Shown here piece by piece: positions 1 to 64,000 of a stretch of 64,000 bases of DNA. Position numbers and translations under genes: made by a program. Positions within the stretch are counted from its first letter, which is position 1. The number at the start of each line of letters is the position of its first letter. Source of the stretch: Candidatus Parcubacteria bacterium (GTDB lineage Bacteria; Patescibacteriota; Patescibacteriia; Patescibacteriales; UBA12465); contig AP029158.1 of assembly GCA_037076615.1 (NCBI GenBank), positions 636,299 to 700,298 of the forward strand. The letters run 5' to 3'. The notes under the pieces are model-generated. The model worked only from the letters and a program-made list of their open reading frames with translations. It searched no databases and was not told where the DNA came from.

Positions 1-186
1 TATTCCCGAGAAAACAATTTGTTCATGCTTTAACTCAAAGGGCATATATTTTTTATTTCTTACTTTTATCTTACGCTAAAGGTAATTTTTAAGCAATAAA
101 AAAGCCCGCTCACGCAGGCTACTGACAAGCATTGTAACGCACCCCTAATAATTAGTCAAGTTTTTTTCAAGATTTTTTTGCTTTTT

Positions 187-215
187 TTGACAAAAATAAA
201 AAAGGGCTTTAATAT
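187..215 (+). promoter_or_regulatory. sigma70-like promoter upstream of the tRNA-Pro/Ala/Pro cluster
   Basis: TTGACA (187-192), 17-nt spacer, TAATAT (210-215), about 27 nt before the first tRNA. Confidence 0.45.
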
Positions 216-241
216 TATTAAGCTAAATTAAGGCAGAAATC

Positions 242-312
242 CGGGCTGTAGTATAATGGTAGTACGCGTGCATGGGGTGCATGTAATCCCGGTTCAATTC
301 CGGGCAGCCCGA
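242..312 (+). tRNA. tRNA-Pro (anticodon GGG)
   Basis: Hand-folded cloverleaf: acceptor CGGGCTG/CAGCCCG, anticodon stem CGTGC/GCATG, loop ATGGGGT, T-loop TTCAATT; CCA not encoded. Confidence 0.85.
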
Positions 313-344
313 CAATAAAAAATCGGCTGCTATTTTAAGACATC

Positions 345-417
345 GGGCTTGTAGCTCATCTGGTAGAGCGCAGCATTCGCATTGCTGAGGTAAGGGGTTC
401 GAGTCCCCTCAAGTCCA
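345..417 (+). tRNA. tRNA-Ala (anticodon CGC)
   Basis: Acceptor GGGCTTG/CAAGTCC with G3:U70 Ala identity pair; anticodon stem CAGCA/TGCTG, loop TTCGCAT; T-loop TTCGAGT. Confidence 0.9.
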
Positions 418-428
418 CGGTTACGTTT

Positions 429-499
429 CGGGCTGTGGTATAGTGGTATTACGCGCGATTCGGGTTCGCGTAACCCCGGTTCAATTCCGGGCAGCCCGA
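429..499 (+). tRNA. tRNA-Pro (anticodon CGG)
   Basis: Same acceptor and T arm as the tRNA at 242-312; anticodon stem CGCGA/TCGCG, loop TTCGGGT. Confidence 0.85.
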
Positions 500-680
500 C
501 CGATAAACCCGGTTCTCTGTTAATTGGCGGACCCGGGCCGCCCAACCAATTTAATTTTCCTCTAAAACGCTAATCATTGGCGTTTTTTAGTTATTTTTGC
601 TTATTGCCAAAAGGAGTGGATAATTATACAATAACTAAGACCTAATTTATAAAACCGCGTTTAGATTAGCGGTTTGTTTT

Positions 681-2183
681 ATGAGTGCTGATCATTTTAT
701 GATTAATTTTAACGATAACTGGGAAGAAACAGGAGAACTTTCAGAGGCAAAAGTGGCCACCCCCAAAAAAAAGCAGCGCCGTCTAATAAAAATTACCTGG
801 CTAATTATTATTCTAGCTGTAATTTTTACCGGCAAAATGATTATTTCCGGATCGGGAGACGATTCTTGGTTTAGTCGTAATATCATTAATAAGTTGTCAC
901 ACATCGTTCCCGTCGAGGATAAAAAATTAATCGGCGAAGAATACGACCGTATCAATATTTTGTTGATTGGCATTGGCGGCAAAAATCATGATGGCGGCTA
1001 TTTGGCTGACACGATTATGTTAGCCAGCTTTAAGCCTTCCACCAAGCAAGTGGCCCTACTCTCTATACCTCGCGATTTATCAGTGCGCAATCCTATTGCT
1101 GAGTCTTCTTCTAAAATTAATGCTGTTCATGCCTACGCTGAGAGCAAAGAACCTGGCAGCGGCGGGCCGGCAATGACCGCCCTATTATCAGAATTACTTG
1201 ACACGCCTATACATTATTATATTCGGGTTGATTTTGAAGGTTTTATCAATATTATTGACGACATTGGCGGAATCACGGTAAACGTTGAAAGGGTTTTAGA
1301 CGATTATGCCTACCCAATTATGGGCCAAGAAGATAACCCCGATTATTATTCCCGCTTTGAACACTTACGTGTCGACACCGGCCCCCAAAAAATGAACGGT
1401 TCCCTGGCCTTAAAGTTTGCTCGCAGTCGCTATGGCGTCGGTGGCGAAGGTAATGATTTTGCCCGGGCTCGGAGACAGCAACTAATCTTAGAGGCCACTA
1501 AAGAACGACTGCTCTCAGCAAATGTCCTTCTAAGCCCCGGCCGCTTAATTGATATTTCCAATGAGCTTTCTGAGCACTTGGCCACCAACTTAACTATTTC
1601 CGAAGGCTTATCTTTATGGAAAGATTTCAAAGATATTAATACCGACAGTATTGTCAATAAAGTCTTAGATAATAGCCGCGAAGGTTTACTAATGGACCAA
1701 ATCGGCTATAATGGCGCTTACCTATTAGTTCCCCGGGCTGGTAATTTTTCTGAAGTTCAGACCTTGGTGGCCGAAGTTTTTGGACCCGCCCCCGAAGAAA
1801 TAAGTAGCACGACAACGACCATTATTACTACTCCAGCCAGTCAAATTGAACCTTTAAACGAAGCCGTTCGCTTAACCGTTTTAAACGGCAGTTGGGTTAG
1901 TGGCTTAGCTGGTAAAACGGCCACTATTTTAAATACGTACGGTTTCGCCGCGACCGCTGCAAATGCGAGTAATCGAGAGATTAGAGAAAGTAAAATCTAT
2001 GATCTTTCTTACGGGCAAGAGGACACAGCCTTAAAATTACTGGAGACGATTACTCCCGCCACCCTTTCTTATGACGCGCCCGAATGGTTAGAGGATTTTA
2101 AAGAAACTGGCAGTGATGCGCGCTTAATTTTAATTTTAGGAACCGATGCTTCTGATTGGCAACTAGAAACTTATAAAAAATAG
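681..2183 (+). CDS. LytR-CpsA-Psr (LCP) family cell-envelope phosphotransferase with C-terminal LytR_C-like domain
   Basis: N-terminal TM anchor; LCP core INILLIGIGGKNHDGGYLADTIMLASF...LSIPRDL; C-terminal VRLTVLNGSWVSGLAGK segment. Confidence 0.85.
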   Translation: MSADHFMINFNDNWEETGELSEAKVATPKKKQRRLIKITWLIIILAVIFTGKMIISGSGDDSWFSRNIINKLSHIVPVEDKKLIGEEYDRINILLIGIGGKNHDGGYLADTIMLASFKPSTKQVALLSIPRDLSVRNPIAESSSKINAVHAYAESKEPGSGGPAMTALLSELLDTPIHYYIRVDFEGFINIIDDIGGITVNVERVLDDYAYPIMGQEDNPDYYSRFEHLRVDTGPQKMNGSLALKFARSRYGVGGEGNDFARARRQQLILEATKERLLSANVLLSPGRLIDISNELSEHLATNLTISEGLSLWKDFKDINTDSIVNKVLDNSREGLLMDQIGYNGAYLLVPRAGNFSEVQTLVAEVFGPAPEEISSTTTTIITTPASQIEPLNEAVRLTVLNGSWVSGLAGKTATILNTYGFAATAANASNREIRESKIYDLSYGQEDTALKLLETITPATLSYDAPEWLEDFKETGSDARLILILGTDASDWQLETYKK

Positions 2184-2185
2184 TT

Positions 2186-3583
2186 ATGTCTGAACGATTT
2201 ACACAATTACCCCTCGTCACTCTCTTCGGCCGAACTAACGTGGGCAAGTCAACCATCTTTAACCGCTTAACGGAAAAATCGCAAGCGCTGATTTCTGATA
2301 TTTCTGGAACGACCCGAGACAGTAATTTGGGAGTGGTGGCTTGGGATAATTGCGAATTTGAACTAGCCGATACAGCTGGATTTTACGACTTTAATCATTT
2401 AGAAAAAAAACCAAAAAAGAAAGACGAGAAATTAAGCGCGAATGATTTGGCTCAACGACAAGCCGCTCGACTCTTAAGTGAAGCCCAGTTAATTCTATTC
2501 ATTGTTGATAATCGCGACGGCCTCACGGCCGATGACAGACGTCTGGCCAAAGCTTTAAAAAGCCGCCCCGAACTAATTGCTAAAACAATGGTCGTCGTTA
2601 ATAAAGTAGATAGCTTTAAATACGCGAGCGAAGCGGCGGTCTTTACTAAATTAGGCCTGGGGGCACCGCAGTTAATTTCTGCTTCCAGCGGTTCTGGAAC
2701 TGGAGACTTATTAAGTAAAATCTTAACACGCCTTTCGTGGACGGATAATTTAACCACTTTAGAAAATAGACCTGAAGAAATCCGCGTTACTTTTATTGGT
2801 AAACCAAATGTCGGTAAATCTTCTCTAGTCAACGCCTTGCTGGGTTACGATCGCTCACTAGTGAGCGACGAACCGCACACGACCCGTGAGCCTCAAGATG
2901 CTTTCTTAACTTGGCGAGAAAAAAATATTAGATTAGTTGATACCGCAGGCTTAACCAAAGAGGGGCATAAGCGCGCCGGTTTAGAAAAGGCTAGCGGCGA
3001 ACGCGCCTTGTCGGCTTTACATAAATCAGATTTAGTTTTATTTGTCTTAGATGTTTCTGAGCCGCTAACAAAACAAGATGCTCGCCTGGTTGGCGAAATA
3101 ATTGCCCAAAGGAAAAGCTTAGTTTTGCTAGCAAATAAGTGGGACAAAATTAAACCTAAAGATGTTAAGGGTTGGACGCAAAAAATTTATAACCATTTCC
3201 CTTTTGCTGCTTGGGCGCCAATCAAATTTGTCTCGGCAAAAAGCGGTTTAAAAGTTCCGGAGCTTCTTGACCTAATTCTGGAGATAGCCGCGGCGCGGGA
3301 ATTAAAAGTTTCCGATTCTCAATTACAAAAACTATTGGCAAAAATTGTTAAAATCCATTTGCCCGCCAAAGGTAAAGGTTTGAAAGCCCCGCGGATTTAT
3401 GAATTTACTCAAACTCAAACTAATCCGCCAACCTTTAAGATTAGAATCGGCTCTAAAGATAATCTTCATTTTTCCTACGTCCGCTTTATGGAGAATCGGT
3501 TACGAGAAAAATATAATTTTATTGGAACACCAATAAAAATGGAGGTTGTGAATAACAAGCGCGTTCACAGTCTTAACTCTTAA
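2186..3583 (+). CDS. der: ribosome-biogenesis GTPase Der/EngA (two tandem GTPase domains plus KH-like C-terminus)
   Basis: Two G1 motifs GRTNVGKST and GKPNVGKSS; DTAG twice; NKVD and NKWD G4 motifs. Confidence 0.93.
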   Translation: MSERFTQLPLVTLFGRTNVGKSTIFNRLTEKSQALISDISGTTRDSNLGVVAWDNCEFELADTAGFYDFNHLEKKPKKKDEKLSANDLAQRQAARLLSEAQLILFIVDNRDGLTADDRRLAKALKSRPELIAKTMVVVNKVDSFKYASEAAVFTKLGLGAPQLISASSGSGTGDLLSKILTRLSWTDNLTTLENRPEEIRVTFIGKPNVGKSSLVNALLGYDRSLVSDEPHTTREPQDAFLTWREKNIRLVDTAGLTKEGHKRAGLEKASGERALSALHKSDLVLFVLDVSEPLTKQDARLVGEIIAQRKSLVLLANKWDKIKPKDVKGWTQKIYNHFPFAAWAPIKFVSAKSGLKVPELLDLILEIAAARELKVSDSQLQKLLAKIVKIHLPAKGKGLKAPRIYEFTQTQTNPPTFKIRIGSKDNLHFSYVRFMENRLREKYNFIGTPIKMEVVNNKRVHSLNS

Positions 3584-3681
3584 AAGCCCCAGAAACCGCT
3601 GGGTTTTTTAAATATTTTTCTTTACTTTTTATTAAAGTTTTATTAGGGGAAAATTAAAGTCACTTAGTCTATAATAATTAT

Positions 3682-4224
3682 ATGAAAATCGTTATTGGTT
3701 TAGGCAACCCCGGAAAAGAATATGCCGCTAATCGCCACAACGTTGGTTGGATGGCGCTTGACCGTTTACTGGGGCCGGTAAAATGGGAGGACAATAAACG
3801 CCTGCGCTGCCAGATCTATCGACAAGGCGATTACTTGTATGCTAAGCCGCAAACCTTTATGAATAATTCCGGGGAAGCAGTCAGAAAAATTCTTAGCTAT
3901 TACCAGCTGCTACCTAAAACTTTAGGGATTTTTAAAAAGACGGCCGCTGATTTAAGTGAAGTGCTGCTAGTAATTCATGATGATATTGATCAGAGTTTAG
4001 GACGCTACCGATTGACTAATGATTCTGGTAGTGGTGGCCATAACGGAATCAAATCAATTATTAATCATTTAAAAACCCAAAAATTTAAACGATTAAAAAT
4101 TGGTGTGGCGAATGAGAAATTGCGCCACCAGATTCCCGCCGAACGATTTGTCTTAACTAATTTTTCCACGGCGGAAAAAGAGATTCTAAATGAAACTATC
4201 GATCGCGCTCTTAAGGAAATGTAG
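3682..4224 (+). CDS. pth: peptidyl-tRNA hydrolase
   Basis: MKIVIGLGNPGKEYAANRHNVGW N-terminus, FMNNSGEAV, GGHNGIKS motifs. Confidence 0.93.
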   Translation: MKIVIGLGNPGKEYAANRHNVGWMALDRLLGPVKWEDNKRLRCQIYRQGDYLYAKPQTFMNNSGEAVRKILSYYQLLPKTLGIFKKTAADLSEVLLVIHDDIDQSLGRYRLTNDSGSGGHNGIKSIINHLKTQKFKRLKIGVANEKLRHQIPAERFVLTNFSTAEKEILNETIDRALKEM

Positions 4225-4311
4225 TCCTGGCCGTTAAAGTGATGTCGCCAGAAAGGAGTTAGCTGAGGAGGGGCAGCTTGTTTCTTTGTTGACGGCATCT
4301 CTTGAGCGGCC

Positions 4312-4342
4312 AAAAAATCCCTGATCTTTTCAGGGATTTTTT
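4312..4342 (+). terminator. rho-independent terminator after pth
   Basis: Hairpin AAAATCCCTGA/TCAGGGATTTT followed by a T-run. Confidence 0.7.
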
Positions 4343-4424
4343 AAAATATTATTTTTTAAAAGTTGACAGCTTTAACTCAGATAGTACACTAACTAGCAGA
4401 TAAGTTTTTGATTTTTTTAATTTT

Positions 4425-6617
4425 ATGAATTTAATAATTGTTGAGTCGCCAACTAAAGCTAAGACTATTGCTAAGTTTTTAGGCAAAGATTACCAAGTCA
4501 CTTCTTCTTTTGGTCATGTTCGTGATTTGCCAAAAAGCACCATGGGCATTGAAATTGAAAATGGCTTTACTCCTAAATATGTAATCCCGACCAGCGCCCG
4601 CAAAAAGGTAAGTGACTTAAAGAAGCAGGCCGGGCAGGCAAAAAAAGTTATTCTCGCCTCCGATGAAGACCGCGAAGGTGAAGCGATCGCCTGGCATCTA
4701 AGTGAAGTTTTAAATTTAACTCCAGAAAATAGCGAACGCATTGCCTTTCACGAAATCACAAAAGAGGCAATTTTAGAGGCGCTTAAAAATCCGCGCGGCT
4801 TAGATATGAATCTGGTTGATGCGCAACAAGCGCGCCGCTTATTAGATCGCTTGGTTGGCTATGAACTGTCGCCCTTCCTTTGGAAAAAAGTTGCTAAGGG
4901 TTTATCGGCCGGGCGTGTTCAAAGTGTGGCCACGCGCTTAGTGGTTGAAAAGGAACGCGAGATTAAAAAATTTGTTGCCCAAGAATACTGGAGTTTAAGT
5001 GCTCTTTTAAAAACTGACCAAGAGGAAGATTTACGAGCAGAACTGGTTGGGGTTAAAGGAAAAACCTTAAAGCCCATGGAGTTAGATAAAGATTTAGCCG
5101 CGCAATACAAAGACACTTTGACGAAAGAAAAATATCAGGTAAAAGCCGTTAGCGCTAAGCGGGTCAAAAAAAATCCACCGGCACCGCTAACTACTTCTAC
5201 TTTACAACAAGCGGCTAATCGTCAACTAGGGTTTTCGGCCAAACAAACAATGACAATTGCTCAGAAACTTTATGAGCGCGGATTTATTACTTACATGCGT
5301 ACCGATTCGCTGAACTTGTCCGCTAAATTTCTAGAGGAGAGTCGCGCTTGGCTGGAAAAAACTTTAGGGAAATCTTACCTCCCCGAACAGCCGCGAGTCT
5401 TCAAAAAAAAGAATAAAAATGCTCAAGAGGCCCACGAAGCAATTAGGCCAACCGAGGCCAGCCGGCACCCCGACGAAGCTAAGGGCTTAGAAGGAAGCGA
5501 GCAACGTCTTTATCGTTTAATTTGGTCACGTTCCCTAGCCACACAGATGACCGCCGCCGAATTAGAAACGACCACTATTGATATTAGCGCTGGTGATTTT
5601 GACTTACGTAGCAATGGCCAAGTTTTAATTTTTAAAGGGTATCTAGAAATTTATCCCGAAAAAACCAGCGAACAAGTGTTACCCGTTGTTAAAGACGGCG
5701 CCGCCTTAAAATTAATTGCACTTCAAACCGAACAACACTTTACCAAAGCCCCGGCGCGCTATTCTGACGCCACTTTAGTTAAAGAGTTGGAGCGCCACGG
5801 CATCGGTCGCCCCTCCACTTACGCCCCAACAATCAATACCATTATTACGCGCGGTTATGTCAGCCGTGATGATAATAAACGACTGGGACCTAGCGAAATA
5901 GCCTTTATTGTTAATGATTTATTAGTTGAACACTTTCCAGAAATCGTGGATTATCAATTTACCGCTAACATGGAAAATGAATTGGACGAAGTCGCCGCCG
6001 GGAAAATTAATTGGCAGCCAGTAATTAACAACTTTTACGAAAAATTCCACGACAACTTAGAAAAAAAATATCAAGAAATAAATAAAAACGAAATTATGCC
6101 TGAAGAAAGCAGTGAGGAGGTGTGCGAAAAATGCGGCCAACCGATGATTATAAAAACAGGACGCTATGGTAAATTTTTAGCTTGTAGCGGTTTTCCGGAT
6201 TGTAAAAATATCAGATCTTTAGAAGCAGGAAAGAAAAGTGCCGACCCCAAAATCAGCGCCCTCGCCGAAAAACATAAAGATGAAAAATGCTCTAAGTGCG
6301 GCAGCCCGATGGCTGTTAAAACTGGACGTTACGGTCCTTTTTTAGCTTGTACATCTTATCCGAAATGTAAAAACATAAAAAATATTACTGACGATTCGGT
6401 GCCAGAAATAACTTGTCCAGTCTGCGGAACGGGAAAAATTGTCAAAAAGTTCAGTAAGCGCGGCGCCTTTTATGCTTGTGATAATTACCCCGATTGTAAA
6501 ACTGCTTATTACGGTCAACCGACGGGAGAAAAATGTCCGGACTGTCATAATTTGTTAATCAAAGACCGGCAAGGCAAAATTGTTTGCAGTCAAAAAAGTT
6601 GCGGTTTTGAAAAATAA
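4425..6617 (+). CDS. topA: DNA topoisomerase I with multiple C-terminal Cys4 zinc ribbons
   Basis: TOPRIM N-terminus MNLIIVESPTKAKTI...DEDREGEAIAWH, active-site region ITYMRTDS, four CxxC...CxxC modules at the C-terminus. Confidence 0.95.
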   Translation: MNLIIVESPTKAKTIAKFLGKDYQVTSSFGHVRDLPKSTMGIEIENGFTPKYVIPTSARKKVSDLKKQAGQAKKVILASDEDREGEAIAWHLSEVLNLTPENSERIAFHEITKEAILEALKNPRGLDMNLVDAQQARRLLDRLVGYELSPFLWKKVAKGLSAGRVQSVATRLVVEKEREIKKFVAQEYWSLSALLKTDQEEDLRAELVGVKGKTLKPMELDKDLAAQYKDTLTKEKYQVKAVSAKRVKKNPPAPLTTSTLQQAANRQLGFSAKQTMTIAQKLYERGFITYMRTDSLNLSAKFLEESRAWLEKTLGKSYLPEQPRVFKKKNKNAQEAHEAIRPTEASRHPDEAKGLEGSEQRLYRLIWSRSLATQMTAAELETTTIDISAGDFDLRSNGQVLIFKGYLEIYPEKTSEQVLPVVKDGAALKLIALQTEQHFTKAPARYSDATLVKELERHGIGRPSTYAPTINTIITRGYVSRDDNKRLGPSEIAFIVNDLLVEHFPEIVDYQFTANMENELDEVAAGKINWQPVINNFYEKFHDNLEKKYQEINKNEIMPEESSEEVCEKCGQPMIIKTGRYGKFLACSGFPDCKNIRSLEAGKKSADPKISALAEKHKDEKCSKCGSPMAVKTGRYGPFLACTSYPKCKNIKNITDDSVPEITCPVCGTGKIVKKFSKRGAFYACDNYPDCKTAYYGQPTGEKCPDCHNLLIKDRQGKIVCSQKSCGFEK

Positions 6618-6630
6618 TTTCTTAATTAAC

Positions 6631-6663
6631 AAAAGCCTCTCCCTAGGGAGAGGCTTTTTTTAT
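6631..6663. terminator. bidirectional terminator between convergent topA and the 6679-7047 gene
   Basis: Perfect hairpin AGCCTCTCCC-TA-GGGAGAGGCT flanked by an A-run and a T-run. Confidence 0.75.
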
Positions 6664-6678
6664 TACCAGTTTTTTTAA

Positions 6679-7047
6679 TTATTTTTTAGCTGTTTTCTTT
6701 TTGGTAGCCGATTTTTTAGCCGCACTTTTTGGGGTAGTGGATTTTTTAGCACTTGCTTTTTCCTCTTTCGCTGTCCGTCTAAAAGGACGATCCTTTAAAA
6801 AGCCGAGGACTTGGGCGGCGACCAGATTAAAGAATTTTAAATAAAGTCCACTGTCACTAAGCGTTTTTTTGACGGTCGCGGCAATCCCTTCCGCACCGTT
6901 TACAATCCGCTCCGCGCGATCGATAACTCTCTTAGCTTTAATCGTGGCAGAGATAACATAGTATAAAGCCCAGCAAAGGAAAAACGTTAGGACGATGACA
7001 CAAAAAGCGGTTACTAAATTTAAAAGATCACCGGAAGTTTCAAACAT
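6679..7047 (-). CDS. small membrane-anchored protein with Lys/Ala/Ser-rich C-terminal tail
   Basis: One hydrophobic helix (LVTAFCVIVLTFFLCWALYYVI); tail AKEEKASAKKSTTPKSAAKKSATKKKTAKK; last gene of the valS-pheST minus-strand run. Confidence 0.6.
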   Translation of the reverse strand: MFETSGDLLNLVTAFCVIVLTFFLCWALYYVISATIKAKRVIDRAERIVNGAEGIAATVKKTLSDSGLYLKFFNLVAAQVLGFLKDRPFRRTAKEEKASAKKSTTPKSAAKKSATKKKTAKK

Positions 7048-7057
7048 ATTTTTAAAA

Positions 7058-9487
7058 TTAAAAATTTCTTATTTGCGCGTCAAACTTTTCTTCTAAATGT
7101 TTGACCAACTCTTTTTGAATGGCCTCAACCTCCTCAGAACGAAGTGTGCGATCGGGGGCTTGATATTTAAGGTGAAAAGCCAAACTCTTTTTACCTTCAC
7201 CTAATTGACCACCCTGATAAGTGTCAAACAAATCAACCGCGACTAGTAAAGAATTAAACTTTTTTATTTCTTGTCTGAGATTATTATACACCATTTCACT
7301 ATTAACAACAAAAGCTAAATCGCGTTCTACCGCCGGGTATTTAGCCGGTGCTTGATATTTAAGAGCCGGACAAACAGCCAAGAGAGCTTCGAGTTCCACT
7401 AAACTCAGCTCCGCTACCGTCGTCTTCATTTTTAAACCAAGCTCTTTAGCGGTCGCAGCCGAAATGGTCGTAATCGCTCCTAGGTCACGATCATTCACCC
7501 GCAACCGGACCGTTTCATTGGGGTCACTGTAATGATAGGCGGTAGAATCTTCCGGAGAAACAAATTCTAAATCCCAAGTTTTCCCAAATAAATAGGTAAG
7601 GAGGGCGGCAACCCAACCTTTAACAACCGCAAAATTATCCGCATTTTCTTTAGTGGCGAAAAGCAGGCCTAGGCGTTTCTGTTGGTAAGGTAAGCGCTCC
7701 TGATCATCGCCGGCCTTATCAAAAATTCCCGGAGTATCAAAATAAACGCGGCCGATTTCAAATAGCGCGAGGCGAGAAAAATTAAATTGATTAGTGCGCA
7801 CATTATTTAAAAGATTAACCCCTAAATTCTGCCGCAAATAATCATATTGATCCGACAAGGGGTTAGCAATTTTTAAATAAGTGCCTTCCTCTAAACCAAG
7901 TTTTTGTAAATGATGATGGCTAACAAAACTGTAATTTTGAGTCTCGGTTAAATTTAAGGAGCCCGACAAAAAGTCTTCCAATTTTCTCTCAAGAGCTAAA
8001 TCGGCTAAGCGCAAAGGCGGAATTAAAGCGGCTCTTGGTGCTGTCGACGGCAAATTATCATACCCCCAGAAGCGCAAAATTTCTTCCAAGACATCTTCCT
8101 TTAAACGAACATCTTTAGCCGCGCGCCAACTAGGAATCACTATCAATAACTCGCCATCATTATTAGTCACTCCAAAACCTAAGCGTTCTAAAATAGAAAT
8201 GACTTTAGTTTCCGGAATTTCTTGACCGGCGCGCTCATTAATCCAGTTTAAACTCAGGGTTAGGGGGTCGCCTTCTAAATTAAATTTTTTATGATCAAAA
8301 ATTTTGCTAGCAACTTTAGCGCCAGGGGTAACTTCTTTCAGTAAAGCCCAAAAGCGGCGCAAAGCGGTTTCCGCTAAATTCGGATCTAAAGATTTTTCAA
8401 AACGCACCGACGCCTCCGTTCGCAAGCCTAACTTAGACGCTGTTTTGCGAATCGAGACTGCTTCAAAATTAGCGGCTTCCAAAATAATTTGATTAGTATT
8501 AAGAGAAACACCACTGTCTTTGCCGCCCATAACGCCAGCCACCGCGACCGGTTTTTCACCGTCAGTAATTACCAGCATCTCTTCGGTTAATTCTTTTTCT
8601 TGGCCATCTAAAAGAGTAAGCTGTTCATCCTTTTTCGCCAGTCGAACACCAATCTTCTTCACTAAGTCGCGATCAAAAGCATGTAAGGGCTGACCAGTTT
8701 CTAACATGACATAGTTAGTCAAATCAACAATATTATTAATTGGTCGTAAACCAACCGCTTGTAACCGACTTTTAAGCCACTGCGGTGATTCGGTAATTTC
8801 TAAACCCTCAATCGCTAAGGCTAAATAACGAGGACAAAGACGACCATCTTCAACTTTAACACTCAACTCCTCCTCACCCGCAATGATTTCTGTTTTTAAA
8901 AACTCGGCGTAATCTTTGACGGGCGCCTCATAGATTACTCCCAATTCTCGCGCCAAGCCATAGTGGCCCCAAAGGTCCGAGCGATTAGATAAGGACTTAT
9001 TATCAATTTCTAAAACAACATCACTCAATTTAAAATATTTAGCGAGCGGCTCACCAATCTTGGCCGTTTTATCCAAAACCATAATGCCTTCATGGTTATC
9101 GCCTAAACCCAACTCGTCTTCGGCACAAATCATTCCGGCGGAAGTAACACCTCGCAACACTGACTCTTTTATTTCTAGGCCATTAGGCAAAACCGAACCG
9201 ATCATCGCCACTGCTACTAATTGTCCGGCCGCGACATTCGGGGCGCCACAAACAATGTTTAAAACAGCAGACTTAACATCAACGGTTGTTACTCGCAAGC
9301 GATCGGCATTTGGGTGTGGTTCTACGGTTAGAACTTTTCCGACCACCACCCCCGGCCACTGCGAATCTTGTCTTTTAACGCCCTCTACTTCCACAGTGTG
9401 CATCGTGAACTTGGCGGCCACCTCTTCCGGTGTCGCCGTTTTAGGCAGTTTAATAAAATCGTTTAACCAGTCGTAAGAAATTAACAT
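7058..9487 (-). CDS. pheT: phenylalanine--tRNA ligase beta subunit
   Basis: 809 aa; N-terminal tRNA-binding OB (MLISYDWLNDF...HPNADRL), B3/4 and B5 regions, C-terminal FDX-ACB-like domain; directly downstream of pheS. Confidence 0.93.
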   Translation of the reverse strand: MLISYDWLNDFIKLPKTATPEEVAAKFTMHTVEVEGVKRQDSQWPGVVVGKVLTVEPHPNADRLRVTTVDVKSAVLNIVCGAPNVAAGQLVAVAMIGSVLPNGLEIKESVLRGVTSAGMICAEDELGLGDNHEGIMVLDKTAKIGEPLAKYFKLSDVVLEIDNKSLSNRSDLWGHYGLARELGVIYEAPVKDYAEFLKTEIIAGEEELSVKVEDGRLCPRYLALAIEGLEITESPQWLKSRLQAVGLRPINNIVDLTNYVMLETGQPLHAFDRDLVKKIGVRLAKKDEQLTLLDGQEKELTEEMLVITDGEKPVAVAGVMGGKDSGVSLNTNQIILEAANFEAVSIRKTASKLGLRTEASVRFEKSLDPNLAETALRRFWALLKEVTPGAKVASKIFDHKKFNLEGDPLTLSLNWINERAGQEIPETKVISILERLGFGVTNNDGELLIVIPSWRAAKDVRLKEDVLEEILRFWGYDNLPSTAPRAALIPPLRLADLALERKLEDFLSGSLNLTETQNYSFVSHHHLQKLGLEEGTYLKIANPLSDQYDYLRQNLGVNLLNNVRTNQFNFSRLALFEIGRVYFDTPGIFDKAGDDQERLPYQQKRLGLLFATKENADNFAVVKGWVAALLTYLFGKTWDLEFVSPEDSTAYHYSDPNETVRLRVNDRDLGAITTISAATAKELGLKMKTTVAELSLVELEALLAVCPALKYQAPAKYPAVERDLAFVVNSEMVYNNLRQEIKKFNSLLVAVDLFDTYQGGQLGEGKKSLAFHLKYQAPDRTLRSEEVEAIQKELVKHLEEKFDAQIRNF

Positions 9488-9502
9488 ATAATAAAATGCT
9501 CT

Positions 9503-10531
9503 TTAAAATTGATCTAAAAATCTTTTATCACCACTCATCAGTAAGCGGGCATCATCAATGCCATACTTCAACATTACTAACCGAGACAGGCCAAAGCCGA
9601 AGGCGAAGCCTGAATATTTTTCCGGGTCTAAGCCACCGGCGCGTAAAACATCGGGATGAATCAAACCGCAACCCAGGATCTCTAACCAACCCGACCCCTT
9701 ACAAACTCGGCACCCTTTCCCTTCACACAAGAAACAAGTGTATTCACCATTAGAACCGGGCTCGACAAAAGGATAAAACTTAGGGCGCATTCGCAATTTA
9801 GTATTAGGACCATAAAGTTTTTTTCCGACAATCTCACAAAAACTTTTGAGGTGGGCAAAATTAATATTCTCGCCCACCAGCAAGCCTTCTAATTGATAAA
9901 AGGTGTGTTCATGGCGAACATCCGTGGCTTCGTTTCTAAAGGTTCGGCCAGGAATAATGGCTTTTAAAGGCGCACCGTATTTTTTTAAAGCCCGTACTTG
10001 AGCATTAGAAGTCTGAGTGCGCATCAATAAATCATAATCACCATCCTCGTTTTTTTTGTCAACGTAAAAAGTATCCTGCATATCTCGAGCCGGATGATGT
10101 TTAGGAACATTTAGAGCTTCAAAATTGTAATAATCACTTTCTAATTCAGGGCCATCTAAAATCATAAACCCCATAGAAGTAAAAAGGTTTTCAATTTCTC
10201 GGCGCACCAAAGTGAGCGGGTGTAGATGTCCAATTTCAATTTCTTTTCCCGGCAAAGTGGCATCTGCAACAACAGCGTCTTCTGAGGCGGGGTTAAGCTG
10301 AGCATGAACTTGTTCAAACTCTTGAGTCAATTGGACTTTTAGCTTGTTAACCGCCGCTCCGAATTCTTTCCGAGCGTCACCCTCTAAGTTTTTAATTTGC
10401 CCCATTAGTTTCGCCAGCTCGCCCTTACGAGACAAAAACTGATGCTCAAAATCAAGTAATTGCTCCGGAGTTTTAATAGCCGCTAAAGCCGTAGAAAAAG
10501 TTTTTTGGAAATTGTCTAATTGTTCTTTCAT
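9503..10531 (-). CDS. pheS: phenylalanine--tRNA ligase alpha subunit
   Basis: Class II motifs HPARDMQDTFY, GRTFRNE, GFAFGFGLSRLVM; contains a CxxC...CxxC insertion. Confidence 0.93.
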   Translation of the reverse strand: MKEQLDNFQKTFSTALAAIKTPEQLLDFEHQFLSRKGELAKLMGQIKNLEGDARKEFGAAVNKLKVQLTQEFEQVHAQLNPASEDAVVADATLPGKEIEIGHLHPLTLVRREIENLFTSMGFMILDGPELESDYYNFEALNVPKHHPARDMQDTFYVDKKNEDGDYDLLMRTQTSNAQVRALKKYGAPLKAIIPGRTFRNEATDVRHEHTFYQLEGLLVGENINFAHLKSFCEIVGKKLYGPNTKLRMRPKFYPFVEPGSNGEYTCFLCEGKGCRVCKGSGWLEILGCGLIHPDVLRAGGLDPEKYSGFAFGFGLSRLVMLKYGIDDARLLMSGDKRFLDQF

Positions 10532-10539
10532 ATAAATAA

Positions 10540-10923
10540 TTAAAGTCGGTTTTTACTGGGGCGGGTTAAGATAGCCTCAATAATAATAAAAAGGGTGCCC
10601 AAAATAGCGAGATTTAACCAAGTGAATAAATTTTTTGCCAATAAGCACAAAAGAATAATAATAAAAGCGGAAAATAAGAAGGCCTGCCGATAGGCATTAC
10701 GCACTGAATAAAAAGCAAGTTCATGTTTAAGGGCGACAAAGCGGACCAAGAAACCGAAGAGTGCGGTAAAACCAAACAGGGTTAAAAATAGAGAGCCGTA
10801 AAAAAATAAAAAACCTAGCTGATTAGTGGTATTCGGATTGATGCTGCTAGCGACGTAGAGAAAAGCGGTCGCACAAACGGCCGTCGCCGTCGCGATTGCT
10901 AAGAGATAGCGTTTCAAGGTCAT
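10540..10923 (-). CDS. small polytopic membrane protein, unknown function
   Basis: Four predicted hydrophobic helices; 4-nt overlap with the valS stop suggests co-translation. Confidence 0.55.
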   Translation of the reverse strand: MTLKRYLLAIATATAVCATAFLYVASSINPNTTNQLGFLFFYGSLFLTLFGFTALFGFLVRFVALKHELAFYSVRNAYRQAFLFSAFIIILLCLLAKNLFTWLNLAILGTLFIIIEAILTRPSKNRL

Positions 10924-13541
10924 ATGGTTTCCTTTAATTTATCAAGTTCTGCTTGGTAAGCAGCGAGCTTAGCTTGTTCTTGGGCGACGATATGGGCGGG
11001 AGCACGGTTAATAAACTCCTGATTAGCCAAACGATCCTTTAAATTCGCAATTAATTTTTGGAGGTTAACTTGTTCTTTAGCAAGGCGGTTCGCTTCTTTT
11101 TCTGGATCGACAGCTTCTAAAAGATAAATGATTGTATCTTGGACAACCACTACCACCGCCTTATCCGGTCGCGGGTCTTCCCCCACTAAAGTTAAAGAGG
11201 AGAGCCCTGTTTTTAATTTAGTAATTAACTCTAAGCCCGGTTCTAAAAGATTTTTATTTTTCGGAGAAAAAGCTAATGCCGCCAACTGGCGCCCCGGCGC
11301 GACTTTATTAGCGCTACGAGCATTGCGAATCGCTACAATTAAATCACGCCACAAACTTAAAGCGGTCTTTGCCTCTGCATCAGTGATTAGCTGCGCTTGG
11401 GGCCACTGCGCCACCATTAAAATTCCTGGTCGGAAGCTTTGCCAAATCTTTTCTGTCACAAAAGGAATGAAGGGGTGCCAGAGGTGTAAGATAGCGACGA
11501 GTAAATAATTTAAAATTTCAGTTTTTCCGCCCTCAACTTTAGCAATTTCCAAATACCAATCAGCTAACTTATCTTTAGTAAATTCCGTTAAAGCTTCTGC
11601 CGCTAAAGAGAACTCAAAATTATCCAGGCGCTGACGGACTTCCGCGAAGGTGGCGCTTAACTCGGCTAAAATCCAACGGTCGGCCAGGGTTTTTGCTGGC
11701 GGGGCGGTAGTGACCTCACATTCAACCACGCCCGGCTGGCTTAAAATGTAACGAGCAATATTCCAAAGCTTATTGATAAAGTTACGTTTGGCCTCAACAC
11801 GCTCAGCGCTGTAGCGACTATCATTTCCTGGCGTACTCCCCATTAACAGGGAAAGGCGTAGAGCATCGGCCCCATAATCAGCAATCGCCAATAAGGGGTC
11901 AACGCCATTGCCCTTGCTTTTGCTCATTTTTTTACCATGCTTATCTAAAATTGTGCCGTGTAAATAAACAGTCTCAAAGGGGAGCTCGCCCAAGCAGAAC
12001 ATCGACATCATCACCATGCGCGAAACCCAGAGTGTTAAAATTTCATAGCCAGTTTCCAAAACTTGAGTCGGATGAAAACGCGCTAGGTCGCCGACTTTCT
12101 TAGCATTTTGATAATTATCAGGCCAACCCAGGGTGGAAAAAGTCCACATCCCTGAAGAAAACCAAGTATCTAAAGTATCAGGGTCCTGAGACCAGCCTTC
12201 GCCTTGGGGCGCCTGGGAGCCGCAGTAAACTTCTTCGCCGCGGTACCAAACCGGAATCGGATGCCCAAACCAAATTTGTCGCGAAATGCACCAGTCGTGC
12301 AAATTGGTCAGCCAATTTTGATAACGTTTATTAAATCTTTCCGGGACAAATTTTAAAGCTCCATCTTGAGCCACCGCTAAAGCCCTCTCTTTTAAGGATT
12401 TTCCATCTAAACGGCTTAAGGGTTTGCCCACATTAATAAACCACTGCTTAGAAGGCAGGGGTTCTATCGGCGTATCACAGCGATAACAAGTTGAGAGATT
12501 ATGACTAATCTCTTCCTCACTAATAAGTAAATTTGCCTCCTTAAGTTTATTAACGATTTTTTCCCGGGCCAAAAGAACATCAAGACCGGAATAATCACCA
12601 AATTCTTCTCTTATTAAACCTTGCTCGGAAATAACTTTAATAATTGGCAACTCATTTTCTTGAGCCATCTGCCAATCAATCATGGAATGCGCCGGCGTCA
12701 CCCCTAAAGCGCCCGTACCAAAATCCGGATCAACATTCCGATCAGCAATTACCTTCAGTTTTAGTTTTTGCCCAACAAAATCCAGCTCAAATTCTTGACC
12801 AAGATATTTTTTATAACGCTCATCTTTCGGATTAACCGCGATCGCCGTATCACCCAACTTCGTTTCTGGCCGGGTAGTGGAAATGGCAATCGGAAAATCC
12901 GGGGCATATTTAAAAGTATATAATTTAGTTGCTTGCTCACTATACTCCACCTCATCGTCGGCTAAAGTTGACTGACAATGCGGACACCAATTAACAATTC
13001 GTTCGCCCCGATAAATTACGCCCTCTTCATACATTTCTACAAATAAACGACTAACCGCCTTCTGGCGAGGCTCATCTAAAGTAAAAGCTTCTCGCGACCA
13101 ATCTAAAGAGGCGCCCATTTTACGCATTTGTCCTAAAATCTCGGATTGTGTATTTCGCAAAAATTCCCAAATTTTCTCCAAAAGAGTCTCCTTGCCTAAA
13201 TCGTGTCTAGTTTGTCCGGTCTCTTCAAAAATTTTTTTCTCAACCACCATCTGAGTAGCAATGGCGGCGTGATCAGTACCCGGAACCCAGAGCGTACGAT
13301 AACCGTTCATGCGGTGATAACGAATAAGCAGATCCTCAATCGCCAACATCGCGCTATGACCAATGTGCAGTTTTGCTGTTATATTTGGTGGCGGCAAAAT
13401 AATCGTATAGGTTTCCGCCGCCTTAGATAAAGGGGCATTGTCGGGGTTAAAAAAGCCCGAATTTTCCCACAAATGATAGATTCCATCCTCATTTTCTTGC
13501 GGCGCGTAGGTTTTACTTAGTTCTGTTTTCATACTAATCAA
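10920..13541 (-). CDS. valS: valine--tRNA ligase
   Basis: 873 aa class I ligase; HIGH-type LHIGHSAM, KMSKSKGN, C-terminal coiled coil. Confidence 0.93.
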   Translation of the reverse strand: MISMKTELSKTYAPQENEDGIYHLWENSGFFNPDNAPLSKAAETYTIILPPPNITAKLHIGHSAMLAIEDLLIRYHRMNGYRTLWVPGTDHAAIATQMVVEKKIFEETGQTRHDLGKETLLEKIWEFLRNTQSEILGQMRKMGASLDWSREAFTLDEPRQKAVSRLFVEMYEEGVIYRGERIVNWCPHCQSTLADDEVEYSEQATKLYTFKYAPDFPIAISTTRPETKLGDTAIAVNPKDERYKKYLGQEFELDFVGQKLKLKVIADRNVDPDFGTGALGVTPAHSMIDWQMAQENELPIIKVISEQGLIREEFGDYSGLDVLLAREKIVNKLKEANLLISEEEISHNLSTCYRCDTPIEPLPSKQWFINVGKPLSRLDGKSLKERALAVAQDGALKFVPERFNKRYQNWLTNLHDWCISRQIWFGHPIPVWYRGEEVYCGSQAPQGEGWSQDPDTLDTWFSSGMWTFSTLGWPDNYQNAKKVGDLARFHPTQVLETGYEILTLWVSRMVMMSMFCLGELPFETVYLHGTILDKHGKKMSKSKGNGVDPLLAIADYGADALRLSLLMGSTPGNDSRYSAERVEAKRNFINKLWNIARYILSQPGVVECEVTTAPPAKTLADRWILAELSATFAEVRQRLDNFEFSLAAEALTEFTKDKLADWYLEIAKVEGGKTEILNYLLVAILHLWHPFIPFVTEKIWQSFRPGILMVAQWPQAQLITDAEAKTALSLWRDLIVAIRNARSANKVAPGRQLAALAFSPKNKNLLEPGLELITKLKTGLSSLTLVGEDPRPDKAVVVVVQDTIIYLLEAVDPEKEANRLAKEQVNLQKLIANLKDRLANQEFINRAPAHIVAQEQAKLAAYQAELDKLKETI

Positions 13542-13645
13542 AAATACCAGAAAAATAACGACAAGTCAATAAAAATAAGGGTTTTAAACACTTGACTAAC
13601 TTTAATCATCGGGCTATATTAGGGAACTAAGTATTTTGTATTACC

Positions 13646-14800
13646 ATGTTAACTAACGAGGAACAATTTTTAAATCGTTTACGAAAGAGCCAGAAACCGC
13701 TCCTTGTTTTTCCGGCCGATTGGCCCGGCGAGGCCGTCGCGGTTAGCATCACCCTTTTTCAATTACTCGAGAAGCTAGGAAAAGAACCAACTTTGGTGGC
13801 CGCCCCTTCGTGGCGTCAAAAAACTTGGAATTTTTTAGCACCCCTCAAAAAAATAAAACACCATTTAGATTCCTCCGGCCCCTTAATAATTAGTCTGCCG
13901 GCTAAAGAATCGGAAGTGGCCCGGATAAAATATAGCTACGACAGCGAGGAATTAAAATTTTTTATCTTCCCTAAAGAAAAAAATTTAAAGGCCAAAAACG
14001 TTAAAGCCGAAAACGCTTCTCCTCCTTATGATTTAATTATCGTTACCGGGGCGGCCGATTTGGATTCACTGGGGAGTATCTATAATGATAATATTGACCT
14101 ATTTTATAAAACCGATGTTATTAATTTAGATTGCCAAGCCGAGAACGAAGAATTTGGCGAAATTAATCTGGTTGATTTAAGTGCGGCAACGATTAGTGAG
14201 ATTTTATATTCCGCTTTATCAGAAAATGAGCGCCGCTTAATTGTCGGTGATGTGGCTACCAGCCTCTTGGCTGGTTTAATTGCCGGTACCAAAAGCTTTA
14301 AGAGTAGCCGGCTCACCCCCAAGACTTTAGAGTTAGCCTCTTTATTAATGGCGGCCGGCGGTGAACGAGAAAAAATAGTCAATCATCTTTATCGTTCCCG
14401 CAACTTCTCAACTTTAAAATTATGGGGGAAAGTTCTTGCCGGTTTGAAAGCGGAATTAAATAGCGCTTTAATTTGGTCATATATCCGTCAGGAAGATTTT
14501 AAAAATAGCGGTGCCAGTGCCGATAACTTAATTGATATTATCGACGAGTTAATTGCCAATATCCCCGAGGCTCGAGTGATTACTTTAATTTTTGAAGATC
14601 CGGAAAAAGTCGGAGAGCTAAAAGCTGTTTTATACGCCGCCAAAAACATGGATGCTTTAAAATTACTCAAAAATTATCAGCCGCAAGGAAACTTCCGCTT
14701 GGCTCAAGCCTCTTTACAGAAATCAGAAACTAATGAGAAAACTTTAGAAAAATATTTAAACACTCTTAAACAAGAACTAGCTACTTGGCTAGCACGCTAA
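13646..14800 (+). CDS. DHH/DHHA1 (NrnA-like) family protein with degenerate catalytic motifs
   Basis: Overall NrnA-like layout (LLAGLIAGTKSFKS resembles the DTGxF segment), but no DHH or GGGH motif could be found. Confidence 0.45.
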   Translation: MLTNEEQFLNRLRKSQKPLLVFPADWPGEAVAVSITLFQLLEKLGKEPTLVAAPSWRQKTWNFLAPLKKIKHHLDSSGPLIISLPAKESEVARIKYSYDSEELKFFIFPKEKNLKAKNVKAENASPPYDLIIVTGAADLDSLGSIYNDNIDLFYKTDVINLDCQAENEEFGEINLVDLSAATISEILYSALSENERRLIVGDVATSLLAGLIAGTKSFKSSRLTPKTLELASLLMAAGGEREKIVNHLYRSRNFSTLKLWGKVLAGLKAELNSALIWSYIRQEDFKNSGASADNLIDIIDELIANIPEARVITLIFEDPEKVGELKAVLYAAKNMDALKLLKNYQPQGNFRLAQASLQKSETNEKTLEKYLNTLKQELATWLAR

Positions 14801-14856
14801 AATTATTTTTTCTTGATTTGTCGGCCCATGAATGATATATCTATAAAGAAGATTAA

Positions 14857-14929
14857 GCGCCCATGGCTCAGTGGTTAGAGCACCGCTCTTATAAAGCGGG
14901 GGTCGATGGTTCAATTCCATCTGGGCGCA
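14857..14929 (+). tRNA. tRNA-Ile (anticodon UAU)
   Basis: Acceptor GCGCCCA/TGGGCGC, D arm GCTCAGTGGTTAGAGC, anticodon stem CCGCT/AGCGG, loop CTTATAA (34-36 = TAT), T-loop TTCAATT. Confidence 0.8.
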
Positions 14930-14994
14930 CTTTTGGTAAAAAAATATTTACTTTTAACCTTGTTGTTGCTAATATTAAATCAGGTTGGTAACGC

Positions 14995-15068
14995 GGGCTC
15001 GTAGCTCAGTTGGTTAGAGCGCTACGTTGACATCGTAGAGGTCTGCAGTTCGAGTCTGCACGGGCCCA
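14995..15068 (+). tRNA. tRNA-Val (anticodon GAC)
   Basis: Acceptor GGGCTCG/CGGGCCC, anticodon stem CTACG/CGTAG, loop TTGACAT, T-loop TTCGAGT. Confidence 0.88.
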
Positions 15069-15083
15069 CCGCAATTTTTTCTT

Positions 15084-15506
15084 ATGCTCAACAATTTATT
15101 TAATAGGCCTAGCGAGGCGACAATCCAAGAAAATAGTCGACCGGCTATTAGTGATTGGTCTTCTGATCAAGATAATTATCAATTAGCTATTGATGTTTAC
15201 CAAACCCCTAGCCAGGTTGTTATTCGAGCTATTGTCCCGGGTGCTGAACCGGAAGATTTAAAGATTTCTTTGCATAACGATTTGCTCACCATTAAGTATC
15301 AAAAAGTGGATGAACTGGCGGTTCCCGAAGAAGATTACTTTTATAAAGAATGTTTTTTTGGGCCTTGCCACCGTTCTTTAATTTTACCGGCCGAGGTTGA
15401 TAATCAAGAAATCAGCGCCAATGTTGAGAATGGAATCTTAACCATCACTCTCAAGCGCTTAAACCATGGACCCGAACTCGGTCAAGAAATTAAAATTGAT
15501 TATTAA
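15084..15506 (+). CDS. Hsp20/alpha-crystallin small heat-shock protein
   Basis: 140 aa; alpha-crystallin domain pattern ...AIDVYQT...VIRAIVPG...ISANVENGILTITLKR. Confidence 0.85.
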   Translation: MLNNLFNRPSEATIQENSRPAISDWSSDQDNYQLAIDVYQTPSQVVIRAIVPGAEPEDLKISLHNDLLTIKYQKVDELAVPEEDYFYKECFFGPCHRSLILPAEVDNQEISANVENGILTITLKRLNHGPELGQEIKIDY

Positions 15507-15626
15507 TATTAATTATGAGTACGCCCGATTTATTTGAGCTCCTAAATAGCCAAACCCCGGAAGAAGATTCTTCCCCAAAAGATTTGCTTAATGACTTATT
15601 GACGGCCTAGGAACCAACAAACAGAT

Positions 15627-17531
15627 ATGAAAAAAATAGAAAAGTGTCCACCAAAGAAAAATTTTTTTATCTTCTTGTGGGCATTTTTATTAATCTTATT
15701 ATTAACCAGCGGCGCAATTTCTTTTTTTGCTTGGAAACTTCACGCTAATAAAATTAACCCGGGCACTAGCGTCGGCACTATTTTAGTCGGCAATTTAACA
15801 ATCGGTGAAGCCCAGCAATTAATAGAAAAAAATCTGCAGGCTTGGGAGCAATCAGGTTTAGTGGTCCGACATAATGATACTCGCTTAGAAATTCCGGCAG
15901 CCATCCAGGTTAACGTCGAAGCTAGTTTGCCAATTTTTACTTGGCAGCCGGAGCCGATAAACCAATTTCTAACCAACAATCTTGGGGCTAAGTCTTGGCG
16001 ACGTTATTTAGCTAGCCACTTCAATCCCGCCCACTTAGATATTCCTTATTTCTTAAATGAGACCTTACTTAAAAACTATTTAACCGAAACTCTTCCTGAT
16101 CTTACCATTATTCCTCAAGATGCCCGCTTCATGGTTCGGGAAGATTTAAGCACTGATTGGGAATTTACCATTCAGCCGGAACAGATTGGCCGGCAAATTA
16201 ATTTTGAGGCCGCACTTAAAACAATTCATAAAAATTTAGCCACCCCAAGTAATGAGGAGGCAGTCCTCACAACCGAATTAGTTCGCCCTCAGGTTTATCA
16301 AGCTGATTTAGAAAATTTAAGACCGGCTGCTCAAGACTTGATTAGTCAAGGCGGTCTAACCTTAACTGTCACTGCTGAAGCGGATACTGCCACCAGCACT
16401 TGGTTAGTGCCAACTAGCACCGTGGCTACTTGGATTGTTCCTAAGTTTACCAATCAGTCGCAAACAGTCGGCTTGGATTCTAAAAAAATTGCCGCTTATT
16501 TAAGCGACCTAGTTGCCCCCGAGATTGATCGCGAACCTCAAGCACCTCGCTATGAACTGGCAGAAAATCGGCTAACTGATTGGTCTCCTGCTGTAATCGG
16601 CAAACAATTAGACACGGAAAAAAGCGCTAACGATATTTTAGAAAATTATTTAGAAAATAAAATTACGGAAACCGAGTTAAGCGTTAACCTACTCTTACCG
16701 GAAATAAAAAGTGATGACAACCCTTTAAGGATTGAGGAGACGATTGGAACCGGTCACTCTAATTTTTCTGGTTCTTCTAAAAACCGACGCCATAATATTA
16801 AAGTAGGCGCTGACACTTTACATGGCTTGCTCATTGCCCCCGGTGAAGAGTTTTCTTTAATTAAAGCTCTTGGCAATATGGATGCCAGTGGTGGCTACTT
16901 ACCGGAATACGTAATTAAAGGCGACAAAACCCAACTGGAATATGGTGGCGGCCTGTGTCAGGTGGCAACGACCATTTTCCGCTCCGCCCTAGGCTCTGGT
17001 CTCCCCATCACGATGCGCCAAAATCATTCTTACCGCGTTGGCTACTATGAGCCGGCCGGCATGGATGCGACTATTTATGATCCGCTTCCTGATGTTCGCT
17101 TTATTAATGATAGCCCCGATTATATATTGATTCAGGCGCGCATTGACGGCGATGATCTTTACTTTGATTTCTGGGGAAAGGAAGATGGCCGTCAAGCGAC
17201 GACCACCACGCCGGTAATTTTTAACATTGTTAAACCGGCGCCAACAAAAATTATTGAAACGACTGATCTCAAGCCAGGCGAAAAAAAATGTACCGAGAGT
17301 TCACATAATGGGGCCGATACTTATTTTGATTACACTGTTATCTATCCTGACGGCGAAGAAAAAATGGAGCGCTTTAAATCTCATTATGTCCCTTGGCAAG
17401 CGGTTTGTTTAGTTGGCGTCGATCCAGAAGCAAAAGCGGAAGAGGCCGAACAAGCAGAACAGACTGAGACTGAAACGGATTCCTCTCCCACCGCTAGCCC
17501 TACTCCAGAAACAGAGACGAAGTTGGAATAA
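15627..17531 (+). CDS. VanW-domain protein, membrane-anchored, with acidic Glu/Thr/Pro-rich tail
   Basis: N-terminal TM; VanW core GGGLCQVATTIFRSAL...MRQNHSY; C-terminal AEEAEQAEQTETETDSSPTASPTPETE. Confidence 0.8.
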   Translation: MKKIEKCPPKKNFFIFLWAFLLILLLTSGAISFFAWKLHANKINPGTSVGTILVGNLTIGEAQQLIEKNLQAWEQSGLVVRHNDTRLEIPAAIQVNVEASLPIFTWQPEPINQFLTNNLGAKSWRRYLASHFNPAHLDIPYFLNETLLKNYLTETLPDLTIIPQDARFMVREDLSTDWEFTIQPEQIGRQINFEAALKTIHKNLATPSNEEAVLTTELVRPQVYQADLENLRPAAQDLISQGGLTLTVTAEADTATSTWLVPTSTVATWIVPKFTNQSQTVGLDSKKIAAYLSDLVAPEIDREPQAPRYELAENRLTDWSPAVIGKQLDTEKSANDILENYLENKITETELSVNLLLPEIKSDDNPLRIEETIGTGHSNFSGSSKNRRHNIKVGADTLHGLLIAPGEEFSLIKALGNMDASGGYLPEYVIKGDKTQLEYGGGLCQVATTIFRSALGSGLPITMRQNHSYRVGYYEPAGMDATIYDPLPDVRFINDSPDYILIQARIDGDDLYFDFWGKEDGRQATTTTPVIFNIVKPAPTKIIETTDLKPGEKKCTESSHNGADTYFDYTVIYPDGEEKMERFKSHYVPWQAVCLVGVDPEAKAEEAEQAEQTETETDSSPTASPTPETETKLE

Positions 17532-17547
17532 TAACTAGTTAAGAAAA

Positions 17548-17761
17548 CCAAAAAGCCCCCACAGAGGGGGCGCTTTGATTTAAAAAAAGATCGTCTGAAA
17601 CGGGCAGGCAAGAAAATTTCTTCTAGGAATCCCCGAGCCTATGAGAGAATACCATTTTTGATATTATCTCACAGGCCCAAAAAACCCTAGCAAGAAAGTC
17701 CCCATGCTTGTCGTGCCTAACCCGTTTCAAACGACCTTAGTAAAAAGAACTGAAATGCTAA
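17548..17761 (-). ncRNA. candidate rod-shaped small RNA (6S-like architecture; identity unproven)
   Basis: Near-consensus promoter just upstream and a terminator at the 3' end. A long closing helix pairs 17590-17611 with 17713-17735. Inner helices are TTTCTTGCTAGG/CCTAGAAGAAA and GGGCCTGTGAGA/TCTCATAGGCTC. Several pairs are G-U only if the RNA is read on the minus strand. Confidence 0.4.
17551..17580. terminator. bidirectional terminator (VanW gene on +, small RNA candidate on -)
   Basis: Hairpin GCCCCC-ACAGA-GGGGGC with an A-run upstream and T-rich downstream sequence. Confidence 0.65.
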
Positions 17762-17767
17762 CGATTT

Positions 17768-17796
17768 AATATAGCATACCCTTAATTCTTTGTCAA
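17768..17796 (-). promoter_or_regulatory. near-consensus sigma70 promoter (minus strand)
   Basis: Minus-strand TTGACA (17796-17791), 17-nt spacer, TATATT (17773-17768). Confidence 0.6.
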
Positions 17797-17818
17797 CCCC
17801 CGAGAGCCAATAATCTGA

Positions 17819-18652
17819 TTAGGGGGCTTTTTTTAAATAAATATCTTTATTATTAGCAAAAATATTAATAGTGCCAACTTCGTCAGTACGAAAAATATTC
17901 GCCGCGACCGTTTCTAATCTTTTTAAAGTTTCTAGATGGGGATGAGAAAATTTATTATCTTTTCCGACTGAGATAATGGCAACAAGCGGCTTAACGGTTC
18001 TTAAAAAAATTTCCTGACTGGCACTGGCTGCTCCGTGATGAGAAACTTTTAAAACATCGTAAGTTTTTAAACCGCTGTCCAACAAATCAGCCTCGATTTC
18101 TTGACCGGCATCACCAGTAAATAAAAACTGGCGCTGACCGCAGACTAACTCACTCACCACTGACTGATCATTAATTTCTTTACTGGCGGCGGCGCTCAAA
18201 ATATTAACCTGACAATACTTTCCCAGCGAAAAAGAATCAGCCGCCGTAATTTTTTGTTTAGGAATTTTATTTTTTTCTAAATTACTAAACCACTCTTTAA
18301 TTAAAATATTATTCTCAGTCACCTCTCCATAAAAAACTTGCTTGATTCGATAACGATCACCCAACTCAAGCAAGCCGAGCAAATGATCGCTGTGCTCATG
18401 AGTCAGTAAAACAAAATCTAAGTGGCGCTGCCACCAAGGCAAGACGGTGCCCAACTCTTCTAAGAGACTATTATCAGGACCACCATCAATTAACAAAGTT
18501 TTTTTGTCCGGGGTCACAATTAAAATTGCATCACCTTGCCCAACGGAGAGAAAAGAAACTTTAACCGCGTCCCGCGGATATCGCGACAGTGGCAAAAAAA
18601 GTGTCAGTCCTAAGGAAAAAAATAGAGCGCTAACTAAAAGCAGGCGTTTCAT
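17819..18652 (-). CDS. ComEC-type metallo-beta-lactamase domain protein (stand-alone, signal-anchored)
   Basis: N-terminal hydrophobic anchor; FLSVGQGDAILIV...LLIDGG, HEHSDH, VSHHG motifs typical of the ComEC/Rec2 C-terminal MBL domain; no channel domain. Confidence 0.8.
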   Translation of the reverse strand: MKRLLLVSALFFSLGLTLFLPLSRYPRDAVKVSFLSVGQGDAILIVTPDKKTLLIDGGPDNSLLEELGTVLPWWQRHLDFVLLTHEHSDHLLGLLELGDRYRIKQVFYGEVTENNILIKEWFSNLEKNKIPKQKITAADSFSLGKYCQVNILSAAASKEINDQSVVSELVCGQRQFLFTGDAGQEIEADLLDSGLKTYDVLKVSHHGAASASQEIFLRTVKPLVAIISVGKDNKFSHPHLETLKRLETVAANIFRTDEVGTINIFANNKDIYLKKAP

Positions 18653-18753
18653 ATTTTTAGTCTAACACGGTGAGTATCAAGTTTTCCTCAATTACAAAAA
18701 TCGCCCGGAGAACGGACGATTTTTGTATAATTTTTAAATGGCTTAAAAAAGAA

Positions 18754-19110
18754 TTATTTTTTCTTTTTTGGAGCGGCCTTTTTCACAACTTTTTTAGAAG
18801 CTGCTTTTTTCGGAGCTGCTTTTTTAACCACCTTTTTGACTGCTTTTTTCGGAGCTGCCTTTTTCACAACTTTTTTAGGAGCTGCTTTTTTAACCACCTT
18901 TTTGACTGCTTTTTTCGGAGCAGCTTTTTTCACAACTTTTTTAGGAGCTGCTTTTTTAACCACCTTTTTGACTGCTTTTTTCGGAGCAGCTTTTTTCACA
19001 ACTTTTTTAGGAGCTGCTTTTTTAACCACCTTTTTGACTGCTTTTTTCGGAGCAGCTTTTTTAGGAGCGGCTTTCTTAACAACTTTTTTAGCCGGTTTTT
19101 TTGCGGGCAT
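18754..19110 (-). CDS. histone H1-like Lys/Ala/Pro/Val repeat protein
   Basis: 118 aa, almost entirely KKAAPKKAVKKVVKKAAPKKVV repeats; SD-like GGAGG upstream of the ATG; followed by a stop. Confidence 0.7.
   Translation of the reverse strand: MPAKKPAKKVVKKAAPKKAAPKKAVKKVVKKAAPKKVVKKAAPKKAVKKVVKKAAPKKVVKKAAPKKAVKKVVKKAAPKKVVKKAAPKKAVKKVVKKAAPKKAASKKVVKKAAPKKKK
18775..19075. repeat. 66-bp (22-codon) in-frame tandem repeat inside the Lys-rich gene
   Basis: Three full near-identical units at 18841-18906, 18907-18972 and 18973-19038, plus diverged partial units on both sides. Confidence 0.9.
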
Positions 19111-19223
19111 ATTTTCACCTCCTTTCAGTTGGAACTAATTTAAAATTTTTTTTAAAAAAAAATTACATCGACCGAAAACTTATTCTAATTATACATCCAG
19201 ATGAAAACGATAGCAATACTTTT

Positions 19224-20603
19224 TTATTTTTTTAAGCGAGTAAAAAAATATTTTTCCAATTCGGAAATTTTAATTCTCTCCTGAGTCATCGTATCACGAT
19301 CACGAACGGTCACCGTTTTATCTTCCAAACTATCAAAATCAACAGTAATACAAAACGGCGTCCCAATTTCATCTTGGCGACGATAACGCTTGCCGACATT
19401 ACCATTATCATCAAACTCACAAGAAAATTGGGATCGCAAATTATCATAAATTTTTCGCGCGGCCGTCACTAACTCTGTTTTATTTTTTAGTAAAGGAAAG
19501 ACGGCAATCGTGACCGGTGCTAAATCGGCCGGTAATTTTAAAACCACTCGGGTTTCTGTTTCCGAAATATTTTCTTCGTGATAAGCAGAAAGCAAGGTCA
19601 CTAAAAAACAACGATCCAAACCAAAGCTGGGCTCTAAGACGTGAGGCGTAACCTGACGATTAGTAGTAGCTTCAAAATATTCTAACTTCTGATGAGAAAA
19701 TTCACTGTGTTGTTTTAAATCAAAATCGCCGCGGTGAGCCAAGCCGCATAACTCTTTAAAACCACCAAAAGGCATATCGTATTCTAGGTCAACCGTCTTG
19801 CGGGAGTAGTGCGATAATTTTTCTCGCGGATGTTCGTAGCGCCGTATTTTTTGAGAGTCAATTCCTAAATCATCAACAAAAAAATGTTCCTGTTCCGCCA
19901 AAAGAGAATCAAACAATGATTGCCAGTCTTTTTCCGGATCAATAAAATACTCTAATTCCATTTGTTCAAATTCACGAGTTCGAAAAATAAAATTACCAAC
20001 GATAATTTCATTACGGAAAGCTTTACCAATTTGCGCAATCCCAAAAGGCAACTTCGGACGCATCACATCAACAACATTTTTGAACTCGGCAAAAATAGCC
20101 CCCGCTGTTTCTGGGCGCAAGTAGACCATTTCATCAACGCCATTCATCTCCGTTTTAAACATCATGTTAAAGAATCTGGCCGCGCTCCAATTCTTTGTTC
20201 CACAAGCCGGACAGGCAATTTCTGGCAGCGCTTTATTTAAGGCCTCTAAATCCCCTTCTAAATCTTGACCCGTGGCTTCGGCAACTAAATGATCGGCGCG
20301 CCAACGCTTGTGACATTTTTTACAATCAACCAGCGCATCATTAAAACCGCCGACGTGACCGCTGGCTTCCCATAACCGCGAAGGCAAAATAATTGGTCCA
20401 TCTAAACCATAGACTTCATCTCGACTAGAAACAAAACGATTCCACCATTTCCGTTTTATTTTATTTTTTAGCGTTACGCCGTAAGGGCCATAACTATAAG
20501 CCCCGGACAGGCCGCCATAAATTTCTCCGGCCGGAAAAACAAAGCCGCGCCTTTTGCAAAGAGAAACAATTTTTTCCATCAAATCATTAGTAGCTTCTTT
20601 CAT
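19224..20603 (-). CDS. glyQS: glycine--tRNA ligase (homodimeric GlyQS type)
   Basis: 459 aa; GLSGAYSYGPYGVTLKNKIKRKWW N-terminus, class II core, C-terminal anticodon-binding domain. Confidence 0.92.
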   Translation of the reverse strand: MKEATNDLMEKIVSLCKRRGFVFPAGEIYGGLSGAYSYGPYGVTLKNKIKRKWWNRFVSSRDEVYGLDGPIILPSRLWEASGHVGGFNDALVDCKKCHKRWRADHLVAEATGQDLEGDLEALNKALPEIACPACGTKNWSAARFFNMMFKTEMNGVDEMVYLRPETAGAIFAEFKNVVDVMRPKLPFGIAQIGKAFRNEIIVGNFIFRTREFEQMELEYFIDPEKDWQSLFDSLLAEQEHFFVDDLGIDSQKIRRYEHPREKLSHYSRKTVDLEYDMPFGGFKELCGLAHRGDFDLKQHSEFSHQKLEYFEATTNRQVTPHVLEPSFGLDRCFLVTLLSAYHEENISETETRVVLKLPADLAPVTIAVFPLLKNKTELVTAARKIYDNLRSQFSCEFDDNGNVGKRYRRQDEIGTPFCITVDFDSLEDKTVTVRDRDTMTQERIKISELEKYFFTRLKK

Positions 20604-20606
20604 ATT

Positions 20607-22295
20607 TTACATTTCCTCTAAATAAATAAGACCTAACAAATCAAAACCATTTTTTAAAACTTGACTACAGGCGCGTACTAACTGCAAGCGCCCCGCCGCC
20701 ACCCCTGGCGCCGCTTTCAGAATTGGCCGTTGTTGGTAGTAATCATTAAAGGCCTGTGCGAGCTCAAACAAATAACGAGCCACTATCGACGGATCGCGCT
20801 CAGTCGCCGCCTTACTAACCGTTTCTAAATAGCGTTCTAATTTTAAGGCCAGGACTAGTTCGGGCTCTTCATAATTAGCCCCCTCCTGACTCTCCAAAAT
20901 TTTTCCGCTTTTACTTAGTAAGCTGGCAACGCGGGCACCGGTATATTGTAAGTAAGCCGCCGTATAACCATCAAAACGTAAAGCTTCGCTAAGATCAAAA
21001 GTAATAATTTTATCAGCGGATACCTTAATCATTTCAAATTTTAAAGCACTGACCGCCAAACCGCGCGCCGTGGTAGCGACTTTTTCCGCCGACCAATCTT
21101 CGTGCCGTTTGATAATTTCTTCACGGGCCCGGGTCTCGGCCTCAGCTAAAACTTCTTGGAAGGTAATAACATTGCCAGTGCGCGAAGACATCATCCCGTT
21201 TTTCAAAGTCAAAAAATCATAACCCAAGTGCGTCATTTTTTCTTGATACCCCATCCGCTTTAAGATGGCAAACAATTGCTGAAAGTACAAACCCTGGCGG
21301 ATATCTACAACATAAATTGATTCGGCTAAATCATACTTGGCAAATTTAGCCGAGGCTAAAGCCAAGTCAGCGACCGCATAAAGAGCGGTGCCATCAGAAC
21401 GAATAATGGGCAAAACGCCTAAACCTTCAGTCTCTAAATCAGCAATAATAGCGCCTTCGCTTTTTTTAAGAATCCCCTTCGCCAACAGCTTATCTTTTAT
21501 TTCTAAACCTTGATCAATAAAATCACTCTCGTAAAAAGTATCGTCGAAGTGAATGTTTAAAATTTGATAAACAGCGGCAAAATAATCAATACTCCACTGA
21601 CGAGTCTCCTGCCATAACTGGTAAGCCTCCCCCTGACGACTCTCAATCGCCTTCATGATTTCACTGACCTCTCCCTTGGCAGTTTCATTGTCGCCAATTA
21701 ACTGGACGGCCTCACTATAACAACGACCCAATAAGTAGCCCCTCGGCTCGGTCGTCGTTGCATATTTTTCTTGCCGTTGCCAATTCCAAATAGTTTTGGC
21801 GGTATGAATACCAAAATCATTAATATAGGAAACCGGAATAACCTTTTCGCCCGCCGCCGCCAAAATTTTAGCCACCGCCGCTCCGTAAGAAATATTGCGC
21901 AGGTGGCCAACATGTAATTCTTTATGCGTATTACCATTTGAATACTCAATCATAACCGCCGGGGCTTCACGCTCAGAAACAGCGCCAAAATTTTTACCAC
22001 CACCGATAATCTCGGCGGTAGCCGCCGTCGTAAAAACATCGGGCTCTAAAAAGAAATTTAAATAAGGCCCCACCGCTCGCACCTCCTTAATTGCGGCCGG
22101 TAAATCGTCAGAAGAACTTGCGGCTGCCACTAACCTAGACGCTAATTCCTGCGCGCTAACTTTTTGTTTAGCGGCCTCGGTAAAGAGGGGCCAACTTAAG
22201 TGCCCCATTTTGGTCTCGGGCGGATAAACAAAATCCGTCGCCGCACAATTAAATTTTTTGGCCAATTCTTCTTTTAACTTTTCCAAGTAAACCAT
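20607..22295 (-). CDS. argS: arginine--tRNA ligase
   Basis: 562 aa; HVGHLRN (HIGH), MSSRTG (KMSKS-equivalent), DALR-type C-terminus ending in ...YLEEM. Confidence 0.92.
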   Translation of the reverse strand: MVYLEKLKEELAKKFNCAATDFVYPPETKMGHLSWPLFTEAAKQKVSAQELASRLVAAASSSDDLPAAIKEVRAVGPYLNFFLEPDVFTTAATAEIIGGGKNFGAVSEREAPAVMIEYSNGNTHKELHVGHLRNISYGAAVAKILAAAGEKVIPVSYINDFGIHTAKTIWNWQRQEKYATTTEPRGYLLGRCYSEAVQLIGDNETAKGEVSEIMKAIESRQGEAYQLWQETRQWSIDYFAAVYQILNIHFDDTFYESDFIDQGLEIKDKLLAKGILKKSEGAIIADLETEGLGVLPIIRSDGTALYAVADLALASAKFAKYDLAESIYVVDIRQGLYFQQLFAILKRMGYQEKMTHLGYDFLTLKNGMMSSRTGNVITFQEVLAEAETRAREEIIKRHEDWSAEKVATTARGLAVSALKFEMIKVSADKIITFDLSEALRFDGYTAAYLQYTGARVASLLSKSGKILESQEGANYEEPELVLALKLERYLETVSKAATERDPSIVARYLFELAQAFNDYYQQRPILKAAPGVAAGRLQLVRACSQVLKNGFDLLGLIYLEEM

Positions 22296-22451
22296 AAAAA
22301 TAAATCTACTCCCAAACCACCAAGAGCGACAGCTTGGAATACTCCTATTAAATATGCTACAATGTTAACAAATCTGCCAGTGTTTTTCAATCTTTAAGCG
22401 CTGTCTTAAAATTTTATTTTTTGCTAAACTTTAAAAAATATTTTTAAATCT

Positions 22452-23525
22452 ATGTCTATCCATCGACCCATTTTGAGCGCCGCCTGGCGCTTGGCAACAC
22501 GCCGAAAAAAACTCTGGGTTTTTGGTTTTTTTGCCCTCCTGGTTTTTATCGGTGGCGAATACCAAATCATTAATCAGTCTTTAAATAGTGGCTGGGGTGC
22601 TAATATTTATGAACGCCTTCTTACCGGCAGCAGCTTGCCACCAGAACTCTGGACCGCACTTCTTGGCGCTCTAAGTGTTGACTGGCGCACCAGTCTAGCG
22701 GTCATCATCTTGATTCTTCTGGTTACTGGTCTCCTATTCGGGGTTCTTTGGCTCGCAGTTAAATCGCAAATTGCCCTAATTCGTTGGGCGAAAAAAGATC
22801 ACATGGGCCAAGGCGACGAAGAGATTAGTTTATGGGAAGCGTTCACAGTTAAAGATGGGCGGTTTGGTCGAGTTTTAGCAGTTGGCGTATTAGTGGAAAT
22901 TATTATTTTTGCGACCGGCGTCTTTTTAAGTTTGCCTTTAATTTATCTGTATTTTAAAAACTCTCTCTGGGCCGTCGCCGCTTACTCCTTATTCTTCTTA
23001 ATTTTAATCCCGCTGGCTGTTTCCTTTTCTCTAATCGCTAAGTACGCTATGGCGGAAATAGTTTTAAAGAAAAAAGGCTTCACTGCTAGCGTCATTAGCG
23101 CTATTGAATTATTTAAAAAGAATTGGCTGGTTAGCTTAGAAATGGCTCTGATTCTTTTCTTTATCAACTTTAGCGTCAGCTTTATAATTCTCTTCCTCTT
23201 AACTTTTGTGGCCTTCCCGATCATGCTGACTTTGATGATCTTTGACTTAGCCCTGCCGCTAGCATTACTGATTCTTACTTGTTTTCTCCTGATAGTTTCC
23301 ATCGCTTCTTTCTTAATGACCTTCCAAACGACTGCCTGGACGAACCTCTATTTGAAAATTAAAGAACACGGGGCGCCCGCTAAAATTGAAAGAATTTTTG
23401 GAAAAGGCAAAAGCCCTAAAAAAACTCAGGCAGCCAAGGCTCCTGCCAAAACTACTAAAAAGCTGGTTTCTAAAAGGCCCCGAACCACCACCGCCAAAAA
23501 AACTACTCCTAAGAAAAAATCCTAA
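22452..23525 (+). CDS. polytopic membrane protein with Lys/Thr/Pro-rich C-terminal tail
   Basis: About 6-7 hydrophobic helices; tail GKSPKKTQAAKAPAKTTKKLVSKRPRTTTAKKTTPKKKS; stop lies 3 nt before the ATPase gene start. Confidence 0.6.
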   Translation: MSIHRPILSAAWRLATRRKKLWVFGFFALLVFIGGEYQIINQSLNSGWGANIYERLLTGSSLPPELWTALLGALSVDWRTSLAVIILILLVTGLLFGVLWLAVKSQIALIRWAKKDHMGQGDEEISLWEAFTVKDGRFGRVLAVGVLVEIIIFATGVFLSLPLIYLYFKNSLWAVAAYSLFFLILIPLAVSFSLIAKYAMAEIVLKKKGFTASVISAIELFKKNWLVSLEMALILFFINFSVSFIILFLLTFVAFPIMLTLMIFDLALPLALLILTCFLLIVSIASFLMTFQTTAWTNLYLKIKEHGAPAKIERIFGKGKSPKKTQAAKAPAKTTKKLVSKRPRTTTAKKTTPKKKS

Positions 23526-23528
23526 GCT

Positions 23529-26500
23529 ATGAATCTGAGCTCCATTGACAATTTAATTACCGACGAGGAGCCAGAAGAAGGCTCGGCGTTAGATAACTTT
23601 TCTCGAAAACAGAAAGAAATTAAAGCCCGCGAAATTGAACGCGAAGCGGAAAGACAAGCCCGACTACTCGGACTTCCTTATATTAATCTCGGTAGCTTTC
23701 CGATCAGCAGCGACGCCTTAGGTTTAGTAGAAGAAATGAGGGCTCGCGACTTAAACTTAGTTTGCTTTTTTTATGACGGCAAAGATTTTAGATTAGGGAC
23801 GACTAACCCCACGACTGAAGTAAAAGAATTTGCCGAAGAGCTCCAAAAAAAATTATACGCCAATGGAGTATTATTTTTTATCTCTGAAAATAGTTTGCAA
23901 CACGCTCTTGAGCTTTACAAAAACCTGCCGAAAGTTACCCCCTACACCGGCACGGTCGAGATCAGCCCCCAAAAATTAGTAGAGTTCCAAGAAGACTTAG
24001 CTGATTACCGCAAGTTAAACGAGCGCATCAACGAAGTTAACATCAGCGATGTTATTACTTTAATATTGGCGGCTGCCATTCGTTCCGGATCTAGCGATGT
24101 CCACGTTGAGGCGGAAGCTCGCGGCTCGGTTATTCGCCTCCGCATTGATGGCGTTTTGCACGAAGCGGCGGTGATTACTGGTGAGAAGTGGCGACGAATA
24201 GCCACCCGTCTAAAAATTCTTGCTAAGGCAAAAATTAATATCACCAATCAACCTCAGGATGGCCGTTTTAGTGTTCGCCTTGACGACCGTAAACTTGATG
24301 TCCGGTGCTCCTTTTTGCCAACAGCTTTTGGTGAGAGCGTGGTACTGCGCTTACTTGATTCTTCGGCGCAATCTTTATCTTTTGAGCGCCTGGGCTTAAG
24401 AGCAGAAGTTTTAAAAATACTCAAAGCTCAAATCAAAAAACCAAACGGCATGATTTTGACCGCCGGCCCAACTGGTTCCGGAAAAACGACGACTCTTTAT
24501 GCGATTTTAAACGAATTAAATAAACCGAATATAAAGATTATTACTCTAGAAAATCCGATTGAATATCAGTTACCCGGGATTAACCAGAGCCAAATTTCTG
24601 AAGATAAGGGCTATACTTTTGCCGAGGCCTTGCGCTCCGTCTTGCGTCAAGATCCAAATATTTTAATGGTAGGTGAAATCCGCGATTCAGAAACAGCTAA
24701 GATTGCTTTACAATCTTCAATTACTGGCCATTTAGTTTTATCAACCGTACACACCAACGATGCCGCGGGTGTGATTCCGCGCTTATTAGATTTAGAAGTT
24801 GAACCTTATCTACTGCCACCGTCTCTAAACGCCGTTATCGGGCAACGTTTAGTGCGCCGTCTTTGCCCGCACTGCCGCAAGCCTCACAAGTTGAGTAACC
24901 TCGAAAAAGAACAAATTAATAAAATTATTGGGGTCATTTCCCCCAAGTCAGGGGTGAGTGTTCCCGACCAGTTACCTCAACTCTGGAAAGTAGGCGAGGG
25001 GTGCCCGGAATGCAGTTACACCGGCTATCATGGCCGAATTGGAATTTACGAACTATTTACGATGGATGAAAAAATAAAACAGCTCACCATTGATCGGGCC
25101 CCGTCTTTTAAAATTCTCCAACAAGCCATTGAGAACGGAATGATTACCATGCTTCAAGATGGTATTTTAAAGTGCTTTGAAGGTATTACTTCAATTGAAG
25201 AGGTTTACCGTGTGGTCGGTGACTTTGATTATATCAACGAAATTTACGATATCGTTATTTCTCAAACTATTGGTCGCGGTCTAATCATCAAGGAGACGGA
25301 CCTAGCCCAAGCGAGAGAAACCACAATTGATATTAAAGCCCTTTCAGAACAGGTTAAAGTAATCTCACCCCGAGAAATTGTTAATTTAATTATGTCGCTA
25401 GCGATAGTTAAAGACGCGGGCGATGTTCATATTGAGCCCACTGACAATTTAGTTAAAGTTCGCTTCCGAATTGACGGGGTCTTACACGACATCACTAACC
25501 TCCCGAAAACTTCCTATTTACCGGTTCTAGCGGAAATGAAAATTTTAGCCGGTTTTGAAACTAACGTGAAGCGCGCCACTCTTGATGGTCGCTTTAGCTT
25601 ACACCTACCGCAACGAAAAATGGATTGTCGTATTTCGATTATCGCGGGCGGCTATGGAGAAACCATTGTAATTCGTTTATTATCGGCGGCGGCAGTGAGT
25701 CTGGATTTAGAGGAACTGGGCGTTAGCGGCCCTTCTTTTGATTGTTTGACTAAGGCGATGTCGAAGACTAAGGGTATTATTATTACGACCGGACCAACTG
25801 GCTCTGGTAAAACCACGACCCTCTACGCCATTTTGAATAAGTTAAACCGACCTGATATTAAAATTATCACCGTTGAGGATCCGATTGAGTATCAACTACC
25901 AGGAACTATTCAAACCCAGATTGATACCGAACGGGGCTACACTTTTGCCTCGGCTATGCGTTCCTTGTTGCGTCAAAATCCAAACATCATGATGATTGGT
26001 GAAATTCGCGATGCGGAAACAGCCAAAATTGCCATTGAAGCGGCCTCCACTGGCCACTTAGTGCTCTCGACGATTCATGCTAATTCGGCGGCCGGAGCGA
26101 TTTCTCGCTTCTCTGGTTTAGGTGTCGAGCGTCAAGCCCTGGCTAACGCCTTAGAATTTTCTATTGGCCAACGGTTAGTTCGACGGCTTTGTAAGCATTG
26201 CCGCCAACCCGCACACATCGATGAGGAAACACTTAGCCGCGTGCGCAGTATTTTATTACAAGTTAAAAACCCGCGAATTAAAATCCCTCAAGATTTAATA
26301 TTTTATACCGCTCCCGGCTGCGAGCACTGCAACCATATTGGCTATAAAGGAAGAGTAGGAATCTATGAGACTATTACCACCACCCCCACCATTATGAAGC
26401 TGATTCAGGATAACCTCATTACTGATTATGAGATTGAGCAAGCAGCGATTGCCGAAGGAATGGTGCCGATTGTAGTTGATGGTATCTTAAAAGCCTTAGC

Positions 26501-26540
26501 TGGAGAAACCAGTTTAGACGAAATTTTCAGAGTAATTTAA
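23529..26540 (+). CDS. tandem (double-core) GspE/PilB-family secretion/pilus ATPase
   Basis: Two complete cores. Walker A is GPTGSGKTTTLYAIL in both. Walker B regions are DPNILMVGEIRD and NPNIMMIGEIRD. His boxes are GHLVLSTVH and GHLVLSTIH. Each core has a CxxC...CxxC cluster. A T2SS-E N-terminal-like domain occurs only at the very N-terminus. Confidence 0.88.
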   Translation: MNLSSIDNLITDEEPEEGSALDNFSRKQKEIKAREIEREAERQARLLGLPYINLGSFPISSDALGLVEEMRARDLNLVCFFYDGKDFRLGTTNPTTEVKEFAEELQKKLYANGVLFFISENSLQHALELYKNLPKVTPYTGTVEISPQKLVEFQEDLADYRKLNERINEVNISDVITLILAAAIRSGSSDVHVEAEARGSVIRLRIDGVLHEAAVITGEKWRRIATRLKILAKAKINITNQPQDGRFSVRLDDRKLDVRCSFLPTAFGESVVLRLLDSSAQSLSFERLGLRAEVLKILKAQIKKPNGMILTAGPTGSGKTTTLYAILNELNKPNIKIITLENPIEYQLPGINQSQISEDKGYTFAEALRSVLRQDPNILMVGEIRDSETAKIALQSSITGHLVLSTVHTNDAAGVIPRLLDLEVEPYLLPPSLNAVIGQRLVRRLCPHCRKPHKLSNLEKEQINKIIGVISPKSGVSVPDQLPQLWKVGEGCPECSYTGYHGRIGIYELFTMDEKIKQLTIDRAPSFKILQQAIENGMITMLQDGILKCFEGITSIEEVYRVVGDFDYINEIYDIVISQTIGRGLIIKETDLAQARETTIDIKALSEQVKVISPREIVNLIMSLAIVKDAGDVHIEPTDNLVKVRFRIDGVLHDITNLPKTSYLPVLAEMKILAGFETNVKRATLDGRFSLHLPQRKMDCRISIIAGGYGETIVIRLLSAAAVSLDLEELGVSGPSFDCLTKAMSKTKGIIITTGPTGSGKTTTLYAILNKLNRPDIKIITVEDPIEYQLPGTIQTQIDTERGYTFASAMRSLLRQNPNIMMIGEIRDAETAKIAIEAASTGHLVLSTIHANSAAGAISRFSGLGVERQALANALEFSIGQRLVRRLCKHCRQPAHIDEETLSRVRSILLQVKNPRIKIPQDLIFYTAPGCEHCNHIGYKGRVGIYETITTTPTIMKLIQDNLITDYEIEQAAIAEGMVPIVVDGILKALAGETSLDEIFRVI

Positions 26541-26543
26541 TTT

Positions 26544-27119
26544 ATGCTTAATAAGAAATTTTTTGCTGATTTAATTGCTAACTACCGGGAGCAATCCCAA
26601 TCACGACGAGAAATTATCGCCGCCACTGCCCCGATTTTGTTTGCGGCTAAAACAGCCATCTTCTCCCTACACCGAGGCGAAGAAGAAAAGGCGCGCCAAA
26701 ATTTAGAGACAGCCACTGCTGCTTTAAAAACTTTACAAACCGACTATCCGCTGGAGCGATTAGAAGAAGAAGGTGCTTACCGAGCGGCGGTTGAAGAATT
26801 TGCCGAAGCTTCGTTCTTGGAACAAGCAGTTTTAAAAAATACTTTAAGTGCTAACTCTGAGGTTACCTTAAACTACGAGGCTTACTTGGGTGGCTTATGC
26901 GATTTAGTTGGCGAGTTAGTCCGTCTAGCAACTAACCGAGCCGCGGCGGGACAACTTGAGGCGCCGGCCGAATTAAAAGTTTTGGCTGATGAGGTTTTGG
27001 CGGCATTAGCGCCGGCAAATTTTACCAGCTACCTGCGAACAAAATACGATCAAGCCAATAGCCACCTGCGCAAACTTGAACAGATGGCTTACGAAATTCG
27101 TTTACGTCAAAACGCATGA
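26544..27119 (+). CDS. translin-family protein
   Basis: 191 aa; YLGGLCDLVGELVRLATN...LRTKYDQANSHLRKLEQMAYEI matches the recalled translin/TRAX C-terminal signature (YxxGxxDxxGELxR ... LRKRYD). Confidence 0.6.
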   Translation: MLNKKFFADLIANYREQSQSRREIIAATAPILFAAKTAIFSLHRGEEEKARQNLETATAALKTLQTDYPLERLEEEGAYRAAVEEFAEASFLEQAVLKNTLSANSEVTLNYEAYLGGLCDLVGELVRLATNRAAAGQLEAPAELKVLADEVLAALAPANFTSYLRTKYDQANSHLRKLEQMAYEIRLRQNA

Positions 27120-27610
27120 GCTTAGTGGCGATTTTTTCCGACCTGCATGACAACCTAAATAACTTAGATTTATTTTTAACTAAGGCCCGCGCCCAAAAAG
27201 TCGCGGCCCTTATTTTTACCGGCGACTTAACGAGCGCCGAAACCTTGAATTATCTTGCCTCGCAGTGGGACAAGCCGCTTTATTTAGTTGGCGGCAATGC
27301 CGACCTCTTTCGAAGCACTGATACTAAAAAGCGCCCCCACCTTATTTATGACGAGAATTATTTAGATTTTACTTACGAGAATTTTGACTTCTTAATTGCC
27401 CACAAGCCGACTGATTTAAAAAAAATTCTCGCTACTAACACTGTTTACGATTTCGCTTTTTACGGTCACACCCACCGCCCTTGGATAAAAAATGAAGGCG
27501 GCGTAATTATCGCCAACCCCGGTAATTTAAAAGATGGGTTCGGCCAAGCCACCTACGCTCTTTTAGATACGAGGAGTGGCTACTTAAAATTAAAAAGACT
27601 AAGTGATTAA
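27116..27610 (+). CDS. YfcE/MJ0936-type metallophosphoesterase
   Basis: Motifs SDLHDN, GDL, GGNAD, YGHTHRP; 4-nt overlap with the upstream gene. Confidence 0.8.
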   Translation: MSLVAIFSDLHDNLNNLDLFLTKARAQKVAALIFTGDLTSAETLNYLASQWDKPLYLVGGNADLFRSTDTKKRPHLIYDENYLDFTYENFDFLIAHKPTDLKKILATNTVYDFAFYGHTHRPWIKNEGGVIIANPGNLKDGFGQATYALLDTRSGYLKLKRLSD

Positions 27611-27612
27611 GA

Positions 27613-27642
27613 AAAACGGCTCCAGCAAGGAGCCGTTTTTTT
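27613..27642. terminator. bidirectional terminator between convergent genes
   Basis: Hairpin AAAACGGCTCC-AGCAA-GGAGCCGTTTT plus a T-run. Confidence 0.75.
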
Positions 27643-30100
27643 ATTTCAATTTTCTTAGATATTGGCCGGTATAACTTTCTTTTACTTTAGCTACCTGAGC
27701 GGGCGTCCCAGCGGCGACTACGTGTCCCCCCATCTTTCCGCCCTCAGGCCCAAGATCAATCAGCCAGTCGCAAGTTTTAATTAAATCTAGATTGTGTTCA
27801 ATAACCAAAACCGTATTCCCTTGCTCAACTAAAAGATTAAGAACTTTTAAGAGGCGATCGATATCGGCAAAATGAAGGCCGGTGGTGGGCTCGTCTAAAA
27901 TATAAAGAGTTCGACCGGTTGAACGTCTGGCTAGCTCTGTTGCGAGCTTAATTCGTTGGGCTTCACCACCAGAAAAGGTCGTCGCGGCTTGACCTAGTTT
28001 TATATAACCCAAACCAACCTGATCTAAGATTTCTAACTTATGATGCAGCGCGCTTTGGTCGCGAAAAAAAGAAAGGGCTTCTTTAACTGTTAAATTAAGA
28101 ACTTCAAAAATATTTTTTCCCTGATACTTAACGGCGAGAACTTTAGGTTTAAAGCGTTGCCCCCCACAAGCTTCGCAATTCAAATAAACATCCGCCAAAA
28201 ATTGCATCTCCACTTTTATCACCCCGTCGCCGCGACAAGCTTCACAGCGACCACCGGGAACATTAAAGGAAAAATCTCCCGCCGTTAAGCCGCGGGTTTT
28301 TGATTCCGATAAATTTGCATAGAGATCACGAACATAGCTAAAAATACCCGTATAGGTGGCGGGGTTAGACCGAGGCGTCCGCCCAATTGGAGACTGATCA
28401 ATAGCAATCACTTTATCAATATTTTCCAGGCCGATGATTTTCTTATGTTTGCCCGGGATAGCTTTGGCTCGATAAAAATGACGATTTAAAGTCTTGGCTA
28501 AAATATCATTCATTAGGGTAGATTTTCCCGAACCTGAGACTCCAGTAATCGCCACCAACTTACCCAGCGGTAAACGCACATCAATATTTTTTAAATTATG
28601 TTCGCTGGCGCCAATAATTTCTAAGAATTTACCCATCCCTAAATGATCGCGACCACGCGGTTGAATTTTTTTACGACCGGCTAAATAATCACCGGTTAAA
28701 GACTGCGGACAGTCAACAATCTCGCTAGGGGGACCGGCATAAATAATCTCGCCGCCATAATCACCCGCCCCGGGACCAATATCAATTAAGTAGTCCGCCG
28801 ACCGTATCATTTGCGCATCATGCTCAACGACAATTACGGTATTACCGTTATCCCGCAAACTCTTTAAAATTTCAATCAGTTTCTGGTTATCCCTTTCGTG
28901 CAAACCAATTGAGGGCTCGTCTAAAATATAGATGACACCACTTAGGCCCGCTCCAGCTTGAGTGGCCAGGCGTAAACGTTGCGCTTCGCCACCAGAAAGA
29001 CTGGCCGCCCCGCGCGATAAACTTAAATAGCCCAAGCCAACGTGTTGTAAAAATGTTACCTTTTTTAAGACCTCATTTAAGATTGGCTGAGTGACAGCGG
29101 TTAGGCCGGTTTTCGCCGCTAACCATTTATTAAGTACCTCAGAAAAAGAATCAAGATCTAAATCGGCTAAAGCAGCTAAATTATAATTATGGAATTTTAC
29201 GGCCAAGGCCTCAAGATTTAAACGCGCGCCCTCGCAACTGCGGCACGTAAAAGATAACATCGCTTTTTCAAGCTCCTGTTTAACAAAGTTTGATCGCGTT
29301 TCCTGATAACGTTTATTTAAGTAAGAGACGATGCCGTCAAATTTAGAATCACCATGCAATAAAGCTTTTTTTTGATCTTCTTTTAAATCTCTAATTTCCG
29401 TATCCAAGGTAAAACCCTCGCGAGCCGCCAGGGCCGCTAGATCGCGAAGTAACTCTTGCTGACGGTTAGAATTATTAAAAGATAAAACCTTAATTGCCCC
29501 TTGAGCTAAACTTAATTTTTGATTAAAGATTAAACTTTCCTCTACCAGCAATTCTGTTCCCAATCCGGTACAAGTTGGACAAGCGCCGGCGGTAGAGTTA
29601 AAAGAAAAATCGCGAGCTTCGAGCGGTAGACGGCAGTAGCCGCAAGCTAAACACTCCCAACCACCATTAACCTTGGCGGCTTCCGGACTATCTTTTTGGC
29701 ACTTAATTTTTTTTAACTTAGCACCACAATGAGGGCAATAAGGAACGCCGGCTCGAGCATAGAGTAGGCGCAGATAATCATAAATTTCCGTAATCGTGCC
29801 CACGGTTGAACGCGGGTTGTTGCCGATGGTACGCTGATCAATAGAAATCGCGGGTGATAAACCTTCAATAATATCCACCTCCGGGCGATCACTTAGATCC
29901 ATAAATTGGCGGGCGTAAGAAGACAATGATTCAACATAGCGACGCTGCCCCTCAGCATAAATCGTGTCAAAAGCCAATGAGGATTTACCGGAACCAGACA
30001 AGCCAGTAATCACGGTTAATTGATTGCGTGGAATCGTTAGGCTTAAATTTTTTAAATTGTTCGCGCGTGCCCCTTTTATTTTTATAAAATCAACCGCCAT
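27641..30100 (-). CDS. UvrA-family ABC ATPase lacking the UvrB-binding domain (class II UvrA-like)
   Basis: 819 aa; two ABC modules ([18 protein letters not shown]; LSGGEAQR and FSGGEAQR). Only about 40 aa separate CPHCG from [17 protein letters not shown], the position I recall as holding the UvrB-binding domain in canonical UvrA. Confidence 0.8.
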
Positions 30101-30213
30101 AAAGTCGAAATTTAGAAAATTATTAGCCTACATTATAAAGATTATTAGCCAATAAATCAAGAGCGGGCCAATTAAAAAACGGCCCGGAGGCCGTCGCAAC
30201 TGAATCTTTCCTC

Positions 30214-31251
30214 TTAAAAAAGTGGTTCTAAAAACTTAATTATGGCCAACAACAAGCGATCAGACCATTTTATTTTTCTCTTCTTCTCTTTAAGTGGGGT
30301 GCTGGTCTTTTTCCAATTATCAAAAATTCTGAGCAGATTTCGGACCGCCTCTTGTTGAGAAAAGAAAATACCGACTTCAAAATTTACGCCAAAAGACAAA
30401 ATATCTAAATTTTGCGAACCGACCACGGCCTCCCTATCATCAATAATCATTATTTTAGAATGATTCATCACGGGAAGAAAATAACAGCGGGCACCGAGAG
30501 CGCTTAGTCGCCCCGCATTTAAATAATTAACCCTATTTAAGGAGCGGTGATCAGTATTTTTTGGCATTAAAATTTCCACCCGCACGCCCCGCCTTAGGGC
30601 GCCATCAATAAGAGCCATTAACCAACGTGGGGGGGCTAAATAAGGAGAAGTCATCTTAACACTTTTCTGAGCGTTAACGATTTTCTCTCGGTAATAACTA
30701 TCCAGATAATAGGCCTTACGCGAACGTGGCCAATTATCAACTACCCACGCCTTAATTTTTCTTGATAAAGCCTGTTCTGAATAGGCTAAAATTTGCAGAT
30801 TCTTGCCACCAGAAATTTTGTAAGTATAAGCAAAGCTTTTTATAATCGGTTTCACCACCGCCCCCGAAACCCGCATTGTTAAATCATTCCACTGCTGAGT
30901 ATTTTTCTTGATATTCGCCCCGCCAATAAAGGCTAATTTTTTATCAATAACCAATATTTTTCGGTGACTGCGATAAAGAAGGTGGCTAAAAAAATGTAAG
31001 TCGACGCCGGCTGTTTTCAGTCTTTTGATCGCCTCTTTTGATAAACTATAACTGCCAAAAGCATCTAAAACCAAAGCGACGGAAACACCCGCCTCGGCTT
31101 TAGTAACCAATAAGCCCACAAAGTCATGAGTCTCGCTGGTGTCTTCTAAAAAAATATACATTTCTAAAAAAACAGACTCCCGCGCCTGACTAATGGCTTG
31201 GTACATACCTGACCAAACGCTGCTAGATTTTGTATAAAAGCGATAAGACAT
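30214..31251 (-). CDS. phospholipase D / cardiolipin synthase-like protein (two HKD motifs)
   Basis: HRKILVIDKKLAFIGGANI and HSKIMIIDDREAVVGSQNL. Confidence 0.85.
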   Translation of the reverse strand: MSYRFYTKSSSVWSGMYQAISQARESVFLEMYIFLEDTSETHDFVGLLVTKAEAGVSVALVLDAFGSYSLSKEAIKRLKTAGVDLHFFSHLLYRSHRKILVIDKKLAFIGGANIKKNTQQWNDLTMRVSGAVVKPIIKSFAYTYKISGGKNLQILAYSEQALSRKIKAWVVDNWPRSRKAYYLDSYYREKIVNAQKSVKMTSPYLAPPRWLMALIDGALRRGVRVEILMPKNTDHRSLNRVNYLNAGRLSALGARCYFLPVMNHSKIMIIDDREAVVGSQNLDILSFGVNFEVGIFFSQQEAVRNLLRIFDNWKKTSTPLKEKKRKIKWSDRLLLAIIKFLEPLF

Positions 31252-32063
31252 TAGGTAGCTAAAAGACGTTTAAGTTTAGGAAGTTGTTTTTTTGTTTCTT
31301 GGTACCCGATAGCAACCATCTCTGCCAGGTTTTTTTCGGTAAGCAGCTGGCTGGGTTTTTTATCAACATAAGCGGAGAGATCGGGGCTAATTATTAAATT
31401 CGCGCTTTGAATTGAATGCTTAGCTAGATGGTAAAGAGCAATCCGCGAGCTGCGCAGGGCGGCTTTAACTAAATTAAATTCTTCGTTAACAAACTCATGG
31501 CGATGATATAAATTAACGGCAATAATAATTTCGGCGCCGGCCTCTTTAAGAGTTTTAACCGGCACCGGATCGCTTAAGCCGCCGTCAACAAAATAACGAT
31601 TTTTTAATTTCAGCGGTTCAAAAATTAAAGGCACGGAACAGCTGGCACAAACCGCACTTGCTAAAGAACCGCTTTTAATGATTTTGCCGGCGCCACCGCT
31701 TAAATCCGTTACCGCAACCCGCAAAGGGATTTTAGTGCTGGTAAAAGTTTGGGCCTCAAAAATTTCTTTCAAAATATTTTCTAAGGTCTCACCCTTAATC
31801 AGTCCTGGCGATAGGCGTAAATCAGACAAGCCAATTCTTTTTAAAGATCGTGCCCGCTCCAGCAAGTATTCCGTGGTCGCGGCTGCCTCTAAAGACAGCG
31901 CATAACAAGCCGCCACCAAAGAACCAATTGAGGCCCCACTAATAAGATCTATTTTTATTCCTGTTTCCTCTAAGGCTTGTAAGACCCCTAAAAGGGCAAA
32001 GCCGCGCTGGCCGCCGCCACCTAAAGCGAGGCCGATTTTTTTAGGATTATTTTTTGTTTTCAT
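31251..32063 (-). CDS. patatin-like phospholipase
   Basis: GLALGGGGQRG oxyanion motif, GASIGS nucleophile elbow, DGG near the C-terminus. Confidence 0.85.
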   Translation of the reverse strand: MKTKNNPKKIGLALGGGGQRGFALLGVLQALEETGIKIDLISGASIGSLVAACYALSLEAAATTEYLLERARSLKRIGLSDLRLSPGLIKGETLENILKEIFEAQTFTSTKIPLRVAVTDLSGGAGKIIKSGSLASAVCASCSVPLIFEPLKLKNRYFVDGGLSDPVPVKTLKEAGAEIIIAVNLYHRHEFVNEEFNLVKAALRSSRIALYHLAKHSIQSANLIISPDLSAYVDKKPSQLLTEKNLAEMVAIGYQETKKQLPKLKRLLAT

Positions 32064-32095
32064 AATTTAATTATATCTTAGGCTGGAGAGAAAAA

Positions 32096-32127
32096 CAAAA
32101 AGAGTGCACCATGGTACACTCTTTTTT
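32096..32127 (-). terminator. terminator/attenuator-like hairpin immediately upstream of the patatin gene
   Basis: Minus strand AGAGTGTAC-CATG-GTGCACTCT followed by TTTTTGTTTTT; ends about 35 nt before the patatin ATG. Confidence 0.5.
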
Positions 32128-32129
32128 AT

Positions 32130-32146
32130 GTAGTCCCTAGGGGAAT
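32130..32146. repeat. 17-nt exact copy of the tRNA-Glu 3' end (left copy)
   Basis: GTAGTCCCTAGGGGAAT is identical to 32347-32363, which overlaps the genuine tRNA-Glu 3' end. Confidence 0.9.
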
Positions 32147-32308
32147 TATCGCGCTCGCTTTTCTTCCGAAAAGCTCACTTGTCCAGAGTTGGCGTTCAAT
32201 ATGCCCCCGGCATATTGTCCGACATTCGTCTGCATCCTCGCCGCTCGAAATAGCGGCTCGGATTTGACTCATTTCCAACCTGTTCGATTCCCGCGGCTAA
32301 CGCCGTCT

Positions 32309-32345
32309 AAACAAAACAACACCTCAGAGAGGTGTTGTTTTGTTT
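32309..32345 (-). terminator. long perfect hairpin directly 3' of tRNA-Glu
   Basis: AAACAAAACAACACCTC-AGAG-AGGTGTTGTTTTGTTT (stem of about 16-17 bp). Confidence 0.6.
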
Positions 32346-32347
32346 AG

Positions 32348-32419
32348 TAGTCCCTAGGGGAATCGAACCCCTGTTACCAGGATGAAAACCTGGTGTCCTA
32401 ACCACTAGACGAAGGGACC
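32348..32419 (-). tRNA. tRNA-Glu (anticodon UUC)
   Basis: Minus strand GGTCCCTTCGTCTAGTGGTTAGGAC..., anticodon stem CCAGG/CCTGG, loop TTTTCAT, T arm AGGGG-TTCGATT-CCCCT. Confidence 0.88.
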
Positions 32420-32549
32420 AAATTTTTTAGACAAAAAAGCGCTGAAGACGGCGCAAAATTCAATTTCAATTTTACCTACAAAGATTTTTAATGTCAAGAA
32501 AGACTGGACGAAATTTGGCCTTTAGGCTAGAATCACTTAAAATATATTT

Positions 32550-33581
32550 ATGAAAATACTAGGCATTGAAAGTAGTTGTGACGAAACGGCCGCTTCAGTT
32601 GTGGAAGTTGATGAAATTAGCGGTGGCAACAAAACCTTAAGTAATGTTATTTCTTCACAAATTGCTATCCATAAAAAATATGGTGGCGTCATACCTGAGG
32701 TCGCGGCGCGCGAGCATGTTTTAAATATCTTGCCGGTCATTACTGAGGCTTTAGAGACTGCCAAAGTGAACCCCGAGGAACTTGATTTATTAGGAGTCAC
32801 TTCCGGCCCCGGCCTAATAACTTCCCTAATTTCTGGAGTAGAGACCGCCCGGGCCTTAGCCGCGGTTTGGCAAAAACCCTTAGTTGGCGTTAACCACATT
32901 GCCGGCCATATTTATTCCGGCTTCCTCGACCAAAATACCTCACCCCAATTTCCGGTGATTATTTTAACTGTTTCCGGGGGACATACTAATTTAGTCTTAA
33001 TGAAAGACTGGGAAGATTTTGAAGTGATTGGCGAAACCTTAGACGATGCGGCCGGCGAAGCCTTTGATAAAGGGGCAAAAATGCTGGGGCTCGGCTATCC
33101 TGGCGGGCCAGCGATAGGAAAGGCGGCCGCCGATTTTAGCGCTCGCGGCCAAGGTACCAATCTAAAATTTCCTCGCCCTTTACTAGGCAAAGGTTTTAAC
33201 TTTTCTTTTTCTGGCTTAAAAACGGCGCTTCTTTATAAATTACAAAAAGATCCCACCTGGTCTAAAAGAGTTTCGGAATATGCCTTTGCTTACCAAGAGG
33301 CAATTATTGATGTTTTAGTGGCTAAGGCATTAGCGGCGGTAAAAAAATACCAACCGCGGGCTGTTACTCTTTCTGGAGGTGTTAGTGCCAACGCTCGCTT
33401 ACGCGAAGTTTTAAAAAATAAACTTACTGAGCATCACTCCGACTTAACTTTAAGAATCCCGGATTTTGCTTACACCACTGACAACGCGGCGATGATTGCC
33501 TTGGCTGCCTACTATGCCAACCGGGCGGGAGCACCTAGCGCTTGGCAAAATTTAAAAGTTAAGGTAAACTTCTCCTTATAG
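32550..33581 (+). CDS. tsaD: tRNA N6-adenosine threonylcarbamoyltransferase TsaD (Kae1/Qri7 family)
   Basis: MKILGIESSCDETAA N-terminus, GVNHIAGH metal-binding motif, SGGVSAN. Confidence 0.93.
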   Translation: MKILGIESSCDETAASVVEVDEISGGNKTLSNVISSQIAIHKKYGGVIPEVAAREHVLNILPVITEALETAKVNPEELDLLGVTSGPGLITSLISGVETARALAAVWQKPLVGVNHIAGHIYSGFLDQNTSPQFPVIILTVSGGHTNLVLMKDWEDFEVIGETLDDAAGEAFDKGAKMLGLGYPGGPAIGKAAADFSARGQGTNLKFPRPLLGKGFNFSFSGLKTALLYKLQKDPTWSKRVSEYAFAYQEAIIDVLVAKALAAVKKYQPRAVTLSGGVSANARLREVLKNKLTEHHSDLTLRIPDFAYTTDNAAMIALAAYYANRAGAPSAWQNLKVKVNFSL

Positions 33582-33586
33582 CTTCG

Positions 33587-33660
33587 GGTTCGGTGGTGAA
33601 GCGGTCTAACACAGCAGTTTGCAAAACTGCCATTCGTGGGTTCAAATCCCACCCGAACCT
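33587..33660 (+). tRNA. tRNA-Cys (anticodon GCA)
   Basis: Acceptor GGTTCGG/CCGAACC, anticodon stem GCAGT/ACTGC, loop TTGCAAA, discriminator U73. Confidence 0.88.
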
Positions 33661-33671
33661 CAAGAAGCGAA

Positions 33672-33705
33672 AAACGACTCAAACGGAATCTTGGGTCGTT
33701 TTTTA
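33672..33705 (+). terminator. terminator after tRNA-Cys
   Basis: Stem ACGACTCAA/TTGGGTCGT followed by TTTTTT. Confidence 0.65.
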
Positions 33706-34280
33706 TTTTATAAAATTAAAAAAACTAAGACTTTTTATTTTAATCGAAACTGTGGATAAGTTGTGATTTTCCAGGTGAAGGAATTAAGTTAAGTCCACTC
33801 TGTAGTGGACTTTAGACTGGGGAAAGGGACTTTTTTATCCCCTTGTCAAATAAAAATATTTATTTAATATTAGTTAAAAATTATCGTTTTTGCCCAAGTT
33901 TTCAACATTTTGCGCTTGAGACTTGCCACTAGTTTTGAAAAATGTTAGAATATACACATAAATAGTTCTTTAATTTATTTACTGTAACCCGTTATCTTAT
34001 CAGCGTCAGAATGATAAACGCTTATAGAGCCAGTCTATTCAATAAAGATTCGATCAATTTCTACGATTAAATGTTTATTAAATCACTGGCTAAGTTACGG
34101 TCAATAAAAAGTTTCTTAATCTGACCAGAAACAAAAAACCGCTAAGCAATTTAGCGCCAAAATAACAATCAGAGGCTCCCGACCACGAAATCATTTTATG
34201 CCCAACGCATAACCGGTCTTAAGAGCCTCTTTTTATTTTTACTAAAATCTGCTTAAATAGAATTTAATAGTTTTTAGTTT

Positions 34281-35348
34281 ATGTCTTTATCAATTGGCAT
34301 TGTCGGTTTGCCTAATGTTGGCAAATCATCCTTATTTAATTTATTAACCCAGAAGGGCGTAGAAGCGGCCAACTACCCTTTTTGCACGATTGATCCGAAT
34401 GTCGGTATTGTCAAGGTGCCTGATGAGCGTTTAGAAAAATTAGCCGCCATTTCCCAACCTAAACAAATAATTCCCACGGTTATTGAGTTTGTTGATATTG
34501 CCGGCTTGGTAGCGGGTGCCAGTCAAGGTGAAGGATTGGGTAATAAATTCCTCGCCCATATCAGGGAATGTGATGCTATCTGCGAAGTAATTCGGGATTT
34601 TAAAGATGAGAATATTATTCATGTCGCCAATAAAATAGACCCCGAAAGCGACAAAGAAACAATTAACCTAGAATTAATTTTGGCCGACTTAGCCACCGTT
34701 GAGAAGCGTTTAACTGCACTTAAAAGAGAAAGTCGTAGCGGCGACAAAGAAATTGTTGCTCAAGTGGCCACCTTAGAGAGGATTTTTGAACATTTAAGCG
34801 CTAGCCGCGCGGTGCGCGAGCTGGAATTTAGCGACGCTGAGGCCCCCTTTGTTAAATCTCTATGCTTATTGAGCGCTAAACCAATTATTTATTTATTAAA
34901 TATTGATGATGCTTACAGTGGTGAAGCCCGCCTCAAAGGAACTAATGAGCAAATTTTAAGCATCAATATCAAAACGGAAGAAGAAATTGCGGCTCTTCCG
35001 GCCGCCGAGCAGGCCGAATTCATTGAGGAGTTAGGTTTAGAGAGGAGCGGTCTGGATCGTTTAATTGCGGCCGCTTATAAACTTCTGGGCTTAGAAACCT
35101 TCTTTACCACTGGTCCAGACGAAACTAGAGCCTGGACAATTAAGAGCGGCACCAAGGCTCCGGACGCAGCCGGCGTTATTCATACCGATTTTATTAAGGG
35201 GTTTATCCGCGCGGAGGTTATCCAGTGGGATAAATTTATTGCCAGCGGTGGCGAAGTAAAAGCTCGTGAAGCTGGACTGATCCGCACTGAAGGTAAGGAT
35301 TACGTAGTAAAAGACGGTGATGTTTGTAATTTCTTAATCAATCGTTAA
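34281..35348 (+). CDS. ychF: ribosome-binding ATPase YchF (Obg-like)
   Basis: MSLSIGIVGLPNVGKSSLFN, DIAGLV, C-terminal TGS-like region ...GKDYVVKDGDV. Confidence 0.93.
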   Translation: MSLSIGIVGLPNVGKSSLFNLLTQKGVEAANYPFCTIDPNVGIVKVPDERLEKLAAISQPKQIIPTVIEFVDIAGLVAGASQGEGLGNKFLAHIRECDAICEVIRDFKDENIIHVANKIDPESDKETINLELILADLATVEKRLTALKRESRSGDKEIVAQVATLERIFEHLSASRAVRELEFSDAEAPFVKSLCLLSAKPIIYLLNIDDAYSGEARLKGTNEQILSINIKTEEEIAALPAAEQAEFIEELGLERSGLDRLIAAAYKLLGLETFFTTGPDETRAWTIKSGTKAPDAAGVIHTDFIKGFIRAEVIQWDKFIASGGEVKAREAGLIRTEGKDYVVKDGDVCNFLINR

Positions 35349-35365
35349 CTTTTTAAACAAAGCCA

Positions 35366-35391
35366 AAGCCCTGCTCCGCGGGGCTTTTTTT
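35366..35391. terminator. terminator between convergent ychF and the methyltransferase gene
   Basis: AAGCCC-TGCTCCGCG-GGGCTT followed by a T-run. Confidence 0.6.
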
Positions 35392-35399
35392 GAATTTAG

Positions 35400-36581
35400 T
35401 TATTTCTTCTCCAAAACAACAATTTCTCGGAAGACTTTTTGTCCGGCTCGACCATAAATCACGGTTCCGCGCGAGGTTAATTTTATTTCCGGCCATTTTT
35501 GCCAATCTTCTGGTAAAAAATTAACAATTTTAAAAGCGCCATAATTCGGTTTTAAGAGTTGATTGCCAAAAAAGCTGGGCCAAACCATAACTATTCTGCC
35601 CTGAGGGGTAATAATCTTGGAAAATTCCGCTAAACTAGCCGTATATAAAGCCTCTAAATCTCCTTTTACCGCCCTTAGATCATGCCGGCCGCGCTGAGGC
35701 CCAAGATAAGGCTCGCTTACAATTGTCGCTATCTCTTTTGGTTTAAAAGATTCACTTAACCGGGTGGCATTTTTTAGAAAAACCCGGACCATCCTTTTTT
35801 CCAAATGATATTTTTCTTTAATCCAAGCTAAATTCTCTTTAGTGTCAGAAATTGCCTTAGGGGAAATGTCGGTACCAATAACCTCTTTTGCTCCTAAAAG
35901 TAGAGCTTCTTGTAAAATTGTTCCGGAGCCACAAAAAGGATCAAGAACTGGGCCACTATTTTCATTGACACCCGCTAAATTAAGCATGATTTGGGCTAGC
36001 TTTGGCGGTAACATCCCGGAAGCGTCATCGCGTGCCGGACGACCATAATCTCTTTTTGATAAGTCTTTAAAAGCCTGAACCGCCAAAGTCTGACCAACAA
36101 ACAGCTTTCCCCCATCGGAGGCCAGTACCAATTCACAACCTTTTGTTAATAATTTATTCTGCTCAACAACCACACTGGATAAATTAGGTTCTTTACTAGT
36201 TACCAGTCGAGAGCTAATCCCCTCAGCCTTCAACTTTTTCTTTAATTCCAGGCCCCATGGCAGAAGTGGTAATTTATGCGGACCATAACTAGAGAGACCA
36301 AAATTAAATTTCCCAGTTAAATCTGGGCTCTGGCTCGCTTTTTTTAAAATATTAAATAAGGCCGGCTGAGAACCTTGTTGCGGTGGTAAGATTTTCTTAA
36401 TTACCCCAATCTTAATGACGCCTCCTAATTTTTTAATCAGCGTCGTGGGCTGGAGCTCGTGCTCACTCTCCCAAAGCAAAAAATCCTTGCCCAAAATTTG
36501 GGCTTGATGGTCAGGTAAAATGGCCGCCAACTCCATTGAAGAGAGGGTGGGGTTATTTCCTAAAATGAAAAAATAAGTCAT
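35400..36581 (-). CDS. SAM-dependent RNA (Trm11/RlmL-like, UPF0020) methyltransferase
   Basis: VLDPFCGSGTILQEA (motif I), SEPYLGP (motif IV-like), N-terminal THUMP-like region. Confidence 0.7.
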   Translation of the reverse strand: MTYFFILGNNPTLSSMELAAILPDHQAQILGKDFLLWESEHELQPTTLIKKLGGVIKIGVIKKILPPQQGSQPALFNILKKASQSPDLTGKFNFGLSSYGPHKLPLLPWGLELKKKLKAEGISSRLVTSKEPNLSSVVVEQNKLLTKGCELVLASDGGKLFVGQTLAVQAFKDLSKRDYGRPARDDASGMLPPKLAQIMLNLAGVNENSGPVLDPFCGSGTILQEALLLGAKEVIGTDISPKAISDTKENLAWIKEKYHLEKRMVRVFLKNATRLSESFKPKEIATIVSEPYLGPQRGRHDLRAVKGDLEALYTASLAEFSKIITPQGRIVMVWPSFFGNQLLKPNYGAFKIVNFLPEDWQKWPEIKLTSRGTVIYGRAGQKVFREIVVLEKK

Positions 36582-36612
36582 ATCCTGCTAGCTTACCGCA
36601 AGCTTTTAACTA

Positions 36613-36641
36613 TTGCAATTATTTAGTATCCATGTTAGATT
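36613..36641 (+). promoter_or_regulatory. sigma70-like promoter for the rpsF-ssb-rpsR operon
   Basis: TTGCAA (36613-36618), 17-nt spacer, TAGATT (36636-36641); implies a leader of about 175 nt. Confidence 0.45.
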
Positions 36642-36823
36642 AAGCGGGTAAATAAAAATGAATAGTAATATCTTTTCCATGGTTCCTTTATAGGAGTCGG
36701 CTTTCCGGCATTAGCGACAGGAAGGCCAAAGGTGTTCTAGGAAACCTCTCGGCTTTTTTAGGATACCGGGAGGATTTTTTTAACCGAGCACCCCTTCATC
36801 AAAAAGGCGCTCCTAAACAAATT

Positions 36824-37330
36824 ATGTCAAAAACTAAAGCGTCGGGTTTAACCCGTTACGAAATCATGTTCATTGTTCCTAATAAGTACACTGAAGTGGA
36901 AGCAAAAACCATTATTGGTCAGGTGGAAAAAATGATTATGGATAATGATGGCCAAATTGTCTCCGGTGAATATTGGGGCAAGAAAAAAATGGCTTACGAG
37001 ATCAAACACAATTCTTATGGTTACTATCAGCTCTACCAGTTTGATTTCCCTAATGCTAACTTAAGCAAGTTAAACAATGACTTGCGTCTCTCCACCGAAA
37101 TTTTACGCCACCAAATTTTAAAGATTAAAATAAAAAGTGAAGAGCAGTTAGCTAAGGAGCAAGCGGCTCGCGATCGTTTAACTGCTAAAGAGGAAGAAGC
37201 AAAAGTCGCCGCCGCTAAATCCGCAAAAAAAACTACTCCTCACAAAAAGAAAGATGAGGACAAGGCGGAGCTGAAAGATTTAGACAAAAAACTAGACGGT
37301 ATTATTGAAGACGCCAAAGGTTTAGTGTAA
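36824..37330 (+). CDS. rpsF: 30S ribosomal protein S6 with Lys/Glu/Ala-rich C-terminal extension
   Basis: YEIMFIV...EYWGKKKMAYEI core; conserved rpsF-ssb-rpsR order. Confidence 0.9.
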   Translation: MSKTKASGLTRYEIMFIVPNKYTEVEAKTIIGQVEKMIMDNDGQIVSGEYWGKKKMAYEIKHNSYGYYQLYQFDFPNANLSKLNNDLRLSTEILRHQILKIKIKSEEQLAKEQAARDRLTAKEEEAKVAAAKSAKKTTPHKKKDEDKAELKDLDKKLDGIIEDAKGLV

Positions 37331-37381
37331 AGACTGTAAATAATATTAATTAAAGCGACCCCCTGCTCGCTTACTAAAAAT

Positions 37382-37822
37382 ATGACTTTAAACAAAGTAA
37401 TGATCATCGGTAATCTCACCCGCGATCCAGAATTACGCAACACCGCCTCTGGCGCAAATGTGGCTTCTTTTTCGGTGGCGACCAGCTTAATCTGGAACGA
37501 TGCTAATGGTCAAAAACAACAAAAAACCGAGTTTCATAATGTCGTGGCCTGGCGCCGTTTGGCCGAAATTTGCGGACAATACCTGCGCAAAGGCTCTAAG
37601 GTTTTTATTGAGGGGCGACTACAAACTACTGACTGGACTGGTCAAGATGGAGTAAAGCGCTATCGCACCGAAATTGTTGCCGAAAATCTAATCATGTTAG
37701 ATTCAAAAAATTCTAACCGCGGCGATTCAGTTGGCGACAATAATCTACGTGAAGAATTAAAAGAAATCCAAGTTGAAGAGGAGCCCGAAGAAGAAATTCG
37801 CGTGGAAAACATCCCCTTCTAA
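37382..37822 (+). CDS. ssb: single-stranded DNA-binding protein
   Basis: LNKVMIIGNLTRDPELR...FHNVVAWRRLAE OB fold; acidic tail ending in IPF. Confidence 0.93.
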   Translation: MTLNKVMIIGNLTRDPELRNTASGANVASFSVATSLIWNDANGQKQQKTEFHNVVAWRRLAEICGQYLRKGSKVFIEGRLQTTDWTGQDGVKRYRTEIVAENLIMLDSKNSNRGDSVGDNNLREELKEIQVEEEPEEEIRVENIPF

Positions 37823-37847
37823 AATTAAAAAAATATAATTGTTAATT

Positions 37848-38060
37848 ATGACTACTAAAAAAAGTAAGGAGTGCTATTTTTGCGCCAATGATATTGAGGT
37901 TGATTACAAAGATACCCGGTCATTACGCAAATTTGTAAACTTTTATGTTAAAATTCTACCGGGAAAACGCACCGGTGTTTGTGCTTGGCACCAACGCAAG
38001 CTAGCGGAAGCTGTTAAGCGCGCCCGCACGATGGCTTTGATGAGCCATACTCATCGTTAA
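37848..38060 (+). CDS. rpsR: 30S ribosomal protein S18
   Basis: CYFCANDIEVDYKD...LRKF...TGVCAWHQRKLAEAVKRAR; the ATG at 37848 is preferred over the TTG at 37839 given in the ORF track. Confidence 0.9.
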   Translation: MTTKKSKECYFCANDIEVDYKDTRSLRKFVNFYVKILPGKRTGVCAWHQRKLAEAVKRARTMALMSHTHR

Positions 38061-38070
38061 TTATTAGCCT

Positions 38071-38628
38071 ATGTTAAGTATCAGCGAAATCAAGCCGGGA
38101 CGAGTGATTAAAGTCAATAATCAGCCCTACGTCGTCACCAAAACCGATCATCATAAAATGGGTCGCGGCGGGGCCGTTTTAAAAACTAAGCTTCGTAACC
38201 TTATTGACGGTCGTGTTCTCGATCAAACCTTTCAAGGGGTTCAGCAAGCCGAAGAAGCAGAAACAGAAACAAAAAAAGCTAACTATCTTTACAAAGATGC
38301 TGAGCAAGTTTTTTTCATGGACAATCAATCGTTTGAGCAATTTAGTTTAGATCTAGAGTCCATTGGCGACCAAGCCAAATTCTTAAAAGATGGCACCGAT
38401 GTCTCCGTTCTCTATTTTGAGGGCAAACCAGTGACCATTGAACTACCAATTAAAATGGAGTTTAAAGTTGTTTCTGCGCCCCCTGGCGTTAAAGGTAATT
38501 CTGCTGGCAACGTTAATAAACAAGTAGAAATTGAAACTGGCGCCACCATCTCCGTACCGATGTTTATCAATGAAGGTGATATTATTAGAATCAATACGGA
38601 AAGCGGCGATTACGTGGAACGCGCTTAA
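38071..38628 (+). CDS. efp: elongation factor P
   Basis: 185 aa; KPGRVIKVNNQPYVV...HHKMGRGGAVLKTKLRNL; three-domain length. Confidence 0.92.
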   Translation: MLSISEIKPGRVIKVNNQPYVVTKTDHHKMGRGGAVLKTKLRNLIDGRVLDQTFQGVQQAEEAETETKKANYLYKDAEQVFFMDNQSFEQFSLDLESIGDQAKFLKDGTDVSVLYFEGKPVTIELPIKMEFKVVSAPPGVKGNSAGNVNKQVEIETGATISVPMFINEGDIIRINTESGDYVERA

Positions 38629-38705
38629 AAATTATCACCACCCAAAAAGACCGCCTCACTGGTGGTCTTTTTTCTATTTTTAGCCCCGTGCTATAATAAT
38701 TATCT

Positions 38706-40085
38706 ATGATTTACTTGCTGTTAGCGAGCCTGGCCTTTCTTATTTTGGCCTGGAAACGCTTGGATTTAGCCGTCTTACTAATTGTTGCCGGCACCCCGCT
38801 TTATTTGTGGCGCGGTCAGTTAGCGGGCCTGCCGCTGACTTTTTTAGAGGTTATGATTTTAACGGCCTTTGCCGTTTGGCTTCTAAAAGATGGTCCTCAT
38901 TTTAAAACTCTCTTAAAAAAGGATTCGGAGCGAACGTCCTACCCCTTCCGCTGGGAAATTATTGCCGTTCTTTTGGTTTCTTTTGCCGGAGTGATTGTCG
39001 CTCAAGTTAGCCCGGCGGCCCTGGGCATTTTTAAAGCTTATTTCTTTGAACCGCTCTTACTCTTCATTTTAATCATTAATTTATTTTCTTCTCCAGCCGG
39101 GCGAAAAAAAATTATTGGCGCCTTAGCAATTTCCGCTTTAGCCGTTTCTATCTTTGCCATCTTCCAACAACTGACTGGTCTTTTTATTGCCAACCCTTTT
39201 TGGCAGGCCGCCGGCAGCAGAAGGGCCACTTCTTTTTTTCCTTATCCTAATGCCGTCGGCTTATTTCTCGCCCCTTTGGTGCTAATTTTTCTCGGTCACT
39301 TAATTAATTATTGGCGAGAACGTTCTTGGGCGTGGCGCATTTTTTATCTTTTAACCAGCTTAACTGCTGTAGCCGCGATGGTGGCCGCTCAATCTGAGGG
39401 CGCGCTCGTAGGGCTAATGGCCGGGCTCGGAATCTTTGCCCTTTTAGTTAATAAAAAAGCACGGCTAATTACAATTATCTCCGGGATGCTCTTAGCGCTC
39501 GTGATTTGGTTTACGCCGCCGGCAAAAGATTTTGTCTTAACTAAAGTTTTACTAAAGGATTTATCGGGCCAAATTCGCCGCCAGCAATGGAGCGAAACGA
39601 TGTTAATGTTAAAAGACGGCCGCTTAATTACTGGCGCCGGATTAAGTGCTTATCAGGAGGCGATTACCCCTTATCACCAAGATGGGATTTGGATTAAAAC
39701 TGATGACCCCAATTGGCTACATGATATAATGTTCACTCCCGGCTTTCGAGAAAAAATGTGGCAGCCGACAGAAATTTATTTATACCCGCATAATATCGTT
39801 TTAAACTTTTGGAGTGAGCTTGGTATTTTTGGCGCCCTAATATTTCTTTGGATAATTGCCAAAGCCTTGGTAATGACGCTAAGATTGTCCCGGAAAAAAG
39901 ATGATTCAGAACGCTACCTGGCCCTAGGGATTTTTGGAGCGCTGGTAACTTTAACTGTTCATGGCTTAGTTGATGTCCCCTATTTTAAAAATGATCTCGC
40001 TGTCCTTTTTTGGATTTATTTAGCCCTAATTGGCGGCCTAACCTTAAAATCAAATGGAAAAAATCTTACAAAAAATAATCGCTGA
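38706..40085 (+). CDS. O-antigen ligase/polymerase (Wzy_C) family membrane protein
   Basis: About 10-12 TM helices; large loop followed by YPHNIVLNFWSELGIFG, typical of the family. Confidence 0.7.
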   Translation: MIYLLLASLAFLILAWKRLDLAVLLIVAGTPLYLWRGQLAGLPLTFLEVMILTAFAVWLLKDGPHFKTLLKKDSERTSYPFRWEIIAVLLVSFAGVIVAQVSPAALGIFKAYFFEPLLLFILIINLFSSPAGRKKIIGALAISALAVSIFAIFQQLTGLFIANPFWQAAGSRRATSFFPYPNAVGLFLAPLVLIFLGHLINYWRERSWAWRIFYLLTSLTAVAAMVAAQSEGALVGLMAGLGIFALLVNKKARLITIISGMLLALVIWFTPPAKDFVLTKVLLKDLSGQIRRQQWSETMLMLKDGRLITGAGLSAYQEAITPYHQDGIWIKTDDPNWLHDIMFTPGFREKMWQPTEIYLYPHNIVLNFWSELGIFGALIFLWIIAKALVMTLRLSRKKDDSERYLALGIFGALVTLTVHGLVDVPYFKNDLAVLFWIYLALIGGLTLKSNGKNLTKNNR

Positions 40086-40767
40086 ATCCGGTTTTTGTTC
40101 CCGCCGCCAAGCGGAAGCCGCCATAAAGCGTGGTGAAGTAAAAGTTAATGGCATCTTAGCTAAGCCCGGAGATCTAGCTTCGGCGACCGATAAAATTACC
40201 GTTCGCGGAAAAAGAATCGGTGCCCCCCAAGAAAAAGTTTATCTGAAACTTAATAAGCCTAAAGGTTATATCTGTACTAACCGTACTTTTGTTAACGAAA
40301 AAAATATTTTTTCACTCATTCCCGATAACATTAAAGGTTTATTTACAGTGGGACGTTTAGATAAAAACAGTCAAGGTTTAATTATCTTAACGAATGATGG
40401 TGATTTAACCTTAAAGTTGACCCATCCGCGCTCCGGGCATACTAAGGTTTATGAGGTAAAAACTCGACCAAACCTCGAAGAAAAAATTATTAAAAGAATT
40501 CAAAATAATTTTATTAGCGGCATCCCCTTTGAAGAAGAGGAAGGCATTGCTAAAGCTAAAAAAGTTACTTATTTAGGTGACGGCGCTTTTGAAGTGGTCT
40601 TAGCCGAAGGAAAAAAACGCCAGATTAGAAGAATGTTTGAAGCTTGTGGTGTAAAAGTTTCCAACCTTAAAAGAACAACTTTTGCCGGTTTAAAATTAGG
40701 CGGTTTAGCGGAAGGGCAATGGGGGTATTTAAGTAAAAGTGAGATTGCCAAACTGCGCGGCTTATAA
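40054..40767 (+). CDS. pseudouridine synthase, RsuA/RluB family (S4 domain plus catalytic GRLD)
   Basis: LQKIIAESGFCSRRQAE S4 motif; GRLDKNSQGLIILTNDG catalytic Asp motif; KKRQIRRM. Confidence 0.88.
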   Translation: MEKILQKIIAESGFCSRRQAEAAIKRGEVKVNGILAKPGDLASATDKITVRGKRIGAPQEKVYLKLNKPKGYICTNRTFVNEKNIFSLIPDNIKGLFTVGRLDKNSQGLIILTNDGDLTLKLTHPRSGHTKVYEVKTRPNLEEKIIKRIQNNFISGIPFEEEEGIAKAKKVTYLGDGAFEVVLAEGKKRQIRRMFEACGVKVSNLKRTTFAGLKLGGLAEGQWGYLSKSEIAKLRGL

Positions 40768-40785
40768 TAAGATAAGGGCGCTTAG

Positions 40786-40876
40786 GGAGGAGTCGCATAG
40801 CCCGGTTGATTGCGCCGCATTCGAAACGCGGTATACCCGTCAAAAGGTATCAAGGGTTCGAATCCCTTCTCCTCCG
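40786..40876 (+). tRNA. tRNA-Ser (anticodon CGA), class II with long variable arm
   Basis: Acceptor GGAGGAG/CTCCTCC, anticodon loop TTCGAAA (one A-C mismatch closing the stem), variable arm TATACCCGTCAAAAGGTAT, T arm AAGGG-TTCGAAT-CCCTT. Confidence 0.8.
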
Positions 40877-40877
40877 C

Positions 40878-40915
40878 ATATAAAAATACAACCCTTTAGG
40901 GTTGTATTTTTATAT
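40878..40915 (+). terminator. terminator after tRNA-Ser
   Basis: 17-bp perfect hairpin ATATAAAAATACAACCC-TTTA-GGGTTGTATTTTTATAT. Confidence 0.7.
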
Positions 40916-41115
40916 GATGATAATAAGGGTGAGAACCTTTAGGTTCGACTGCCGAGGATAGCGAGCGAAATGAAAACTCGGTTTTCATTTTCGAGCGACA
41001 CAGGCAGAAAAGGGCGGCTTGACCGCCCTGCTATCCCTGCCTCTCCGCAATTGACAAGGGTATGCCAAAATGGTATACCTTTTTGTTAAATGGATCCTTA
41101 AAAAAAATATTAAAA

Positions 41116-41492
41116 ATGAGAAAAGTGATAAACATCATTGCAATTAAAGATAAAAAATTCTTTTAGTAAGAAAAAGGGAGGCTTGGATTTTGCCTGGCGG
41201 CAAACCTAATTTAGGTGAAAGCGACGCAGAATGCCCCCTTAGAGAATTGTCTGAAGAATTGCCAAAATTATCAGTTATTGGAGATTTCAAACTTTATAAA
41301 AGTTTTACCGGTCAAACACCTCATCAAGGTGACATAGTAGAGGCGGTAGCATATTTTAGTAAAATTCAAAGGGAAATAAAGCCAGACAGGGAAATAAGTG
41401 AGGCTTTATGGACAAATAACTTTGATAACATTAAATTATCCGAAATAACTACAAAAATTATTAACCCCCTCTATAAAGATGGGTATCTTTAA
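41116..41492 (+). pseudogene. Nudix hydrolase gene interrupted by a frameshift in an A6 tract
   Basis: ATG at 41116 reads MRKVINIIAIKDKKFF-stop. Shifting one nt at the A-run 41152-41157 continues as KILLVRKREAWILPGGKPNLGESDAECPLRELSEEL, which carries the Nudix box G-x5-E-x7-REUxEE. Confidence 0.7.
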
Positions 41493-41498
41493 TTAATG

Positions 41499-41525
41499 CC
41501 GCTATTTTTAAAATAGCGGTTTTTT
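41499..41525 (+). terminator. terminator after the Nudix gene
   Basis: CCGCTATTTT-TAA-AAATAGCGG followed by TTTTTT. Confidence 0.7.
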
Positions 41526-41534
41526 ATTTTATTG

Positions 41535-41566
41535 AAACCGTTCCAACTATGCCCCACTCTCTCCGC
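41535..41566. repeat. left copy of a 32-bp imperfect direct repeat bracketing the island
   Basis: AAACCGTTCCAACTATGCCCCACTCTCTCCGC versus 47892-47923 AAACCATTCCAACTATGTCCCACCCTCTCCGC (29 of 32 identical by eye). Confidence 0.8.
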
Positions 41567-41786
41567 TAATTTTTATTAACTTCGCACACGCGGAGCGCGT
41601 GGTGGCTCTTTCCTAAGTCATACGCTCCGATTGCGTGGTGAAGCGAACAATGCGCGTCTCGCGCTCCCTTCGGTCGTAAACCAAAACCAAAAACTTTCTT
41701 ACCTATCCATTTTCGGCGGGGGGGGAGCCGCTTAAAAAATGAAAGGAAATCTTTTGGTTTTGTTTTCGTCGCTTCAGCGGTTGTTG

Positions 41787-41815
41787 TTTACAATCGCATA
41801 AAAATTCGTTATGAT
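41787..41815 (+). promoter_or_regulatory. sigma70-like promoter of the xre-ligase-MTase-MTase-peptidase operon
   Basis: TTTACA (41787-41792), 17-nt spacer, TATGAT (41810-41815), 64 nt upstream of the xre ATG. Confidence 0.5.
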
Positions 41816-41878
41816 TTAAATATGGAGATTAAATATTTTATATTATAGTCTATATATTAAATTATACAATAGGAAATT

Positions 41879-42076
41879 ATGAATATTGCAGATAACTTTA
41901 AAAAAATAAGAACAGAAAAGGGATACTCTCTTGAAAAGATCGCTCGTTTTGCTGATTTGTCTCTCAATACGGTTGTTAAAATTCAGAGTGGAGTCAATAA
42001 GAATCCAACCATTGAAACATTATCTAAAATCGCCAAGGCGCTTGGTGTTAGCGTTGGCGATTTGATACAAAAATAG
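41879..42076 (+). CDS. XRE/Cro-C1 family helix-turn-helix transcriptional regulator
   Basis: 65 aa; IRTEKGYSLEKIARFADLSLNTVVKIQSG...PTIETLSKIAKALGVSVGDL. Confidence 0.88.
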   Translation: MNIADNFKKIRTEKGYSLEKIARFADLSLNTVVKIQSGVNKNPTIETLSKIAKALGVSVGDLIQK

Positions 42077-42078
42077 TT

Positions 42079-43197
42079 ATGAAGAAAATAATTTCTGAAA
42101 ATATATTGAAAAATGCACGGAATGATGCAATTGAATTTGTAGAAGCAAATGGTCAAAACAGTTTGTATCCATCATTCTATGATGCAGATAGTTATGTTAA
42201 CGATTTGGTGAATGACAAATATTTTGCCGCACTAGCGATTGTCCGTCACTATGTAAAATTAATGAGTGATGCATACTGGTCAGATTTTGGTGCAGTCAAC
42301 ATAGATCTTTTTATGTTGACCTCAAGCGCCTCATCTCCTATGGGACCAGGATCCGACTCTGAGGTAATAAATATTCAATTTGGTAAATATCAAACCAATC
42401 TCACTGACTCATCACAATTTGGTTTTGAGCCGCTTATGTTTCATCTCGATAAAGCGTACTGTTATTTACCATCTATGCGGGGTGAGAATCCTGACGCTCG
42501 ACACATTAACCAGTTCTTTCATTGTGAAGCGGAAATAACCGGAACACTCGATAAATTGTTGCCGTCTGTTGAGAACTATGTACAGGCACTCGCCAGAATA
42601 TTTATAGCGCTCACACCAGTCGTGAAGCTTATTAGTATAGATTTTTTCAAAACAAAACAGGCGCTACAAAATATTATTAACGCTAAGAGTTTCAATAAAA
42701 AAACTTTTGATGAGGTGTATCAGTGGTTACAAAAAAATCCCTTATTCCACTCGGCAAATAATTTTGGAAGAAATATTACCAGCAGTGGCGAAATAGCGCT
42801 TGCTCAAGAGATGGGAGGTGAGCTACCTATCTGGCTCTGTAATTACGATAGGGATATCACTCCTTTTTACCAAAAACCAGATCCGCAAAATACAAATAGA
42901 GTTATAAATGCGGATCTGTTATTTCCACCAATTATAGAGGGCGGTTTCGGAGGTGAAATCGTTGGTTCTGGGCAACGACAAGATAATCCTGAAGAAATTA
43001 TCGAGTCTCTCAAAAGACAAAAAATCGATAGTGAACCTTATGAGTGGTACATCAATCTCCGCAAACAACCAAACTACAAAATAACATCTGGTTTTGGATT
43101 AGGAATAGAAAGATTTATTGCCTGGGCACTTGGATATTCTGATATTAAAAATGTCATTCATTATCCACGACTTAAAAATATTAAAACACTGCCATAA
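42079..43197 (+). CDS. class IIb aminoacyl-tRNA-synthetase-like ligase (AsnRS/AspRS-type catalytic core, no anticodon-binding domain)
   Basis: Motif 2 PSMRGENPDARHINQFFHCEAE (compare AsnRS FRAE...RHLAEFWMIEPE). Motif 3 GSGQRQ...SGFGLGIERFIAWALGYSDIKNVIHYPR. Only about 45 aa precede the core, so there is no OB fold. Confidence 0.8.
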   Translation: MKKIISENILKNARNDAIEFVEANGQNSLYPSFYDADSYVNDLVNDKYFAALAIVRHYVKLMSDAYWSDFGAVNIDLFMLTSSASSPMGPGSDSEVINIQFGKYQTNLTDSSQFGFEPLMFHLDKAYCYLPSMRGENPDARHINQFFHCEAEITGTLDKLLPSVENYVQALARIFIALTPVVKLISIDFFKTKQALQNIINAKSFNKKTFDEVYQWLQKNPLFHSANNFGRNITSSGEIALAQEMGGELPIWLCNYDRDITPFYQKPDPQNTNRVINADLLFPPIIEGGFGGEIVGSGQRQDNPEEIIESLKRQKIDSEPYEWYINLRKQPNYKITSGFGLGIERFIAWALGYSDIKNVIHYPRLKNIKTLP

Positions 43198-43198
43198 T

Positions 43199-44041
43199 AT
43201 GAAAAAAGAAATTTTCGATTCATTTTTTAATCCGTATGCAAAAACCGTTGACAAGGCGGCTGGCGTTAGCGCATTTTGGCGATTGTCAGATGAAATCATC
43301 ACAGAAATAATTAAACGAGAGATCGCGCCGTATTGTATAGACTTATCGCTTACTATGGACGCTGGTGGCGGCACAGGAAGGTGGGCAATAAAACTAAGTG
43401 GGGTTTTGAAAGGGAAAATTGTTGTATTCGATCGGTCGAAAGATATGTTAGCGAAAGCGTCAGAAAATATTAGTAGGAGTAGCACATCTGATCGCATTAG
43501 CATAGTAGAAGGAGACTTAACGCAGATAAATGAGTTCGCAGACAACAGTGTTGATAATATCGTGAGTATTTATAGCCCGCTTAGTTTTATCTATGAACAA
43601 GATAAGGCCGCAAAAGAATTGTTCCGTATTTTGAAACCAGGCGGTCGCATCCTTATAATGAGTCATAGTTACCATAACGCAGTAGCTTCTAAAATAAATA
43701 ACTATCGAGCTAGCGCAGAAGAATTACAAAAACTTGTAAATGAACAGGTGGTGAAATGGGCGCCACACGTTCCAGAATTAGTGACTCATTCAAAAGAGTC
43801 CATAGAAAAACTTTTTTCTGATGCAGGATTTCATATACATAAAACATACGGTGTGCCCGTGTTTGTCCAGCCTGGTTCAGAAGACTTTGACCCAGAAAAC
43901 GAAAAGAAAAGCGCTGTAAGCGCATACCTTGAAAACCCCGATGTATTTAAATCGGTATTTGAAATTGAAATGAGGTTTAATGCAAACGAAACAGTGGCAA
44001 ATCGAGGTATGAATATGTTTATGCTCGCAGAAAAGAAATAA
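43199..44041 (+). CDS. class I SAM-dependent methyltransferase
   Basis: Motif I MDAGGGTGRWA, LKPGGRILI. The ATG at 43199, one nt after the upstream stop, is preferred over the overlapping 43118 start in the ORF track. Confidence 0.8.
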   Translation: MKKEIFDSFFNPYAKTVDKAAGVSAFWRLSDEIITEIIKREIAPYCIDLSLTMDAGGGTGRWAIKLSGVLKGKIVVFDRSKDMLAKASENISRSSTSDRISIVEGDLTQINEFADNSVDNIVSIYSPLSFIYEQDKAAKELFRILKPGGRILIMSHSYHNAVASKINNYRASAEELQKLVNEQVVKWAPHVPELVTHSKESIEKLFSDAGFHIHKTYGVPVFVQPGSEDFDPENEKKSAVSAYLENPDVFKSVFEIEMRFNANETVANRGMNMFMLAEKK

Positions 44042-44042
44042 T

Positions 44043-44924
44043 ATGAAAAAAGATAAAATTTTAAAAGAATATCCTTGGCTTGCGAAGATAAATACCGTTG
44101 AAGATTACCTTCCTCCAGAGTATTACCAACACTTACTAAAACCATATATTTTTGGCGGAGTGTCAGATATTTCACTGCTTGGTAATTTCTTACATAATAA
44201 AAAACCTTTAAAGGTTCTGGAGCTTGGGTGTGGCAGTGGTAGAGCCTCAGATACTGCGGTTTCGATTATTCCTACTGCAGATTACACTTTTTCAGATCTC
44301 AGTGGCAGAATGCTCGAAGCTGCGAAACAGCATTTGCCCAAAAACTCAGCTTTTGTTATTTCTGATGCGGTTGATTTTATGGAGAACACTAATGATATAT
44401 ATGACTTAGTGTACACACTTTGGAGTTTTTCACATTCAACGCACCAGCATGTTCATCGGTTGGGCATAGAAAAAGCTGAGGATTACATTTCCTCCGTTAT
44501 CAAAAAGTTTATTCGTCAAAACATTACAAAGAATGGATCATTTTTCTTAATACATTTTGACTCACTCTCTCAGGAACAGAGTATTTTAATGAGACAATGG
44601 AAACGAGTATTTCCTACCTTTGCAAATATCGAGGAACAAAGTCCCTCAAAGCAATTCATCGACAGAACTTTATTGGAATTAGATACAAAAGGAGAAATTA
44701 CCCTATCTATCAATCACTTATGTGGTGATGCCATACATTACAAATCAGAAAATGAATTGCTGGAGACTTTTATGAATTTTCATCTTGAGACGTACTTCAA
44801 TAATTCATCACTTAATAAAAGTGTTATTGAGGACATAAAAGAACAAGCCTCAAAGTATCGTAATGAAGATGGTTCTTATGATATTACCCCTGGATGTTAT
44901 GTTTATTCATTTGTTAAAAATTAA
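44043..44924 (+). CDS. class I SAM-dependent methyltransferase (second, divergent)
   Basis: Motif I VLELGCGSGRAS, acidic FSDLS, post-I ISDAVDF; start is one nt after the upstream stop. Confidence 0.75.
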   Translation: MKKDKILKEYPWLAKINTVEDYLPPEYYQHLLKPYIFGGVSDISLLGNFLHNKKPLKVLELGCGSGRASDTAVSIIPTADYTFSDLSGRMLEAAKQHLPKNSAFVISDAVDFMENTNDIYDLVYTLWSFSHSTHQHVHRLGIEKAEDYISSVIKKFIRQNITKNGSFFLIHFDSLSQEQSILMRQWKRVFPTFANIEEQSPSKQFIDRTLLELDTKGEITLSINHLCGDAIHYKSENELLETFMNFHLETYFNNSSLNKSVIEDIKEQASKYRNEDGSYDITPGCYVYSFVKN

Positions 44925-44932
44925 AAAATACT

Positions 44933-45964
44933 ATGAAAAAACTTCAAAAATTGCAGAAAGGAGACAAGGTAGCAGTGTTGTCGCCATCGTTTGCGGCGCC
45001 TGCCATCTTTCCAAAAGTGTTTGAATTGGGGCTCCAGAGAATTCGCGACGAGTTCGGACTGGAGCCAGTGGAGTATCCAACCACAAGACAATTAAACGCA
45101 AGTGCTGAGGACCGCACTCTCGATATCATTGAAGCTTTTTCTGATCCAGAGATAAAAGCCGTAATTGCAAGTATTGGTGGAGATGATCAAGTGACCTATA
45201 TTCACAAAATGTCTCCAGAGGTATTTATAAAAAATCCCAAGCTGTTTTTAGGATACAGTGACAATTCACATCTTTGTAATTTTTTGTTTCAGCATGGAAT
45301 TCCATCGTATTACGGAGCTTGTGTGATGACACAATTTGCAATGCAGGGAGAAATGGACAGATACACGGTGGAAAATATTCGTCACGCTTTGTTTGATTCA
45401 GGCGAATACGAAATTAATCCTTCAAAAGAATATAATGAGATTGGTCTAAATTGGAAAGATGAAACACTGCTTGCAACAAGACGAACCTACGAAAAAAACA
45501 CGGGATGGATATGGGATGCTCCAGTGGACAGCGAAGGTATCTTATGGGGCGGGTGTTTAGAGTCAATTGATGATATGTTGCGTAACAATACACCAATCCC
45601 AAGTCTTAAAGAATTCGGAAATATTATTCTTATGCTCGAAACGTCGGAAGAAATACCTTCGCACGGATATGTGAGGCGAGTCATTCGCGCTTTGGGTGAA
45701 CGATACATATTGCAGAAGGTCCAAGGTATTTTTGTTGGACGGCCGAAAGCGTGGGAATTCGACAAACAATTCACCAAAGAAGAACGAACCATCTACACTA
45801 ATGAGCAACAAAAAACCATTCTTGAAACAGTGCGAACATACAACAAAAATATTCCTGTGGTACAAAATATGAATTTTGGTCATACAGATCCGCAGATACC
45901 AATGCCGTATGGAGGAAGGGTAAGAGTTGACTCAAACAAAAAGAGGGTCTTTGTTTACTTTTAG
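44933..45964 (+). CDS. peptidase S66 family (LD-carboxypeptidase / microcin C7 immunity MccF-like)
   Basis: GDKVAVLSPS N-terminus, nucleophile elbow LGYSDNSHL, MLETSEE, FGHTDP His motif; 343 aa. Confidence 0.8.
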   Translation: MKKLQKLQKGDKVAVLSPSFAAPAIFPKVFELGLQRIRDEFGLEPVEYPTTRQLNASAEDRTLDIIEAFSDPEIKAVIASIGGDDQVTYIHKMSPEVFIKNPKLFLGYSDNSHLCNFLFQHGIPSYYGACVMTQFAMQGEMDRYTVENIRHALFDSGEYEINPSKEYNEIGLNWKDETLLATRRTYEKNTGWIWDAPVDSEGILWGGCLESIDDMLRNNTPIPSLKEFGNIILMLETSEEIPSHGYVRRVIRALGERYILQKVQGIFVGRPKAWEFDKQFTKEERTIYTNEQQKTILETVRTYNKNIPVVQNMNFGHTDPQIPMPYGGRVRVDSNKKRVFVYF

Positions 45965-45966
45965 AA

Positions 45967-45996
45967 AAAGACCAGGAAATTAATTTCCTGGTCTTT
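45967..45996. terminator. bidirectional terminator between the convergent S66 peptidase and HisRS-like genes
   Basis: Perfect 30-nt palindrome AAAGACCAGGAAATT/AATTTCCTGGTCTTT. Confidence 0.75.
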
Positions 45997-47152
45997 AGCA
46001 GTCACCGTCCTTAAACAGTTTCTGCATTAGCTCTGCACCTATTCCAGAGGTAACCATCGCCTCGCGTTTGTTATCGAGTAGTTTCGCAGCCCAATCTACA
46101 GCTCCTCCATCCGCAATCTGAACCACATCGCCTTTTTGGTTGGTGGCAAAAATGTGGAAGCATAGATGCGGATAATAGCCCAACCCAGCTTTTCTATTGA
46201 AGTCAAAGCAGAATCGGACATCAGGATTAGTTGAACGAAGTGGTTTTATAATACCTTGCTCAATGTGCGCAAAGTATCTAACTCGATCAGCGAGACCGTT
46301 ATCCCTGAACATTGTCGGCTTTAGGTCGTCTGCAGTTTCAACTTCTCTTGGAAACTGAACTTGATATTCCGTGAACAAGTCGAAGTCGTCATTAAGTGAA
46401 TTTCGCAAGACATCTTCACGAGAAAGTTTGATCGCTTCTATCAACTGATCAAGGAATCGCATATCAGAAACCTTGACAGTAATGTCTGACGATTTGTACC
46501 CTTCTCTATGTAGGACAGAGATAGTATTCAGCAATGTCGCTATATGTTTCTGCAGCGAAGGAATTGCAAACCCACCCATTTCTGACCTGTTGGGCCCACC
46601 AGAGCAAAGAGCAAAAAGGTTGAAATGTTGCATATACCCCTTGCTCTTGTCGAACGGCTGTAGCCGCAGAACACGACCCGATGTACTAATGTGTATAGCA
46701 CTCTTATCTTTTCGGGTCACATTCCGTTTTCTCCTTAATGAGCACTCTAACGCAAGCTGGCTTGTTAGATCGCTCACAACTTCCGATCCTCGTATCGAGG
46801 AAAGAGTGTTGTTTTGGCTAACCATGCTCAATACTGCGTTGAGACCAAAAGGTGCAATGGGAGAAGTTTGAACGCTCTCGAACGTAGACCGTGTCGCCTC
46901 GTGACATGCGAGGGCAAACTTGTACAGCTCGATTTGAGTTATCGAACTAATCCCGAGAAATTCTTGCCTCCTTTCGTACTCTTGGAGTAGCTCTGCTGGT
47001 TTTCTGACCATCGCCCTATTCTTGAATGCATGCACCAGAATAGGCTGTAGGCGACGCATCGGTGTTGTCGACAGAATCTCAAGGAGGTTGGTCACACCAA
47101 GCTCCTTGGAGATGCTTTGAATCATTTTTTCTTCCGAACTCTTGGAATCCAT
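45995..47152 (-). CDS. class IIa aaRS-like protein (HisRS/HisZ-like core, no anticodon-binding domain)
   Basis: SSIRGSEVVSDLTSQLA (compare LRPEGT...), RVLRLQPFDKSKGYMQHFNLFALCSGG (motif-2-like), GLGYY (compare GLDYY), IADGGAVDW...AMVTSGIGAELM (GGRYD/motif-3-like, Arg absent). Similarity judged by eye only. Confidence 0.45.
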   Translation of the reverse strand: MDSKSSEEKMIQSISKELGVTNLLEILSTTPMRRLQPILVHAFKNRAMVRKPAELLQEYERRQEFLGISSITQIELYKFALACHEATRSTFESVQTSPIAPFGLNAVLSMVSQNNTLSSIRGSEVVSDLTSQLALECSLRRKRNVTRKDKSAIHISTSGRVLRLQPFDKSKGYMQHFNLFALCSGGPNRSEMGGFAIPSLQKHIATLLNTISVLHREGYKSSDITVKVSDMRFLDQLIEAIKLSREDVLRNSLNDDFDLFTEYQVQFPREVETADDLKPTMFRDNGLADRVRYFAHIEQGIIKPLRSTNPDVRFCFDFNRKAGLGYYPHLCFHIFATNQKGDVVQIADGGAVDWAAKLLDNKREAMVTSGIGAELMQKLFKDGDC

Positions 47153-47312
47153 TTTTTACCTCCTTTTTAGCTGTTAAAGAACGAGACCTCAAGACCATCT
47201 TGAAGCTTAATGCGAACATAGCACAATTATGTTCTTTTGTCCAGAGCAAGTCACTTTCCTTGAACCATGAATTAAAGGAGTAGATATTAGCTTATCATCA
47301 GTTAAAAGAACA

Positions 47313-47816
47313 TTGGTTAGAAATAATTTAATCAGATCTAGAAGTCCTTGGAAAAAATGGCATTATTCTTTGCCTCGTCCAATATCTGAAAAACTGGGTG
47401 ATTTACTACAAATTGATACAGTTCATTTTTTAACTAGTGATGGTGAAAGATTTTATGTCTATACTATAATTGTTTTATATTCTCGTTGGGCTTATGCTAA
47501 AGTTGTCAAAAAGATAAGTGCTGATAGAAGTGCCCGATTCGTGAAAGAAGCTAAGAGAAAATCATCTTTCAATTTTGAAATGACTCGATCTGATCATGGT
47601 CCAGAATTTAGTTCTTGGTTCACTAATGAATTAATTAGATTAAATATATCTCATAGACATTCTAGAATCAGAAAGTGTAACGACAATGCTCATATTGAAA
47701 GATTTAATCGGACTATTCAGGAAGAATGTTTTGGAATAGATAGACCAGTTAGTTATGATAGATATTTATCTTTAATTAATTATTATCAAGACTATAATAA
47801 GCATAATTTTATTTAA
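47313..47816 (+). mobile_element. 5'-truncated DDE (rve, IS481/IS3-like) transposase remnant
   Basis: Integrase core LQIDTVHF...SDHGPEF...NAHIERFNRTIQEE (D, D, E). The N-terminal HTH domain is missing and the in-frame upstream sequence hits a stop at about 47284. Confidence 0.75.
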
Positions 47817-47891
47817 TATAAGACAAAAAATTTCAGAATAATTAATTTATCTCGAAAAAGCCAATGAAAAATTAAAATTATTATTTGATTA

Positions 47892-47923
47892 AAACCATTC
47901 CAACTATGTCCCACCCTCTCCGC
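47892..47923. repeat. right copy of the 32-bp imperfect direct repeat
   Basis: See 41535-41566; lies about 75 nt after the transposase remnant. Confidence 0.8.
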
Positions 47924-47980
47924 CAGAAGAACTAAGTATCGGTATAATCCGAGTACTTAAATTGGGGTATTTAAGCTAAA

Positions 47981-48913
47981 ATGAACAATGTGGAAAAGTT
48001 TGAACAGATAAAATCTAGTCATTTAGAAAATCAAGAGTCGTTAAAAAACCTGCAACGGCAACTGCATTTTGATGGTGTTGAATTATTACCCGGACAGGAA
48101 TTTCCTATAAATATTCACGTTCGAAAAGAACCGATTGAAATTAAAGACGGAGATAGTTTAGAATTATTGTCACTTATGGAAGAAGCTGAAAAGTTAGCAG
48201 AATTTCCTGAGGAAGAACGTCTTACGGCTTTAATAGAACTAGTACGCAGTAAACTCAAATACCCATATCCTGATGTTATGGAGGCTTCGGGAGCAGAGAA
48301 TCCTGAATTGAAAGAATGGCTTGAAAAAAGATTTGGGCTAAATCCGAGTATTTGGAAACTTGAACTTAACGATTTACTAAAAAATGGATTTGGCGATTGT
48401 AAGATTATGGCTGCAGCTTATCTTATAGCGGCGCAATCTGCAAAAATTAAAGGTATTTATGCAAATAGCGGAGTCAGTCTTAAAAACATTGTTAGATCTG
48501 ACATCAGCAAGCCGATATTTAAATCGGTAGAACTAGATCGGGATACAAATTCAGCCCACGAATGGGTTAAAATTCAATTATCAGACGGGAGATTGATTCC
48601 AGTCGACCCAACAACCAATATGGTTGGCTTAGGAGAAATGATAGCGGTTTTTAGGCAAGCTGGTTATAACGTTCCAGTTACTTTCAAATCTGAAGTTCCT
48701 TCTGATTTAGAGCTGGAACGCGATGGTGCCGCTTTCGCTCCAGGAGAAACAGAAAAAAGACTGAATTTAAAGTTAAAAATTGGATCAGTAATGAGTTTTG
48801 GTGAGGGCGCATCTACAAAAAGATTGAAAACTGATAAATTTTCTGGAGATGTAGATGTAAAATTTAATTCAAATACAGATTCTAAAAGTACAAACCTTGA
48901 TTTTTTGGATTAA
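47981..48913 (+). CDS. transglutaminase-like cysteine protease fold protein
   Basis: Putative Cys-His-Asp triad in NGFGDCKIMAAAYL ... SAHEWVKIQLSDGRLIPVDPT. Confidence 0.55.
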   Translation: MNNVEKFEQIKSSHLENQESLKNLQRQLHFDGVELLPGQEFPINIHVRKEPIEIKDGDSLELLSLMEEAEKLAEFPEEERLTALIELVRSKLKYPYPDVMEASGAENPELKEWLEKRFGLNPSIWKLELNDLLKNGFGDCKIMAAAYLIAAQSAKIKGIYANSGVSLKNIVRSDISKPIFKSVELDRDTNSAHEWVKIQLSDGRLIPVDPTTNMVGLGEMIAVFRQAGYNVPVTFKSEVPSDLELERDGAAFAPGETEKRLNLKLKIGSVMSFGEGASTKRLKTDKFSGDVDVKFNSNTDSKSTNLDFLD

Positions 48914-49099
48914 CCTATGGGTGACCCGAGTACCTCAAATGGGTCGAGCGAAATGTGCTAAAATATTCTTACAAGGCCTCATCTCGGTGATACTTAATTC
49001 AGTTAGGCCGCTAAATTAAAACTTAGTAAAATAAGGGTCTTTGCTGATTAATCCGTCAGCATCAAAGCAATCGACTAACTAATTCCCGTTTTTCAAAAT

Positions 49100-49447
49100 A
49101 TGCGAATTTGGGACATACCAACAAGATCGCTCTGTCGCAAACATCTTCTCGCCGAACATCGGGAACTGCATGGACTTTGGAATATTCTCACAAAACATGG
49201 CGGTAAAGGGGGCTATTCCAGGCACCCAGAAACGCTTCGTTGGATTGGCAAAGAAAAGGCTTTATATCTTAGACACGAAGAAGAAGCGAAAGAGATTATC
49301 AGGAGAGGTTATAACCACAAGAGCCCCTTGGATTTTAAATTGGCGGCCGGAAGCAAAGACAAACAAGATATAAAAATTGATACAATTGCCAAACAAAAAG
49401 AACTCCTGAATAATAAGCCCTGTGATTGTAAATTTACGCCTCGCTAA
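49100..49447 (+). CDS. pyrimidine-dimer DNA glycosylase (T4 endonuclease V / DenV family)
   Basis: MRIWDIP..LCRKHLLAEHRELHGLW resembles T4 endoV LADQHLMAEYRELPRVF; also RRGYNHKSPL. Confidence 0.65.
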   Translation: MRIWDIPTRSLCRKHLLAEHRELHGLWNILTKHGGKGGYSRHPETLRWIGKEKALYLRHEEEAKEIIRRGYNHKSPLDFKLAAGSKDKQDIKIDTIAKQKELLNNKPCDCKFTPR

Positions 49448-49508
49448 AAAAATCGCCACTGACGAGGACTGAGCTAGTGTTTAAATTATTATTTAATATT
49501 TAAAAAAT

Positions 49509-49826
49509 ATGAAAAAAAATACCCTTATTAAACAAGGCCTTCTCTACGCCTTTGGGGTCGTTGTCTATGTTTCACTCTTAAGCCTCTTTATGGAAAACGC
49601 TTCCGGCTGGTTCGGCGAAGAGGATGCTCGCGTAATAACTCCGGTAGCCGTTCTTTTGCTCTTTATTTTCTCTGCCTTAATCACTGGCGGCCTGGTTCTA
49701 GGAAAACCAATTTTACTTTATCTTGAGGGGAAGAAAAAAGAGGGCCTCGATCAATTATTATCTACCGGCATTAGTTTGTTTGTCTACCTCCTGATTGTTT
49801 TTTTGATATTGTGGTTACAAAAATAA
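49509..49826 (+). CDS. small membrane protein (three predicted TM helices)
   Basis: 105 aa, three hydrophobic stretches; no recognisable motif. Confidence 0.5.
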   Translation: MKKNTLIKQGLLYAFGVVVYVSLLSLFMENASGWFGEEDARVITPVAVLLLFIFSALITGGLVLGKPILLYLEGKKKEGLDQLLSTGISLFVYLLIVFLILWLQK

Positions 49827-50051
49827 ACATTAATCCTATTTTTTAATAACCCCTAAAAAACACCCTCAGCGGTGTTTTCGTTTTTGTAAAAACACCTTAA
49901 GTGCGGTACAATTTAATCAGCGCCGGCAACGGCACCTATCTTTTGAGAATGTTACTTTCAGAAATAACTAGGGCCTACTATAGTATCAACCCCTTATAAG
50001 CGCTGGCCGCTTTGATTAATAAAATATTTATAAATTATAAAAAATAAAAGT

Positions 50052-50945
50052 ATGAAAAAACTAGGCACTCTCCTTATTTTATTGATTGTTTTTTTAGTTG
50101 CCTCTTTTATTATTATCGAGCAAAAAAACAACAGTAAAGTAACTGTTCTCTGGCCCAATGGCGGGGAAACTATCGAGGCGGGATCAACTCAAATAATTAA
50201 TTGGGGAACAAAAAATATCCCCGAAGGAAACAAAATTTCAATTTCTATTAGACGCGTTCTCGCCACTGGTGAGGTAGTTGAAGGACAAGAATTTGATCCG
50301 CTACTTTTTGTCAACCTAGAAAATACTGGCACCATCGAGTGGGAAGTGTCTGAGAGTTATCCTGAAGGTGATTATATTTTAGAAATTAACAGCTACGAAT
50401 CCTTGCCGATGACTAACCCAATTAGCGATGAAAGTGACACTGCTTTTAAAATTACTAAAAGTAATAGCAGTGCCGTCGCCGACGACAGCTGGTCAACTTA
50501 CAAAAACGAAAATTTTTCTTACCAAATAAAATACCCAACCAGCCTAACCTTAAAAGAGTTCTTAAAAACAGGAACTGGGGGAAGCTTTATTATAAATGAC
50601 GAAGACCCTATTGACTGTCTTACCGTCTCAGCGAGAACCGCCGTTGGCCCGAAAGCCGAATTAGCTTTTGACGATTATGTTAAGGAGGCAGCGATTCAAG
50701 AAATTCAAGGTGTGACTGAATTAAATTCCATTGAAACTATCACCACTAATACCGGCGATTCGGTTTACAAAACTACCTGGAGTTATAAAAAGCCCGGCGA
50801 CGATCAAGATAAAAATTTAGCAATTACTTATCTTGAAGGACCGGGAAGTGTTGGCGCTGAAAATTATAAAACTATTCAATTAATTTTAAATGATTCTCGC
50901 TGTGAAGACGTCTACAACCAAATGCTTTTGACTTTCGGTAAATAA
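50052..50945 (+). CDS. signal-anchored extracytoplasmic protein, unknown function
   Basis: N-terminal hydrophobic anchor; Ig-like VTVLWPNGGETIEAGSTQIINWGT segment. Confidence 0.55.
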   Translation: MKKLGTLLILLIVFLVASFIIIEQKNNSKVTVLWPNGGETIEAGSTQIINWGTKNIPEGNKISISIRRVLATGEVVEGQEFDPLLFVNLENTGTIEWEVSESYPEGDYILEINSYESLPMTNPISDESDTAFKITKSNSSAVADDSWSTYKNENFSYQIKYPTSLTLKEFLKTGTGGSFIINDEDPIDCLTVSARTAVGPKAELAFDDYVKEAAIQEIQGVTELNSIETITTNTGDSVYKTTWSYKKPGDDQDKNLAITYLEGPGSVGAENYKTIQLILNDSRCEDVYNQMLLTFGK

Positions 50946-50964
50946 AAAATTACTAATAGCCAAT

Positions 50965-51002
50965 AAAAAACCCTCCACATTATGTGAAGGGTTTTGTTTT
51001 TT
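50965..51002. terminator. bidirectional terminator between convergent genes
   Basis: AAACCCTCCACA-TTATG-TGAAGGGTTT (one mismatch) flanked by an A-run and a T-run. Confidence 0.6.
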
Positions 51003-51013
51003 AAAATTACAAT

Positions 51014-51832
51014 TTACAATACCGTTTCACCGTCCCACTCTTCGGTAACGTCGAAGGTGATTTTGGCACCACCAAGATCCGAGCCATCACTGTTACCACC
51101 GAGGAGTTTAGTAATTACTTTATATCTCCGGTTTGGTTGGATATTAACAGTGCGAGAATAGTGATCATAATCTTTGTTAACTAAATCAGAGTGAATCGTA
51201 ACCTCAATCTTTACGTTTTTCGCCGGAAAAACGAAGTTAAAGTCGTTATCACCGGTAACCGCCGTCCATTTTTTGGCTGGGGCAAACTTCCAAGTAGTTA
51301 GATCTAAGGAAGTTGGTGAGGAGATACTAGCTTTAAGCGTAATCCAGGGAAATAATTTTAAGCCGTCACTTTTGATAATTTCGATTGCCGAAACCATCCT
51401 CTTTAACACTATCGTGGCTTCCGTGCCCGTTTCTAAAACATTGAGCGCGTAATCGGTGTGATAAAAATGTTGAGAATTTAAATCTGTAGTTAGCAAAAGC
51501 GTTTTATAGCTCTCCGAACAAACAAAGCGGCAATTATAATTGCCCGGGAAAAGCTCCAAATTCAAGCCCTGACTTCTCTGACAATCGCCTTCTAGGGCAA
51601 TTTGTCCGGAAGTAGCCTCGGTAATTACATAATGCAAATTTTGCGGAGCCGCCGTTTCACTCATGGCCGATCTTAAACCAACTTCTTCCACTACTAATCC
51701 ACTAAAACTAAATTTAACGGGAACTTTTTGATTCAGCTCCGGAATTTCACCCTTAGAACAAGATACTAAAAATACTGAACCAATAAACATCAACATCAAC
51801 AGTACATTTCTCATCGCATTGTTTTTTTTCAT
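51014..51832 (-). CDS. putative lipoprotein, unknown function
   Basis: Signal peptide with lipobox (VFLVSC-SKGE); beta-rich sequence. Confidence 0.55.
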   Translation of the reverse strand: MKKNNAMRNVLLMLMFIGSVFLVSCSKGEIPELNQKVPVKFSFSGLVVEEVGLRSAMSETAAPQNLHYVITEATSGQIALEGDCQRSQGLNLELFPGNYNCRFVCSESYKTLLLTTDLNSQHFYHTDYALNVLETGTEATIVLKRMVSAIEIIKSDGLKLFPWITLKASISSPTSLDLTTWKFAPAKKWTAVTGDNDFNFVFPAKNVKIEVTIHSDLVNKDYDHYSRTVNIQPNRRYKVITKLLGGNSDGSDLGGAKITFDVTEEWDGETVL

Positions 51833-52032
51833 TACTTAAATTATTTTTTTCTAGACCAGAATTAGTCGTAGCTAAAAAACCTCAAATACTTCAGGCCTTA
51901 TAGCTACTACTAAAAATCCAGCACTTGTTAAAGATCGTAAAAAACCTTGTTCAAGATAACAAGACAGAAAAATTTTGTCAATAGCTAGACCGCTTTCAAG
52001 CACCTTTAATCCTACCGCACAGCGGTTAGAAT

Positions 52033-52062
52033 AAAAAACCTCCGATTAGGGAGGTGTTTTTA
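52033..52062 (-). terminator. terminator after the LUD-domain gene
   Basis: Minus strand CCTCC-CTAATC-GGAGG followed by TTTTTT. Confidence 0.6.
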
Positions 52063-52066
52063 TATT

Positions 52067-52729
52067 TTAATAGCCTAGAATTTCGTTTACTATTAATAGG
52101 TGAAGCTTTCGACCCATAAAATCCGGTTCTCGATTTAAAAGTAAGACTTTAGAAGGATAAGTGCCAACACCTTGGGTGGCTTGCATCCGCTCTCCCTCTA
52201 AAGGGATTACGTACTCCTCTAAACGCTTCCAGGCCTCACCAATTGTCGGTACAATCTTTTGGGCGCCGACAACTAAAACTAAATTAGGAGAAGTAGACAC
52301 CAGATGCGGTAATTGGCTCCCGGAGTTAGAAGCGATTAGAAGCTCTCCGTCTTCCGTTAAAGCATGGACCGAACCCAGATAAAATTCGGATAAAATCGCT
52401 TGTTGTCTCATCTTTTGCTGCTCAACCGGATCGCTAATCGCTAAAATATCAGCATGTAAATTTTTCCAACCGTGTTCACCGCTTTTTAAATAATTAACAA
52501 AACCAATTTCTTCTAAAGTACGGGAAGAACCATTCATCACCGAAGATCCGGCCGGAATTAATTCTTTTACTCTAGAGAAGGCCGCTTCTTTAGTCTCTAT
52601 TAGTTCCGGTAAAAATCCGCGCCCCTTTAAAGAGTTTATTGTTTTAGCAACTGTCTCTTTAGAGGCTAAATTATTGTAAGTCATAATAATTTTATTTATA
52701 TTTTTTAAAAACTCCGTCCTATTATACAC
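52067..52729 (-). CDS. LUD-domain (LutC/YkgG-like) protein
   Basis: 220 aa; ...GSSRTLEEIG...LGSVHALTEDGELLIASNSGSQL...LVVGAQKIV pattern of the LUD family. Confidence 0.65.
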   Translation of the reverse strand: MYNRTEFLKNINKIIMTYNNLASKETVAKTINSLKGRGFLPELIETKEAAFSRVKELIPAGSSVMNGSSRTLEEIGFVNYLKSGEHGWKNLHADILAISDPVEQQKMRQQAILSEFYLGSVHALTEDGELLIASNSGSQLPHLVSTSPNLVLVVGAQKIVPTIGEAWKRLEEYVIPLEGERMQATQGVGTYPSKVLLLNREPDFMGRKLHLLIVNEILGY

Positions 52730-52809
52730 CCCCTGGGGGTATTAGTCAAGAGCAAGACTTTTGGTCAACTCCTAATAAGAAGCTCAGGAATAAATCCTGA
52801 GCTAAAAGG

Positions 52810-52883
52810 CGGAATGGACGGGACTCGAACCCGCGACCTCCTGCGTGACAGGCAGGCGCTCTAACCAGCTGAGCTACCACTCC
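52810..52883 (-). tRNA. tRNA-Asp (anticodon GUC)
   Basis: Minus strand GGAGTGGTAGCTCAGCTGGTTAGAGC..., anticodon stem CCTGC/GCAGG, loop CTGTCAC, T-loop TTCGAGT. Confidence 0.88.
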
Positions 52884-53044
52884 TAATTTTTGAAAAAAGG
52901 CCGCTTTCTCAGAAGTCGGCAAAGAAATCATAGCAAAAGAATCTTTGCCTTGTCAAACCCCTTTTTTTATCCTACAATAAGCTTGTTCTTGATCTAACTC
53001 TTTTTATAATAAAAGTGGTTTTTTCAGGAACTTATTTAAAATAT

Positions 53045-53428
53045 ATGGAAAAAGAACTGACTCCCCAGGAGATTGAAAAAATCAAAAAAAACTTAATCGC
53101 CCGACGCGCCGGGTTGATGGCGGATATGGAGGAAAAATCCCGAGTAAACCCCAACGAGGCCGATAATTTGAGCTCTAAATTTCCGGAATACGGCGACAAG
53201 CCGGATGAAAATGCCCAAGAGATAATGGACTATTCCACCGATTTAGCAACTGAGCAAATTTTAGAAAAAACCTTAATTGAAATTAATGGCGCTTTAAAGA
53301 GAATTGAAAATGGGACTTATGGCATCTGCCGTTACTGCAAAAATCCTATTGGCGCTAAACGTTTAATGGCTCGCCCGGTGGCCAGCTCTTGTATTTCCTG
53401 CAAAACCGAGCTCCAGGAAAATGAATAA
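53045..53428 (+). CDS. DksA/TraR-family C4 zinc-finger protein
   Basis: CRYCKNPIGAKRLMARPVASSCISCK; the ATG at 53045 is preferred over the GTG at 53015. Confidence 0.8.
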   Translation: MEKELTPQEIEKIKKNLIARRAGLMADMEEKSRVNPNEADNLSSKFPEYGDKPDENAQEIMDYSTDLATEQILEKTLIEINGALKRIENGTYGICRYCKNPIGAKRLMARPVASSCISCKTELQENE

Positions 53429-53891
53429 AGCCCTCACCAGAGATAAATTTAGCCATATAGCCGGGTTTCTAACCTTGGCTATATTTTTTTTAAGTGACCG
53501 CTGGTTTAAGCGCTTAAGCTTGGGCGGACTGGATCTTGTTTTGATTCCGGAATTTTTAAATTTTAAATTTTTCGCTAACAAAAACATCGCCTTTTCTTTA
53601 CCCCTCGAGGGCGCCTGGCTCATTTTTATTATTACCCTAATTATTAGCTTTTTAATTTTTTACTTTCTCCGTTTTTACTGGGCTTTAAACAAAACTACTC
53701 TTTTCGGCTTAGGCGCCGTAATCACTGGTGCTTTAAGCAATTTAATTGACCGCTTTACTAACGGTTTTGTGATTGATTATCTGGATTTAAGTCACTTTAC
53801 CATCTTTAATGTCGCCGACATTTTAATTGTGGTCGGAACAGCGCTTATCTTTTGGGGGCTAATAAAAGAAAATCGGCAAAACGCCGATTAG
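53421..53891 (+). CDS. lspA: lipoprotein signal peptidase II
   Basis: GALSNLIDRF...GFVIDYLD...FNVADI catalytic Asp motifs; four TM helices. Confidence 0.9.
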   Translation: MNKALTRDKFSHIAGFLTLAIFFLSDRWFKRLSLGGLDLVLIPEFLNFKFFANKNIAFSLPLEGAWLIFIITLIISFLIFYFLRFYWALNKTTLFGLGAVITGALSNLIDRFTNGFVIDYLDLSHFTIFNVADILIVVGTALIFWGLIKENRQNAD

Positions 53892-53901
53892 CTTAAATAG
53901 T

Positions 53902-54324
53902 TTATTTTTTTTGGTAAATTCTTAGCTCTCGCCCCGTGGCCGTATTTTTAAATTTAATTTTTATTGCGCCGCGCGGCTTTAAATCAACAACCAGGTCGGC
54001 CCATTCAATCACCGTGACGGTTGTGGGTGAATTTAAGTAGTCTTTAATTCCTAGATCTAATAAATCTTGAACGGACTGTAGGCGGTAAGCATCAACATGA
54101 CAAAGGCTAAGGCGCCGCCCCTCATAAATCTTCATAATATTAAAGGTCGGACTAGTGACAACGCTCTTAACACCCAAGCCGCGGGCCAACCCCTTAGTTA
54201 AGTAGGTTTTACCAGCCCCCAATTCGCCCACTAATAAAAAAACCTCGCCCCCACGACAAGCCGCTCCCAGGCGTCGCCCCAAAGATTCTGTCTCCTCGGG
54301 GGTTTTGGTGATTATTTTCTCCAT
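53902..54324 (-). CDS. tsaE: tRNA t6A biosynthesis ATPase TsaE
   Basis: LVGELGAGKTYLTKG, SPTFNIM, HVDAYR motifs. Confidence 0.9.
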   Translation of the reverse strand: MEKIITKTPEETESLGRRLGAACRGGEVFLLVGELGAGKTYLTKGLARGLGVKSVVTSPTFNIMKIYEGRRLSLCHVDAYRLQSVQDLLDLGIKDYLNSPTTVTVIEWADLVVDLKPRGAIKIKFKNTATGRELRIYQKK

Positions 54325-54375
54325 AACTAATGTTACTTTTATAAATAGTCTCTGTCTATTATAATAGAATAAGTT

Positions 54376-54921
54376 ATGGCCAGCAACTTTAATTCAACCA
54401 CGACCACCGCCGCTTTTGACAAGCTGTATGCGGATTATATTGAAGCTATTTATAACTTCTTGTTTTATAAAACTTTAAACCGCGAGACGGCCGCTGACTT
54501 AACCCAAGAAGTATTTTTAAAAGCTTGGCGGGGCTTAGAAAAAACTCAAGTTAAAAATCCTAAGGCCTGGCTCTACACTATCAGCCGCCACGCCGTGGCT
54601 GATTACTACAAAAAATTGAAGCCCCAAGCAAATATCGATGACTTCTGGGACTTGGCTGATTCTAACGACCTCTTAGAAAAAATCGATCAGAAATTAGCAG
54701 GAGAGAAAGTTGTTTGGGCTTTAAAAAATTTATCGAGCAGTGACCGCGACCTTCTAATTATGCGCTTTTGGTTGGACTTACCCTTTGCCGAAATCGCGCT
54801 TCACTTAAATAAGAAAGAAGGAGCGGTTAAAATGGCTTGTGTGCGCGCCCTTAAAAAAATGCAAGCCGAAGTGCCGCTTATTTGCTTCTTGCTCTTAGCG
54901 ACCCAACTATCAAATCTATGA
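54376..54921 (+). CDS. ECF-type RNA polymerase sigma factor
   Basis: Region 2 (DLTQEVFLKAW) and region 4 (LPFAEIALHLNKKEGAVKMACVRALKKM). Confidence 0.88.
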   Translation: MASNFNSTTTTAAFDKLYADYIEAIYNFLFYKTLNRETAADLTQEVFLKAWRGLEKTQVKNPKAWLYTISRHAVADYYKKLKPQANIDDFWDLADSNDLLEKIDQKLAGEKVVWALKNLSSSDRDLLIMRFWLDLPFAEIALHLNKKEGAVKMACVRALKKMQAEVPLICFLLLATQLSNL

Positions 54922-56534
54922 CTACAAAAAAAATAAGCCAGTGGTTGGAAGAATTATATGAATTTGACCCAAGCCTAAAAGAACACGAAACGGCTTTACG
55001 CCAATTAATCCCTCAAATGATTGCCGCTAAGCCTGAATCTGGTTTTAGCCCTGAATTAGCTCAACAAATTAAAACTCGCCTCGAGCGGGATCTTAAAAAA
55101 CTTAATTATAAATCTATGCCCGAGAAAAGACTGCCTATTTGGCGACCAATCTTAGTTTGGTCAACCGGGGTAATGGCGATGCTATTTTTAGCCATCACTA
55201 TCTACCAAATTGTGCCTAGCGATAACATTCAGCGAGCACAAAAAAGTCCAGAAAACGGAATTAAGAAAGTAGCCGCCGCCGCTTTTGGCCCCTTAAACTC
55301 CCAAGGGGTTGGCGTTAATGAATCAAGGACCGCTGCCGGTTTAGGTGGCGGTGCTAATAATGTTAACCAAAGCGTCACAATGACAAAAGAGTTATCAATC
55401 ACCGCCTCTGATTCCTCAGTTAGTACAACGGTTTCTGTTGACACTTTAGAAGCGGACACCTTAGCTCCAGTGAATGCCGTAGGGATGGGCGGTGATGGCA
55501 CAGAATTTGTCCAAGAAAAAATGGTAATTATGCCGATTACTAATTACCGCTTTAGCTACCAAGGCGAACCTTTGGACTTAAGTAATATTAGTAATACTGT
55601 TTATAAGCGCCTCAAAAGCCAAAATGGTTTTGCTGTCGCTAGCTTGCTCAGCGGTCTAGCAATTGATGCTGTTAATTTAAGCTCTTTCAGTAATCTTAAA
55701 GCTACTTATGTCTCTTTAGCTGAAGATAAACCCTTTGGTTTAACCGCTTCCTTTGATTTTAATGAAGATTCCGTTTCCCTTTATTCAAATTGGGAAAAAT
55801 GGCAGAACCCTGAAAGAGAGAACTGCCAGGACCAAGCCTGTTGGGACCGCTTCCGAGTTAGATATGAAGACATCCCGGAAGATTCGGTCGCTATCGCTGC
55901 TACTAATGAATTCTTGAGTAATCTTGGCATTGATCTTAATCGTTATGGCCAGCCGAGTGTTAATAATTACTGGCGCCAGTGGTACGATCAAGCTGAGGAT
56001 AAGGCTAATTATTATTTTTCAGAAACAGTAAGCGTCACCTACCCTCTATTGATTGAGGGGCAAGAGGTGAGTGGATCATCTGGTGAACCTGATGGTCTTT
56101 GGGTTAGTTACAATATTTTAGAAAAGCGAGTTTCTGATGCTGGTGCTTTTACTCCCTATAATTACGAAGCTTCGGAATACACAACCGAGACTAGCACCGA
56201 CCGTCTAATTGGCTTAGCTGAAGCCGGCGGCTGGAATCAATATGGTTATTACTTTAACGAAGGCATGGAAGGTGTAGAGGTGGTTAATAAGGAATTAGGC
56301 TTAGGCACTCCCCGCCAAGGGCTGATTCGTTTCTGGAGCTACCAAAATAATGTCAGCCAAGAATTATTTGCCCCGGCTTTAATCTTCCCCGTTCTTGATG
56401 CTCCGGCCGATTACTATGGCTCAAAAAATATTATTGTCCCTCTAACTCAAGATCTGATTAATGAGTTAGAACAAAGAAACAATCAAAATAATGTGGGAAT
56501 AATGTCGACGTCAGTAAGTGCTTTTGCTCGCTAA
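54918..56534 (+). CDS. single-pass membrane protein coupled to the ECF sigma gene (possible anti-sigma factor)
   Basis: ATGA start/stop overlap with the sigma gene; short cytoplasmic N-terminus, one TM (ILVWSTGVMAMLFLAITIY), large external domain. Confidence 0.45.
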   Translation: MTTKKISQWLEELYEFDPSLKEHETALRQLIPQMIAAKPESGFSPELAQQIKTRLERDLKKLNYKSMPEKRLPIWRPILVWSTGVMAMLFLAITIYQIVPSDNIQRAQKSPENGIKKVAAAAFGPLNSQGVGVNESRTAAGLGGGANNVNQSVTMTKELSITASDSSVSTTVSVDTLEADTLAPVNAVGMGGDGTEFVQEKMVIMPITNYRFSYQGEPLDLSNISNTVYKRLKSQNGFAVASLLSGLAIDAVNLSSFSNLKATYVSLAEDKPFGLTASFDFNEDSVSLYSNWEKWQNPERENCQDQACWDRFRVRYEDIPEDSVAIAATNEFLSNLGIDLNRYGQPSVNNYWRQWYDQAEDKANYYFSETVSVTYPLLIEGQEVSGSSGEPDGLWVSYNILEKRVSDAGAFTPYNYEASEYTTETSTDRLIGLAEAGGWNQYGYYFNEGMEGVEVVNKELGLGTPRQGLIRFWSYQNNVSQELFAPALIFPVLDAPADYYGSKNIIVPLTQDLINELEQRNNQNNVGIMSTSVSAFAR

Positions 56535-56590
56535 AAGGTAATAGAAAAATACAAAAAAAGACAGATTAATAATCTGTCTTTTTTTAGAGG

Positions 56591-56664
56591 TGGGCGCACA
56601 AGGACTCGAACCCTGGACCCCTTCGGTGTAAACGAAGTGCTCTAACCAACTGAGCTATGCGCCC
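56591..56664 (-). tRNA. tRNA-Val (anticodon UAC)
   Basis: Minus strand GGGCGCATAGCTCAGTTGGTTAGAGC..., anticodon stem CTTCG/CGAAG, loop TTTACAC. Confidence 0.88.
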
Positions 56665-56675
56665 TTAAATAAGGG

Positions 56676-56759
56676 TGGGCGAAAGAGGACTTGAACCTCC
56701 ACGGCCTTGCGGCCACAAGCCCCTCAAGCTTGCGTGTCTACCAGTTCCACCATCCGCCC
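56676..56759 (-). tRNA. tRNA-Leu (anticodon GAG), class II
   Basis: Acceptor GGGCGGA/TTCGCCC, anticodon stem CAAGC/GCTTG, loop TTGAGGG, long variable arm TGGCCGCAAGGCCGT. Confidence 0.85.
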
Positions 56760-56782
56760 CCTCGCCCTTCTCTTATTAAAAA

Positions 56783-57142
56783 TTAGCGAAGGGTTGTTTC
56801 CTTTAACTTTTTCTTATAAGGCTTCTTTAGGTAATTCAATTTAGCCCGATTAACTTTAGCGATTTTTTTCACCTCAATTTTTGTAATCGTCGGTAAGTTA
56901 AGTGGGAAAATCTTTTCTACGCCAACGCCATCAGAAACTTTACGCACGGTAATTGTCGCTCCTTTTTCCTTCTGGTGTTTACGCGCAATAATAATACCCT
57001 CAAAATACTGAACGCGCTCTTTCTCTTCACCTTTAGAATTAAGTTCTTTAATTTTTTGATATACCCGAACCGTCATTCCCGGTTTCAGTTCTAAATCTTG
57101 CTCCATCGCCTTCTCGGCTAAGGTCGCCTTTTTTTCTGCCAT
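56783..57142 (-). CDS. rplS: 50S ribosomal protein L19
   Basis: VRVYQKIKE...[14 protein letters not shown]...[21 protein letters not shown]. Confidence 0.92.
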
Positions 57143-57211
57143 ATTGCTTAAAATTAGAAACGAAGCTAGTGAGCCTCGCTTTGATTTTACAACTTAAAAT
57201 CTCGCTTTATC

Positions 57212-57793
57212 TTATAATTTACCGTTTGAATTGTCAATGCCTGCTCTTTGGGCCTGTTCTTTTTTTATTAGAGTGCAAACCTCAGCAAAAACCTCAGCTT
57301 CATTTAAATTAGTGGTATCCACAACATAGTCGAAATTATCGGGATTATAAGCATCAATGCCAAAATATTTCTGATACCGAGTTTGATCGCTGAGCTGGCG
57401 GCGACGAGTGCTTGCCAAAACTTCTTCTAGGGTGGACATTTTATCATCTTCGCCTTGGCGCTGAGCTAAAAGAATGCGGCGTGCCCCCTCGTTTTCCTCT
57501 ACCTTTAGGAAAATTTTTAAAGAATGGGGAATAAAATACCAAGAAGTTCGCCCCTCAATGATAAAATTATCCTCGGTTTGGCCAAGCTTCTTCTGGTATT
57601 CATCCACCTCCAAGTCAGTTACCGGATCTGTTTCTCCTAGCTTATTATATTCAGCCAAGGTTAAGCCACGCCGTGCGGCCGCTTCTCGCCTTAAGCCGCC
57701 CATATAATAACGAGGCCACCCTAAAGTGGCGGCTAATTTTTCCGCTAAAACACTTTTTCCTGAACCCTGATTCCCGCTTAAAGAAATAATCAT
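57212..57793 (-). CDS. cytidylate kinase-like (archaeal-type CMP kinase family) P-loop kinase
   Basis: MIISLSGNQGSGKS P-loop; overall NMP-kinase length and layout. Confidence 0.65.
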   Translation of the reverse strand: MIISLSGNQGSGKSVLAEKLAATLGWPRYYMGGLRREAAARRGLTLAEYNKLGETDPVTDLEVDEYQKKLGQTEDNFIIEGRTSWYFIPHSLKIFLKVEENEGARRILLAQRQGEDDKMSTLEEVLASTRRRQLSDQTRYQKYFGIDAYNPDNFDYVVDTTNLNEAEVFAEVCTLIKKEQAQRAGIDNSNGKL

Positions 57794-57882
57794 GTTGTCT
57801 TTTGCTTAATAAAAGTCTATTATATTATAAGCTAAGCCGGCTCTAGATGCAAAGGAGTGGCCGGAATTTTCTTTTTTTTATT

Positions 57883-60800
57883 ATGTATTTAGAAAAATTA
57901 GACATTCAAGGTTTTAAATCTTTTGCGAACAAAAACTCCCTGGTTTTTCCGGGAATCATCTCTGGTTCTAAGCGCGGCCTCACCTCAATTGTTGGCCCTA
58001 ATGGCTCAGGAAAATCAAATATCGCTGACGCTGTCCGCTGGGTTTTGGGCGAACAAAGCCTAAAAACCTTACGTGGTAAAAAAAGTGAGGATGTTATTTT
58101 TTCTGGCTCTGATAAAAAAAGCCAGCTCAGCTTTGCCGAAGTTTCCCTAATTTTAAATAATGAAGATCTTAAAACACGGCCAATTTTTGACAAAGAAATT
58201 GCTGCCGACACTAAAGAAGAGGTCACTCCTTTAAATTTTGATATTGTTCGGGAGTTCCTAAAGTCTCCTAAAATTACTATTACCCGACGCCTGTTTAGAA
58301 GTGGGGAGAGCGAATACTTAATTAATGGTAAGCGCGTTCGTCTGGCTGACGTCCAAATGTTGCTCGCTAAAGCTAATGTCGGTCAAAAAACTTATAGTAT
58401 TATTGGCCAAGGCATGGTTGAAAATTTTTTAAACACCAGTGCCAGCGAGCGAAAAGATTTTTTTGACGAAGCGACCGGAATTAAAGAGTTTCAAATTAAA
58501 CGCGATTTATCTATTAATAAACTAGAAGGAAGCTACGAGAACTTACAGCAAGTAGAGATGCTTTTAACGGAAATTAGACCGCGATTAAAAAGTCTAACTC
58601 GCCAAGTTGATAAATTAAAACGTCGCGATGAGCTGGAAATTGAATTAAATAGCCACCAATTAAATTATTACGGTTATCTCTATAAAGAAGCGGAACAAAA
58701 GCTCAAAGAAGCAAATACTAATTACTTAAAATTAGAAAAAGAGCGCTTTAATGAGAATGACCGCCTGGCGGAATTGGAAAAAACTATTGAAGAGATGCGC
58801 GCCAGCACTGACCGCCAAGAACTTAAGGCCTGGCAACTTGAATTAGCTGACTATCAAAAAGCGAAGGATCAGTCCTGGCGTGAATTAATGAAACTCCAAG
58901 CCGAGCTTGAACATCAGTTAGACGCTCAAGGTCAATATGATATTTCGTGGCTAAAAACTAAAGACCAAGATTTGGCCACTACCATTAGCGCTGCCCAAGA
59001 AGAATTAAAATCTTTACCTTTAAGCTCAACCGCTGAAGCTGTGGCGACCAGCCAAGAAGAATTAGTTTTAATAAACAAGGAACTCGCCGCGGCTAAAGAA
59101 GCCCTTAGCGCTGTTAAAAAACAAGAGGCCGAAAAAAGCCGTTGCTTACAAGAAATTGCCCGCCTAGATGCCGTTTTACAGGTCAGCCGAGAATTTCTAA
59201 ATTTTGATCCGAAACTTAAAGCCGAAGAAAAAAATACTCTCACCAAAATAGTTTTTGATTGCGATGTTTTACTCAAAGAGGCTGAGGCTGAAGTGGCGCG
59301 CCTAAAAGATGAGGAGAGGGGAGCGAGTGAAAAAATTAACTCCTTAAATAATTCCCTCAACGAAACGCGCGCCGAAGTGGAGCGCCTAAAAAATAAATTA
59401 AAACAAAGCGAATTAAAAAGCGGCAAAGCCGTAATTAGTGCTGCCGTTGATCGCTTTCTTGAAGAGTTAGAACAATTAGAAGAGGAGACTGATAGTAGTC
59501 GTCTTAAATCTAGACTAAAAGAGAGTCAAGAAAAGTTCACGGCCGAGATTAAAGAAATTTTAGATTACGGTGCGGAAGCGGAAGCTGAACAATTAAAAGA
59601 TTTACAAGAACGCTTAATTACTTTGGGGCAAGAAAAACAGGTGGCGAGCGACTCTTTAATGGATTGCCGCCTTAAAGTTGCGGCCGCCGAAGAAAAATGG
59701 CGCTTAGCGGTTTCTGCCCACAAAGACGCGGAACGAAATTTAAAAAATAATCAAGAAGAAATAACGAAAGCCCAAGAAGCGCAAGATGAAGCCAGTTCAG
59801 CGGAAGAAAAAAAAGATTTACTAATCAGGGAGGCGGAAGCCTTAGAGCAAAAGATAAAAACCGTTTACGCGGCTGATAATTCTCAAATTCTCGAGGAGAG
59901 TCAGCGGGAAGCGGAAAAGCGCTTAAACGCTAAGCACTTGGAATTAAATTCTTTAAACGAAAAAAAACGCTTACTAACCACCCGCTTAGAAAGTCTGACC
60001 TACGAACAAACAGAAATTCAAAATAAGCTTAAGCGCAGCGAAATAAAATTTGATGCCACCGAACTGGAGAAAAAAATGGCCAGCGTTCAATTAGAAATTG
60101 GCCAGAGCCAAGAAAAAATTACTGCTGTTCAGGAAAAAATAAAAGTCTATACCGACGCTAAAGAGGCGGAAACGGCTCAACTTTTTAAACTCCAACGTCA
60201 AGCTGATGAAAAGCACCGCCTCGTTAATCGTCTAGCGGCAGAGCTAAACGATTGGCGTGTCGTCGCCGCTAAAGAAGAGACTCGCCTGGAAAACTTGGAG
60301 AGTAATATTCGCGATGCGGACCTAGATTTACTGCTTATTAAAAACCATGTTTTAGAAACTGAAGAAATTGAATTAGAGCGCTGGCGGGAAAGAATAAATC
60401 AACTTCAAAATCAATTAGAATTAATTGGCGGTATTGACCCAGAAACAGAAACTGAATTTAATCAAACTAAAGAGCGCTTTGATTTTTTAAGCGCGCAGAC
60501 GGCCGATTTAAACCAAGCCATTCTTTCTTTAGAAAAAATTATTACCGAATTAGACACCAACATCAAAGAGCGCTTTGATCAAGAATTCGCCATCATTTCC
60601 GAGAAATTTAGTGACTATTTTAAAATTTTATTTAACGGTGGCGACGCTAAGATCTTTAAATTATCAGAACCAGAAACTCCGACAACTGGAGAGGAAAACT
60701 CTAGCCAAAGCCTGAGCGAACAGAATCTCCGTAAAGTTAAACGGTTAAAAAGAAATAACTCTTTAGGTTTATCTGGAATTGAAGTTCAGGCCACCCCGCC

Positions 60801-61122
60801 CGGAAAAAAAATTAAAACCGTTTCCATGCTTTCTGGTGGCGAACGCGCCTTAACGGCCATTGCTTTAATTTGCGCTATTATTAGCGCTAACCCTTCGCCC
60901 TTTGTGATTTTAGATGAAGTTGATGCCGCCTTAGATGAAGCTAATTCCGAGCGCTTAGCCCAAATTTTAGACGATCTCTCTAATCAAACCCAATTCATTG
61001 TTATTACTCATAATCGCGCCTCAATGAAACGCTCTCAAGTTTTATACGGCGTTACGATGCAAGCTGATGGTGTCAGCCAACTCCTTAGTGTTAAGCTGGA
61101 AGAGGCTCCACTTCCTCAGTAA
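57883..61122 (+). CDS. smc: chromosome segregation protein SMC
   Basis: MYLEKLDIQGFKSF...GPNGSGKSNI head, long coiled coils, hinge region, C-terminal LSGGERALTAIALI signature and ILDEVDAALD; the ATG at 57883 is preferred over 57847. Confidence 0.92.
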   Translation: MYLEKLDIQGFKSFANKNSLVFPGIISGSKRGLTSIVGPNGSGKSNIADAVRWVLGEQSLKTLRGKKSEDVIFSGSDKKSQLSFAEVSLILNNEDLKTRPIFDKEIAADTKEEVTPLNFDIVREFLKSPKITITRRLFRSGESEYLINGKRVRLADVQMLLAKANVGQKTYSIIGQGMVENFLNTSASERKDFFDEATGIKEFQIKRDLSINKLEGSYENLQQVEMLLTEIRPRLKSLTRQVDKLKRRDELEIELNSHQLNYYGYLYKEAEQKLKEANTNYLKLEKERFNENDRLAELEKTIEEMRASTDRQELKAWQLELADYQKAKDQSWRELMKLQAELEHQLDAQGQYDISWLKTKDQDLATTISAAQEELKSLPLSSTAEAVATSQEELVLINKELAAAKEALSAVKKQEAEKSRCLQEIARLDAVLQVSREFLNFDPKLKAEEKNTLTKIVFDCDVLLKEAEAEVARLKDEERGASEKINSLNNSLNETRAEVERLKNKLKQSELKSGKAVISAAVDRFLEELEQLEEETDSSRLKSRLKESQEKFTAEIKEILDYGAEAEAEQLKDLQERLITLGQEKQVASDSLMDCRLKVAAAEEKWRLAVSAHKDAERNLKNNQEEITKAQEAQDEASSAEEKKDLLIREAEALEQKIKTVYAADNSQILEESQREAEKRLNAKHLELNSLNEKKRLLTTRLESLTYEQTEIQNKLKRSEIKFDATELEKKMASVQLEIGQSQEKITAVQEKIKVYTDAKEAETAQLFKLQRQADEKHRLVNRLAAELNDWRVVAAKEETRLENLESNIRDADLDLLLIKNHVLETEEIELERWRERINQLQNQLELIGGIDPETETEFNQTKERFDFLSAQTADLNQAILSLEKIITELDTNIKERFDQEFAIISEKFSDYFKILFNGGDAKIFKLSEPETPTTGEENSSQSLSEQNLRKVKRLKRNNSLGLSGIEVQATPPGKKIKTVSMLSGGERALTAIALICAIISANPSPFVILDEVDAALDEANSERLAQILDDLSNQTQFIVITHNRASMKRSQVLYGVTMQADGVSQLLSVKLEEAPLPQ

Positions 61123-61142
61123 TAAAAAATAATTCTATTTTT

Positions 61143-61170
61143 AAAGAGCGCTACCGGTAGCGCTCTTTTT
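61143..61170 (+). terminator. terminator after smc
   Basis: AAAGAGCGCTACCGGTAGCGCTCTTT palindrome plus T's. Confidence 0.7.
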
Positions 61171-61233
61171 AATTTTAGCATTTTTTTGTTATAATGATTA
61201 TGTTTAAGCGACTACTAATCGCGTTTTGATTTT

Positions 61234-62604
61234 ATGTTGAAAAAACCTCTTTTGCTCGCCTGTTTATTAATCTTTTTTGTCGGGGCCGGCTTCGGCTGTC
61301 AAACAAAAATCGACGAAGCAACCTTAAAAGCTTCCGAGCCAATCAAAATTGTCTTCTGGCAAGCCTTTGATGATTCCGATGCTTTTTCGGAAGCAATTAA
61401 AAAGTACCAAGAGCTACACCCCAACGTCACCATTGAGTATAAAAAATTCCGTTACGAGGAGTATGAGAGTCAACTTTTAAACGCTTGGGCGGAGGACCGG
61501 GGGCCAGATATTTTTGCCATCCATAATACTTGGGTCAAAAAATACCAAACAAAAATTACCCCCTTACCAGAATACACTTCAATTGCCTTTTTCGTAGAAA
61601 GCACGGGGTTTAAAAAAGAACTGGTTCCGGAGTTAAGAAGTATTAGAAGTTTAAGCACGCGAGAGATTAAAAATAATTTTGCCGATGTTGTGGCTGTAGA
61701 CGCAATTTTAGAAGATGGCTTAATTTACGGCTTACCCTTATCAGTTGACACCCTAGCTCTCTACTACAATCGCGATTTACTAAACAGTGCTGGGATTGTG
61801 GAGCCGCCCCGTTATTGGAACCGAGAATTCCAGCAAGCTGTTAAAAAGATGACTAAACAGGATCCTAAAAAAGGTTTAATTCAATCCGGAATCGCTTTAG
61901 GAACGGCGAATAATATTAATCGGGCCAGCGACATTTTAGCAGTCTTAATGTTGCAAAATGGCGCCACCATAATTGATAACAACCGAGTCGTCTTTAACCA
62001 AGTCCCTCCTTATATTACTAGCGGCTACAACCCCGGACTCGAAGCCCTGCGTTTTTATACTGACTTTGCCAACCCCAACAAAGAAGTTTATTCCTGGAAC
62101 GCTGATCAAGCGAATGCCCTAGATGTCTTCACTAGTGGCAACCTGGCGATGATGCTTGGCTATTCTTTTAACTTGGAACAAATTCGTTCGCAAGCGCCAA
62201 AATTAAACTTTGGTGTCGCCAAGCTGCCACAAATAGAGGGTAACCAGCTCCAAATAAATATGGCCAATTATTGGCTCTTAACCGTTTCCAAAAAAAGTCA
62301 ACATAGTGATGTGGCCTGGGATTTTATCCAGTTTTTAACCAAAAAAGAAAACGCCGATGTTTACTTAGAAAAGACTGGCAAGCCAACCGCTTTAAAAGCT
62401 AGTATTAATGACCAGAAAAATGATGAATACCTTGGTCCTTTTGCCGAGCAAGTTTTAAGCGCTAAAAGTTGGTATCGCGGTTTTAGCGCTCAAGATGCCG
62501 AAGGGGCTATGGGAGAAATGATTAAAAACGCCTTAAATCCTAATTACGAGATAATGGACGTTCTAAGTGACGGGGCAATTAAAGTTCAACAAACGATCCG
62601 CTAA
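61234..62604 (+). CDS. ABC transporter extracellular solute-binding lipoprotein (family 1, sugar-type)
   Basis: Lipobox GAGFGC; SBP_bac_1-like pattern throughout. Confidence 0.75.
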   Translation: MLKKPLLLACLLIFFVGAGFGCQTKIDEATLKASEPIKIVFWQAFDDSDAFSEAIKKYQELHPNVTIEYKKFRYEEYESQLLNAWAEDRGPDIFAIHNTWVKKYQTKITPLPEYTSIAFFVESTGFKKELVPELRSIRSLSTREIKNNFADVVAVDAILEDGLIYGLPLSVDTLALYYNRDLLNSAGIVEPPRYWNREFQQAVKKMTKQDPKKGLIQSGIALGTANNINRASDILAVLMLQNGATIIDNNRVVFNQVPPYITSGYNPGLEALRFYTDFANPNKEVYSWNADQANALDVFTSGNLAMMLGYSFNLEQIRSQAPKLNFGVAKLPQIEGNQLQINMANYWLLTVSKKSQHSDVAWDFIQFLTKKENADVYLEKTGKPTALKASINDQKNDEYLGPFAEQVLSAKSWYRGFSAQDAEGAMGEMIKNALNPNYEIMDVLSDGAIKVQQTIR

Positions 62605-62608
62605 CCAT

Positions 62609-63007
62609 ATGAAGTTAAAAAAAATTATCCTTCCCCTTCTTGTTCTTGGACTTATAGTTATCAGTCCTGGTTTTACTCACGCCCAAAGCTTAGTTGATAC
62701 CACCGATCCGGCTTATGCGACCGGAGGTTACACCCTCGATCATGTGCGCAATTATTTAGTTTATTTAATGTATTTTATTTTAGGTCTCGTGGGCACTCTT
62801 TCCTTAGCGGCCTTTGTCTATGGTGGTATTGTTTTTTTAACTTCGGCTGGCTCCGATCAGAAAGTAAAGAAAGGGAAAGATATTTTAGGGGCAGCGGTAA
62901 TTGGTTTACTGATTGTCTTTTCCAGTGTTTTAATTATTCAAACCTTGTTTGACGGCTTAGGAGTCAAATGGGACTCCGCTAAAGGAACTTTTTCCAATAT
63001 AAAATAA
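62609..63007 (+). CDS. TrbC/VirB2-like pilin-type membrane protein
   Basis: Signal peptide ending in FTHAQS. Two hydrophobic helices flank LTSAGSDQKVKKGKD, as in T4SS pilin-like proteins. The ATG at 62609 is preferred over 62567. Confidence 0.45.
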   Translation: MKLKKIILPLLVLGLIVISPGFTHAQSLVDTTDPAYATGGYTLDHVRNYLVYLMYFILGLVGTLSLAAFVYGGIVFLTSAGSDQKVKKGKDILGAAVIGLLIVFSSVLIIQTLFDGLGVKWDSAKGTFSNIK

Positions 63008-63013
63008 AGGGTT

Positions 63014-63676
63014 ATGGCTGAATTTACCAGAAAATCCTTAAACAACAAAAGCAGCCTCGGGTCACGCTTAAGAGACGCTCGCGAGTTAAAACAAGCTGAC
63101 GCCGCTTTAGCCGCCAAAAAATTAGGTATCCGTTTAGAATATTTATTAGCCTTAGAGGAGGACCATTTTGACCGCTTGCCGGCCGGTTTATACGGCCGCA
63201 ACTATGTAAAGAAATATGGCCGTTGGTTGGGTTTTCCCAGCTCCGAAATCAATAAATGGTTACTTGAAAAAGAAAAGAATACTGCCCCAGGAGTCGATCC
63301 TTTTTCTCAAAAAATTGTCGCTAAAAAAGAGTTTGCCAATTTTCCCAAATTAATCCGCAACCTTGTTCTGGTTTTAATTCTTTTAGCTTTTCTGGGGTAC
63401 TTAGCTTTTTATCTAACTAGAATTGTTTCCGCCCCGGAATTAGTGGTTTTTGAACCGGCCAATAATTTAAAAACCACTAGCACTATTTGGGAAATTAGTG
63501 GGCGCAGTGAGCCGGAGGCCGAAATCAGAATTAACGGCGAAGAAGTGTTGAGTATGAAAAATGGCGATTTTTCTTTAGTGGTTAATTTAAAAAAGGGGTT
63601 GAATAATATTACTGTGAGTGCCAAAAAAAAGCATAGCAGTGAAGCTGTAGTTGAGCGCCAAATTTTAGTAGAATAA
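63014..63676 (+). CDS. RodZ-like protein (N-terminal HTH, one TM, extracytoplasmic Ig-like domain)
   Basis: LGSRLRDARE...LEYLLALEEDHFDRLPAGLYGRNYVKKY; TM LVLVLILLAFLGYLAFYL. Confidence 0.65.
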   Translation: MAEFTRKSLNNKSSLGSRLRDARELKQADAALAAKKLGIRLEYLLALEEDHFDRLPAGLYGRNYVKKYGRWLGFPSSEINKWLLEKEKNTAPGVDPFSQKIVAKKEFANFPKLIRNLVLVLILLAFLGYLAFYLTRIVSAPELVVFEPANNLKTTSTIWEISGRSEPEAEIRINGEEVLSMKNGDFSLVVNLKKGLNNITVSAKKKHSSEAVVERQILVE

Positions 63677-63692
63677 ATTAAATACTACTTAT

Positions 63693-64000
63693 ATGAGCGA
63701 ACTTTTTTTTAGAAAAACTTTAGACATGGATTTAGTTTTTGAAAAAATGCCAATTCAAGAGGGACAAGTAGTCGCCGAGTTAGGCTGCGGACACTTAGGC
63801 CATTTTGTTTTCCCGCTCGCTAACCGGGTTGGCACCACTGGCACACTTTATGCCGTTGATATTATTCGGGAAATTTTAGACGATATTAAAAAACGTGCTC
63901 ACTTGGAGAATCTACCGCAAATAAAAACTGTTTGGACCAACCTAGAAGTATTTAAAGGCGCAGATATTAAATCCGGGACCGTAGAAACTGCTTTTTTAAT
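63693..64000 (+). CDS. class I SAM-dependent methyltransferase (partial, runs off the window)
   Basis: Open frame from the ATG at 63693 to the window end; motif I VAELGCGHLGHF and YAVDI. Confidence 0.6.
   Translation, partial: MSELFFRKTLDMDLVFEKMPIQEGQVVAELGCGHLGHFVFPLANRVGTTGTLYAVDIIREILDDIKKRAHLENLPQIKTVWTNLEVFKGADIKSGTVETAFL

Follow-up and report, generated by a model that had tools for sequence, protein, structure and literature searches.

A conserved Patescibacteria operon combining a tandem PilB/GspE-type ATPase with a predicted C3PO-like nuclease and a YfcE-type phosphodiesterase

A four-gene operon was identified in a 64-kb stretch of DNA (hereafter the window) from a Falkowbacteria-like Patescibacterium of the Parcubacteria group. 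It encodes, in order, a polytopic membrane protein, a tandem ATPase of the PilB/GspE class, a translin-superfamily protein and a YfcE-type phosphodiesterase. The operon is genuine and vertically inherited, and it brings two separable modules under common expression, namely the membrane protein with the ATPase, and the nuclease pair. The identities of the genes, their intact active sites, the structure of the operon and its conservation in relatives are directly observed. A pathway-level link between uptake and salvage of nucleic acid is plausible for this gene set; the operon fits DNA scavenging, though a dedicated machine for DNA/RNA translocation is not thereby demonstrated. A first-pass annotation of the window, which had read the four genes as a nucleic-acid translocation and processing module, is partly supported.

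Organization of the locus

The operon (22452-27610, plus strand; Table 1) is tightly packed, and the coordinates of the open reading frames agree with the spacings reported in the first-pass annotation: 3 nt, 3 nt, and finally a 4-nt overlap of the translin stop with the phosphodiesterase start. The strong terminator noted at its end is equally well founded, the hairpin folding at -20.9 kcal/mol (z = -7.85 against shuffles), with an equally good fold in 0 of 200 shuffled sequences. An A-run lies upstream of the hairpin and a T-run downstream and, since these tracts are on opposite sides of it, the terminator can also serve the convergent uvrA. Both promoter candidates are located inside the 156-nt divergent spacer separating argS (minus strand) from the operon. 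A search of positions 17000-31000 found no Rfam elements.

Table 1. Features of the operon and its immediate surroundings, in window coordinates
Feature	Position	Strand	Basis
Sigma-70-like promoter candidate, TTGGAA-18-TACAAT with TG extension	22334-22363	+	consensus match only
Sigma-70-like promoter candidate, TTTTCA-17-TAAAAT	22384-22412	+	consensus match only
Polytopic membrane protein gene	22452-23525	+	ORF, 357 aa
Lys-rich C-terminal tail of membrane protein	23400-23522 (residues 317-357)	+	predicted disordered, cytoplasmic
Tandem ATPase gene	23529-26540	+	ORF, 1003 aa
ATPase module 1, N-terminal domain and complete PilB/GspE N2-CTD core	23529-25217 (residues 1-563)	+	profile matches
ATPase module 2, conserved linker and second complete N2-CTD core	25218-26540 (residues 564-1003)	+	profile matches
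Translin-superfamily gene	26544-27119	+	ORF, 191 aa
YfcE-type phosphodiesterase gene	27116-27610	+	ORF, 164 aa
Bidirectional intrinsic terminator	27610-27642	n/a	14-bp stem, 6 G-C pairs, T-run
uvrA	27641-30100	-	convergent with the operon

The combination of an ATPase, a nuclease, a phosphoesterase and a membrane protein is superficially reminiscent of anti-phage defense systems, in which case the locus might be a defense or mobile island with a membrane effector. This is exceedingly improbable: of the four proteins only the ATPase was picked up by PADLOC, and then only as P-loop noise, the GC content of the operon (0.42-0.45) is similar to that of its surroundings, mobility genes are absent from the locus, and more than 100 species-level genomes carry the locus, vertically inherited, at one and the same chromosomal site.

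The tandem PilB/GspE ATPase

The double ATPase recognized in the first-pass annotation is borne out by two separate stretches matching the Pfam T2SSE profile (PF00437, E 3.7e-226), with both modules intact. ATPase module 1, aligned from residue 15, scores 474 bits against GspE and 467 bits against PilB, and ATPase module 2 scores 412 and 398 bits, respectively; each module on its own thus falls below the curated equivalog cut-offs (TIGR02538 PilB, 675.65; TIGR02533 GspE, 630.25), and the full protein passes them (PilB 860 bits, GspE 880 bits) only because the two units add up. The linker that opens module 2 has the consensus G.FdY..e.YDiViSQTiGRG. Walker A, the Asp box, Walker B, the His box and the Cys4 zinc motif are present in both modules, show at least 95% conservation among 102 unique tandem orthologues, and are also retained in 13 other tandem representatives. 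The halves share about 45% identity, and mean conservation of module 2 (0.71) equals that of module 1 (0.70). Clustering at 50% identity gives about 14 clusters with this tandem layout, and the modules were apparently fused on more than one occasion. With two intact motor units covalently joined in each chain, the usual hexamer would be expected to consist of three chains. A literature search found no published description of tandem PilB ATPases.

The window contains no second T2SSE gene, and genes for PilC, PilM/N/O, pilins or the ComEC channel were found neither in the window nor in the 8-kb flanks examined at related loci. In the ABY1-class genus Patescibacterium, for which two of the genomes are closed, pilB, pilC, pilM and pilT are each present in one copy (PMC11809585). 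That the closed genomes of this related genus each have a single pilB and a single pilC favors an ordinary pilus motor and, by analogy, the ATPase is probably the sole PilB and the pilus/competence motor of its lineage.

The membrane protein

The first gene product has no match in Pfam or NCBIfam up to E 0.1, T2SSF included, and none of the 27 family members examined matches T2SSF. Only 34 clusters of homologues were found, all taxon-named ones being from Patescibacteria. Among the 27 members, 15 match DUF7544 (best E 3.5e-5), four match Choline_transpo (best 4.2e-6) and three match GPDPase_memb; a precomputed DUF7544 match is also present on the homologue from one of the more distant lineages discussed below (L168). 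The protein thus seems to belong to a family confined to Patescibacteria, with weak ties to DUF7544, GPDPase_memb and choline-transporter-like proteins. The AF2 model (pLDDT 77) is all-helical, with six helices joined by short loops, and its top PDB folds in Foldseek searches are CTL1/PNS1, at weak scores (TM 0.36-0.40, E about 0.1); no PilC or GspF chain is among the 50 PDB matches listed. PilC/GspF identity, already doubted in the first-pass annotation, was accordingly rejected given the lack of both a T2SSF domain and a PilC-like fold match.

Residues W22, F24, G25, E230 and P256 are invariant, and S105/Q106, F221/W225/E230, F291/Q292/W296 and R314 are also conserved; by the positive-inside rule the conserved residues would be situated at cytoplasmic helix ends. 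The previously noted Lys tail is indeed strongly basic, with 16 K/R and 0 D/E among its 41 residues (pLDDT below 50 in the AF2 model). As a long extension it is restricted to the closest relatives (at least 51% identity) and is not a family-wide trait. We found no publication on a membrane partner of the ATPase in our literature search.

The translin-superfamily protein and the YfcE-type phosphodiesterase

Profile, fold and active-site comparisons all uphold the earlier translin assignment. The protein matches Pfam Translin (PF01997) over residues 21-188 at 65.5 bits (gathering cut-off 25.9), and its PDB matches are translin, NeC3PO and AfTRAX. Its AF2 model (pLDDT 96.4) adopts the seven-helix translin fold and retrieves NeC3PO, translin, human C3PO and AfC3PO as top Foldseek matches (TM 0.78-0.85, probability 1.00). 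The catalytic tetrad and the associated arginine (E85, E88, D120, E124 and R127) align with E82, E85, D117, E121 and R124 of NeC3PO; they do not vary among 38 sequences, and in a set of 73 their conservation is at least 95%. It is hence predicted to be an archaeal-type, C3PO/TRAX-like, metal-dependent nuclease acting on single-stranded nucleic acid. The first-pass statement that translins are rare in bacteria needs qualifying, the family being abundant in this Patescibacteria group (1298 clusters). Chloroflexi were the only bacteria named in the 2016 C3PO paper, and our literature search found no publication on Patescibacteria translins.

The final gene product, likewise correctly assigned beforehand, matches Metallophos_2 (E 2.2e-25) and TIGR00040 yfcE (61.6 bits, cut-off 56.25). 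Conservation across 72 sequences is at least 95% for the metal-ligand motifs D9-x-H11, G36-D37, G60-N61, H96 and G117-H-x-H120, and on these sequence criteria the protein is a metallophosphodiesterase of the YfcE/MJ0936 type. Together, the translin-like protein and the phosphodiesterase probably form a pair that degrades single-stranded nucleic acid.

Phyletic patterns and gene neighborhoods

Of the 117 assessable loci of the clade, 116 retain the order of the four genes. The flanking genes on the opposite strand are equally conserved (upstream argS, 121 loci; downstream uvrA, 117 loci), so that synteny alone proves little, and gene order in this group may be conserved without function. More informative are the clusters of three more distant lineages, in which the surroundings differ and the string S1-FtsH-membrane protein-single ATPase-translin-phosphoesterase is found, the four-gene portion being contiguous in two of them (L167 and L168) and interrupted by two inserted genes in the third (L166). 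With these, the conservation in relatives expected of a true gene neighborhood is observed both within the clade and beyond it. The two modules are nevertheless separable. The membrane protein and the ATPase occur together without translin or phosphoesterase in L076, L081 and L165, the membrane protein occurs without the ATPase in L079 and L163, and tandem ATPases are found without any partner in L170 and L171; in L063 the ATPase-translin adjacency is kept and the membrane gene is absent. Adjacency of the membrane protein and the ATPase recurs in at least seven independent contexts (gaps 0-150 nt), and FtsH adjoins the membrane protein as often, in seven contexts. Downstream of the phosphoesterase, uvrA is again found in L063, L167, L168 and L169. 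Intergenic distances across relatives are very short, mostly below 90 nt. Distance-matrix co-evolution of the operon genes gave no signal above a control gene, the highest partial distance correlation (0.46, weak) being that of the membrane protein and the ATPase.

Some of these patterns would be expected if the operon reflects inherited gene order only, a streamlined genome having packed together unrelated housekeeping genes that lack functional coupling. The ATPase would then be a motor for pili, the membrane protein would be unrelated to it and either transporter-like or associated with FtsH, and the two hydrolases would serve general RNA or tRNA turnover, in keeping with the tie of archaeal TRAX to tRNA metabolism. 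The equally conserved argS and uvrA flanks, the housekeeping genes S1 and FtsH that open the string in the wider lineages, the frequency of FtsH adjacency, the dissociation of the gene pairs and the co-evolution result all speak for this reading. Against it, the four-gene order survives changed flanks on both sides when the clade of the window is compared with the three distant lineages, the ATPase and translin genes stay adjacent in L063, where the membrane gene has been lost, and the intergenic distances stay very short. On balance we consider it somewhat doubtful, while giving it serious weight.

The recurrent pairing of the membrane protein and the ATPase might instead indicate a dedicated, PilC-independent envelope machine, with the DUF7544-like protein as platform or channel for the ATPase and the two hydrolases processing the nucleic-acid cargo, which is in essence the proposal of the first-pass annotation. 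The absence of PilC nearby, the predicted cytoplasmic position of the conserved membrane-protein residues and the partial correlation of this pair, weak as it is, are consistent with such a machine. However, cytoplasmic domains of the PilC kind are missing from the membrane protein, which resembles small-molecule transporters in fold, either protein is found without the other (the ATPase alone in L063, L170 and L171), the related genus has a single pilB and a single pilC, and we know of no PilB/GspE-family ATPase that moves nucleic acid directly. This arrangement is therefore unlikely, and its strict form, in which the DUF7544-like protein and the ATPase constitute a PilC-independent motor physically coupled to the C3PO-like nuclease and the phosphodiesterase, is more unlikely still. 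If true, the latter would represent a previously unrecognized nucleic-acid import-and-digestion machine of nucleotide-auxotrophic Patescibacteria.

Functional implications

CPR bacteria are devoid of nucleotide synthesis and are thought to scavenge DNA by means of type IV pili and ComEC (PMC6744442). In Patescibacterium, DNA uptake has been described as compensating for missing nucleotide synthesis (PMC11809585). In light of this, we infer that the ATPase is a pilus motor, that the nucleases digest imported nucleic acid, and that co-transcription reflects a link within a pathway rather than inherited order; this is our preferred, if tentative, explanation. The first operon module would consist of an assembly ATPase of the PilB/GspE class, preceded by the conserved six-helix membrane protein, and the ATPase would act with PilC, PilM and pilins from other loci to drive a type IV competence pseudopilus, with captured DNA entering the cell through ComEC. 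The second would comprise two cytoplasmic hydrolases, namely the C3PO/TRAX-like nuclease, which would be expected to cut single-stranded RNA or DNA by a two-metal mechanism inside an oligomeric shell, and the YfcE-type Mn/Ni phosphodiesterase, which could finish off short products. Jointly they may help to convert single-stranded nucleic acid to nucleotides in an organism unable to make them.

Of the proposal in the first-pass annotation, the link of uptake with salvage stands as plausible, whereas the evidence does not support a self-contained translocon in which one module both moves nucleic acid and trims it. The established role of PilB-type ATPases is to power the assembly of pili, not to thread nucleic acid; this family role, taken together with the separable pairs and partnerless tandem ATPases, the housekeeping flanks that are as conserved as the operon, the single pilB and pilC of the related genus, and the membrane protein lying beside FtsH as often as beside the ATPase, leaves a one-module mechanism unsupported as stated.

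Comparison with known systems

The ATPase shares with PilB, GspE and ComGA the T2SSE domain, the N-terminal region, the catalytic motifs and the tetracysteine zinc motif, and differs from them in joining two full N2-CTD motor units in one 1003-aa chain and in its genomic setting, where the immediate upstream neighbor codes for a membrane protein other than PilC, and PilC, PilM and pilin genes are absent nearby. That membrane protein is comparable to the PilC/GspF platform in being a polytopic inner-membrane protein whose gene lies directly beside that of a PilB-type ATPase. In contrast to the platform, it lacks the T2SSF domain and the cytoplasmic helical-bundle domains, its weak similarity being instead toward DUF7544, GPDPase_memb and choline-transporter-like (SLC44/PNS1) proteins.

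The translin-like protein resembles the archaeal homo-oligomeric C3POs of Nanoarchaeum (NeC3PO, PDB: 5JR9/5JRC) and Archaeoglobus (AfC3PO, PDB: 3ZC1) in its length of about 190 aa, its all-helical fold (TM about 0.8) and the Glu-Glu-Asp-Glu tetrad and Arg in register. However, its host is bacterial, identity is about 21%, and its conserved gene neighbors encode a pilus-type ATPase and a YfcE phosphodiesterase, whereas the archaeal TRAX homologue is linked to the tRNA enzyme SepRS and not to uptake. The substrate of eukaryotic C3PO is RNA. The phosphodiesterase scores above the curated cut-off for YfcE/MJ0936 (TIGR00040) and has all the dinuclear-metal ligand motifs; it is set apart by its conserved place directly after the C3PO-like nuclease, an association that is undescribed.

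Known competence operons encode either ComG-type pilins and a platform or ComEA/ComEC/ComFA/DprA, and include neither a translin-type nuclease nor a YfcE enzyme. While the present operon encodes none of these pilins, platform or ComEA/ComEC/ComFA/DprA components, it resembles the competence pathway of type IV pseudopilus and ComEC in that a probable pilus motor gene is co-expressed with predicted single-stranded nucleic-acid enzymes, in a lineage whose reliance on DNA uptake has been reported.

Organization of the operon and its genomic setting

The first-pass annotation had placed four genes at 22452-27610, and ORFs were recovered at exactly these positions, all on the forward strand and with spacings of 3, 3 and -4 nt. 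The strong terminator that it had proposed for the end of the operon corresponds to a 14-bp G+C-rich hairpin with a T-run located directly after the phosphoesterase gene (-20.9 kcal/mol, z = -7.85; none of 200 shuffled sequences folded as well). An A-run and a T-run flank this hairpin on opposite sides, so that it can serve both the operon and the convergent uvrA gene. On the 5' side the distance to the divergent argS is 156 nt, and this spacer contains two promoter-like sites; an Rfam search of positions 17000-31000 (E up to 0.1) recovered no RNA leader or riboswitch. The GC content at the operon is unremarkable, and relatives carry the labels Patescibacteria or Falkowbacteria. The remainder of the window contains housekeeping genes (pheST, valS, glyS, argS, topA, uvrA, SMC, TsaD, EF-P, SSB and S6), and no PilC, pilin or second T2SSE gene is present within the 64 kb.

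Coordinates of the operon genes and of other features in the window
Feature	Position	Strand	Evidence
Membrane protein, 357 aa	22452-23525	+	ORF
Tandem ATPase, 1003 aa	23529-26540	+	ORF; T2SSE twice
Translin-like protein, 191 aa	26544-27119	+	ORF; Pfam Translin
YfcE-type phosphoesterase, 164 aa	27116-27610	+	ORF; TIGR00040
Terminator hairpin	27610-27642		14-bp stem, T-run
Metallo-beta-lactamase (MBL)-fold protein, 277 aa	17819-18652	-	Lactamase_B, Lactamase_B_2
Lys/Ala/Pro/Val repeat protein, 118 aa	18754-19110	-	no Pfam match
Spurious long ORFs	18670-19143, 18836-19138	+	
tRNA-Ile, anticodon TAT	14857-14930		
Class II aaRS-like protein, 372 aa	42079-43197		tRNA-synt_2 only
HisRS-like protein, 385 aa	45995-47152		weak
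EF-P	38071-38628		
Five ORFs, 272-550 aa	13646-14800, 47981-48913, 50052-50945, 51014-51832, 54882-56534		no Pfam match, E up to 0.001

Several features of the translation apparatus in the window deserve mention in their own right. The tRNA-Ile with a TAT anticodon represents an uncommon bacterial way of reading AUA. The short class II aaRS-like protein, encoded like the HisRS-like protein within a few kb of the EF-P gene, could be a paralogue of the EF-P-modifying (EpmA-like) type and not a synthetase.

Conservation of the gene neighborhood

Scanning genomes with the translin-like protein yielded 75 loci at the species level; a scan of metagenomes, based on a narrower alignment of the membrane protein, added a further 80 (L083-L162, from wastewater and groundwater samples), all from the same clade of close relatives and without any new contexts. 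The neighborhood is conserved, as the hypothesis of the first-pass annotation required: 116 of the 117 clade loci with all four genes have membrane protein, tandem ATPase, translin and phosphoesterase in this order with gaps of less than 400 nt (mostly less than 90 nt), and the single exception has a broken ATPase gene. Closed or near-closed genomes carrying the operon include CP066698.1 and OW818634.1. Sequence identity within the clade reaches minima of approximately 30% (membrane protein), 60% (ATPase), 44% (translin) and 33% (phosphoesterase). The unrelated flanking genes on the opposite strand, namely argS upstream (121 loci) and uvrA downstream (117 loci), are equally conserved, so clade-wide synteny alone says little about function. 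Pairwise-distance matrices of 46 genomes gave correlations of 0.62-0.92 for all gene pairs; after housekeeping genes were regressed out, the correlations of the control argS, 0.70 to the membrane protein and 0.72 to the phosphoesterase, were as strong as those among the operon genes themselves. The equal conservation of the flanks fits the main alternative to a functional association, namely that the gene order is simply a matter of inheritance, with the nucleases acting in the general turnover of RNA or tRNA, as does the archaeal TRAX-SepRS link (PMC5424206); we regard this explanation as credible, if on balance doubtful. In many clade loci a tyrS gene on the opposite strand is interposed between argS and the operon (e.g. 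L005, 2584-3867), resulting in an aaRS trio glyS-argS-tyrS; it is absent from this position in the window.

Conservation outside the clade is more informative. Three distant lineages reached through translin homologues (L166-L168) contain the same four families within a string comprising an S1-domain protein, FtsH, a membrane-protein homologue (28-34% identity, E 1e-25 to 1e-38), a single ATPase of 568-579 aa, translin and phosphoesterase. This string is contiguous in L167 and L168, is interrupted by two unrelated genes ahead of the phosphoesterase in L166, and is followed by differing downstream flanks. Of two further loci with the nuclease gene, L063 retains the ATPase-translin adjacency and lacks the membrane gene, and L169 has translin, one small gene and then the phosphoesterase. 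The same gene pair, encoding a PGA_cap/CapA-like protein and a Trp_Tyr_perm-type permease, splits translin and phosphoesterase in L063 (8585-13291) and L166 (8783-11054), indicating that the two can be separated with neither gene being lost. Conversely, three other loci, L076 (Magasanikbacteria), L081 and L165, have a distant membrane-protein homologue followed directly by a single ATPase and neither translin nor phosphoesterase; in L076 a 380-aa protein weakly matching Baseplate_J (8920-10062) occupies the place where these would be. Membrane-protein homologues without any ATPase occur in L079 and L163. These patterns of separable pairs and single ATPases make it likely that an old string of FtsH, membrane protein and ATPase was joined in one subgroup by translin and phosphoesterase (and uvrA), and that the ATPase was duplicated and fused later in the window clade.

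The string of S1-domain protein, FtsH and membrane protein recurs in seven independent contexts (L079, L081 and L164-L168), and FtsH comes before the membrane gene as often as an ATPase comes after it. Given this recurrence, FtsH rather than the ATPase could be the functional partner of the membrane protein. An MBL gene (L168, 1-246) is also found a few kb upstream of this string and the ATPase, and L079 and L081 have Lactamase_B_3 genes upstream. The window has its own stand-alone MBL-fold protein, which is what the first-pass annotation had noted as a lone ComEC MBL-like domain.

The tandem ATPase

The ATPase shows two matches to Pfam T2SSE, and both halves contain the Walker A, Asp box, Walker B, His box and four-cysteine zinc motifs, with a conserved linker replacing the N-terminal domain in module 2. 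Across 102 unique orthologues these motifs are at least 95% conserved in both halves and the cores of module 1 and module 2 show equal conservation (0.70 and 0.71), which argues that both modules are under selection. The single halves score 467/474 and 398/412 bits (PilB/GspE), below the curated cut-offs of 676/630, and the protein is hence classed from its sequence as PilB/GspE-class, not as a certified equivalog.

A search of 1.84 billion representatives recovered approximately 14 clusters outside the close relatives (at the 50% identity level; P0271-P0285) sharing the tandem layout of about 1000 aa at 35-58% identity, all with both motif sets retained. In a neighbor-joining tree of the half-proteins, which carries no support values, the first halves of the window clade lie beside single ATPases of related clusters, its second halves cluster with the second halves from two other tandems, and the two halves of each of the tandems P0277 and P0279 pair together. 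The greater similarity of the latter halves to each other suggests that the tandem arose more than once, through repeated independent duplication. In two loci from other lineages, L170 (784-3786) and L171 (8001-11057), the tandem ATPase is found in the company of RuvB, archease or DHH phosphoesterase genes, both being near RuvB and one directly after a DHH phosphoesterase, with the membrane protein, translin and YfcE-type phosphoesterase all absent.

The membrane protein

Searches of Pfam and NCBIfam with the membrane protein returned no match, and only 34 clusters of homologues were found, with all the taxon-named ones belonging to Patescibacteria. Individual scans of 27 family members matched DUF7544 in 15 (best E 3.5e-5), Choline_transpo in four, GPDPase_memb in three and T2SSF in none. 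The structural model is all-helical (pLDDT 77, pTM 0.71), with weak best PDB matches to the choline-transporter-like proteins CTL1 and yeast PNS1 (E about 0.1, TM 0.36-0.40); PilC/GspF is absent among the fold matches listed. The earlier view that the protein is unlike the PilC/GspF platform is thus upheld. Hydropathy and the positive-inside rule suggest six helices with both termini in the cytoplasm, a topology that would place the conserved S105/Q106, W225/E230, F291/Q292/W296 and R314 near the cytoplasmic face. The Lys-rich tail (16 K/R in 41 residues) was rejected as a family trait, such a long form being found only in relatives at least 51% identical.

A protein resembling this tail in composition is encoded elsewhere in the window: it consists almost entirely of Lys/Ala/Pro/Val repeats (KKAAPKK-VVKK), like the tail of histone H1 or Hc2, and its tandemly repeated DNA also produces spurious long ORFs on the forward strand.

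The literature searched held nothing relevant on DUF7544 or Falkowbacteria pili, and this conserved non-PilC neighbor of a motor gene appears to be undescribed there. It tracks both FtsH and the ATPase and represents an uncharacterized family worth testing.

The translin-like nuclease and the phosphoesterase

The assignment of the third protein to the translin family, proposed in the first-pass annotation, is secure by profile, predicted fold and active-site residues. It scores 65.5 bits against Pfam Translin (cut-off 25.9), and a PDB sequence search recovers translin, Nanoarchaeum NeC3PO and Archaeoglobus AfTRAX. Its AlphaFold model (pLDDT 96.4) best matches NeC3PO, translin, human C3PO and Archaeoglobus AfC3PO (TM 0.78-0.85). 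Two-metal catalysis in NeC3PO depends on Glu82, Glu85, Asp117 and Glu121, with Arg124 binding the substrate (PMC5100593). The window residues E85, E88, D120, E124 and R127 align exactly to these positions; a set of 38 diverse homologues shows no variation at them, and in a set of 73 their conservation is at least 95%. The protein is accordingly of the single-gene archaeal C3PO type, and its predicted active site marks it as catalytically competent. Inspection by eye revealed no signal peptide, and it is therefore probably cytoplasmic.

Among bacteria, only Chloroflexi were named for C3PO in 2016 (PMC5100593). The statement of the first-pass annotation that translins are rare in bacteria does not hold for this group of Patescibacteria, in which two queries recovered 691 and 1298 clusters; here such nucleases are common rather than a rarity. 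The literature searched contained nothing relevant on Patescibacteria translins, and both the abundance of C3PO-like nucleases with intact active sites in one bacterial group and their conserved location beside a motor gene appear to be undescribed.

The phosphoesterase likewise proves to be of the YfcE type, scoring above the cut-off of TIGR00040 (61.6 versus 56.25) and matching Metallophos_2 (E 2.2e-25), with all metal-ligand motifs conserved in 72 sequences.

Functional implications

PilB-family ATPases drive the assembly of filaments by way of a platform protein, and none is known to thread nucleic acid. CPR genomes generally encode PilB, PilT, PilC, PilM/N/O, PilD and pilins together with ComEC (PMC6744442), and in the ABY1-class genus Patescibacterium, represented by genomes of which two are closed, the counted matches comprise a single copy each of pilB, pilC, pilM and pilT (PMC11809585). 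Contigs of this genus are Falkowbacteria in the NCBI taxonomy. Taken together, the role of the family, the CPR gene sets and the single pilB of Patescibacterium favor an ordinary pilus or competence motor over a new translocase. By analogy, the window ATPase is probably the only PilB of its genome, working with a PilC encoded elsewhere. The stronger proposal of the first-pass annotation, a self-contained machine for translocation and trimming with the membrane protein as platform, received no direct support, and we consider it improbable. A defense system is also disfavored, PADLOC having returned P-loop noise only.

Patescibacteria lack nucleotide synthesis, and scavenged DNA is believed to sustain them; the Patescibacterium authors hold that DNA uptake compensates for the missing synthesis (PMC11809585). 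Both hydrolases, the translin-like nuclease and the YfcE enzyme, are predicted to be cytoplasmic and have intact predicted active sites, and we tentatively propose, with a little less than even confidence, that their position directly behind an uptake motor reflects a link at the level of the pathway, that is import followed by digestion. The pilus or competence motor would power the capture and import of DNA, which the two enzymes might then digest to nucleotides in a nucleotide auxotroph. A C3PO-like nuclease and a phosphodiesterase encoded behind a pilus-type motor gene are, as such, testable candidates for the digestion half of DNA scavenging.

Each of the operon proteins belongs to a known superfamily. 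No published description of tandem PilB ATPases was found in the literature searched, where the covalent tandem motor, conserved, widespread and apparently recurrent, appears to be undescribed. Present in more than 100 species, the doubled PilB motor offers a natural experiment on how hexameric motors use neighboring subunits.

Follow-up and report, generated by a model that had tools for sequence, protein, structure and literature searches.

PilB/GspE-type motors are thought to be homohexamers that fire at opposite sites simultaneously, and their six identical subunits make site-by-site roles hard to test in the canonical proteins. The 64-kb stretch of DNA analyzed here (the window) raises the question of whether nature has built such a motor from longer chains, as it carries an uninterrupted open reading frame (ORF) of 1003 amino acids (aa) plus stop, with zero internal stops, which a sequence-only reading had taken to encode two complete and competent-looking motor cores in a single polypeptide, with an N-terminal domain in the first half only. 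Is the fusion real, how might such a protein assemble, and what might it drive? The exact protein is deposited in GenBank under a generic annotation name, and the current label, “GspE/PulE family protein,” conceals the two-core layout.

Both cores are indeed there. Pfam T2SSE (PF00437) matched two stretches of the protein (750 bits versus a gathering cutoff of 24.9; E 3.7e-226), and in a half-to-half alignment copy 1 and copy 2 were 44% identical across 424 residues (E 5e-126). The copies form a clean head-to-tail repeat (residues ~123 to 565, followed by 566 to 1003; Table 1), and the junction at residue 565/566 (nucleotides [nt] 25223/25224) lies slightly upstream of the interval of about 25240 to 25300 where it had been placed, the fusion itself being upheld. 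The N1 domain in front of copy 1 is supported by its alpha/beta secondary structure in the AlphaFold2 (AF2) model and by PF05157 assignments precomputed for many homologues, and in a comparison with PDB chains residues 45 to 563 align with positions 78 to 584 of a full-length PilB chain, of which residues 45 to ~135 match its N1 region. Residues 614 to 1000 in copy 2 align to the PilF ATPase; of N1, this copy retains a counterpart of the final helix only, which agrees with the claim of a single N-terminal domain. The retained helix, which now connects the two cores, is homologous to N1 helix 120-132 (hhalign probability, 98.5%). An internal tandem duplication of residues ~123 to 565 would yield this order of N1, N2-CTD, connector helix, and again N2-CTD in one polypeptide. 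An internal restart yielding a separate second protein was also considered and is unsupported, because residues 566 to 621, the junction region, contain no Met either here or in a 72-sequence family consensus.

Table 1. Features of the two-core locus, in window coordinates
Feature	Coordinates (nt)	Strand	Remarks
Upstream polytopic membrane protein gene, 357 aa	22452..23525	+	Lys/Thr-rich basic tail; 3-nt gap to two-core gene
Two-core PilB/GspE-family ATPase gene	23529..26540	+	1003 aa; GenBank BFD25302.1
N1 (GSPII/T2SSE_N-type) domain, residues ~45-132	23661..23924	+	Single occurrence; aligned to N1 of PilB chains 6olj/5tsg
Repeat copy 1, residues 123-565	23895..25223	+	Last N1 helix, linker, N2, C-terminal ATPase domain with Zn tetracysteine
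Walker A, copy 1 (GPTGSGKTTT), residues 313-322	24465..24494	+	Per-position conservation 90-100%
Repeat copy 2, residues 566-1003	25224..26537	+	Same parts as copy 1; begins directly at copy 1 end
Conserved connector helix, residues 567-580	25227..25268	+	Conservation profile; AF2 helix H567-580
Walker A, copy 2 (GPTGSGKTTT), residues 755-764	25791..25820	+	Conservation 97-100%
Downstream Translin-family gene	26544..27119	+	3-nt gap; Pfam Translin E 8.8e-18; 76/80 loci
Downstream metallophosphoesterase gene (Metallophos_2)	27116..27610	+	4-nt overlap with translin-like gene; 75/80 loci

Could assembly or annotation have joined two neighboring pilB genes, a concern that the sequence-only reading had raised itself? 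The probability of this is negligible. The identical junction is found unbroken in at least 134 species-level genomes from independent projects, and 76 of the 80 fetched loci, including that of the closed genome CP066698.1, have an intact ORF of 1003 to 1013 aa whose frame is preserved despite many synonymous changes across relatives. Purifying selection acts across the junction (dN/dS, 0.025 to 0.05) and is equally strong on both copies (~0.04 in each; 0.035 to 0.045). The two-core gene is real and strongly conserved in numerous ultra-small Patescibacteria (CPR), where it is probably inherited vertically.

As for the kind of motor that was doubled, the NCBIfam models for PilB (TIGR02538) and GspE (TIGR02533) score 860 and 879 bits versus cutoffs of 676 and 630, values that sum the two cores and therefore neither discriminate PilB from GspE nor establish membership core by core. 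Foldseek matched each core to the PilB structures 5tsh, 5tsg, and 6olj with TM scores of 0.85 to 0.87 and 44% identity, PilT structures giving a far weaker match (E ~1e-31; 24 to 25% identity). A retraction ATPase of the PilT/PilU type, with ~350 aa and neither N1 nor tetracysteine, was rejected, as N1 and both zinc sites are present here; the tetracysteine zinc site separates PilB/GspE from PilT, and both copies carry it.

Each half contains Walker A, the Asp box, an atypical Walker B, the His box, the Arg block, and both CxxC pairs. Across 200 distinct homologous sequences, conservation of the Walker A Lys, the Asp-box and Walker B Glu, and the His-box His is 98.5% or higher in each copy (the Walker A lysine is retained in 199 of the 200 in copy 1, as K319, and in all of them in copy 2, as K761), and the remaining motif positions are mostly 90 to 100% conserved. 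The same threshold of 98.5% is reached in both copies by 13 functional residues mapped from Geobacter metallireducens PilB, which include the phosphate-sensing arginines, T411/H413/H420, and the pore-loop residues D398/E400 of that protein and whose roles have been described (PMC5424180). All eight tetracysteine Cys residues (two CxxC pairs per core) are 100% conserved in this alignment, an exception being copy 2 of the divergent representative P0132. Judged by these residues, both cores apparently are catalytically competent, as had been claimed, and the systematic catalytic loss in one half that would lessen the novelty of the fusion was not found across the 200-sequence alignment.

Clustering of the two-core form gives at least 120 clusters when the cutoff is 90% identity and ~14 when it is 50%; the best 120 of the former are all 1003 to 1007 aa long with full coverage. 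The named clusters at 50% identity are Parcubacteria or Paceibacterota, one member is the GW2011-series GenBank entry KKU82539.1, and the host range of the variant is Patescibacteria (Parcubacteria/Falkowbacteria/Paceibacterota). In the tree of the query clade, the first-half (h1) and second-half (h2) groups are each monophyletic with a bootstrap of 100, and a single old fusion accounts for most two-core proteins. Three others, P0127, P0129, and P0135, look like separate or younger duplications; for P0127 and P0129, such an origin is favored over gene conversion, because sliding identity between their halves is raised uniformly without a mosaic and a single-core relative, P0176, occupies the same locus.

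The sequence-only reading knew of no characterized example, and we found none: the PDB has zero chains with two PilB/GspE cores, and full-text literature searches returned no description of a tandem PilB/GspE. It had also left room for such fusions being common and already described, of which the former is the case and the latter, by the same two sources, is not. The fused form is thus undescribed yet, given the number of its clusters, not rare. Both the episymbiotic lifestyle and the DNA acquisition of Patescibacteria depend on type IV pili, and because the fusion is so widespread among them, it probably belongs to a trait at the core of the lineage.

We hypothesize, with reasonable though not full confidence, that the protein is a vertically inherited two-core PilB/GspE variant that arose by internal duplication and works as a trimeric, six-site alternating ring in a type IV or competence pilus motor. 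The arrangement is most likely one in which three chains would form a single six-site ring with copy 1 alternating with copy 2, and the trimer of pseudo-dimers put forward by the sequence-only reading is thus a reasonable proposal. Such a ring would keep intact the N2(n)-CTD(n+1) units by which canonical PilB packs; the geometry of this packing and a C2 rotary cycle with synchronous two-site hydrolysis have been described for PilB (PMC5424180). In a cycle of this kind, with two sites working at a time, each copy 1 would diametrically face a copy 2, so that ATP hydrolysis would be required of both copies, a requirement that would account for the absence of decay in either one. The trimeric ring would bear three N1 domains versus the canonical six. 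Its function, which we infer from the 44% identity to bona fide PilB, would be pilin polymerization for a type IV or competence-type (DNA-uptake) pilus, in concert with platform proteins whose genes would lie in other parts of the genome. Two distinguishable, linked cores would permit alternate ring positions to be mutated independently, and the protein would show whether a ring tolerates just three N-terminal partner-binding domains. The AF2 single-chain model has a pTM of only 0.47, so that it is uncertain how the cores are placed relative to each other. The connector is ~48 residues long, a length that permits arrangements other than an alternating ring.

The two-core gene sits within a housekeeping block (tsaE, polA, ruvB, and ruvC), with TsaE/PolA/PolX/DHH recurring on the upstream side and RuvB/RuvC on the downstream side; the local neighbors at the query locus are the membrane protein gene, the translin-like gene, the phosphoesterase gene, and uvrA. 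Neither the window nor the 11 related neighborhoods examined (nine two-core and two single-core) contain pilC, pilM, pilD, or pilin genes, and the pilus role is therefore argued from homology alone. Among the window ORFs there are no prepilin signal motifs and no further T2SSE ATPases. The upstream membrane protein gene, present at 77 of the 80 loci, is a clade-specific syntenic partner whose product has no sequence match in Pfam, NCBIfam, or the PDB and is all-helical in its AF2 model. We rejected it as a divergent PilC/GspF platform, since it lacks a T2SSF match and the fold search returned only a weak choline-transporter-like match (E ~0.08), and as a general partner, since it is missing 5' of the two-core gene in divergent two-core lineages.

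Tandem ATPase domains of one chain commonly stack, as in KaiC and p97, and six two-core chains might likewise form two stacked rings, one of copy 1 and one of copy 2, on the pattern of KaiC, p97, or NSF, giving 12 sites. The structured connector, which leads from the copy-1 C terminus to the copy-2 N2, could span two tiers, and the low pTM is compatible with various geometries. However, a double ring has no precedent among solved PilT/GspE-family structures, the membrane platform would be hard to reach from the distal ring, the acidic pore-loop residues, for which an action on PilC has been proposed, do not vary in either copy, and fused duplicates of homo-oligomer subunits usually keep the ancestral ring; we therefore regard stacking as unlikely. 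Both copies would also differ in role if one were a regulatory pseudo-ATPase and the other the sole hydrolyzer, in the manner of F1 alpha versus beta. The distant two-core protein P0135, whose copy 1 no longer has its Walker A lysine or a complete Asp box, indicates that such a trajectory is possible, but the retention of all catalytic residues in both copies of the query clade and of 12 other 50%-identity clusters, together with equal dN/dS between copies, makes this very improbable for the protein studied here.

PINA is an archaeal PilT-like branch-migration ATPase, and by analogy an orphan PilB-like ATPase may have been recruited to DNA processing or uptake with ruvB/ruvC/polA, a role that we consider quite unlikely. 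The lack of adjacent pilus genes at the loci examined, the repeated TsaE/PolA/PolX/DHH and RuvB/RuvC adjacency, and the translin-like, phosphoesterase, and UvrA genes adjoining at the query locus are consistent with it, as is the DNA and RNA binding by Thermus thermophilus PilF described in one study (PMC3583032). Against it stand the 44% identity to bona fide PilB and the intact N1, zinc tetracysteine, and PilC-facing pore residues; moreover, the synteny may lack functional meaning, because the neighbors are generic housekeeping genes of very small genomes and the block also holds dnaA, dnaN, and aminoacyl-tRNA synthetase genes. A broader departure from the canonical motor seems similarly doubtful, namely, that pairing forces a C3-type cycle or a split between copies unlike the canonical C2 cycle and/or that the protein, rather than being a classical extension motor, is an orphan DNA-uptake or -processing engine tied to the ruv/pol and translin-like/phosphoesterase genes. 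If true, recurrent duplication (P0127, P0129, and P0135) would signal selection for the paired architecture itself.

The alternating-ring pilus motor that we favor can be set beside several known systems. It resembles G. metallireducens PilB (5TSG/5TSH/6OLJ) in its N1-N2-CTD order and in its catalytic, Arg, His-box, pore-loop, and Zn-Cys residues, whereas canonical PilB is a homohexamer of single-core chains and the protein here combines two cores in each chain with a single N1; pilB genes of the canonical kind also lie within pilus operons, and the two-core gene, at the loci examined, outside them. GspE/EpsE of Vibrio (1P9R, 4KSR/4KSS, and 4PHT) shares the T2SSE fold and tetracysteine metal site (E ~1e-96) but is single-core, and its crystal hexamer required an engineered Hcp1 fusion, whereas the two-core protein occurs naturally as a covalent dimer; an outer-membrane secretin has been reported to be missing from CPR bacteria (PMC6744442). 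T. thermophilus PilF (5IT5, 5OIU, and 6F8L), a transformation pilus ATPase, is likewise a PilB-family protein with a duplicated region in its chain and a link to DNA uptake, but it multiplies the N-terminal GSPII domains only, and its ATPase core is single. Two covalently linked P-loop ATPase modules are also found in KaiC, p97, and NSF, but these belong to other families and their rings stack, whereas an in-plane ring is favored for two-core PilB. For a trimer of pseudo-dimers, the working analogy is provided by two six-site rings in which paralogous or linked subunits alternate, F1-ATPase alpha3beta3 and an engineered ClpX with covalent links; F1 is made of separate chains and has one noncatalytic paralogue, whereas two-core PilB has its copies fused, both of them catalytic in appearance.

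The PilB/GspE-family gene of the window is one ORF that starts with ATG and runs through 1003 codons without an internal stop, and the Pfam T2SSE domain (PF00437) covers its product, here called the two-core ATPase, in two stretches (combined E of 3.7e-226). Residues 1 to 565 and 566 to 1003 are 44% identical across 424 residues (BLASTP, E of 5e-126), and each half contains Walker A (GPTGSGKTTT), the Asp box (IIT(L/V)E(N/D)PIEY), Walker B (GEIRD), the His box (TGHLVLST(V/I)H(T/A)N), an arginine block (DGR...R.S...R.L), and two CxxC pairs. As residues 45 to 563 match positions 78 to 584 of full-length PilB chains (6olj/5tsg), from the GSPII/T2SSE_N-type N-terminal domain (N1) onward, that domain is present in the first half only. 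The sequence-only reading, which had described two complete cores in one chain, with Walker A and B, Asp and His boxes, and a tetracysteine cluster in both halves and an N-terminal domain in just the first, was thus accurate. The halves meet at residues 565/566 (nucleotides 25223/25224). Profile-profile comparison of the family alignment (hhalign; 98.5% probability, E of 1.7e-15) pairs residues 123 to 200 with 566 to 642, placing the start of the repeat near residue 123; the significance comes mainly from the N2 part, the first ~20 aligned positions being suggestive only. On this reading the protein is a clean head-to-tail internal duplication in which copy 2 (residues 566 to 1003) directly abuts the end of copy 1 (residues 123 to 565), each with a core of N2 and a C-terminal ATPase domain (CTD). 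If the repeat does begin at 123, the family-conserved connector helix of the AF2 model (residues 567 to 580) would be a duplicated last N1 helix rather than a newly evolved linker.

A missed stop, a frameshift, or an artefactual joining of two genes had been raised earlier as threats to the fusion, and the fusion stands: an assembly artefact is ruled out by a junction that is contiguous in at least 134 species-representative genomes (query residues 501 to 700), by intact ORFs of 1003 to 1013 aa in 76 of the 80 fetched loci (three others are truncated by contig ends), and by low dN/dS. Against the three closest relatives, Nei-Gojobori dN/dS is 0.037 to 0.045 for copy 1, 0.035 to 0.043 for copy 2, and 0.025 to 0.05 for residues 550 to 590 around the junction, and the frame is kept despite numerous synonymous differences. 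The best 120 clusters at 90% identity in a 5.8-billion-protein collection, derived from NCBI, JGI, ENA, and Logan assemblies, are all 1003 to 1007 aa long, with 100% query coverage and 63 to 96% identity, and the closed Falkowbacteria chromosome CP066698.1 carries the gene as well. At one locus (L048, 4488-7509) the gene is broken within copy 1, away from the junction, into ORFs of 239 and 742 aa; pseudogenisation, a frameshift error, or a secondary split could account for this.

Among 1.84 billion representatives of 50%-identity clusters, scanned exhaustively with HMMER, 14 two-core clusters (978 to 1047 aa, 35 to 58% identity) were listed, and after them came ordinary ~550-aa PilBs. Named members belong to Candidatus Paceibacterota or the Parcubacteria group, including KKU82539.1 (GW2011_GWA2_47_8); the window protein is exactly BFD25302.1, on a 717-kb contig, labelled [quoted passage not shown] Many MAG records in which this gene and its synteny are of the Patescibacteria type bear the title "uncultured Gammaproteobacteria bacterium" (L002, L004, L007, and others), with one record each under Planctomycetota (L072) and Saccharimonadales (L045); these are probably placeholder or mis-assigned names. 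We placed each half in a neighbour-joining tree, as the sequence-only reading had suggested. In the clade of the query, identity is 56 to 76% between same copies versus 44 to 48% between copies, and the copy-1 and copy-2 groups are each monophyletic (bootstrap 100); each copy is orthologous to its counterparts. Because most copy-2 sequences of all lineages fall in one clade (bootstrap 59), the tree points to one old fusion behind most two-core proteins. For three proteins, P0127, P0129 (L084), and P0135, the two copies pair with each other (bootstraps 100, 100, and 98) at positions within the single-core PilBs, which favours additional, younger duplications; full-length gene conversion is a possible alternative. 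The copies of P0127 (L081) are 70% identical, with a uniformly raised identity profile, and a single-core relative (P0176, L089) holds the same PilB-RuvB-YebC-RuvC slot, a sign that this gene has been duplicated in place repeatedly, or has undergone concerted evolution, in Patescibacteria. In the 1047-aa P0135 (GCA_964384625.1, L082 8001-11144), copy 1 lacks its Walker A lysine (GSGTTT) through loss and its Asp box is degenerate; the gene lies directly 3' of an ECF sigma/anti-sigma pair, near MoxR/BatA, unlike Patescibacteria neighbourhoods; it looks like a separate duplication with one half turning non-catalytic.

Features of the window around the two-core ATPase gene and elsewhere
Feature	Positions	Strand	Remarks
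Membrane protein	22452-23525	+	polytopic, 357 aa
Two-core ATPase	23529-26540	+	1003 aa
Translin-family protein	26544-27119	+	Pfam E 8.8e-18; begins 3 nt after ATPase
Metallophos_2 phosphoesterase	27116-27610	+	4-nt overlap with translin-family gene
EF-P	38071-38628	+	
Class II tRNA-synt_2 protein	42079-43197	+	short, 372 aa
rve-type integrase fragment	47313-47816	+	167 aa, TTG start
Several ORFs without Pfam match	47981-51832		310, 297, 272 aa
TsaE	53902-54324	-	
ECF-type sigma factor and 550-aa ORF without Pfam match	54376-56534	+	divergent from TsaE

In the query clade, the two-core ATPase has a conserved set of neighbours: the membrane protein before it, then the translin-like gene, the metallophosphoesterase, and, on the opposite strand, uvrA after it (77, 76, 75, and 67 of 80 loci, in that order). 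The trio from ATPase to phosphoesterase is kept in 75 to 76 of 80 related genomes. One source names the translin-family product a "predicted translin family RNA/ssDNA-binding protein"; characterised translins come, to our knowledge, from eukaryotes and archaea. Of the 52 residues in the tail of the membrane protein, 18 are Lys/Arg and one is acidic. This protein matches nothing in Pfam, NCBIfam, or PDB sequences, its only hints being a weak DUF7544 match and a weak choline-transporter-like fold signal, and its family appears restricted to Patescibacteria; absent beside divergent two-core genes, it was not adopted as a general partner. Divergent two-core lineages and two single-core relatives share a housekeeping block, with dnaA-dnaN, polA, tsaE, and a DHH phosphoesterase upstream and ruvB, yebC, ruvC, and tyrS downstream; therefore, all belong to a single group of orthologous "orphan" PilBs in Patescibacteria, with one core in some lineages and two in others. 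In several other lineages TsaE is the gene immediately before the two-core ATPase; here the two lie 30 kb apart, implying that the ATPase gene was relocated in the query clade. The 64-kb window contains no second T2SSE ATPase, T2SSF/PilC, PilM, PilD, or prepilin-like ORF. Elsewhere in it, the integrase fragment and the ORFs that follow may be a mobile-element remnant, and the tRNA-synt_2 protein, a few kilobases from EF-P, may lack an anticodon-binding domain and would then resemble an EpmA/PoxA-type EF-P modifier.

In both copies, the eight Cys and the invariant residues of the four motifs (Walker A, Asp box, Walker B, and His box) are 94 to 100% conserved across 200 distinct two-core sequences. 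Functional residues of Geobacter metallireducens PilB (PMC5424180), transferred by residue alignment (numbering is SEQRES index minus 20), correspond in copy 1/copy 2 as follows: R257 (R246/R688), R271 (R259/R701), R286 (R274/R716), T327 (T315/T757), K331 (K319/K761), E357 (E345/E787), E395 (E383/E825), D398 (D386/D828), E400 (E388/E830), T411 (T399/T841), H413 (H401/H843), H420 (H408/H850), and R455 (R443/R885). All 13, including the acidic residues of the pore loop for which an action on PilC has been proposed, are kept in at least 197 of the 200 sequences in each copy. In the AF2 model (mean pLDDT 78.3), each core is PilB-like (Foldseek; target-normalised TM 0.85 to 0.87 and 44% identity to 5tsh/5tsg/6olj). 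At the level of residue conservation, both PilB cores of one chain show the constraints expected of working subunits.

The canonical PilB ring is built of N2(n)-CTD(n+1) packing units, and two diametrically opposite ATPs are hydrolysed synchronously as rotation proceeds in 60-degree steps (PMC5424180). We consider it fairly likely that three two-core chains form one such ring with copies 1 and 2 alternating and with three N1 domains rather than six. Every copy 1 would then face a copy 2 diametrically, so that, given paired hydrolysis, both copies would have to be catalytic, which fits the conservation data. The single-chain pTM of 0.47 leaves room for a stacked, two-tier assembly, but this is improbable; the invariant pore loops of both copies speak mildly against a distal ring, which would be unable to reach the platform. 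The one hint at a non-pilus, DNA-related role, a weak one, comes from the gene neighbourhood.

Public databases have carried two-core sequences for a long time, annotated with generic names. The PDB holds no chain with two such cores (best query-normalised TM 0.35), and nothing on a PilB or GspE in tandem form turned up in full-text literature searches, in papers on CPR pili (PMC6744442, PMC12206443), or in a survey of archaeal T4P (PMC4858521). The sequence-only reading, aware of no characterised example, had cautioned that novelty would be lost if such fusions were common and already described; common they are, by the clusters and species genomes counted here, but no description was found. 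The form is common in nature, apparently undescribed, and useful for experiments. By every tested sequence and fold criterion, the two-core ATPase belongs to the PilB/GspE family; what sets it apart from that family is a protomer with two cores and one N1 per chain, and its operon context departs as well.

Follow-up and report, generated by a model that had tools for sequence, protein, structure and literature searches.

Putative integrase-less gene cassettes at the 3′ end of a tRNA-Ser gene in a Patescibacteria genome

The tRNA-Ser(CGA) locus

The 64-kb stretch of DNA that was analysed in full (hereafter, the window) comes from an ultra-small Patescibacteria bacterium and carries a tRNA-Ser(CGA) gene, upstream of which lie RluB, Wzy_C, EF-P, S18, SSB, and S6, and downstream of which a hypervariable stretch extends to a tRNA-Asp gene (Table 1). 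The tRNA-Ser(CGA) is intact, its 3′ end reads GGTTCGAATCCCTTCTCCTCCGCA in the window sequence, and a direct repeat of that end stands at the far boundary of the adjoining array. Two Logan contigs stop exactly past ...CTCCTCCGCA of tRNA-Ser. The core synteny RluB-tRNA-Ser ... tRNA-Asp(-)-dksA-lspA is retained in loci L050 and L064 with wholly different intervening genes; between the same core flanks, relatives differ in gene content.

The sequence from 40879 to 49011 is probably an array of four mobile cassettes that were captured by the tRNA-Ser(CGA) 3′ end. Cassettes of this type of array range from 0.17 to 6.4 kb and mostly hold a single gene. An earlier note, made from the sequence alone, had described the tRNA-Ser(CGA), a 32-bp repeat pair, and a split copy of the tRNA end, all of which were confirmed on the sequence with their coordinates, and the frameshifted Nudix gene, aaRS-like operon, and truncated transposase that it placed between the repeats were present in the Pfam and NCBIfam results. 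The split copy (GGTTCGA at 40942-40948 and ATCCCTGCCTCTCCGCA at 41033-41049, separated by 84 nt) had been described as a pseudo-copy; it is a distinct, recurrent, ORF-less cassette type and not a broken attachment site: the 84-nt stretch forms a stable fold (-49 kcal/mol, z = -3.4), cassettes of identical architecture recur in L038 (436-645), L047 (7170-7381), and L028, and a hairpin opens the next unit immediately past 41049. In the second cassette, the Nudix frameshift reflects a run of A6 in the window versus A7 in strain L040, where an intact 140-aa version is encoded. The truncated transposase of the third cassette is IS481-type cargo or debris and not the recombinase of the array. The fourth cassette has an AAGAAC..GTATCGG-type 5′ box, as do sequences next to the motif on its 3′ side in L035, L036, and L047. 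In the remainder of the hypervariable stretch, recognisable cassette sites were absent from the intergenic sequences inspected.

Table 1. Coordinates of the features of the tRNA-Ser(CGA) locus within the window.
Feature	Position	Strand	Basis
tRNA-Ser(CGA), anchor and putative attachment site	40786-40877	+	ARAGORN; Rfam tRNA 40786-40876, 46.8 bits
Putative crossover core CTCCGCA, common to tRNA end and cassettes	40872-40878		
Putative cassette 1, ORF-less, GC-rich, 171 nt	40879-41049	+	sequence, fold
Cassette 1, terminator-like hairpin	40878-40915		
Cassette 1, GGGTGAG / GGTTCGAC box	40927-40949		
Cassette 1, 3′ site GCTATCCCTGCCTCTCCGCA, after hairpin-rich insert	41030-41049		
Putative cassette 2, Nudix	41050-41566	+	Pfam NUDIX, terminator scan, repeat
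Cassette 2, 5′ hairpin	41056-41084		
Cassette 2, Nudix gene, frameshifted	41116-41492		Pfam NUDIX
Cassette 2, terminator	41498-41520		terminator scan
Cassette 2, 3′ site (repeat copy 1)	core 41535-41566		
Putative cassette 3, 6357 nt	41567-47923	+	Pfam, NCBIfam, fold, repeat
Cassette 3, structured GC-rich leader	about 41580-41800		fold z = -4.4
Cassette 3, XRE HTH gene	41879-42076		
Cassette 3 operon, AsnRS-core/AsnA-like class II synthetase paralogue	42079-43197		
Cassette 3 operon, two SAM methyltransferases	43199-44041 and 44043-44924		
Cassette 3 operon, S66 LD-carboxypeptidase/MccF-like protein	44933-45964		
Cassette 3, weak HisRS-like protein	45995-47152	-	
Cassette 3, IS481-type rve fragment, N-terminally truncated	47313-47816		NCBIfam
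Cassette 3, 3′ site (repeat copy 2)	core 47892-47923		
Putative cassette 4	47924-49011	+	blastn vs L049
Cassette 4, ORF of 310 aa, no family match	47981-48913		
Cassette 4, degenerate 3′ site ...TTCAGTTAGGCCGC	ends 49011		
Rest of hypervariable stretch (Pyr_excise, 3 unknown ORFs, LUD-domain gene)	49012-52883	.	
tRNA-Asp, closing the hypervariable stretch	52808-52883	-	

A conserved site at cassette ends

The two repeat copies (41535-41566 and 47892-47923) are identical at 29 of 32 positions, and a repeat search lengthened this match to 46 nt with 87% identity (41521-41566 and 47878-47923). A degenerate 32-nt pattern written to cover both copies had, at ≤3 mismatches, no other match in the window, against a chance expectation of 0.00. 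The 8-mer CTCTCCGC occurred four times in the window versus 2.4 expected, which is not significant; the window by itself thus gave no basis for judging whether the repeat ends resemble the tRNA, and the likeness reached significance only through other genomes. There, a boundary motif with the consensus AAACCRTTCCAASTRYGYCCCACYCTCTCCGC marks cassette ends in 13 non-redundant loci, some of them arrays of five to seven, with 20 distinct full-length variants in this small sample, which was collected by searching for the motif itself. The motif lies on the strand of the anchoring tRNA in all cases where a tRNA is present, and its final 16 nt are identical to the 3′ end of tRNA-Ser(TGA).

Each cassette ends 3′ in a conserved site of ∼32 nt, (A)AACCRTTCCAASTRYGYCCCACYCTCTCCGC(A), whose final 7–16 nt reproduce tRNA-Ser sequence from the T-stem and the 3′ strand of the acceptor. 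Conservation reaches well past the tRNA-identical part (TTCCAA..TG.CCCAC), which argues for selection and against decay; the repeats, earlier read as degenerate copies of the tRNA end, are a conserved site and not randomly decayed copies of this particular tRNA. Nor do they form a dispersed element unrelated to integration, since every copy found marks a cassette boundary, several of them behind tRNA-Ser. Junctions locate to the position immediately past ...CTCCGC(A). A stable hairpin follows directly at 19 of 28 junctions, with hairpin sequences that differ between cassettes, and ∼12 of the 28 (about 40%) carry a GGGAG / TTGAAC / TTTGGAACGG box that repeats the 3′ site in inverted form; within the window, this 5′ box was found only in cassette 1. 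Several junctions are spanned by long imperfect palindromes, and the inverted repeats CCGTTCCAA / TTGGAACGG also exist, with the crossover falling outside them.

Three tRNA-Ser isoacceptors serve as anchors, specifically tRNA-Ser(CGA) in the window, L040, and L050, tRNA-Ser(GCT) in L035, and tRNA-Ser(TGA) in L036, where an exact 16-nt repeat, TCCCACCCTCTCCGCA, occurs twice, 790 nt apart, and encloses one HD gene; the direct repeat of the tRNA end is 7 nt at the CGA anchor and 16 nt at the TGA anchor. The L047 array has at least six sites and the gene order S51 peptidase, unknown, Exo_endo_phos, adh_short, and HIT, with an intact or degenerate motif after most genes and a hairpin opening most units. 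Smaller arrays were found in L029 (three sites) and L050 (two sites); within the available stretches of DNA, the L029 and L047 arrays have no tRNA. Across cassettes, the cargo includes Nudix, HD, GNAT, Fic, and NYN proteins, glyoxalase, DNA-repair glycosylases, and exonuclease III-like enzymes.

Occupied and empty sites

Comparison with related genomes, as the earlier note had advised, yielded precise junctions, and its proposal of serial site-specific insertion at the tRNA 3′ end was borne out by base-exact junctions, empty as well as occupied, among other strains and relatives. In strain L040, an additional one-gene cassette of 915 nt separates the tRNA from the sequence that begins at window base 40879, in the order tRNA ...CTCCTCCGCA, hairpin, box, Exo_endo_phos, ...CCCACCCTCTCCGCA, and then TATAAAAATAC..., which corresponds to the window from 40879 onward. 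L040 and the window are thus occupied and empty sites within one species, and CTCCGCA is the sole repeat shared by both ends of the unit. The inserted unit also contains a hairpin that lies external to its subterminal inverted boxes. Positions 6139-7077 of L040 are 93.3% identical over 942 nt to positions 29-968 of L045; the homology ends exactly after ...CTCTCCGC, with unrelated flanks to the right, and continues leftward into the similar 3′ ends of two tRNA genes. One cassette was therefore found in two genomes, at different tRNA-Ser genes.

At the other end of the array, L049 (about 90% nucleotide identity) matches window positions 39954-40877 and then passes straight to 49008-49157 (blastn), so that it is without block 40878-49011 and its tRNA is joined to window position 49008. 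From this junction, the array ends at 49011 and not at 47923, and comprises four cassettes, one more than had been counted earlier.

These junctions bear directly on the reading of the motif as a REP-like intergenic element, non-mobile and either regulatory or associated with terminators, that resembles a tRNA by chance and is accompanied by unrelated indels. Its invariably intergenic position, usually with a terminator-like hairpin next, would fit such an element; however, two independent indels stop exactly at the last bases of the motif, the inter-genome cassette homology breaks off at the same base, 16 nt are identical to tRNA-Ser(TGA), the motif stands directly behind three tRNA-Ser isoacceptors, and both of its copies in the 64-kb window lie in the array. 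This reading is extremely improbable and largely refuted by the junction data.

Exchange without a dedicated recombinase, through natural transformation and homologous or microhomology recombination between short boxes, with direct repeats promoting deletions, is also very unlikely. Only CCGC is common to the tRNA and the 3′ site of cassette 4, which would also allow the L049 difference to have arisen by microhomology deletion, and repeats of 16–33 nt could support RecA-independent deletion. In L064, moreover, the hotspot between tRNA-Ser and tRNA-Asp is variable and contains no motif copies, indicating that other processes also remodel the locus. Against this, the two ends of the inserted Exo_endo_phos cassette share only 7 nt, and its right flank is unrelated to the donor context, unlike a two-sided homologous replacement, and the invariable agreement of the motif with the strand of the identified tRNA-Ser, together with conservation of the 32-nt site across distant genomes, points to a site recognised by a protein.

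Recombinase search, a possible mechanism, and relation to known systems

Neither an integrase nor a recognisable fragment of one was present in any of the ∼30 cassettes examined. Pfam searches, which covered submitted ORFs and ORFs with precomputed matches, detected no tyrosine or serine recombinase in the motif-flanking ORFs of L025, L029, L030, L032, and L035, in the tested ORFs of L036-L038, or in the precomputed lists of the loci, and no recombinase, including any Phage_integrase match, in the island ORFs and ten further window ORFs. Likewise, tblastn with manually entered sequences of XerD, lambda Int, and Hin recovered no recombinase from 417 kb of loci. No autonomous integrase-bearing element using the same att site occurred among the 11 metagenome and four genome loci that hold the motif, the motif was not found in IMG/VR, and no contig contained a circular cassette junction.

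The absence of an integrase, as noted earlier, holds for the cassettes examined; its loss by decay is not supported, because the polymorphic 915-nt unit has no space for one. Classical tRNA-targeting islands or prophages that integrated in tandem and later lost their integrases and most genes are accordingly an unlikely source of the array. Such islands are typified by insertion at the 3′ end of a tRNA, accompanied by a direct repeat; tycheposons are known to form tandem arrays that contain partial-tRNA repeats and decayed remnants (10.1101/2020.12.28.424599), cassette 3 ends in a truncated transposase-family gene, and some distal sites look eroded (cassette 4; L047 10748-10774). However, the unit whose presence varies inside a single population measures 915 nt and has one intact gene, and it recurs at 93% nucleotide identity in another genome with the same right-hand (3′) boundary, which independent decay would not preserve; the rve fragment belongs to an IS481-type DDE transposase and not to a tRNA-site integrase, and the extended conservation of the 3′ site likewise points to selection. 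The cassettes instead look natively integrase-less and integron-like, served by a putative recombinase encoded elsewhere.

It is possible, though somewhat short of probable, that Patescibacteria own an undescribed integron-like gene-capture platform in which tRNA-Ser is the attachment site, cassettes mimic the tRNA T-arm and acceptor, the recombinase is encoded elsewhere, and which would be a main route of accessory-gene exchange; the long imperfect palindromes at junctions and the recurrent ORF-less, GC-rich cassettes suggest that the enzyme may be structure-specific. For the probable four-cassette array of the window, the proposed mechanism is that a putative circular cassette would recombine with the tRNA end inside the common core CTCCGCA, leaving the tRNA intact and supplying the cassette hairpin as its new terminator; cassettes usually begin with such a terminator-like hairpin, and the 5′ boxes may act as promoter or terminator. 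Earlier occupants would be displaced distally, so that the array grows outward from the tRNA, with distal sites eroding or cassettes fusing. The enzyme encoded elsewhere would most likely be a tyrosine recombinase.

Like integrons, these arrays consist of recombinase-less, mostly single-gene cassettes in one orientation, each closed by a recombination site, with one fixed insertion point that places newcomers proximally, ORF-less and fused cassettes, eroded sites, and imperfect inverted repeats across junctions. They differ in that no intI adjoins the window array, attachment is at a tRNA-Ser 3′ end and not attI, the 3′ site mimics a tRNA end without RYYYAAC / GTTRRRY boxes, the crossover maps to CTCCGC(A) and not G|TT, and each cassette seems to come with a terminator and promoter-like boxes of its own in place of a common Pc promoter. 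Cis-mobilizable elements (CIMEs), known from tandem accretion of the ICESt1 type, are att-flanked modules without recombination genes that use the integrase of a related element; the cassettes are similarly flanked by att sites and devoid of recombination and transfer genes, but are far smaller, form long arrays in several genera-level lineages, and no related autonomous element was found among the loci that hold the motif. The pdif modules of Acinetobacter plasmids are Xer-dependent and bounded by dif-like XerC/XerD site pairs in alternating orientation; they also carry small cargo between short recombination sites and are moved by a housekeeping recombinase located elsewhere, whereas the sites described here are chromosomal direct repeats that mimic a tRNA end. 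An IS or MITE origin (DDE transposon) was rejected, as the inverted boxes are subterminal and the sole transposase-like ORF, truncated and IS481-type, occurs in one cassette only. Orientation-specific insertion 3′ of CTCCGCA with a hairpin at the left end resembles IS200/IS605 and IS91-type elements; the hairpins are unconserved between cassettes and no Y1/HUH transposase appeared in the Pfam results. Tycheposons of Prochlorococcus likewise integrate at the 3′ ends of tRNAs, have direct repeats of partial tRNAs between neighbours, displace older elements distally when newcomers arrive, and occur in streamlined hosts without ordinary mobile elements (10.1101/2020.12.28.424599), and other tandem islands are known at tRNA or tmRNA genes, e.g., the ssrA islands of Dehalococcoides (PMC3146451). 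Such islands are kilobases long and encode their own integrase, whereas the present cassettes span 0.17–6.4 kb, have no integrase in any copy, and end in a site conserved past the tRNA-identical part.

No published description of a tRNA-Ser cassette system was found. The genomes of Patescibacteria (Candidate Phyla Radiation) are tiny and contain few mobile elements that can be recognised, yet they show much horizontal transfer (PMC12455944); the main text of that study mentions neither tRNAs, integrases, recombinases, nor cassettes. In this ultra-small host, cassettes are gained and lost between strains without a recombinase of their own, like integron cassettes. If the proposed platform is real, tRNA-Ser-anchored cassettes would account for single accessory genes moving between lineages and would represent a second, independently evolved "integron logic" in bacterial genetics, and the motif offers a short DNA signature that can be searched for in order to chart the phylum's flexible genes and trace the missing recombinase.

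The tRNA-Ser(CGA) anchor and its cassettes in related contigs

The three repeat signals noticed earlier behind tRNA-Ser(CGA), namely a split pseudo-copy of the tRNA end and two 32-nt copies, were all confirmed in the sequence at the positions tabulated below. The 32-nt copies match at 29 of 32 positions, as reported, and the similarity extends to 46 nt (87% identity); a degenerate pattern covering both found no third site in the 64 kb at up to three mismatches (chance expectation 0.00). The tail CTCTCCGC alone occurred four times in the window versus 2.4 expected, which is not significant, and the link between repeat and tRNA therefore needed testing in other genomes. GC across the array spans 0.27-0.47, with flanks at about 0.38-0.45, and is not decisive. 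No recognisable additional cassette sites were found downstream of 49011. A 25-nt direct repeat (84%) connecting the RluB gene with cassette 4 may be due to chance.

Features of the cassette array and neighboring regions (positions in the window)
Feature	Position	Remarks
Interval after tRNA-Cys	33662-34280	~620 nt, no ORF of at least 60 aa, several hairpins; unusually long for a compact genome
25-nt direct repeat	40718-40742; 47960-47984	RluB gene 3′ end; just upstream of ORF 47981
tRNA-Ser(CGA)	40786-40877	ARAGORN and Rfam agree
Hairpin	40878-40915	Terminator-like call in L040 (7087-7106), consensus scan
Cassette 1	40879-41049	171 nt, ORF-less
Cassette 2	41050-41566
Nudix frameshift	within 41116-41200	One A in homopolymer
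Hairpin	41498-41520	Terminator-like call, scan
32-nt repeat copies	41535-41566; 47892-47923
Cassette 3	41567-47923
Cassette 3 leader	41567-41870	Non-coding, GC-rich
Long hairpin in leader	41678-41698 with 41746-41766
Cassette 3 cargo	41879-47152
Cassette 4	47924-49011
Short repeat	47940-47960; 48920-48945	CCGAGTAC(T/C)T(A/C)AAAT(T)GGG, on both sides of the cassette 4 ORF
Cassette 4 ORF	47981-48913
Pyr_excise gene	49100-49447	Endonuclease V-like; adjoins array

In other samples, contigs with the neighboring RluB gene tend to end directly 3′ of the tRNA, a tendency explained by comparisons with three contigs, L049, L040, and L045. L049 (RluB 94% identical in amino acids; about 90% nucleotide identity) aligns to 39954-40877 and then straight to 49008-49157, so that block 40878-49011 is missing; the empty site that the earlier note proposed to seek in related genomes was thus found. 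This junction also makes ORF 47981-48913 a cassette, the fourth, whose 3′ site (...TTAGGCCGC) is eroded, and the difference between L049 and the window could in principle be a deletion. L040, a JGI contig of the same species, has an additional 915 nt between the tRNA and the window’s following sequence, in the order tRNA ...CTCCTCCGCA, junction, GTAAGAAACAG...(hairpin)...GGGAGATTGAACTTTGGAACGG...Exo_endo_phos gene...AAAGCCGTTCCAAGTGTGTCCCACCCTCTCCGCA, junction, TATAAAAATACAACCC.... The ends of this segment have only CTCCGCA as a common repeat; a single gene is present, with no recombinase, and the 3′ end of the segment is a third version of the 32-nt repeat. Both forms, empty and occupied, occur in samples SRR36594266, SRR36594267, and JGI 3300060823. 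The Exo_endo_phos cassette recurs at 93.3% nucleotide identity in an unrelated context in L045 (GCA_964604915.1), anchored at a tRNA-Ser with a TGA-type 3′ end, and on the right side the homology between L040 and L045 ends exactly at ...CTCTCCGC.

In the relatives L050 and L064 (RluB 66 and 63%), the core order RluB, tRNA-Ser(CGA) ... tRNA-Asp (minus strand), dksA-like gene, and lspA is conserved, and the 5 kb between these flanks hold wholly different genes. Motif sites occur in L050 and none in L064, which indicates that cassette capture is not the sole process at this locus. The Pyr_excise gene has an internal deletion of ~190 nt in L049 (10970-11080), joining window position 49157 to 49346, and UDG-family glycosylases lie in the corresponding variable regions of L050 and of L036/L038; glycosylases of DNA repair seem to recur as cargo.

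Conserved 3′ site and variable 5′ ends

The evidence rests entirely on comparison of a few dozen contigs, several of which were retrieved by the motif search itself. A degenerate-motif scan recovered 11 loci from JGI metagenomes and four from GTDB genomes; one of all these loci, in a GC-rich actinomycete, looks like a chance match. An HMM built from the motif copies detected 20 distinct full-length variants in 13 non-redundant loci, with the consensus (A)AACCRTTCCAASTRYGYCCCACYCTCTCCGC; the repeats are thus a selected site rather than randomly decayed copies of the window’s tRNA end. To the left of the motif there is always the unconserved end of some cargo gene, and to the right a stable hairpin with a T-run follows at once in 19 of 28 junctions. 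In its 3′ half, the site mimics tRNA-Ser, namely the T-stem and the 3′ strand of the acceptor. At locus L036, the tRNA-Ser(TGA) 3′ end reads GTGGGTTCGAATCCCACCCTCTCCGCA, and the motif 790 nt further on, past a single HD-domain gene, ends in the same 16 nt, TCCCACCCTCTCCGCA, as the tRNA; the anchor of locus L035 is tRNA-Ser(GCT).

Locus L047 is a true array, with genes for an S51 peptidase, an unknown protein, Exo_endo_phos, adh_short, and HIT in succession, the motif (intact or degenerate) behind most genes, and a hairpin at the start of most units; L029 has three sites and L050 two. In L029 (reverse strand, 1882-4159), two cassette sites enclose a full-length glmS with glutamine amidotransferase and SIS domains, such that cargo can include even a gene that is usually core. 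In L065 (7194-11400) and L047 (10748-11680), several genes are packed closely into one block, or sites survive only in part, e.g., as AGTCGTTCCAACTACGCCCCCTCCGCA, which suggests that neighboring cassettes fuse after site loss, as is also known for integron cassettes.

At the 5′ end, many cassettes have a box after the hairpin, GTAGGGAGATTGAAC(T)TTTGGAACGG, that repeats the 3′ site imperfectly in inverted orientation (reverse complement of the site, GGTGGGACATAGTTGGAACGG); the box is present in about 12 of the 28 junctions and is followed by a −10-like hexamer. The box (GGGAG/TTGAAC/TTTGGAACGG) may be a promoter; a consensus scan gave no clear confirmation and proposed TTGGAA-16-TAGAAT instead. 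Several junctions form long imperfect palindromes with the hairpin at the center. A TIR-transposon model was rejected because the inserted unit includes a hairpin lying outside the inverted boxes. A different box, AAGAAC..GTATCGG, follows the motif at 47924 and motif copies in L035, L036, and L047, before unrelated genes, and may mark another kind of 5′ end among the cassettes.

The supposed split pseudo-copy proved to be a complete ORF-less cassette, of the same build as those in L038, L047, and L028. Its hairpin and GGGTGAG/GGTTCGAC box precede a GC-rich insert and then ...ATCCCTGCCTCTCCGCA, immediately after which the next cassette starts with its own hairpin; the other three have GGGATTCGAAC, a GC-rich insert, and AAATCCC(A/C)(C/G)CCTCTCCGC. 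A tmRNA or permuted tmRNA was rejected for 40851-41049, where ARAGORN found no tmRNA and the sole match, to tmRNA_permuted, stayed below threshold (15.5 bits, E = 1.4), and neither two structured stretches of the window nor the homologous ORF-less cassettes matched T-box, SRP, or any other Rfam family. MicroRNA “hits” on these cassettes merely mirror the long palindrome. A common RNA fold was likewise rejected, as the inner parts align poorly and the fold of the L038 copy is no more stable than that of shuffled sequences (z = −1.5). The box AGCGAGCGA, common to the ORF-less cassettes, had 19 matches versus 11.5 expected, a count reached by four of 100 shuffles, which is no clear enrichment.

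Cargo of the window’s cassettes

The frameshifted Nudix gene, aaRS-like operon, and truncated transposase described between the repeats were all found. The Nudix gene has an A6 run in the window, whereas L040 has A7 and an intact ORF (140 aa; 125-aa versions occur on other contigs), a difference that could reflect phase variation or sequencing error. The cassette 3 cargo is an unusual cluster present in all strains seen, comprising an XRE-type regulator, a class II synthetase paralogue (AsnRS-core/AsnA-like) that lacks an anticodon-binding domain, a pair of SAM methyltransferases, an LdcA/MccF-type S66 peptidase, and, at the far end on the minus strand, a weakly HisRS-like protein of 385 aa; it could make, or confer immunity to, an aminoacyl-nucleotide-type compound. 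A truncated rve fragment, in this cassette only, is IS481-type debris. The leader, encountered in the window’s species only, is strongly structured (−83 kcal/mol, z = −4.4), holds a G8 run in addition to its long hairpin, and has no Rfam match, T-box included.

Proposed recombination at tRNA ends

No integrase-like ORF was detected among the island ORFs and ten further window ORFs scanned, nor any integrase in precomputed Pfam lists for 32-64 kb of the window. A recombinase adjoining anchors or arrays was sought in L036, L037, L038, and other loci and by tblastn; the examined cassettes, arrays, and anchor neighborhoods yielded no recombinase gene. A phage or plasmid vector was rejected as well, as motif and 5′ box had zero matches in IMG/VR, and the matches of the tRNA-Ser 3′ 22-mer were confined to tRNA genes of phages and to the ends of proviruses, with no repeats; the contigs compared contained no excision circles.

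Integrons follow the same logic, but three of their defining features (neighboring intI, attC boxes, and crossover point) fail here. Islands that target tRNAs, such as tycheposons, share the location and direct repeats (10.1101/2020.12.28.424599), but their defining element-encoded integrase is missing here. The nearest formal category is a cis-mobilizable element, although no helper element was found. No published description of tRNA-Ser cassette arrays in Patescibacteria was found by full-text searching of the literature, and the main text of a recent survey of Patescibacteria gene exchange does not include tRNAs, integrases, recombinases, or cassettes (PMC12455944).

With no recombinase in the examined cassettes, arrays, and anchors and the motif absent from IMG/VR, the enzyme would act from elsewhere, and a tyrosine recombinase is the most likely class. 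The simplest model is site-specific recombination of a circular cassette with the tRNA end, within CTCCGCA or, at TGA-type tRNAs, within up to 16 nt. The empty junction would read CTCCTCCGCA followed by TATAAAAATAC, and the predicted circle junction ...GTGTGTCCCACCCTCTCCGCA followed by GTAAGAAACAGTTCTAATATTAG. On insertion, the tRNA sequence would stay unchanged, the incoming cassette would bring the hairpin now 3′ of the tRNA, and older cassettes would shift distally.
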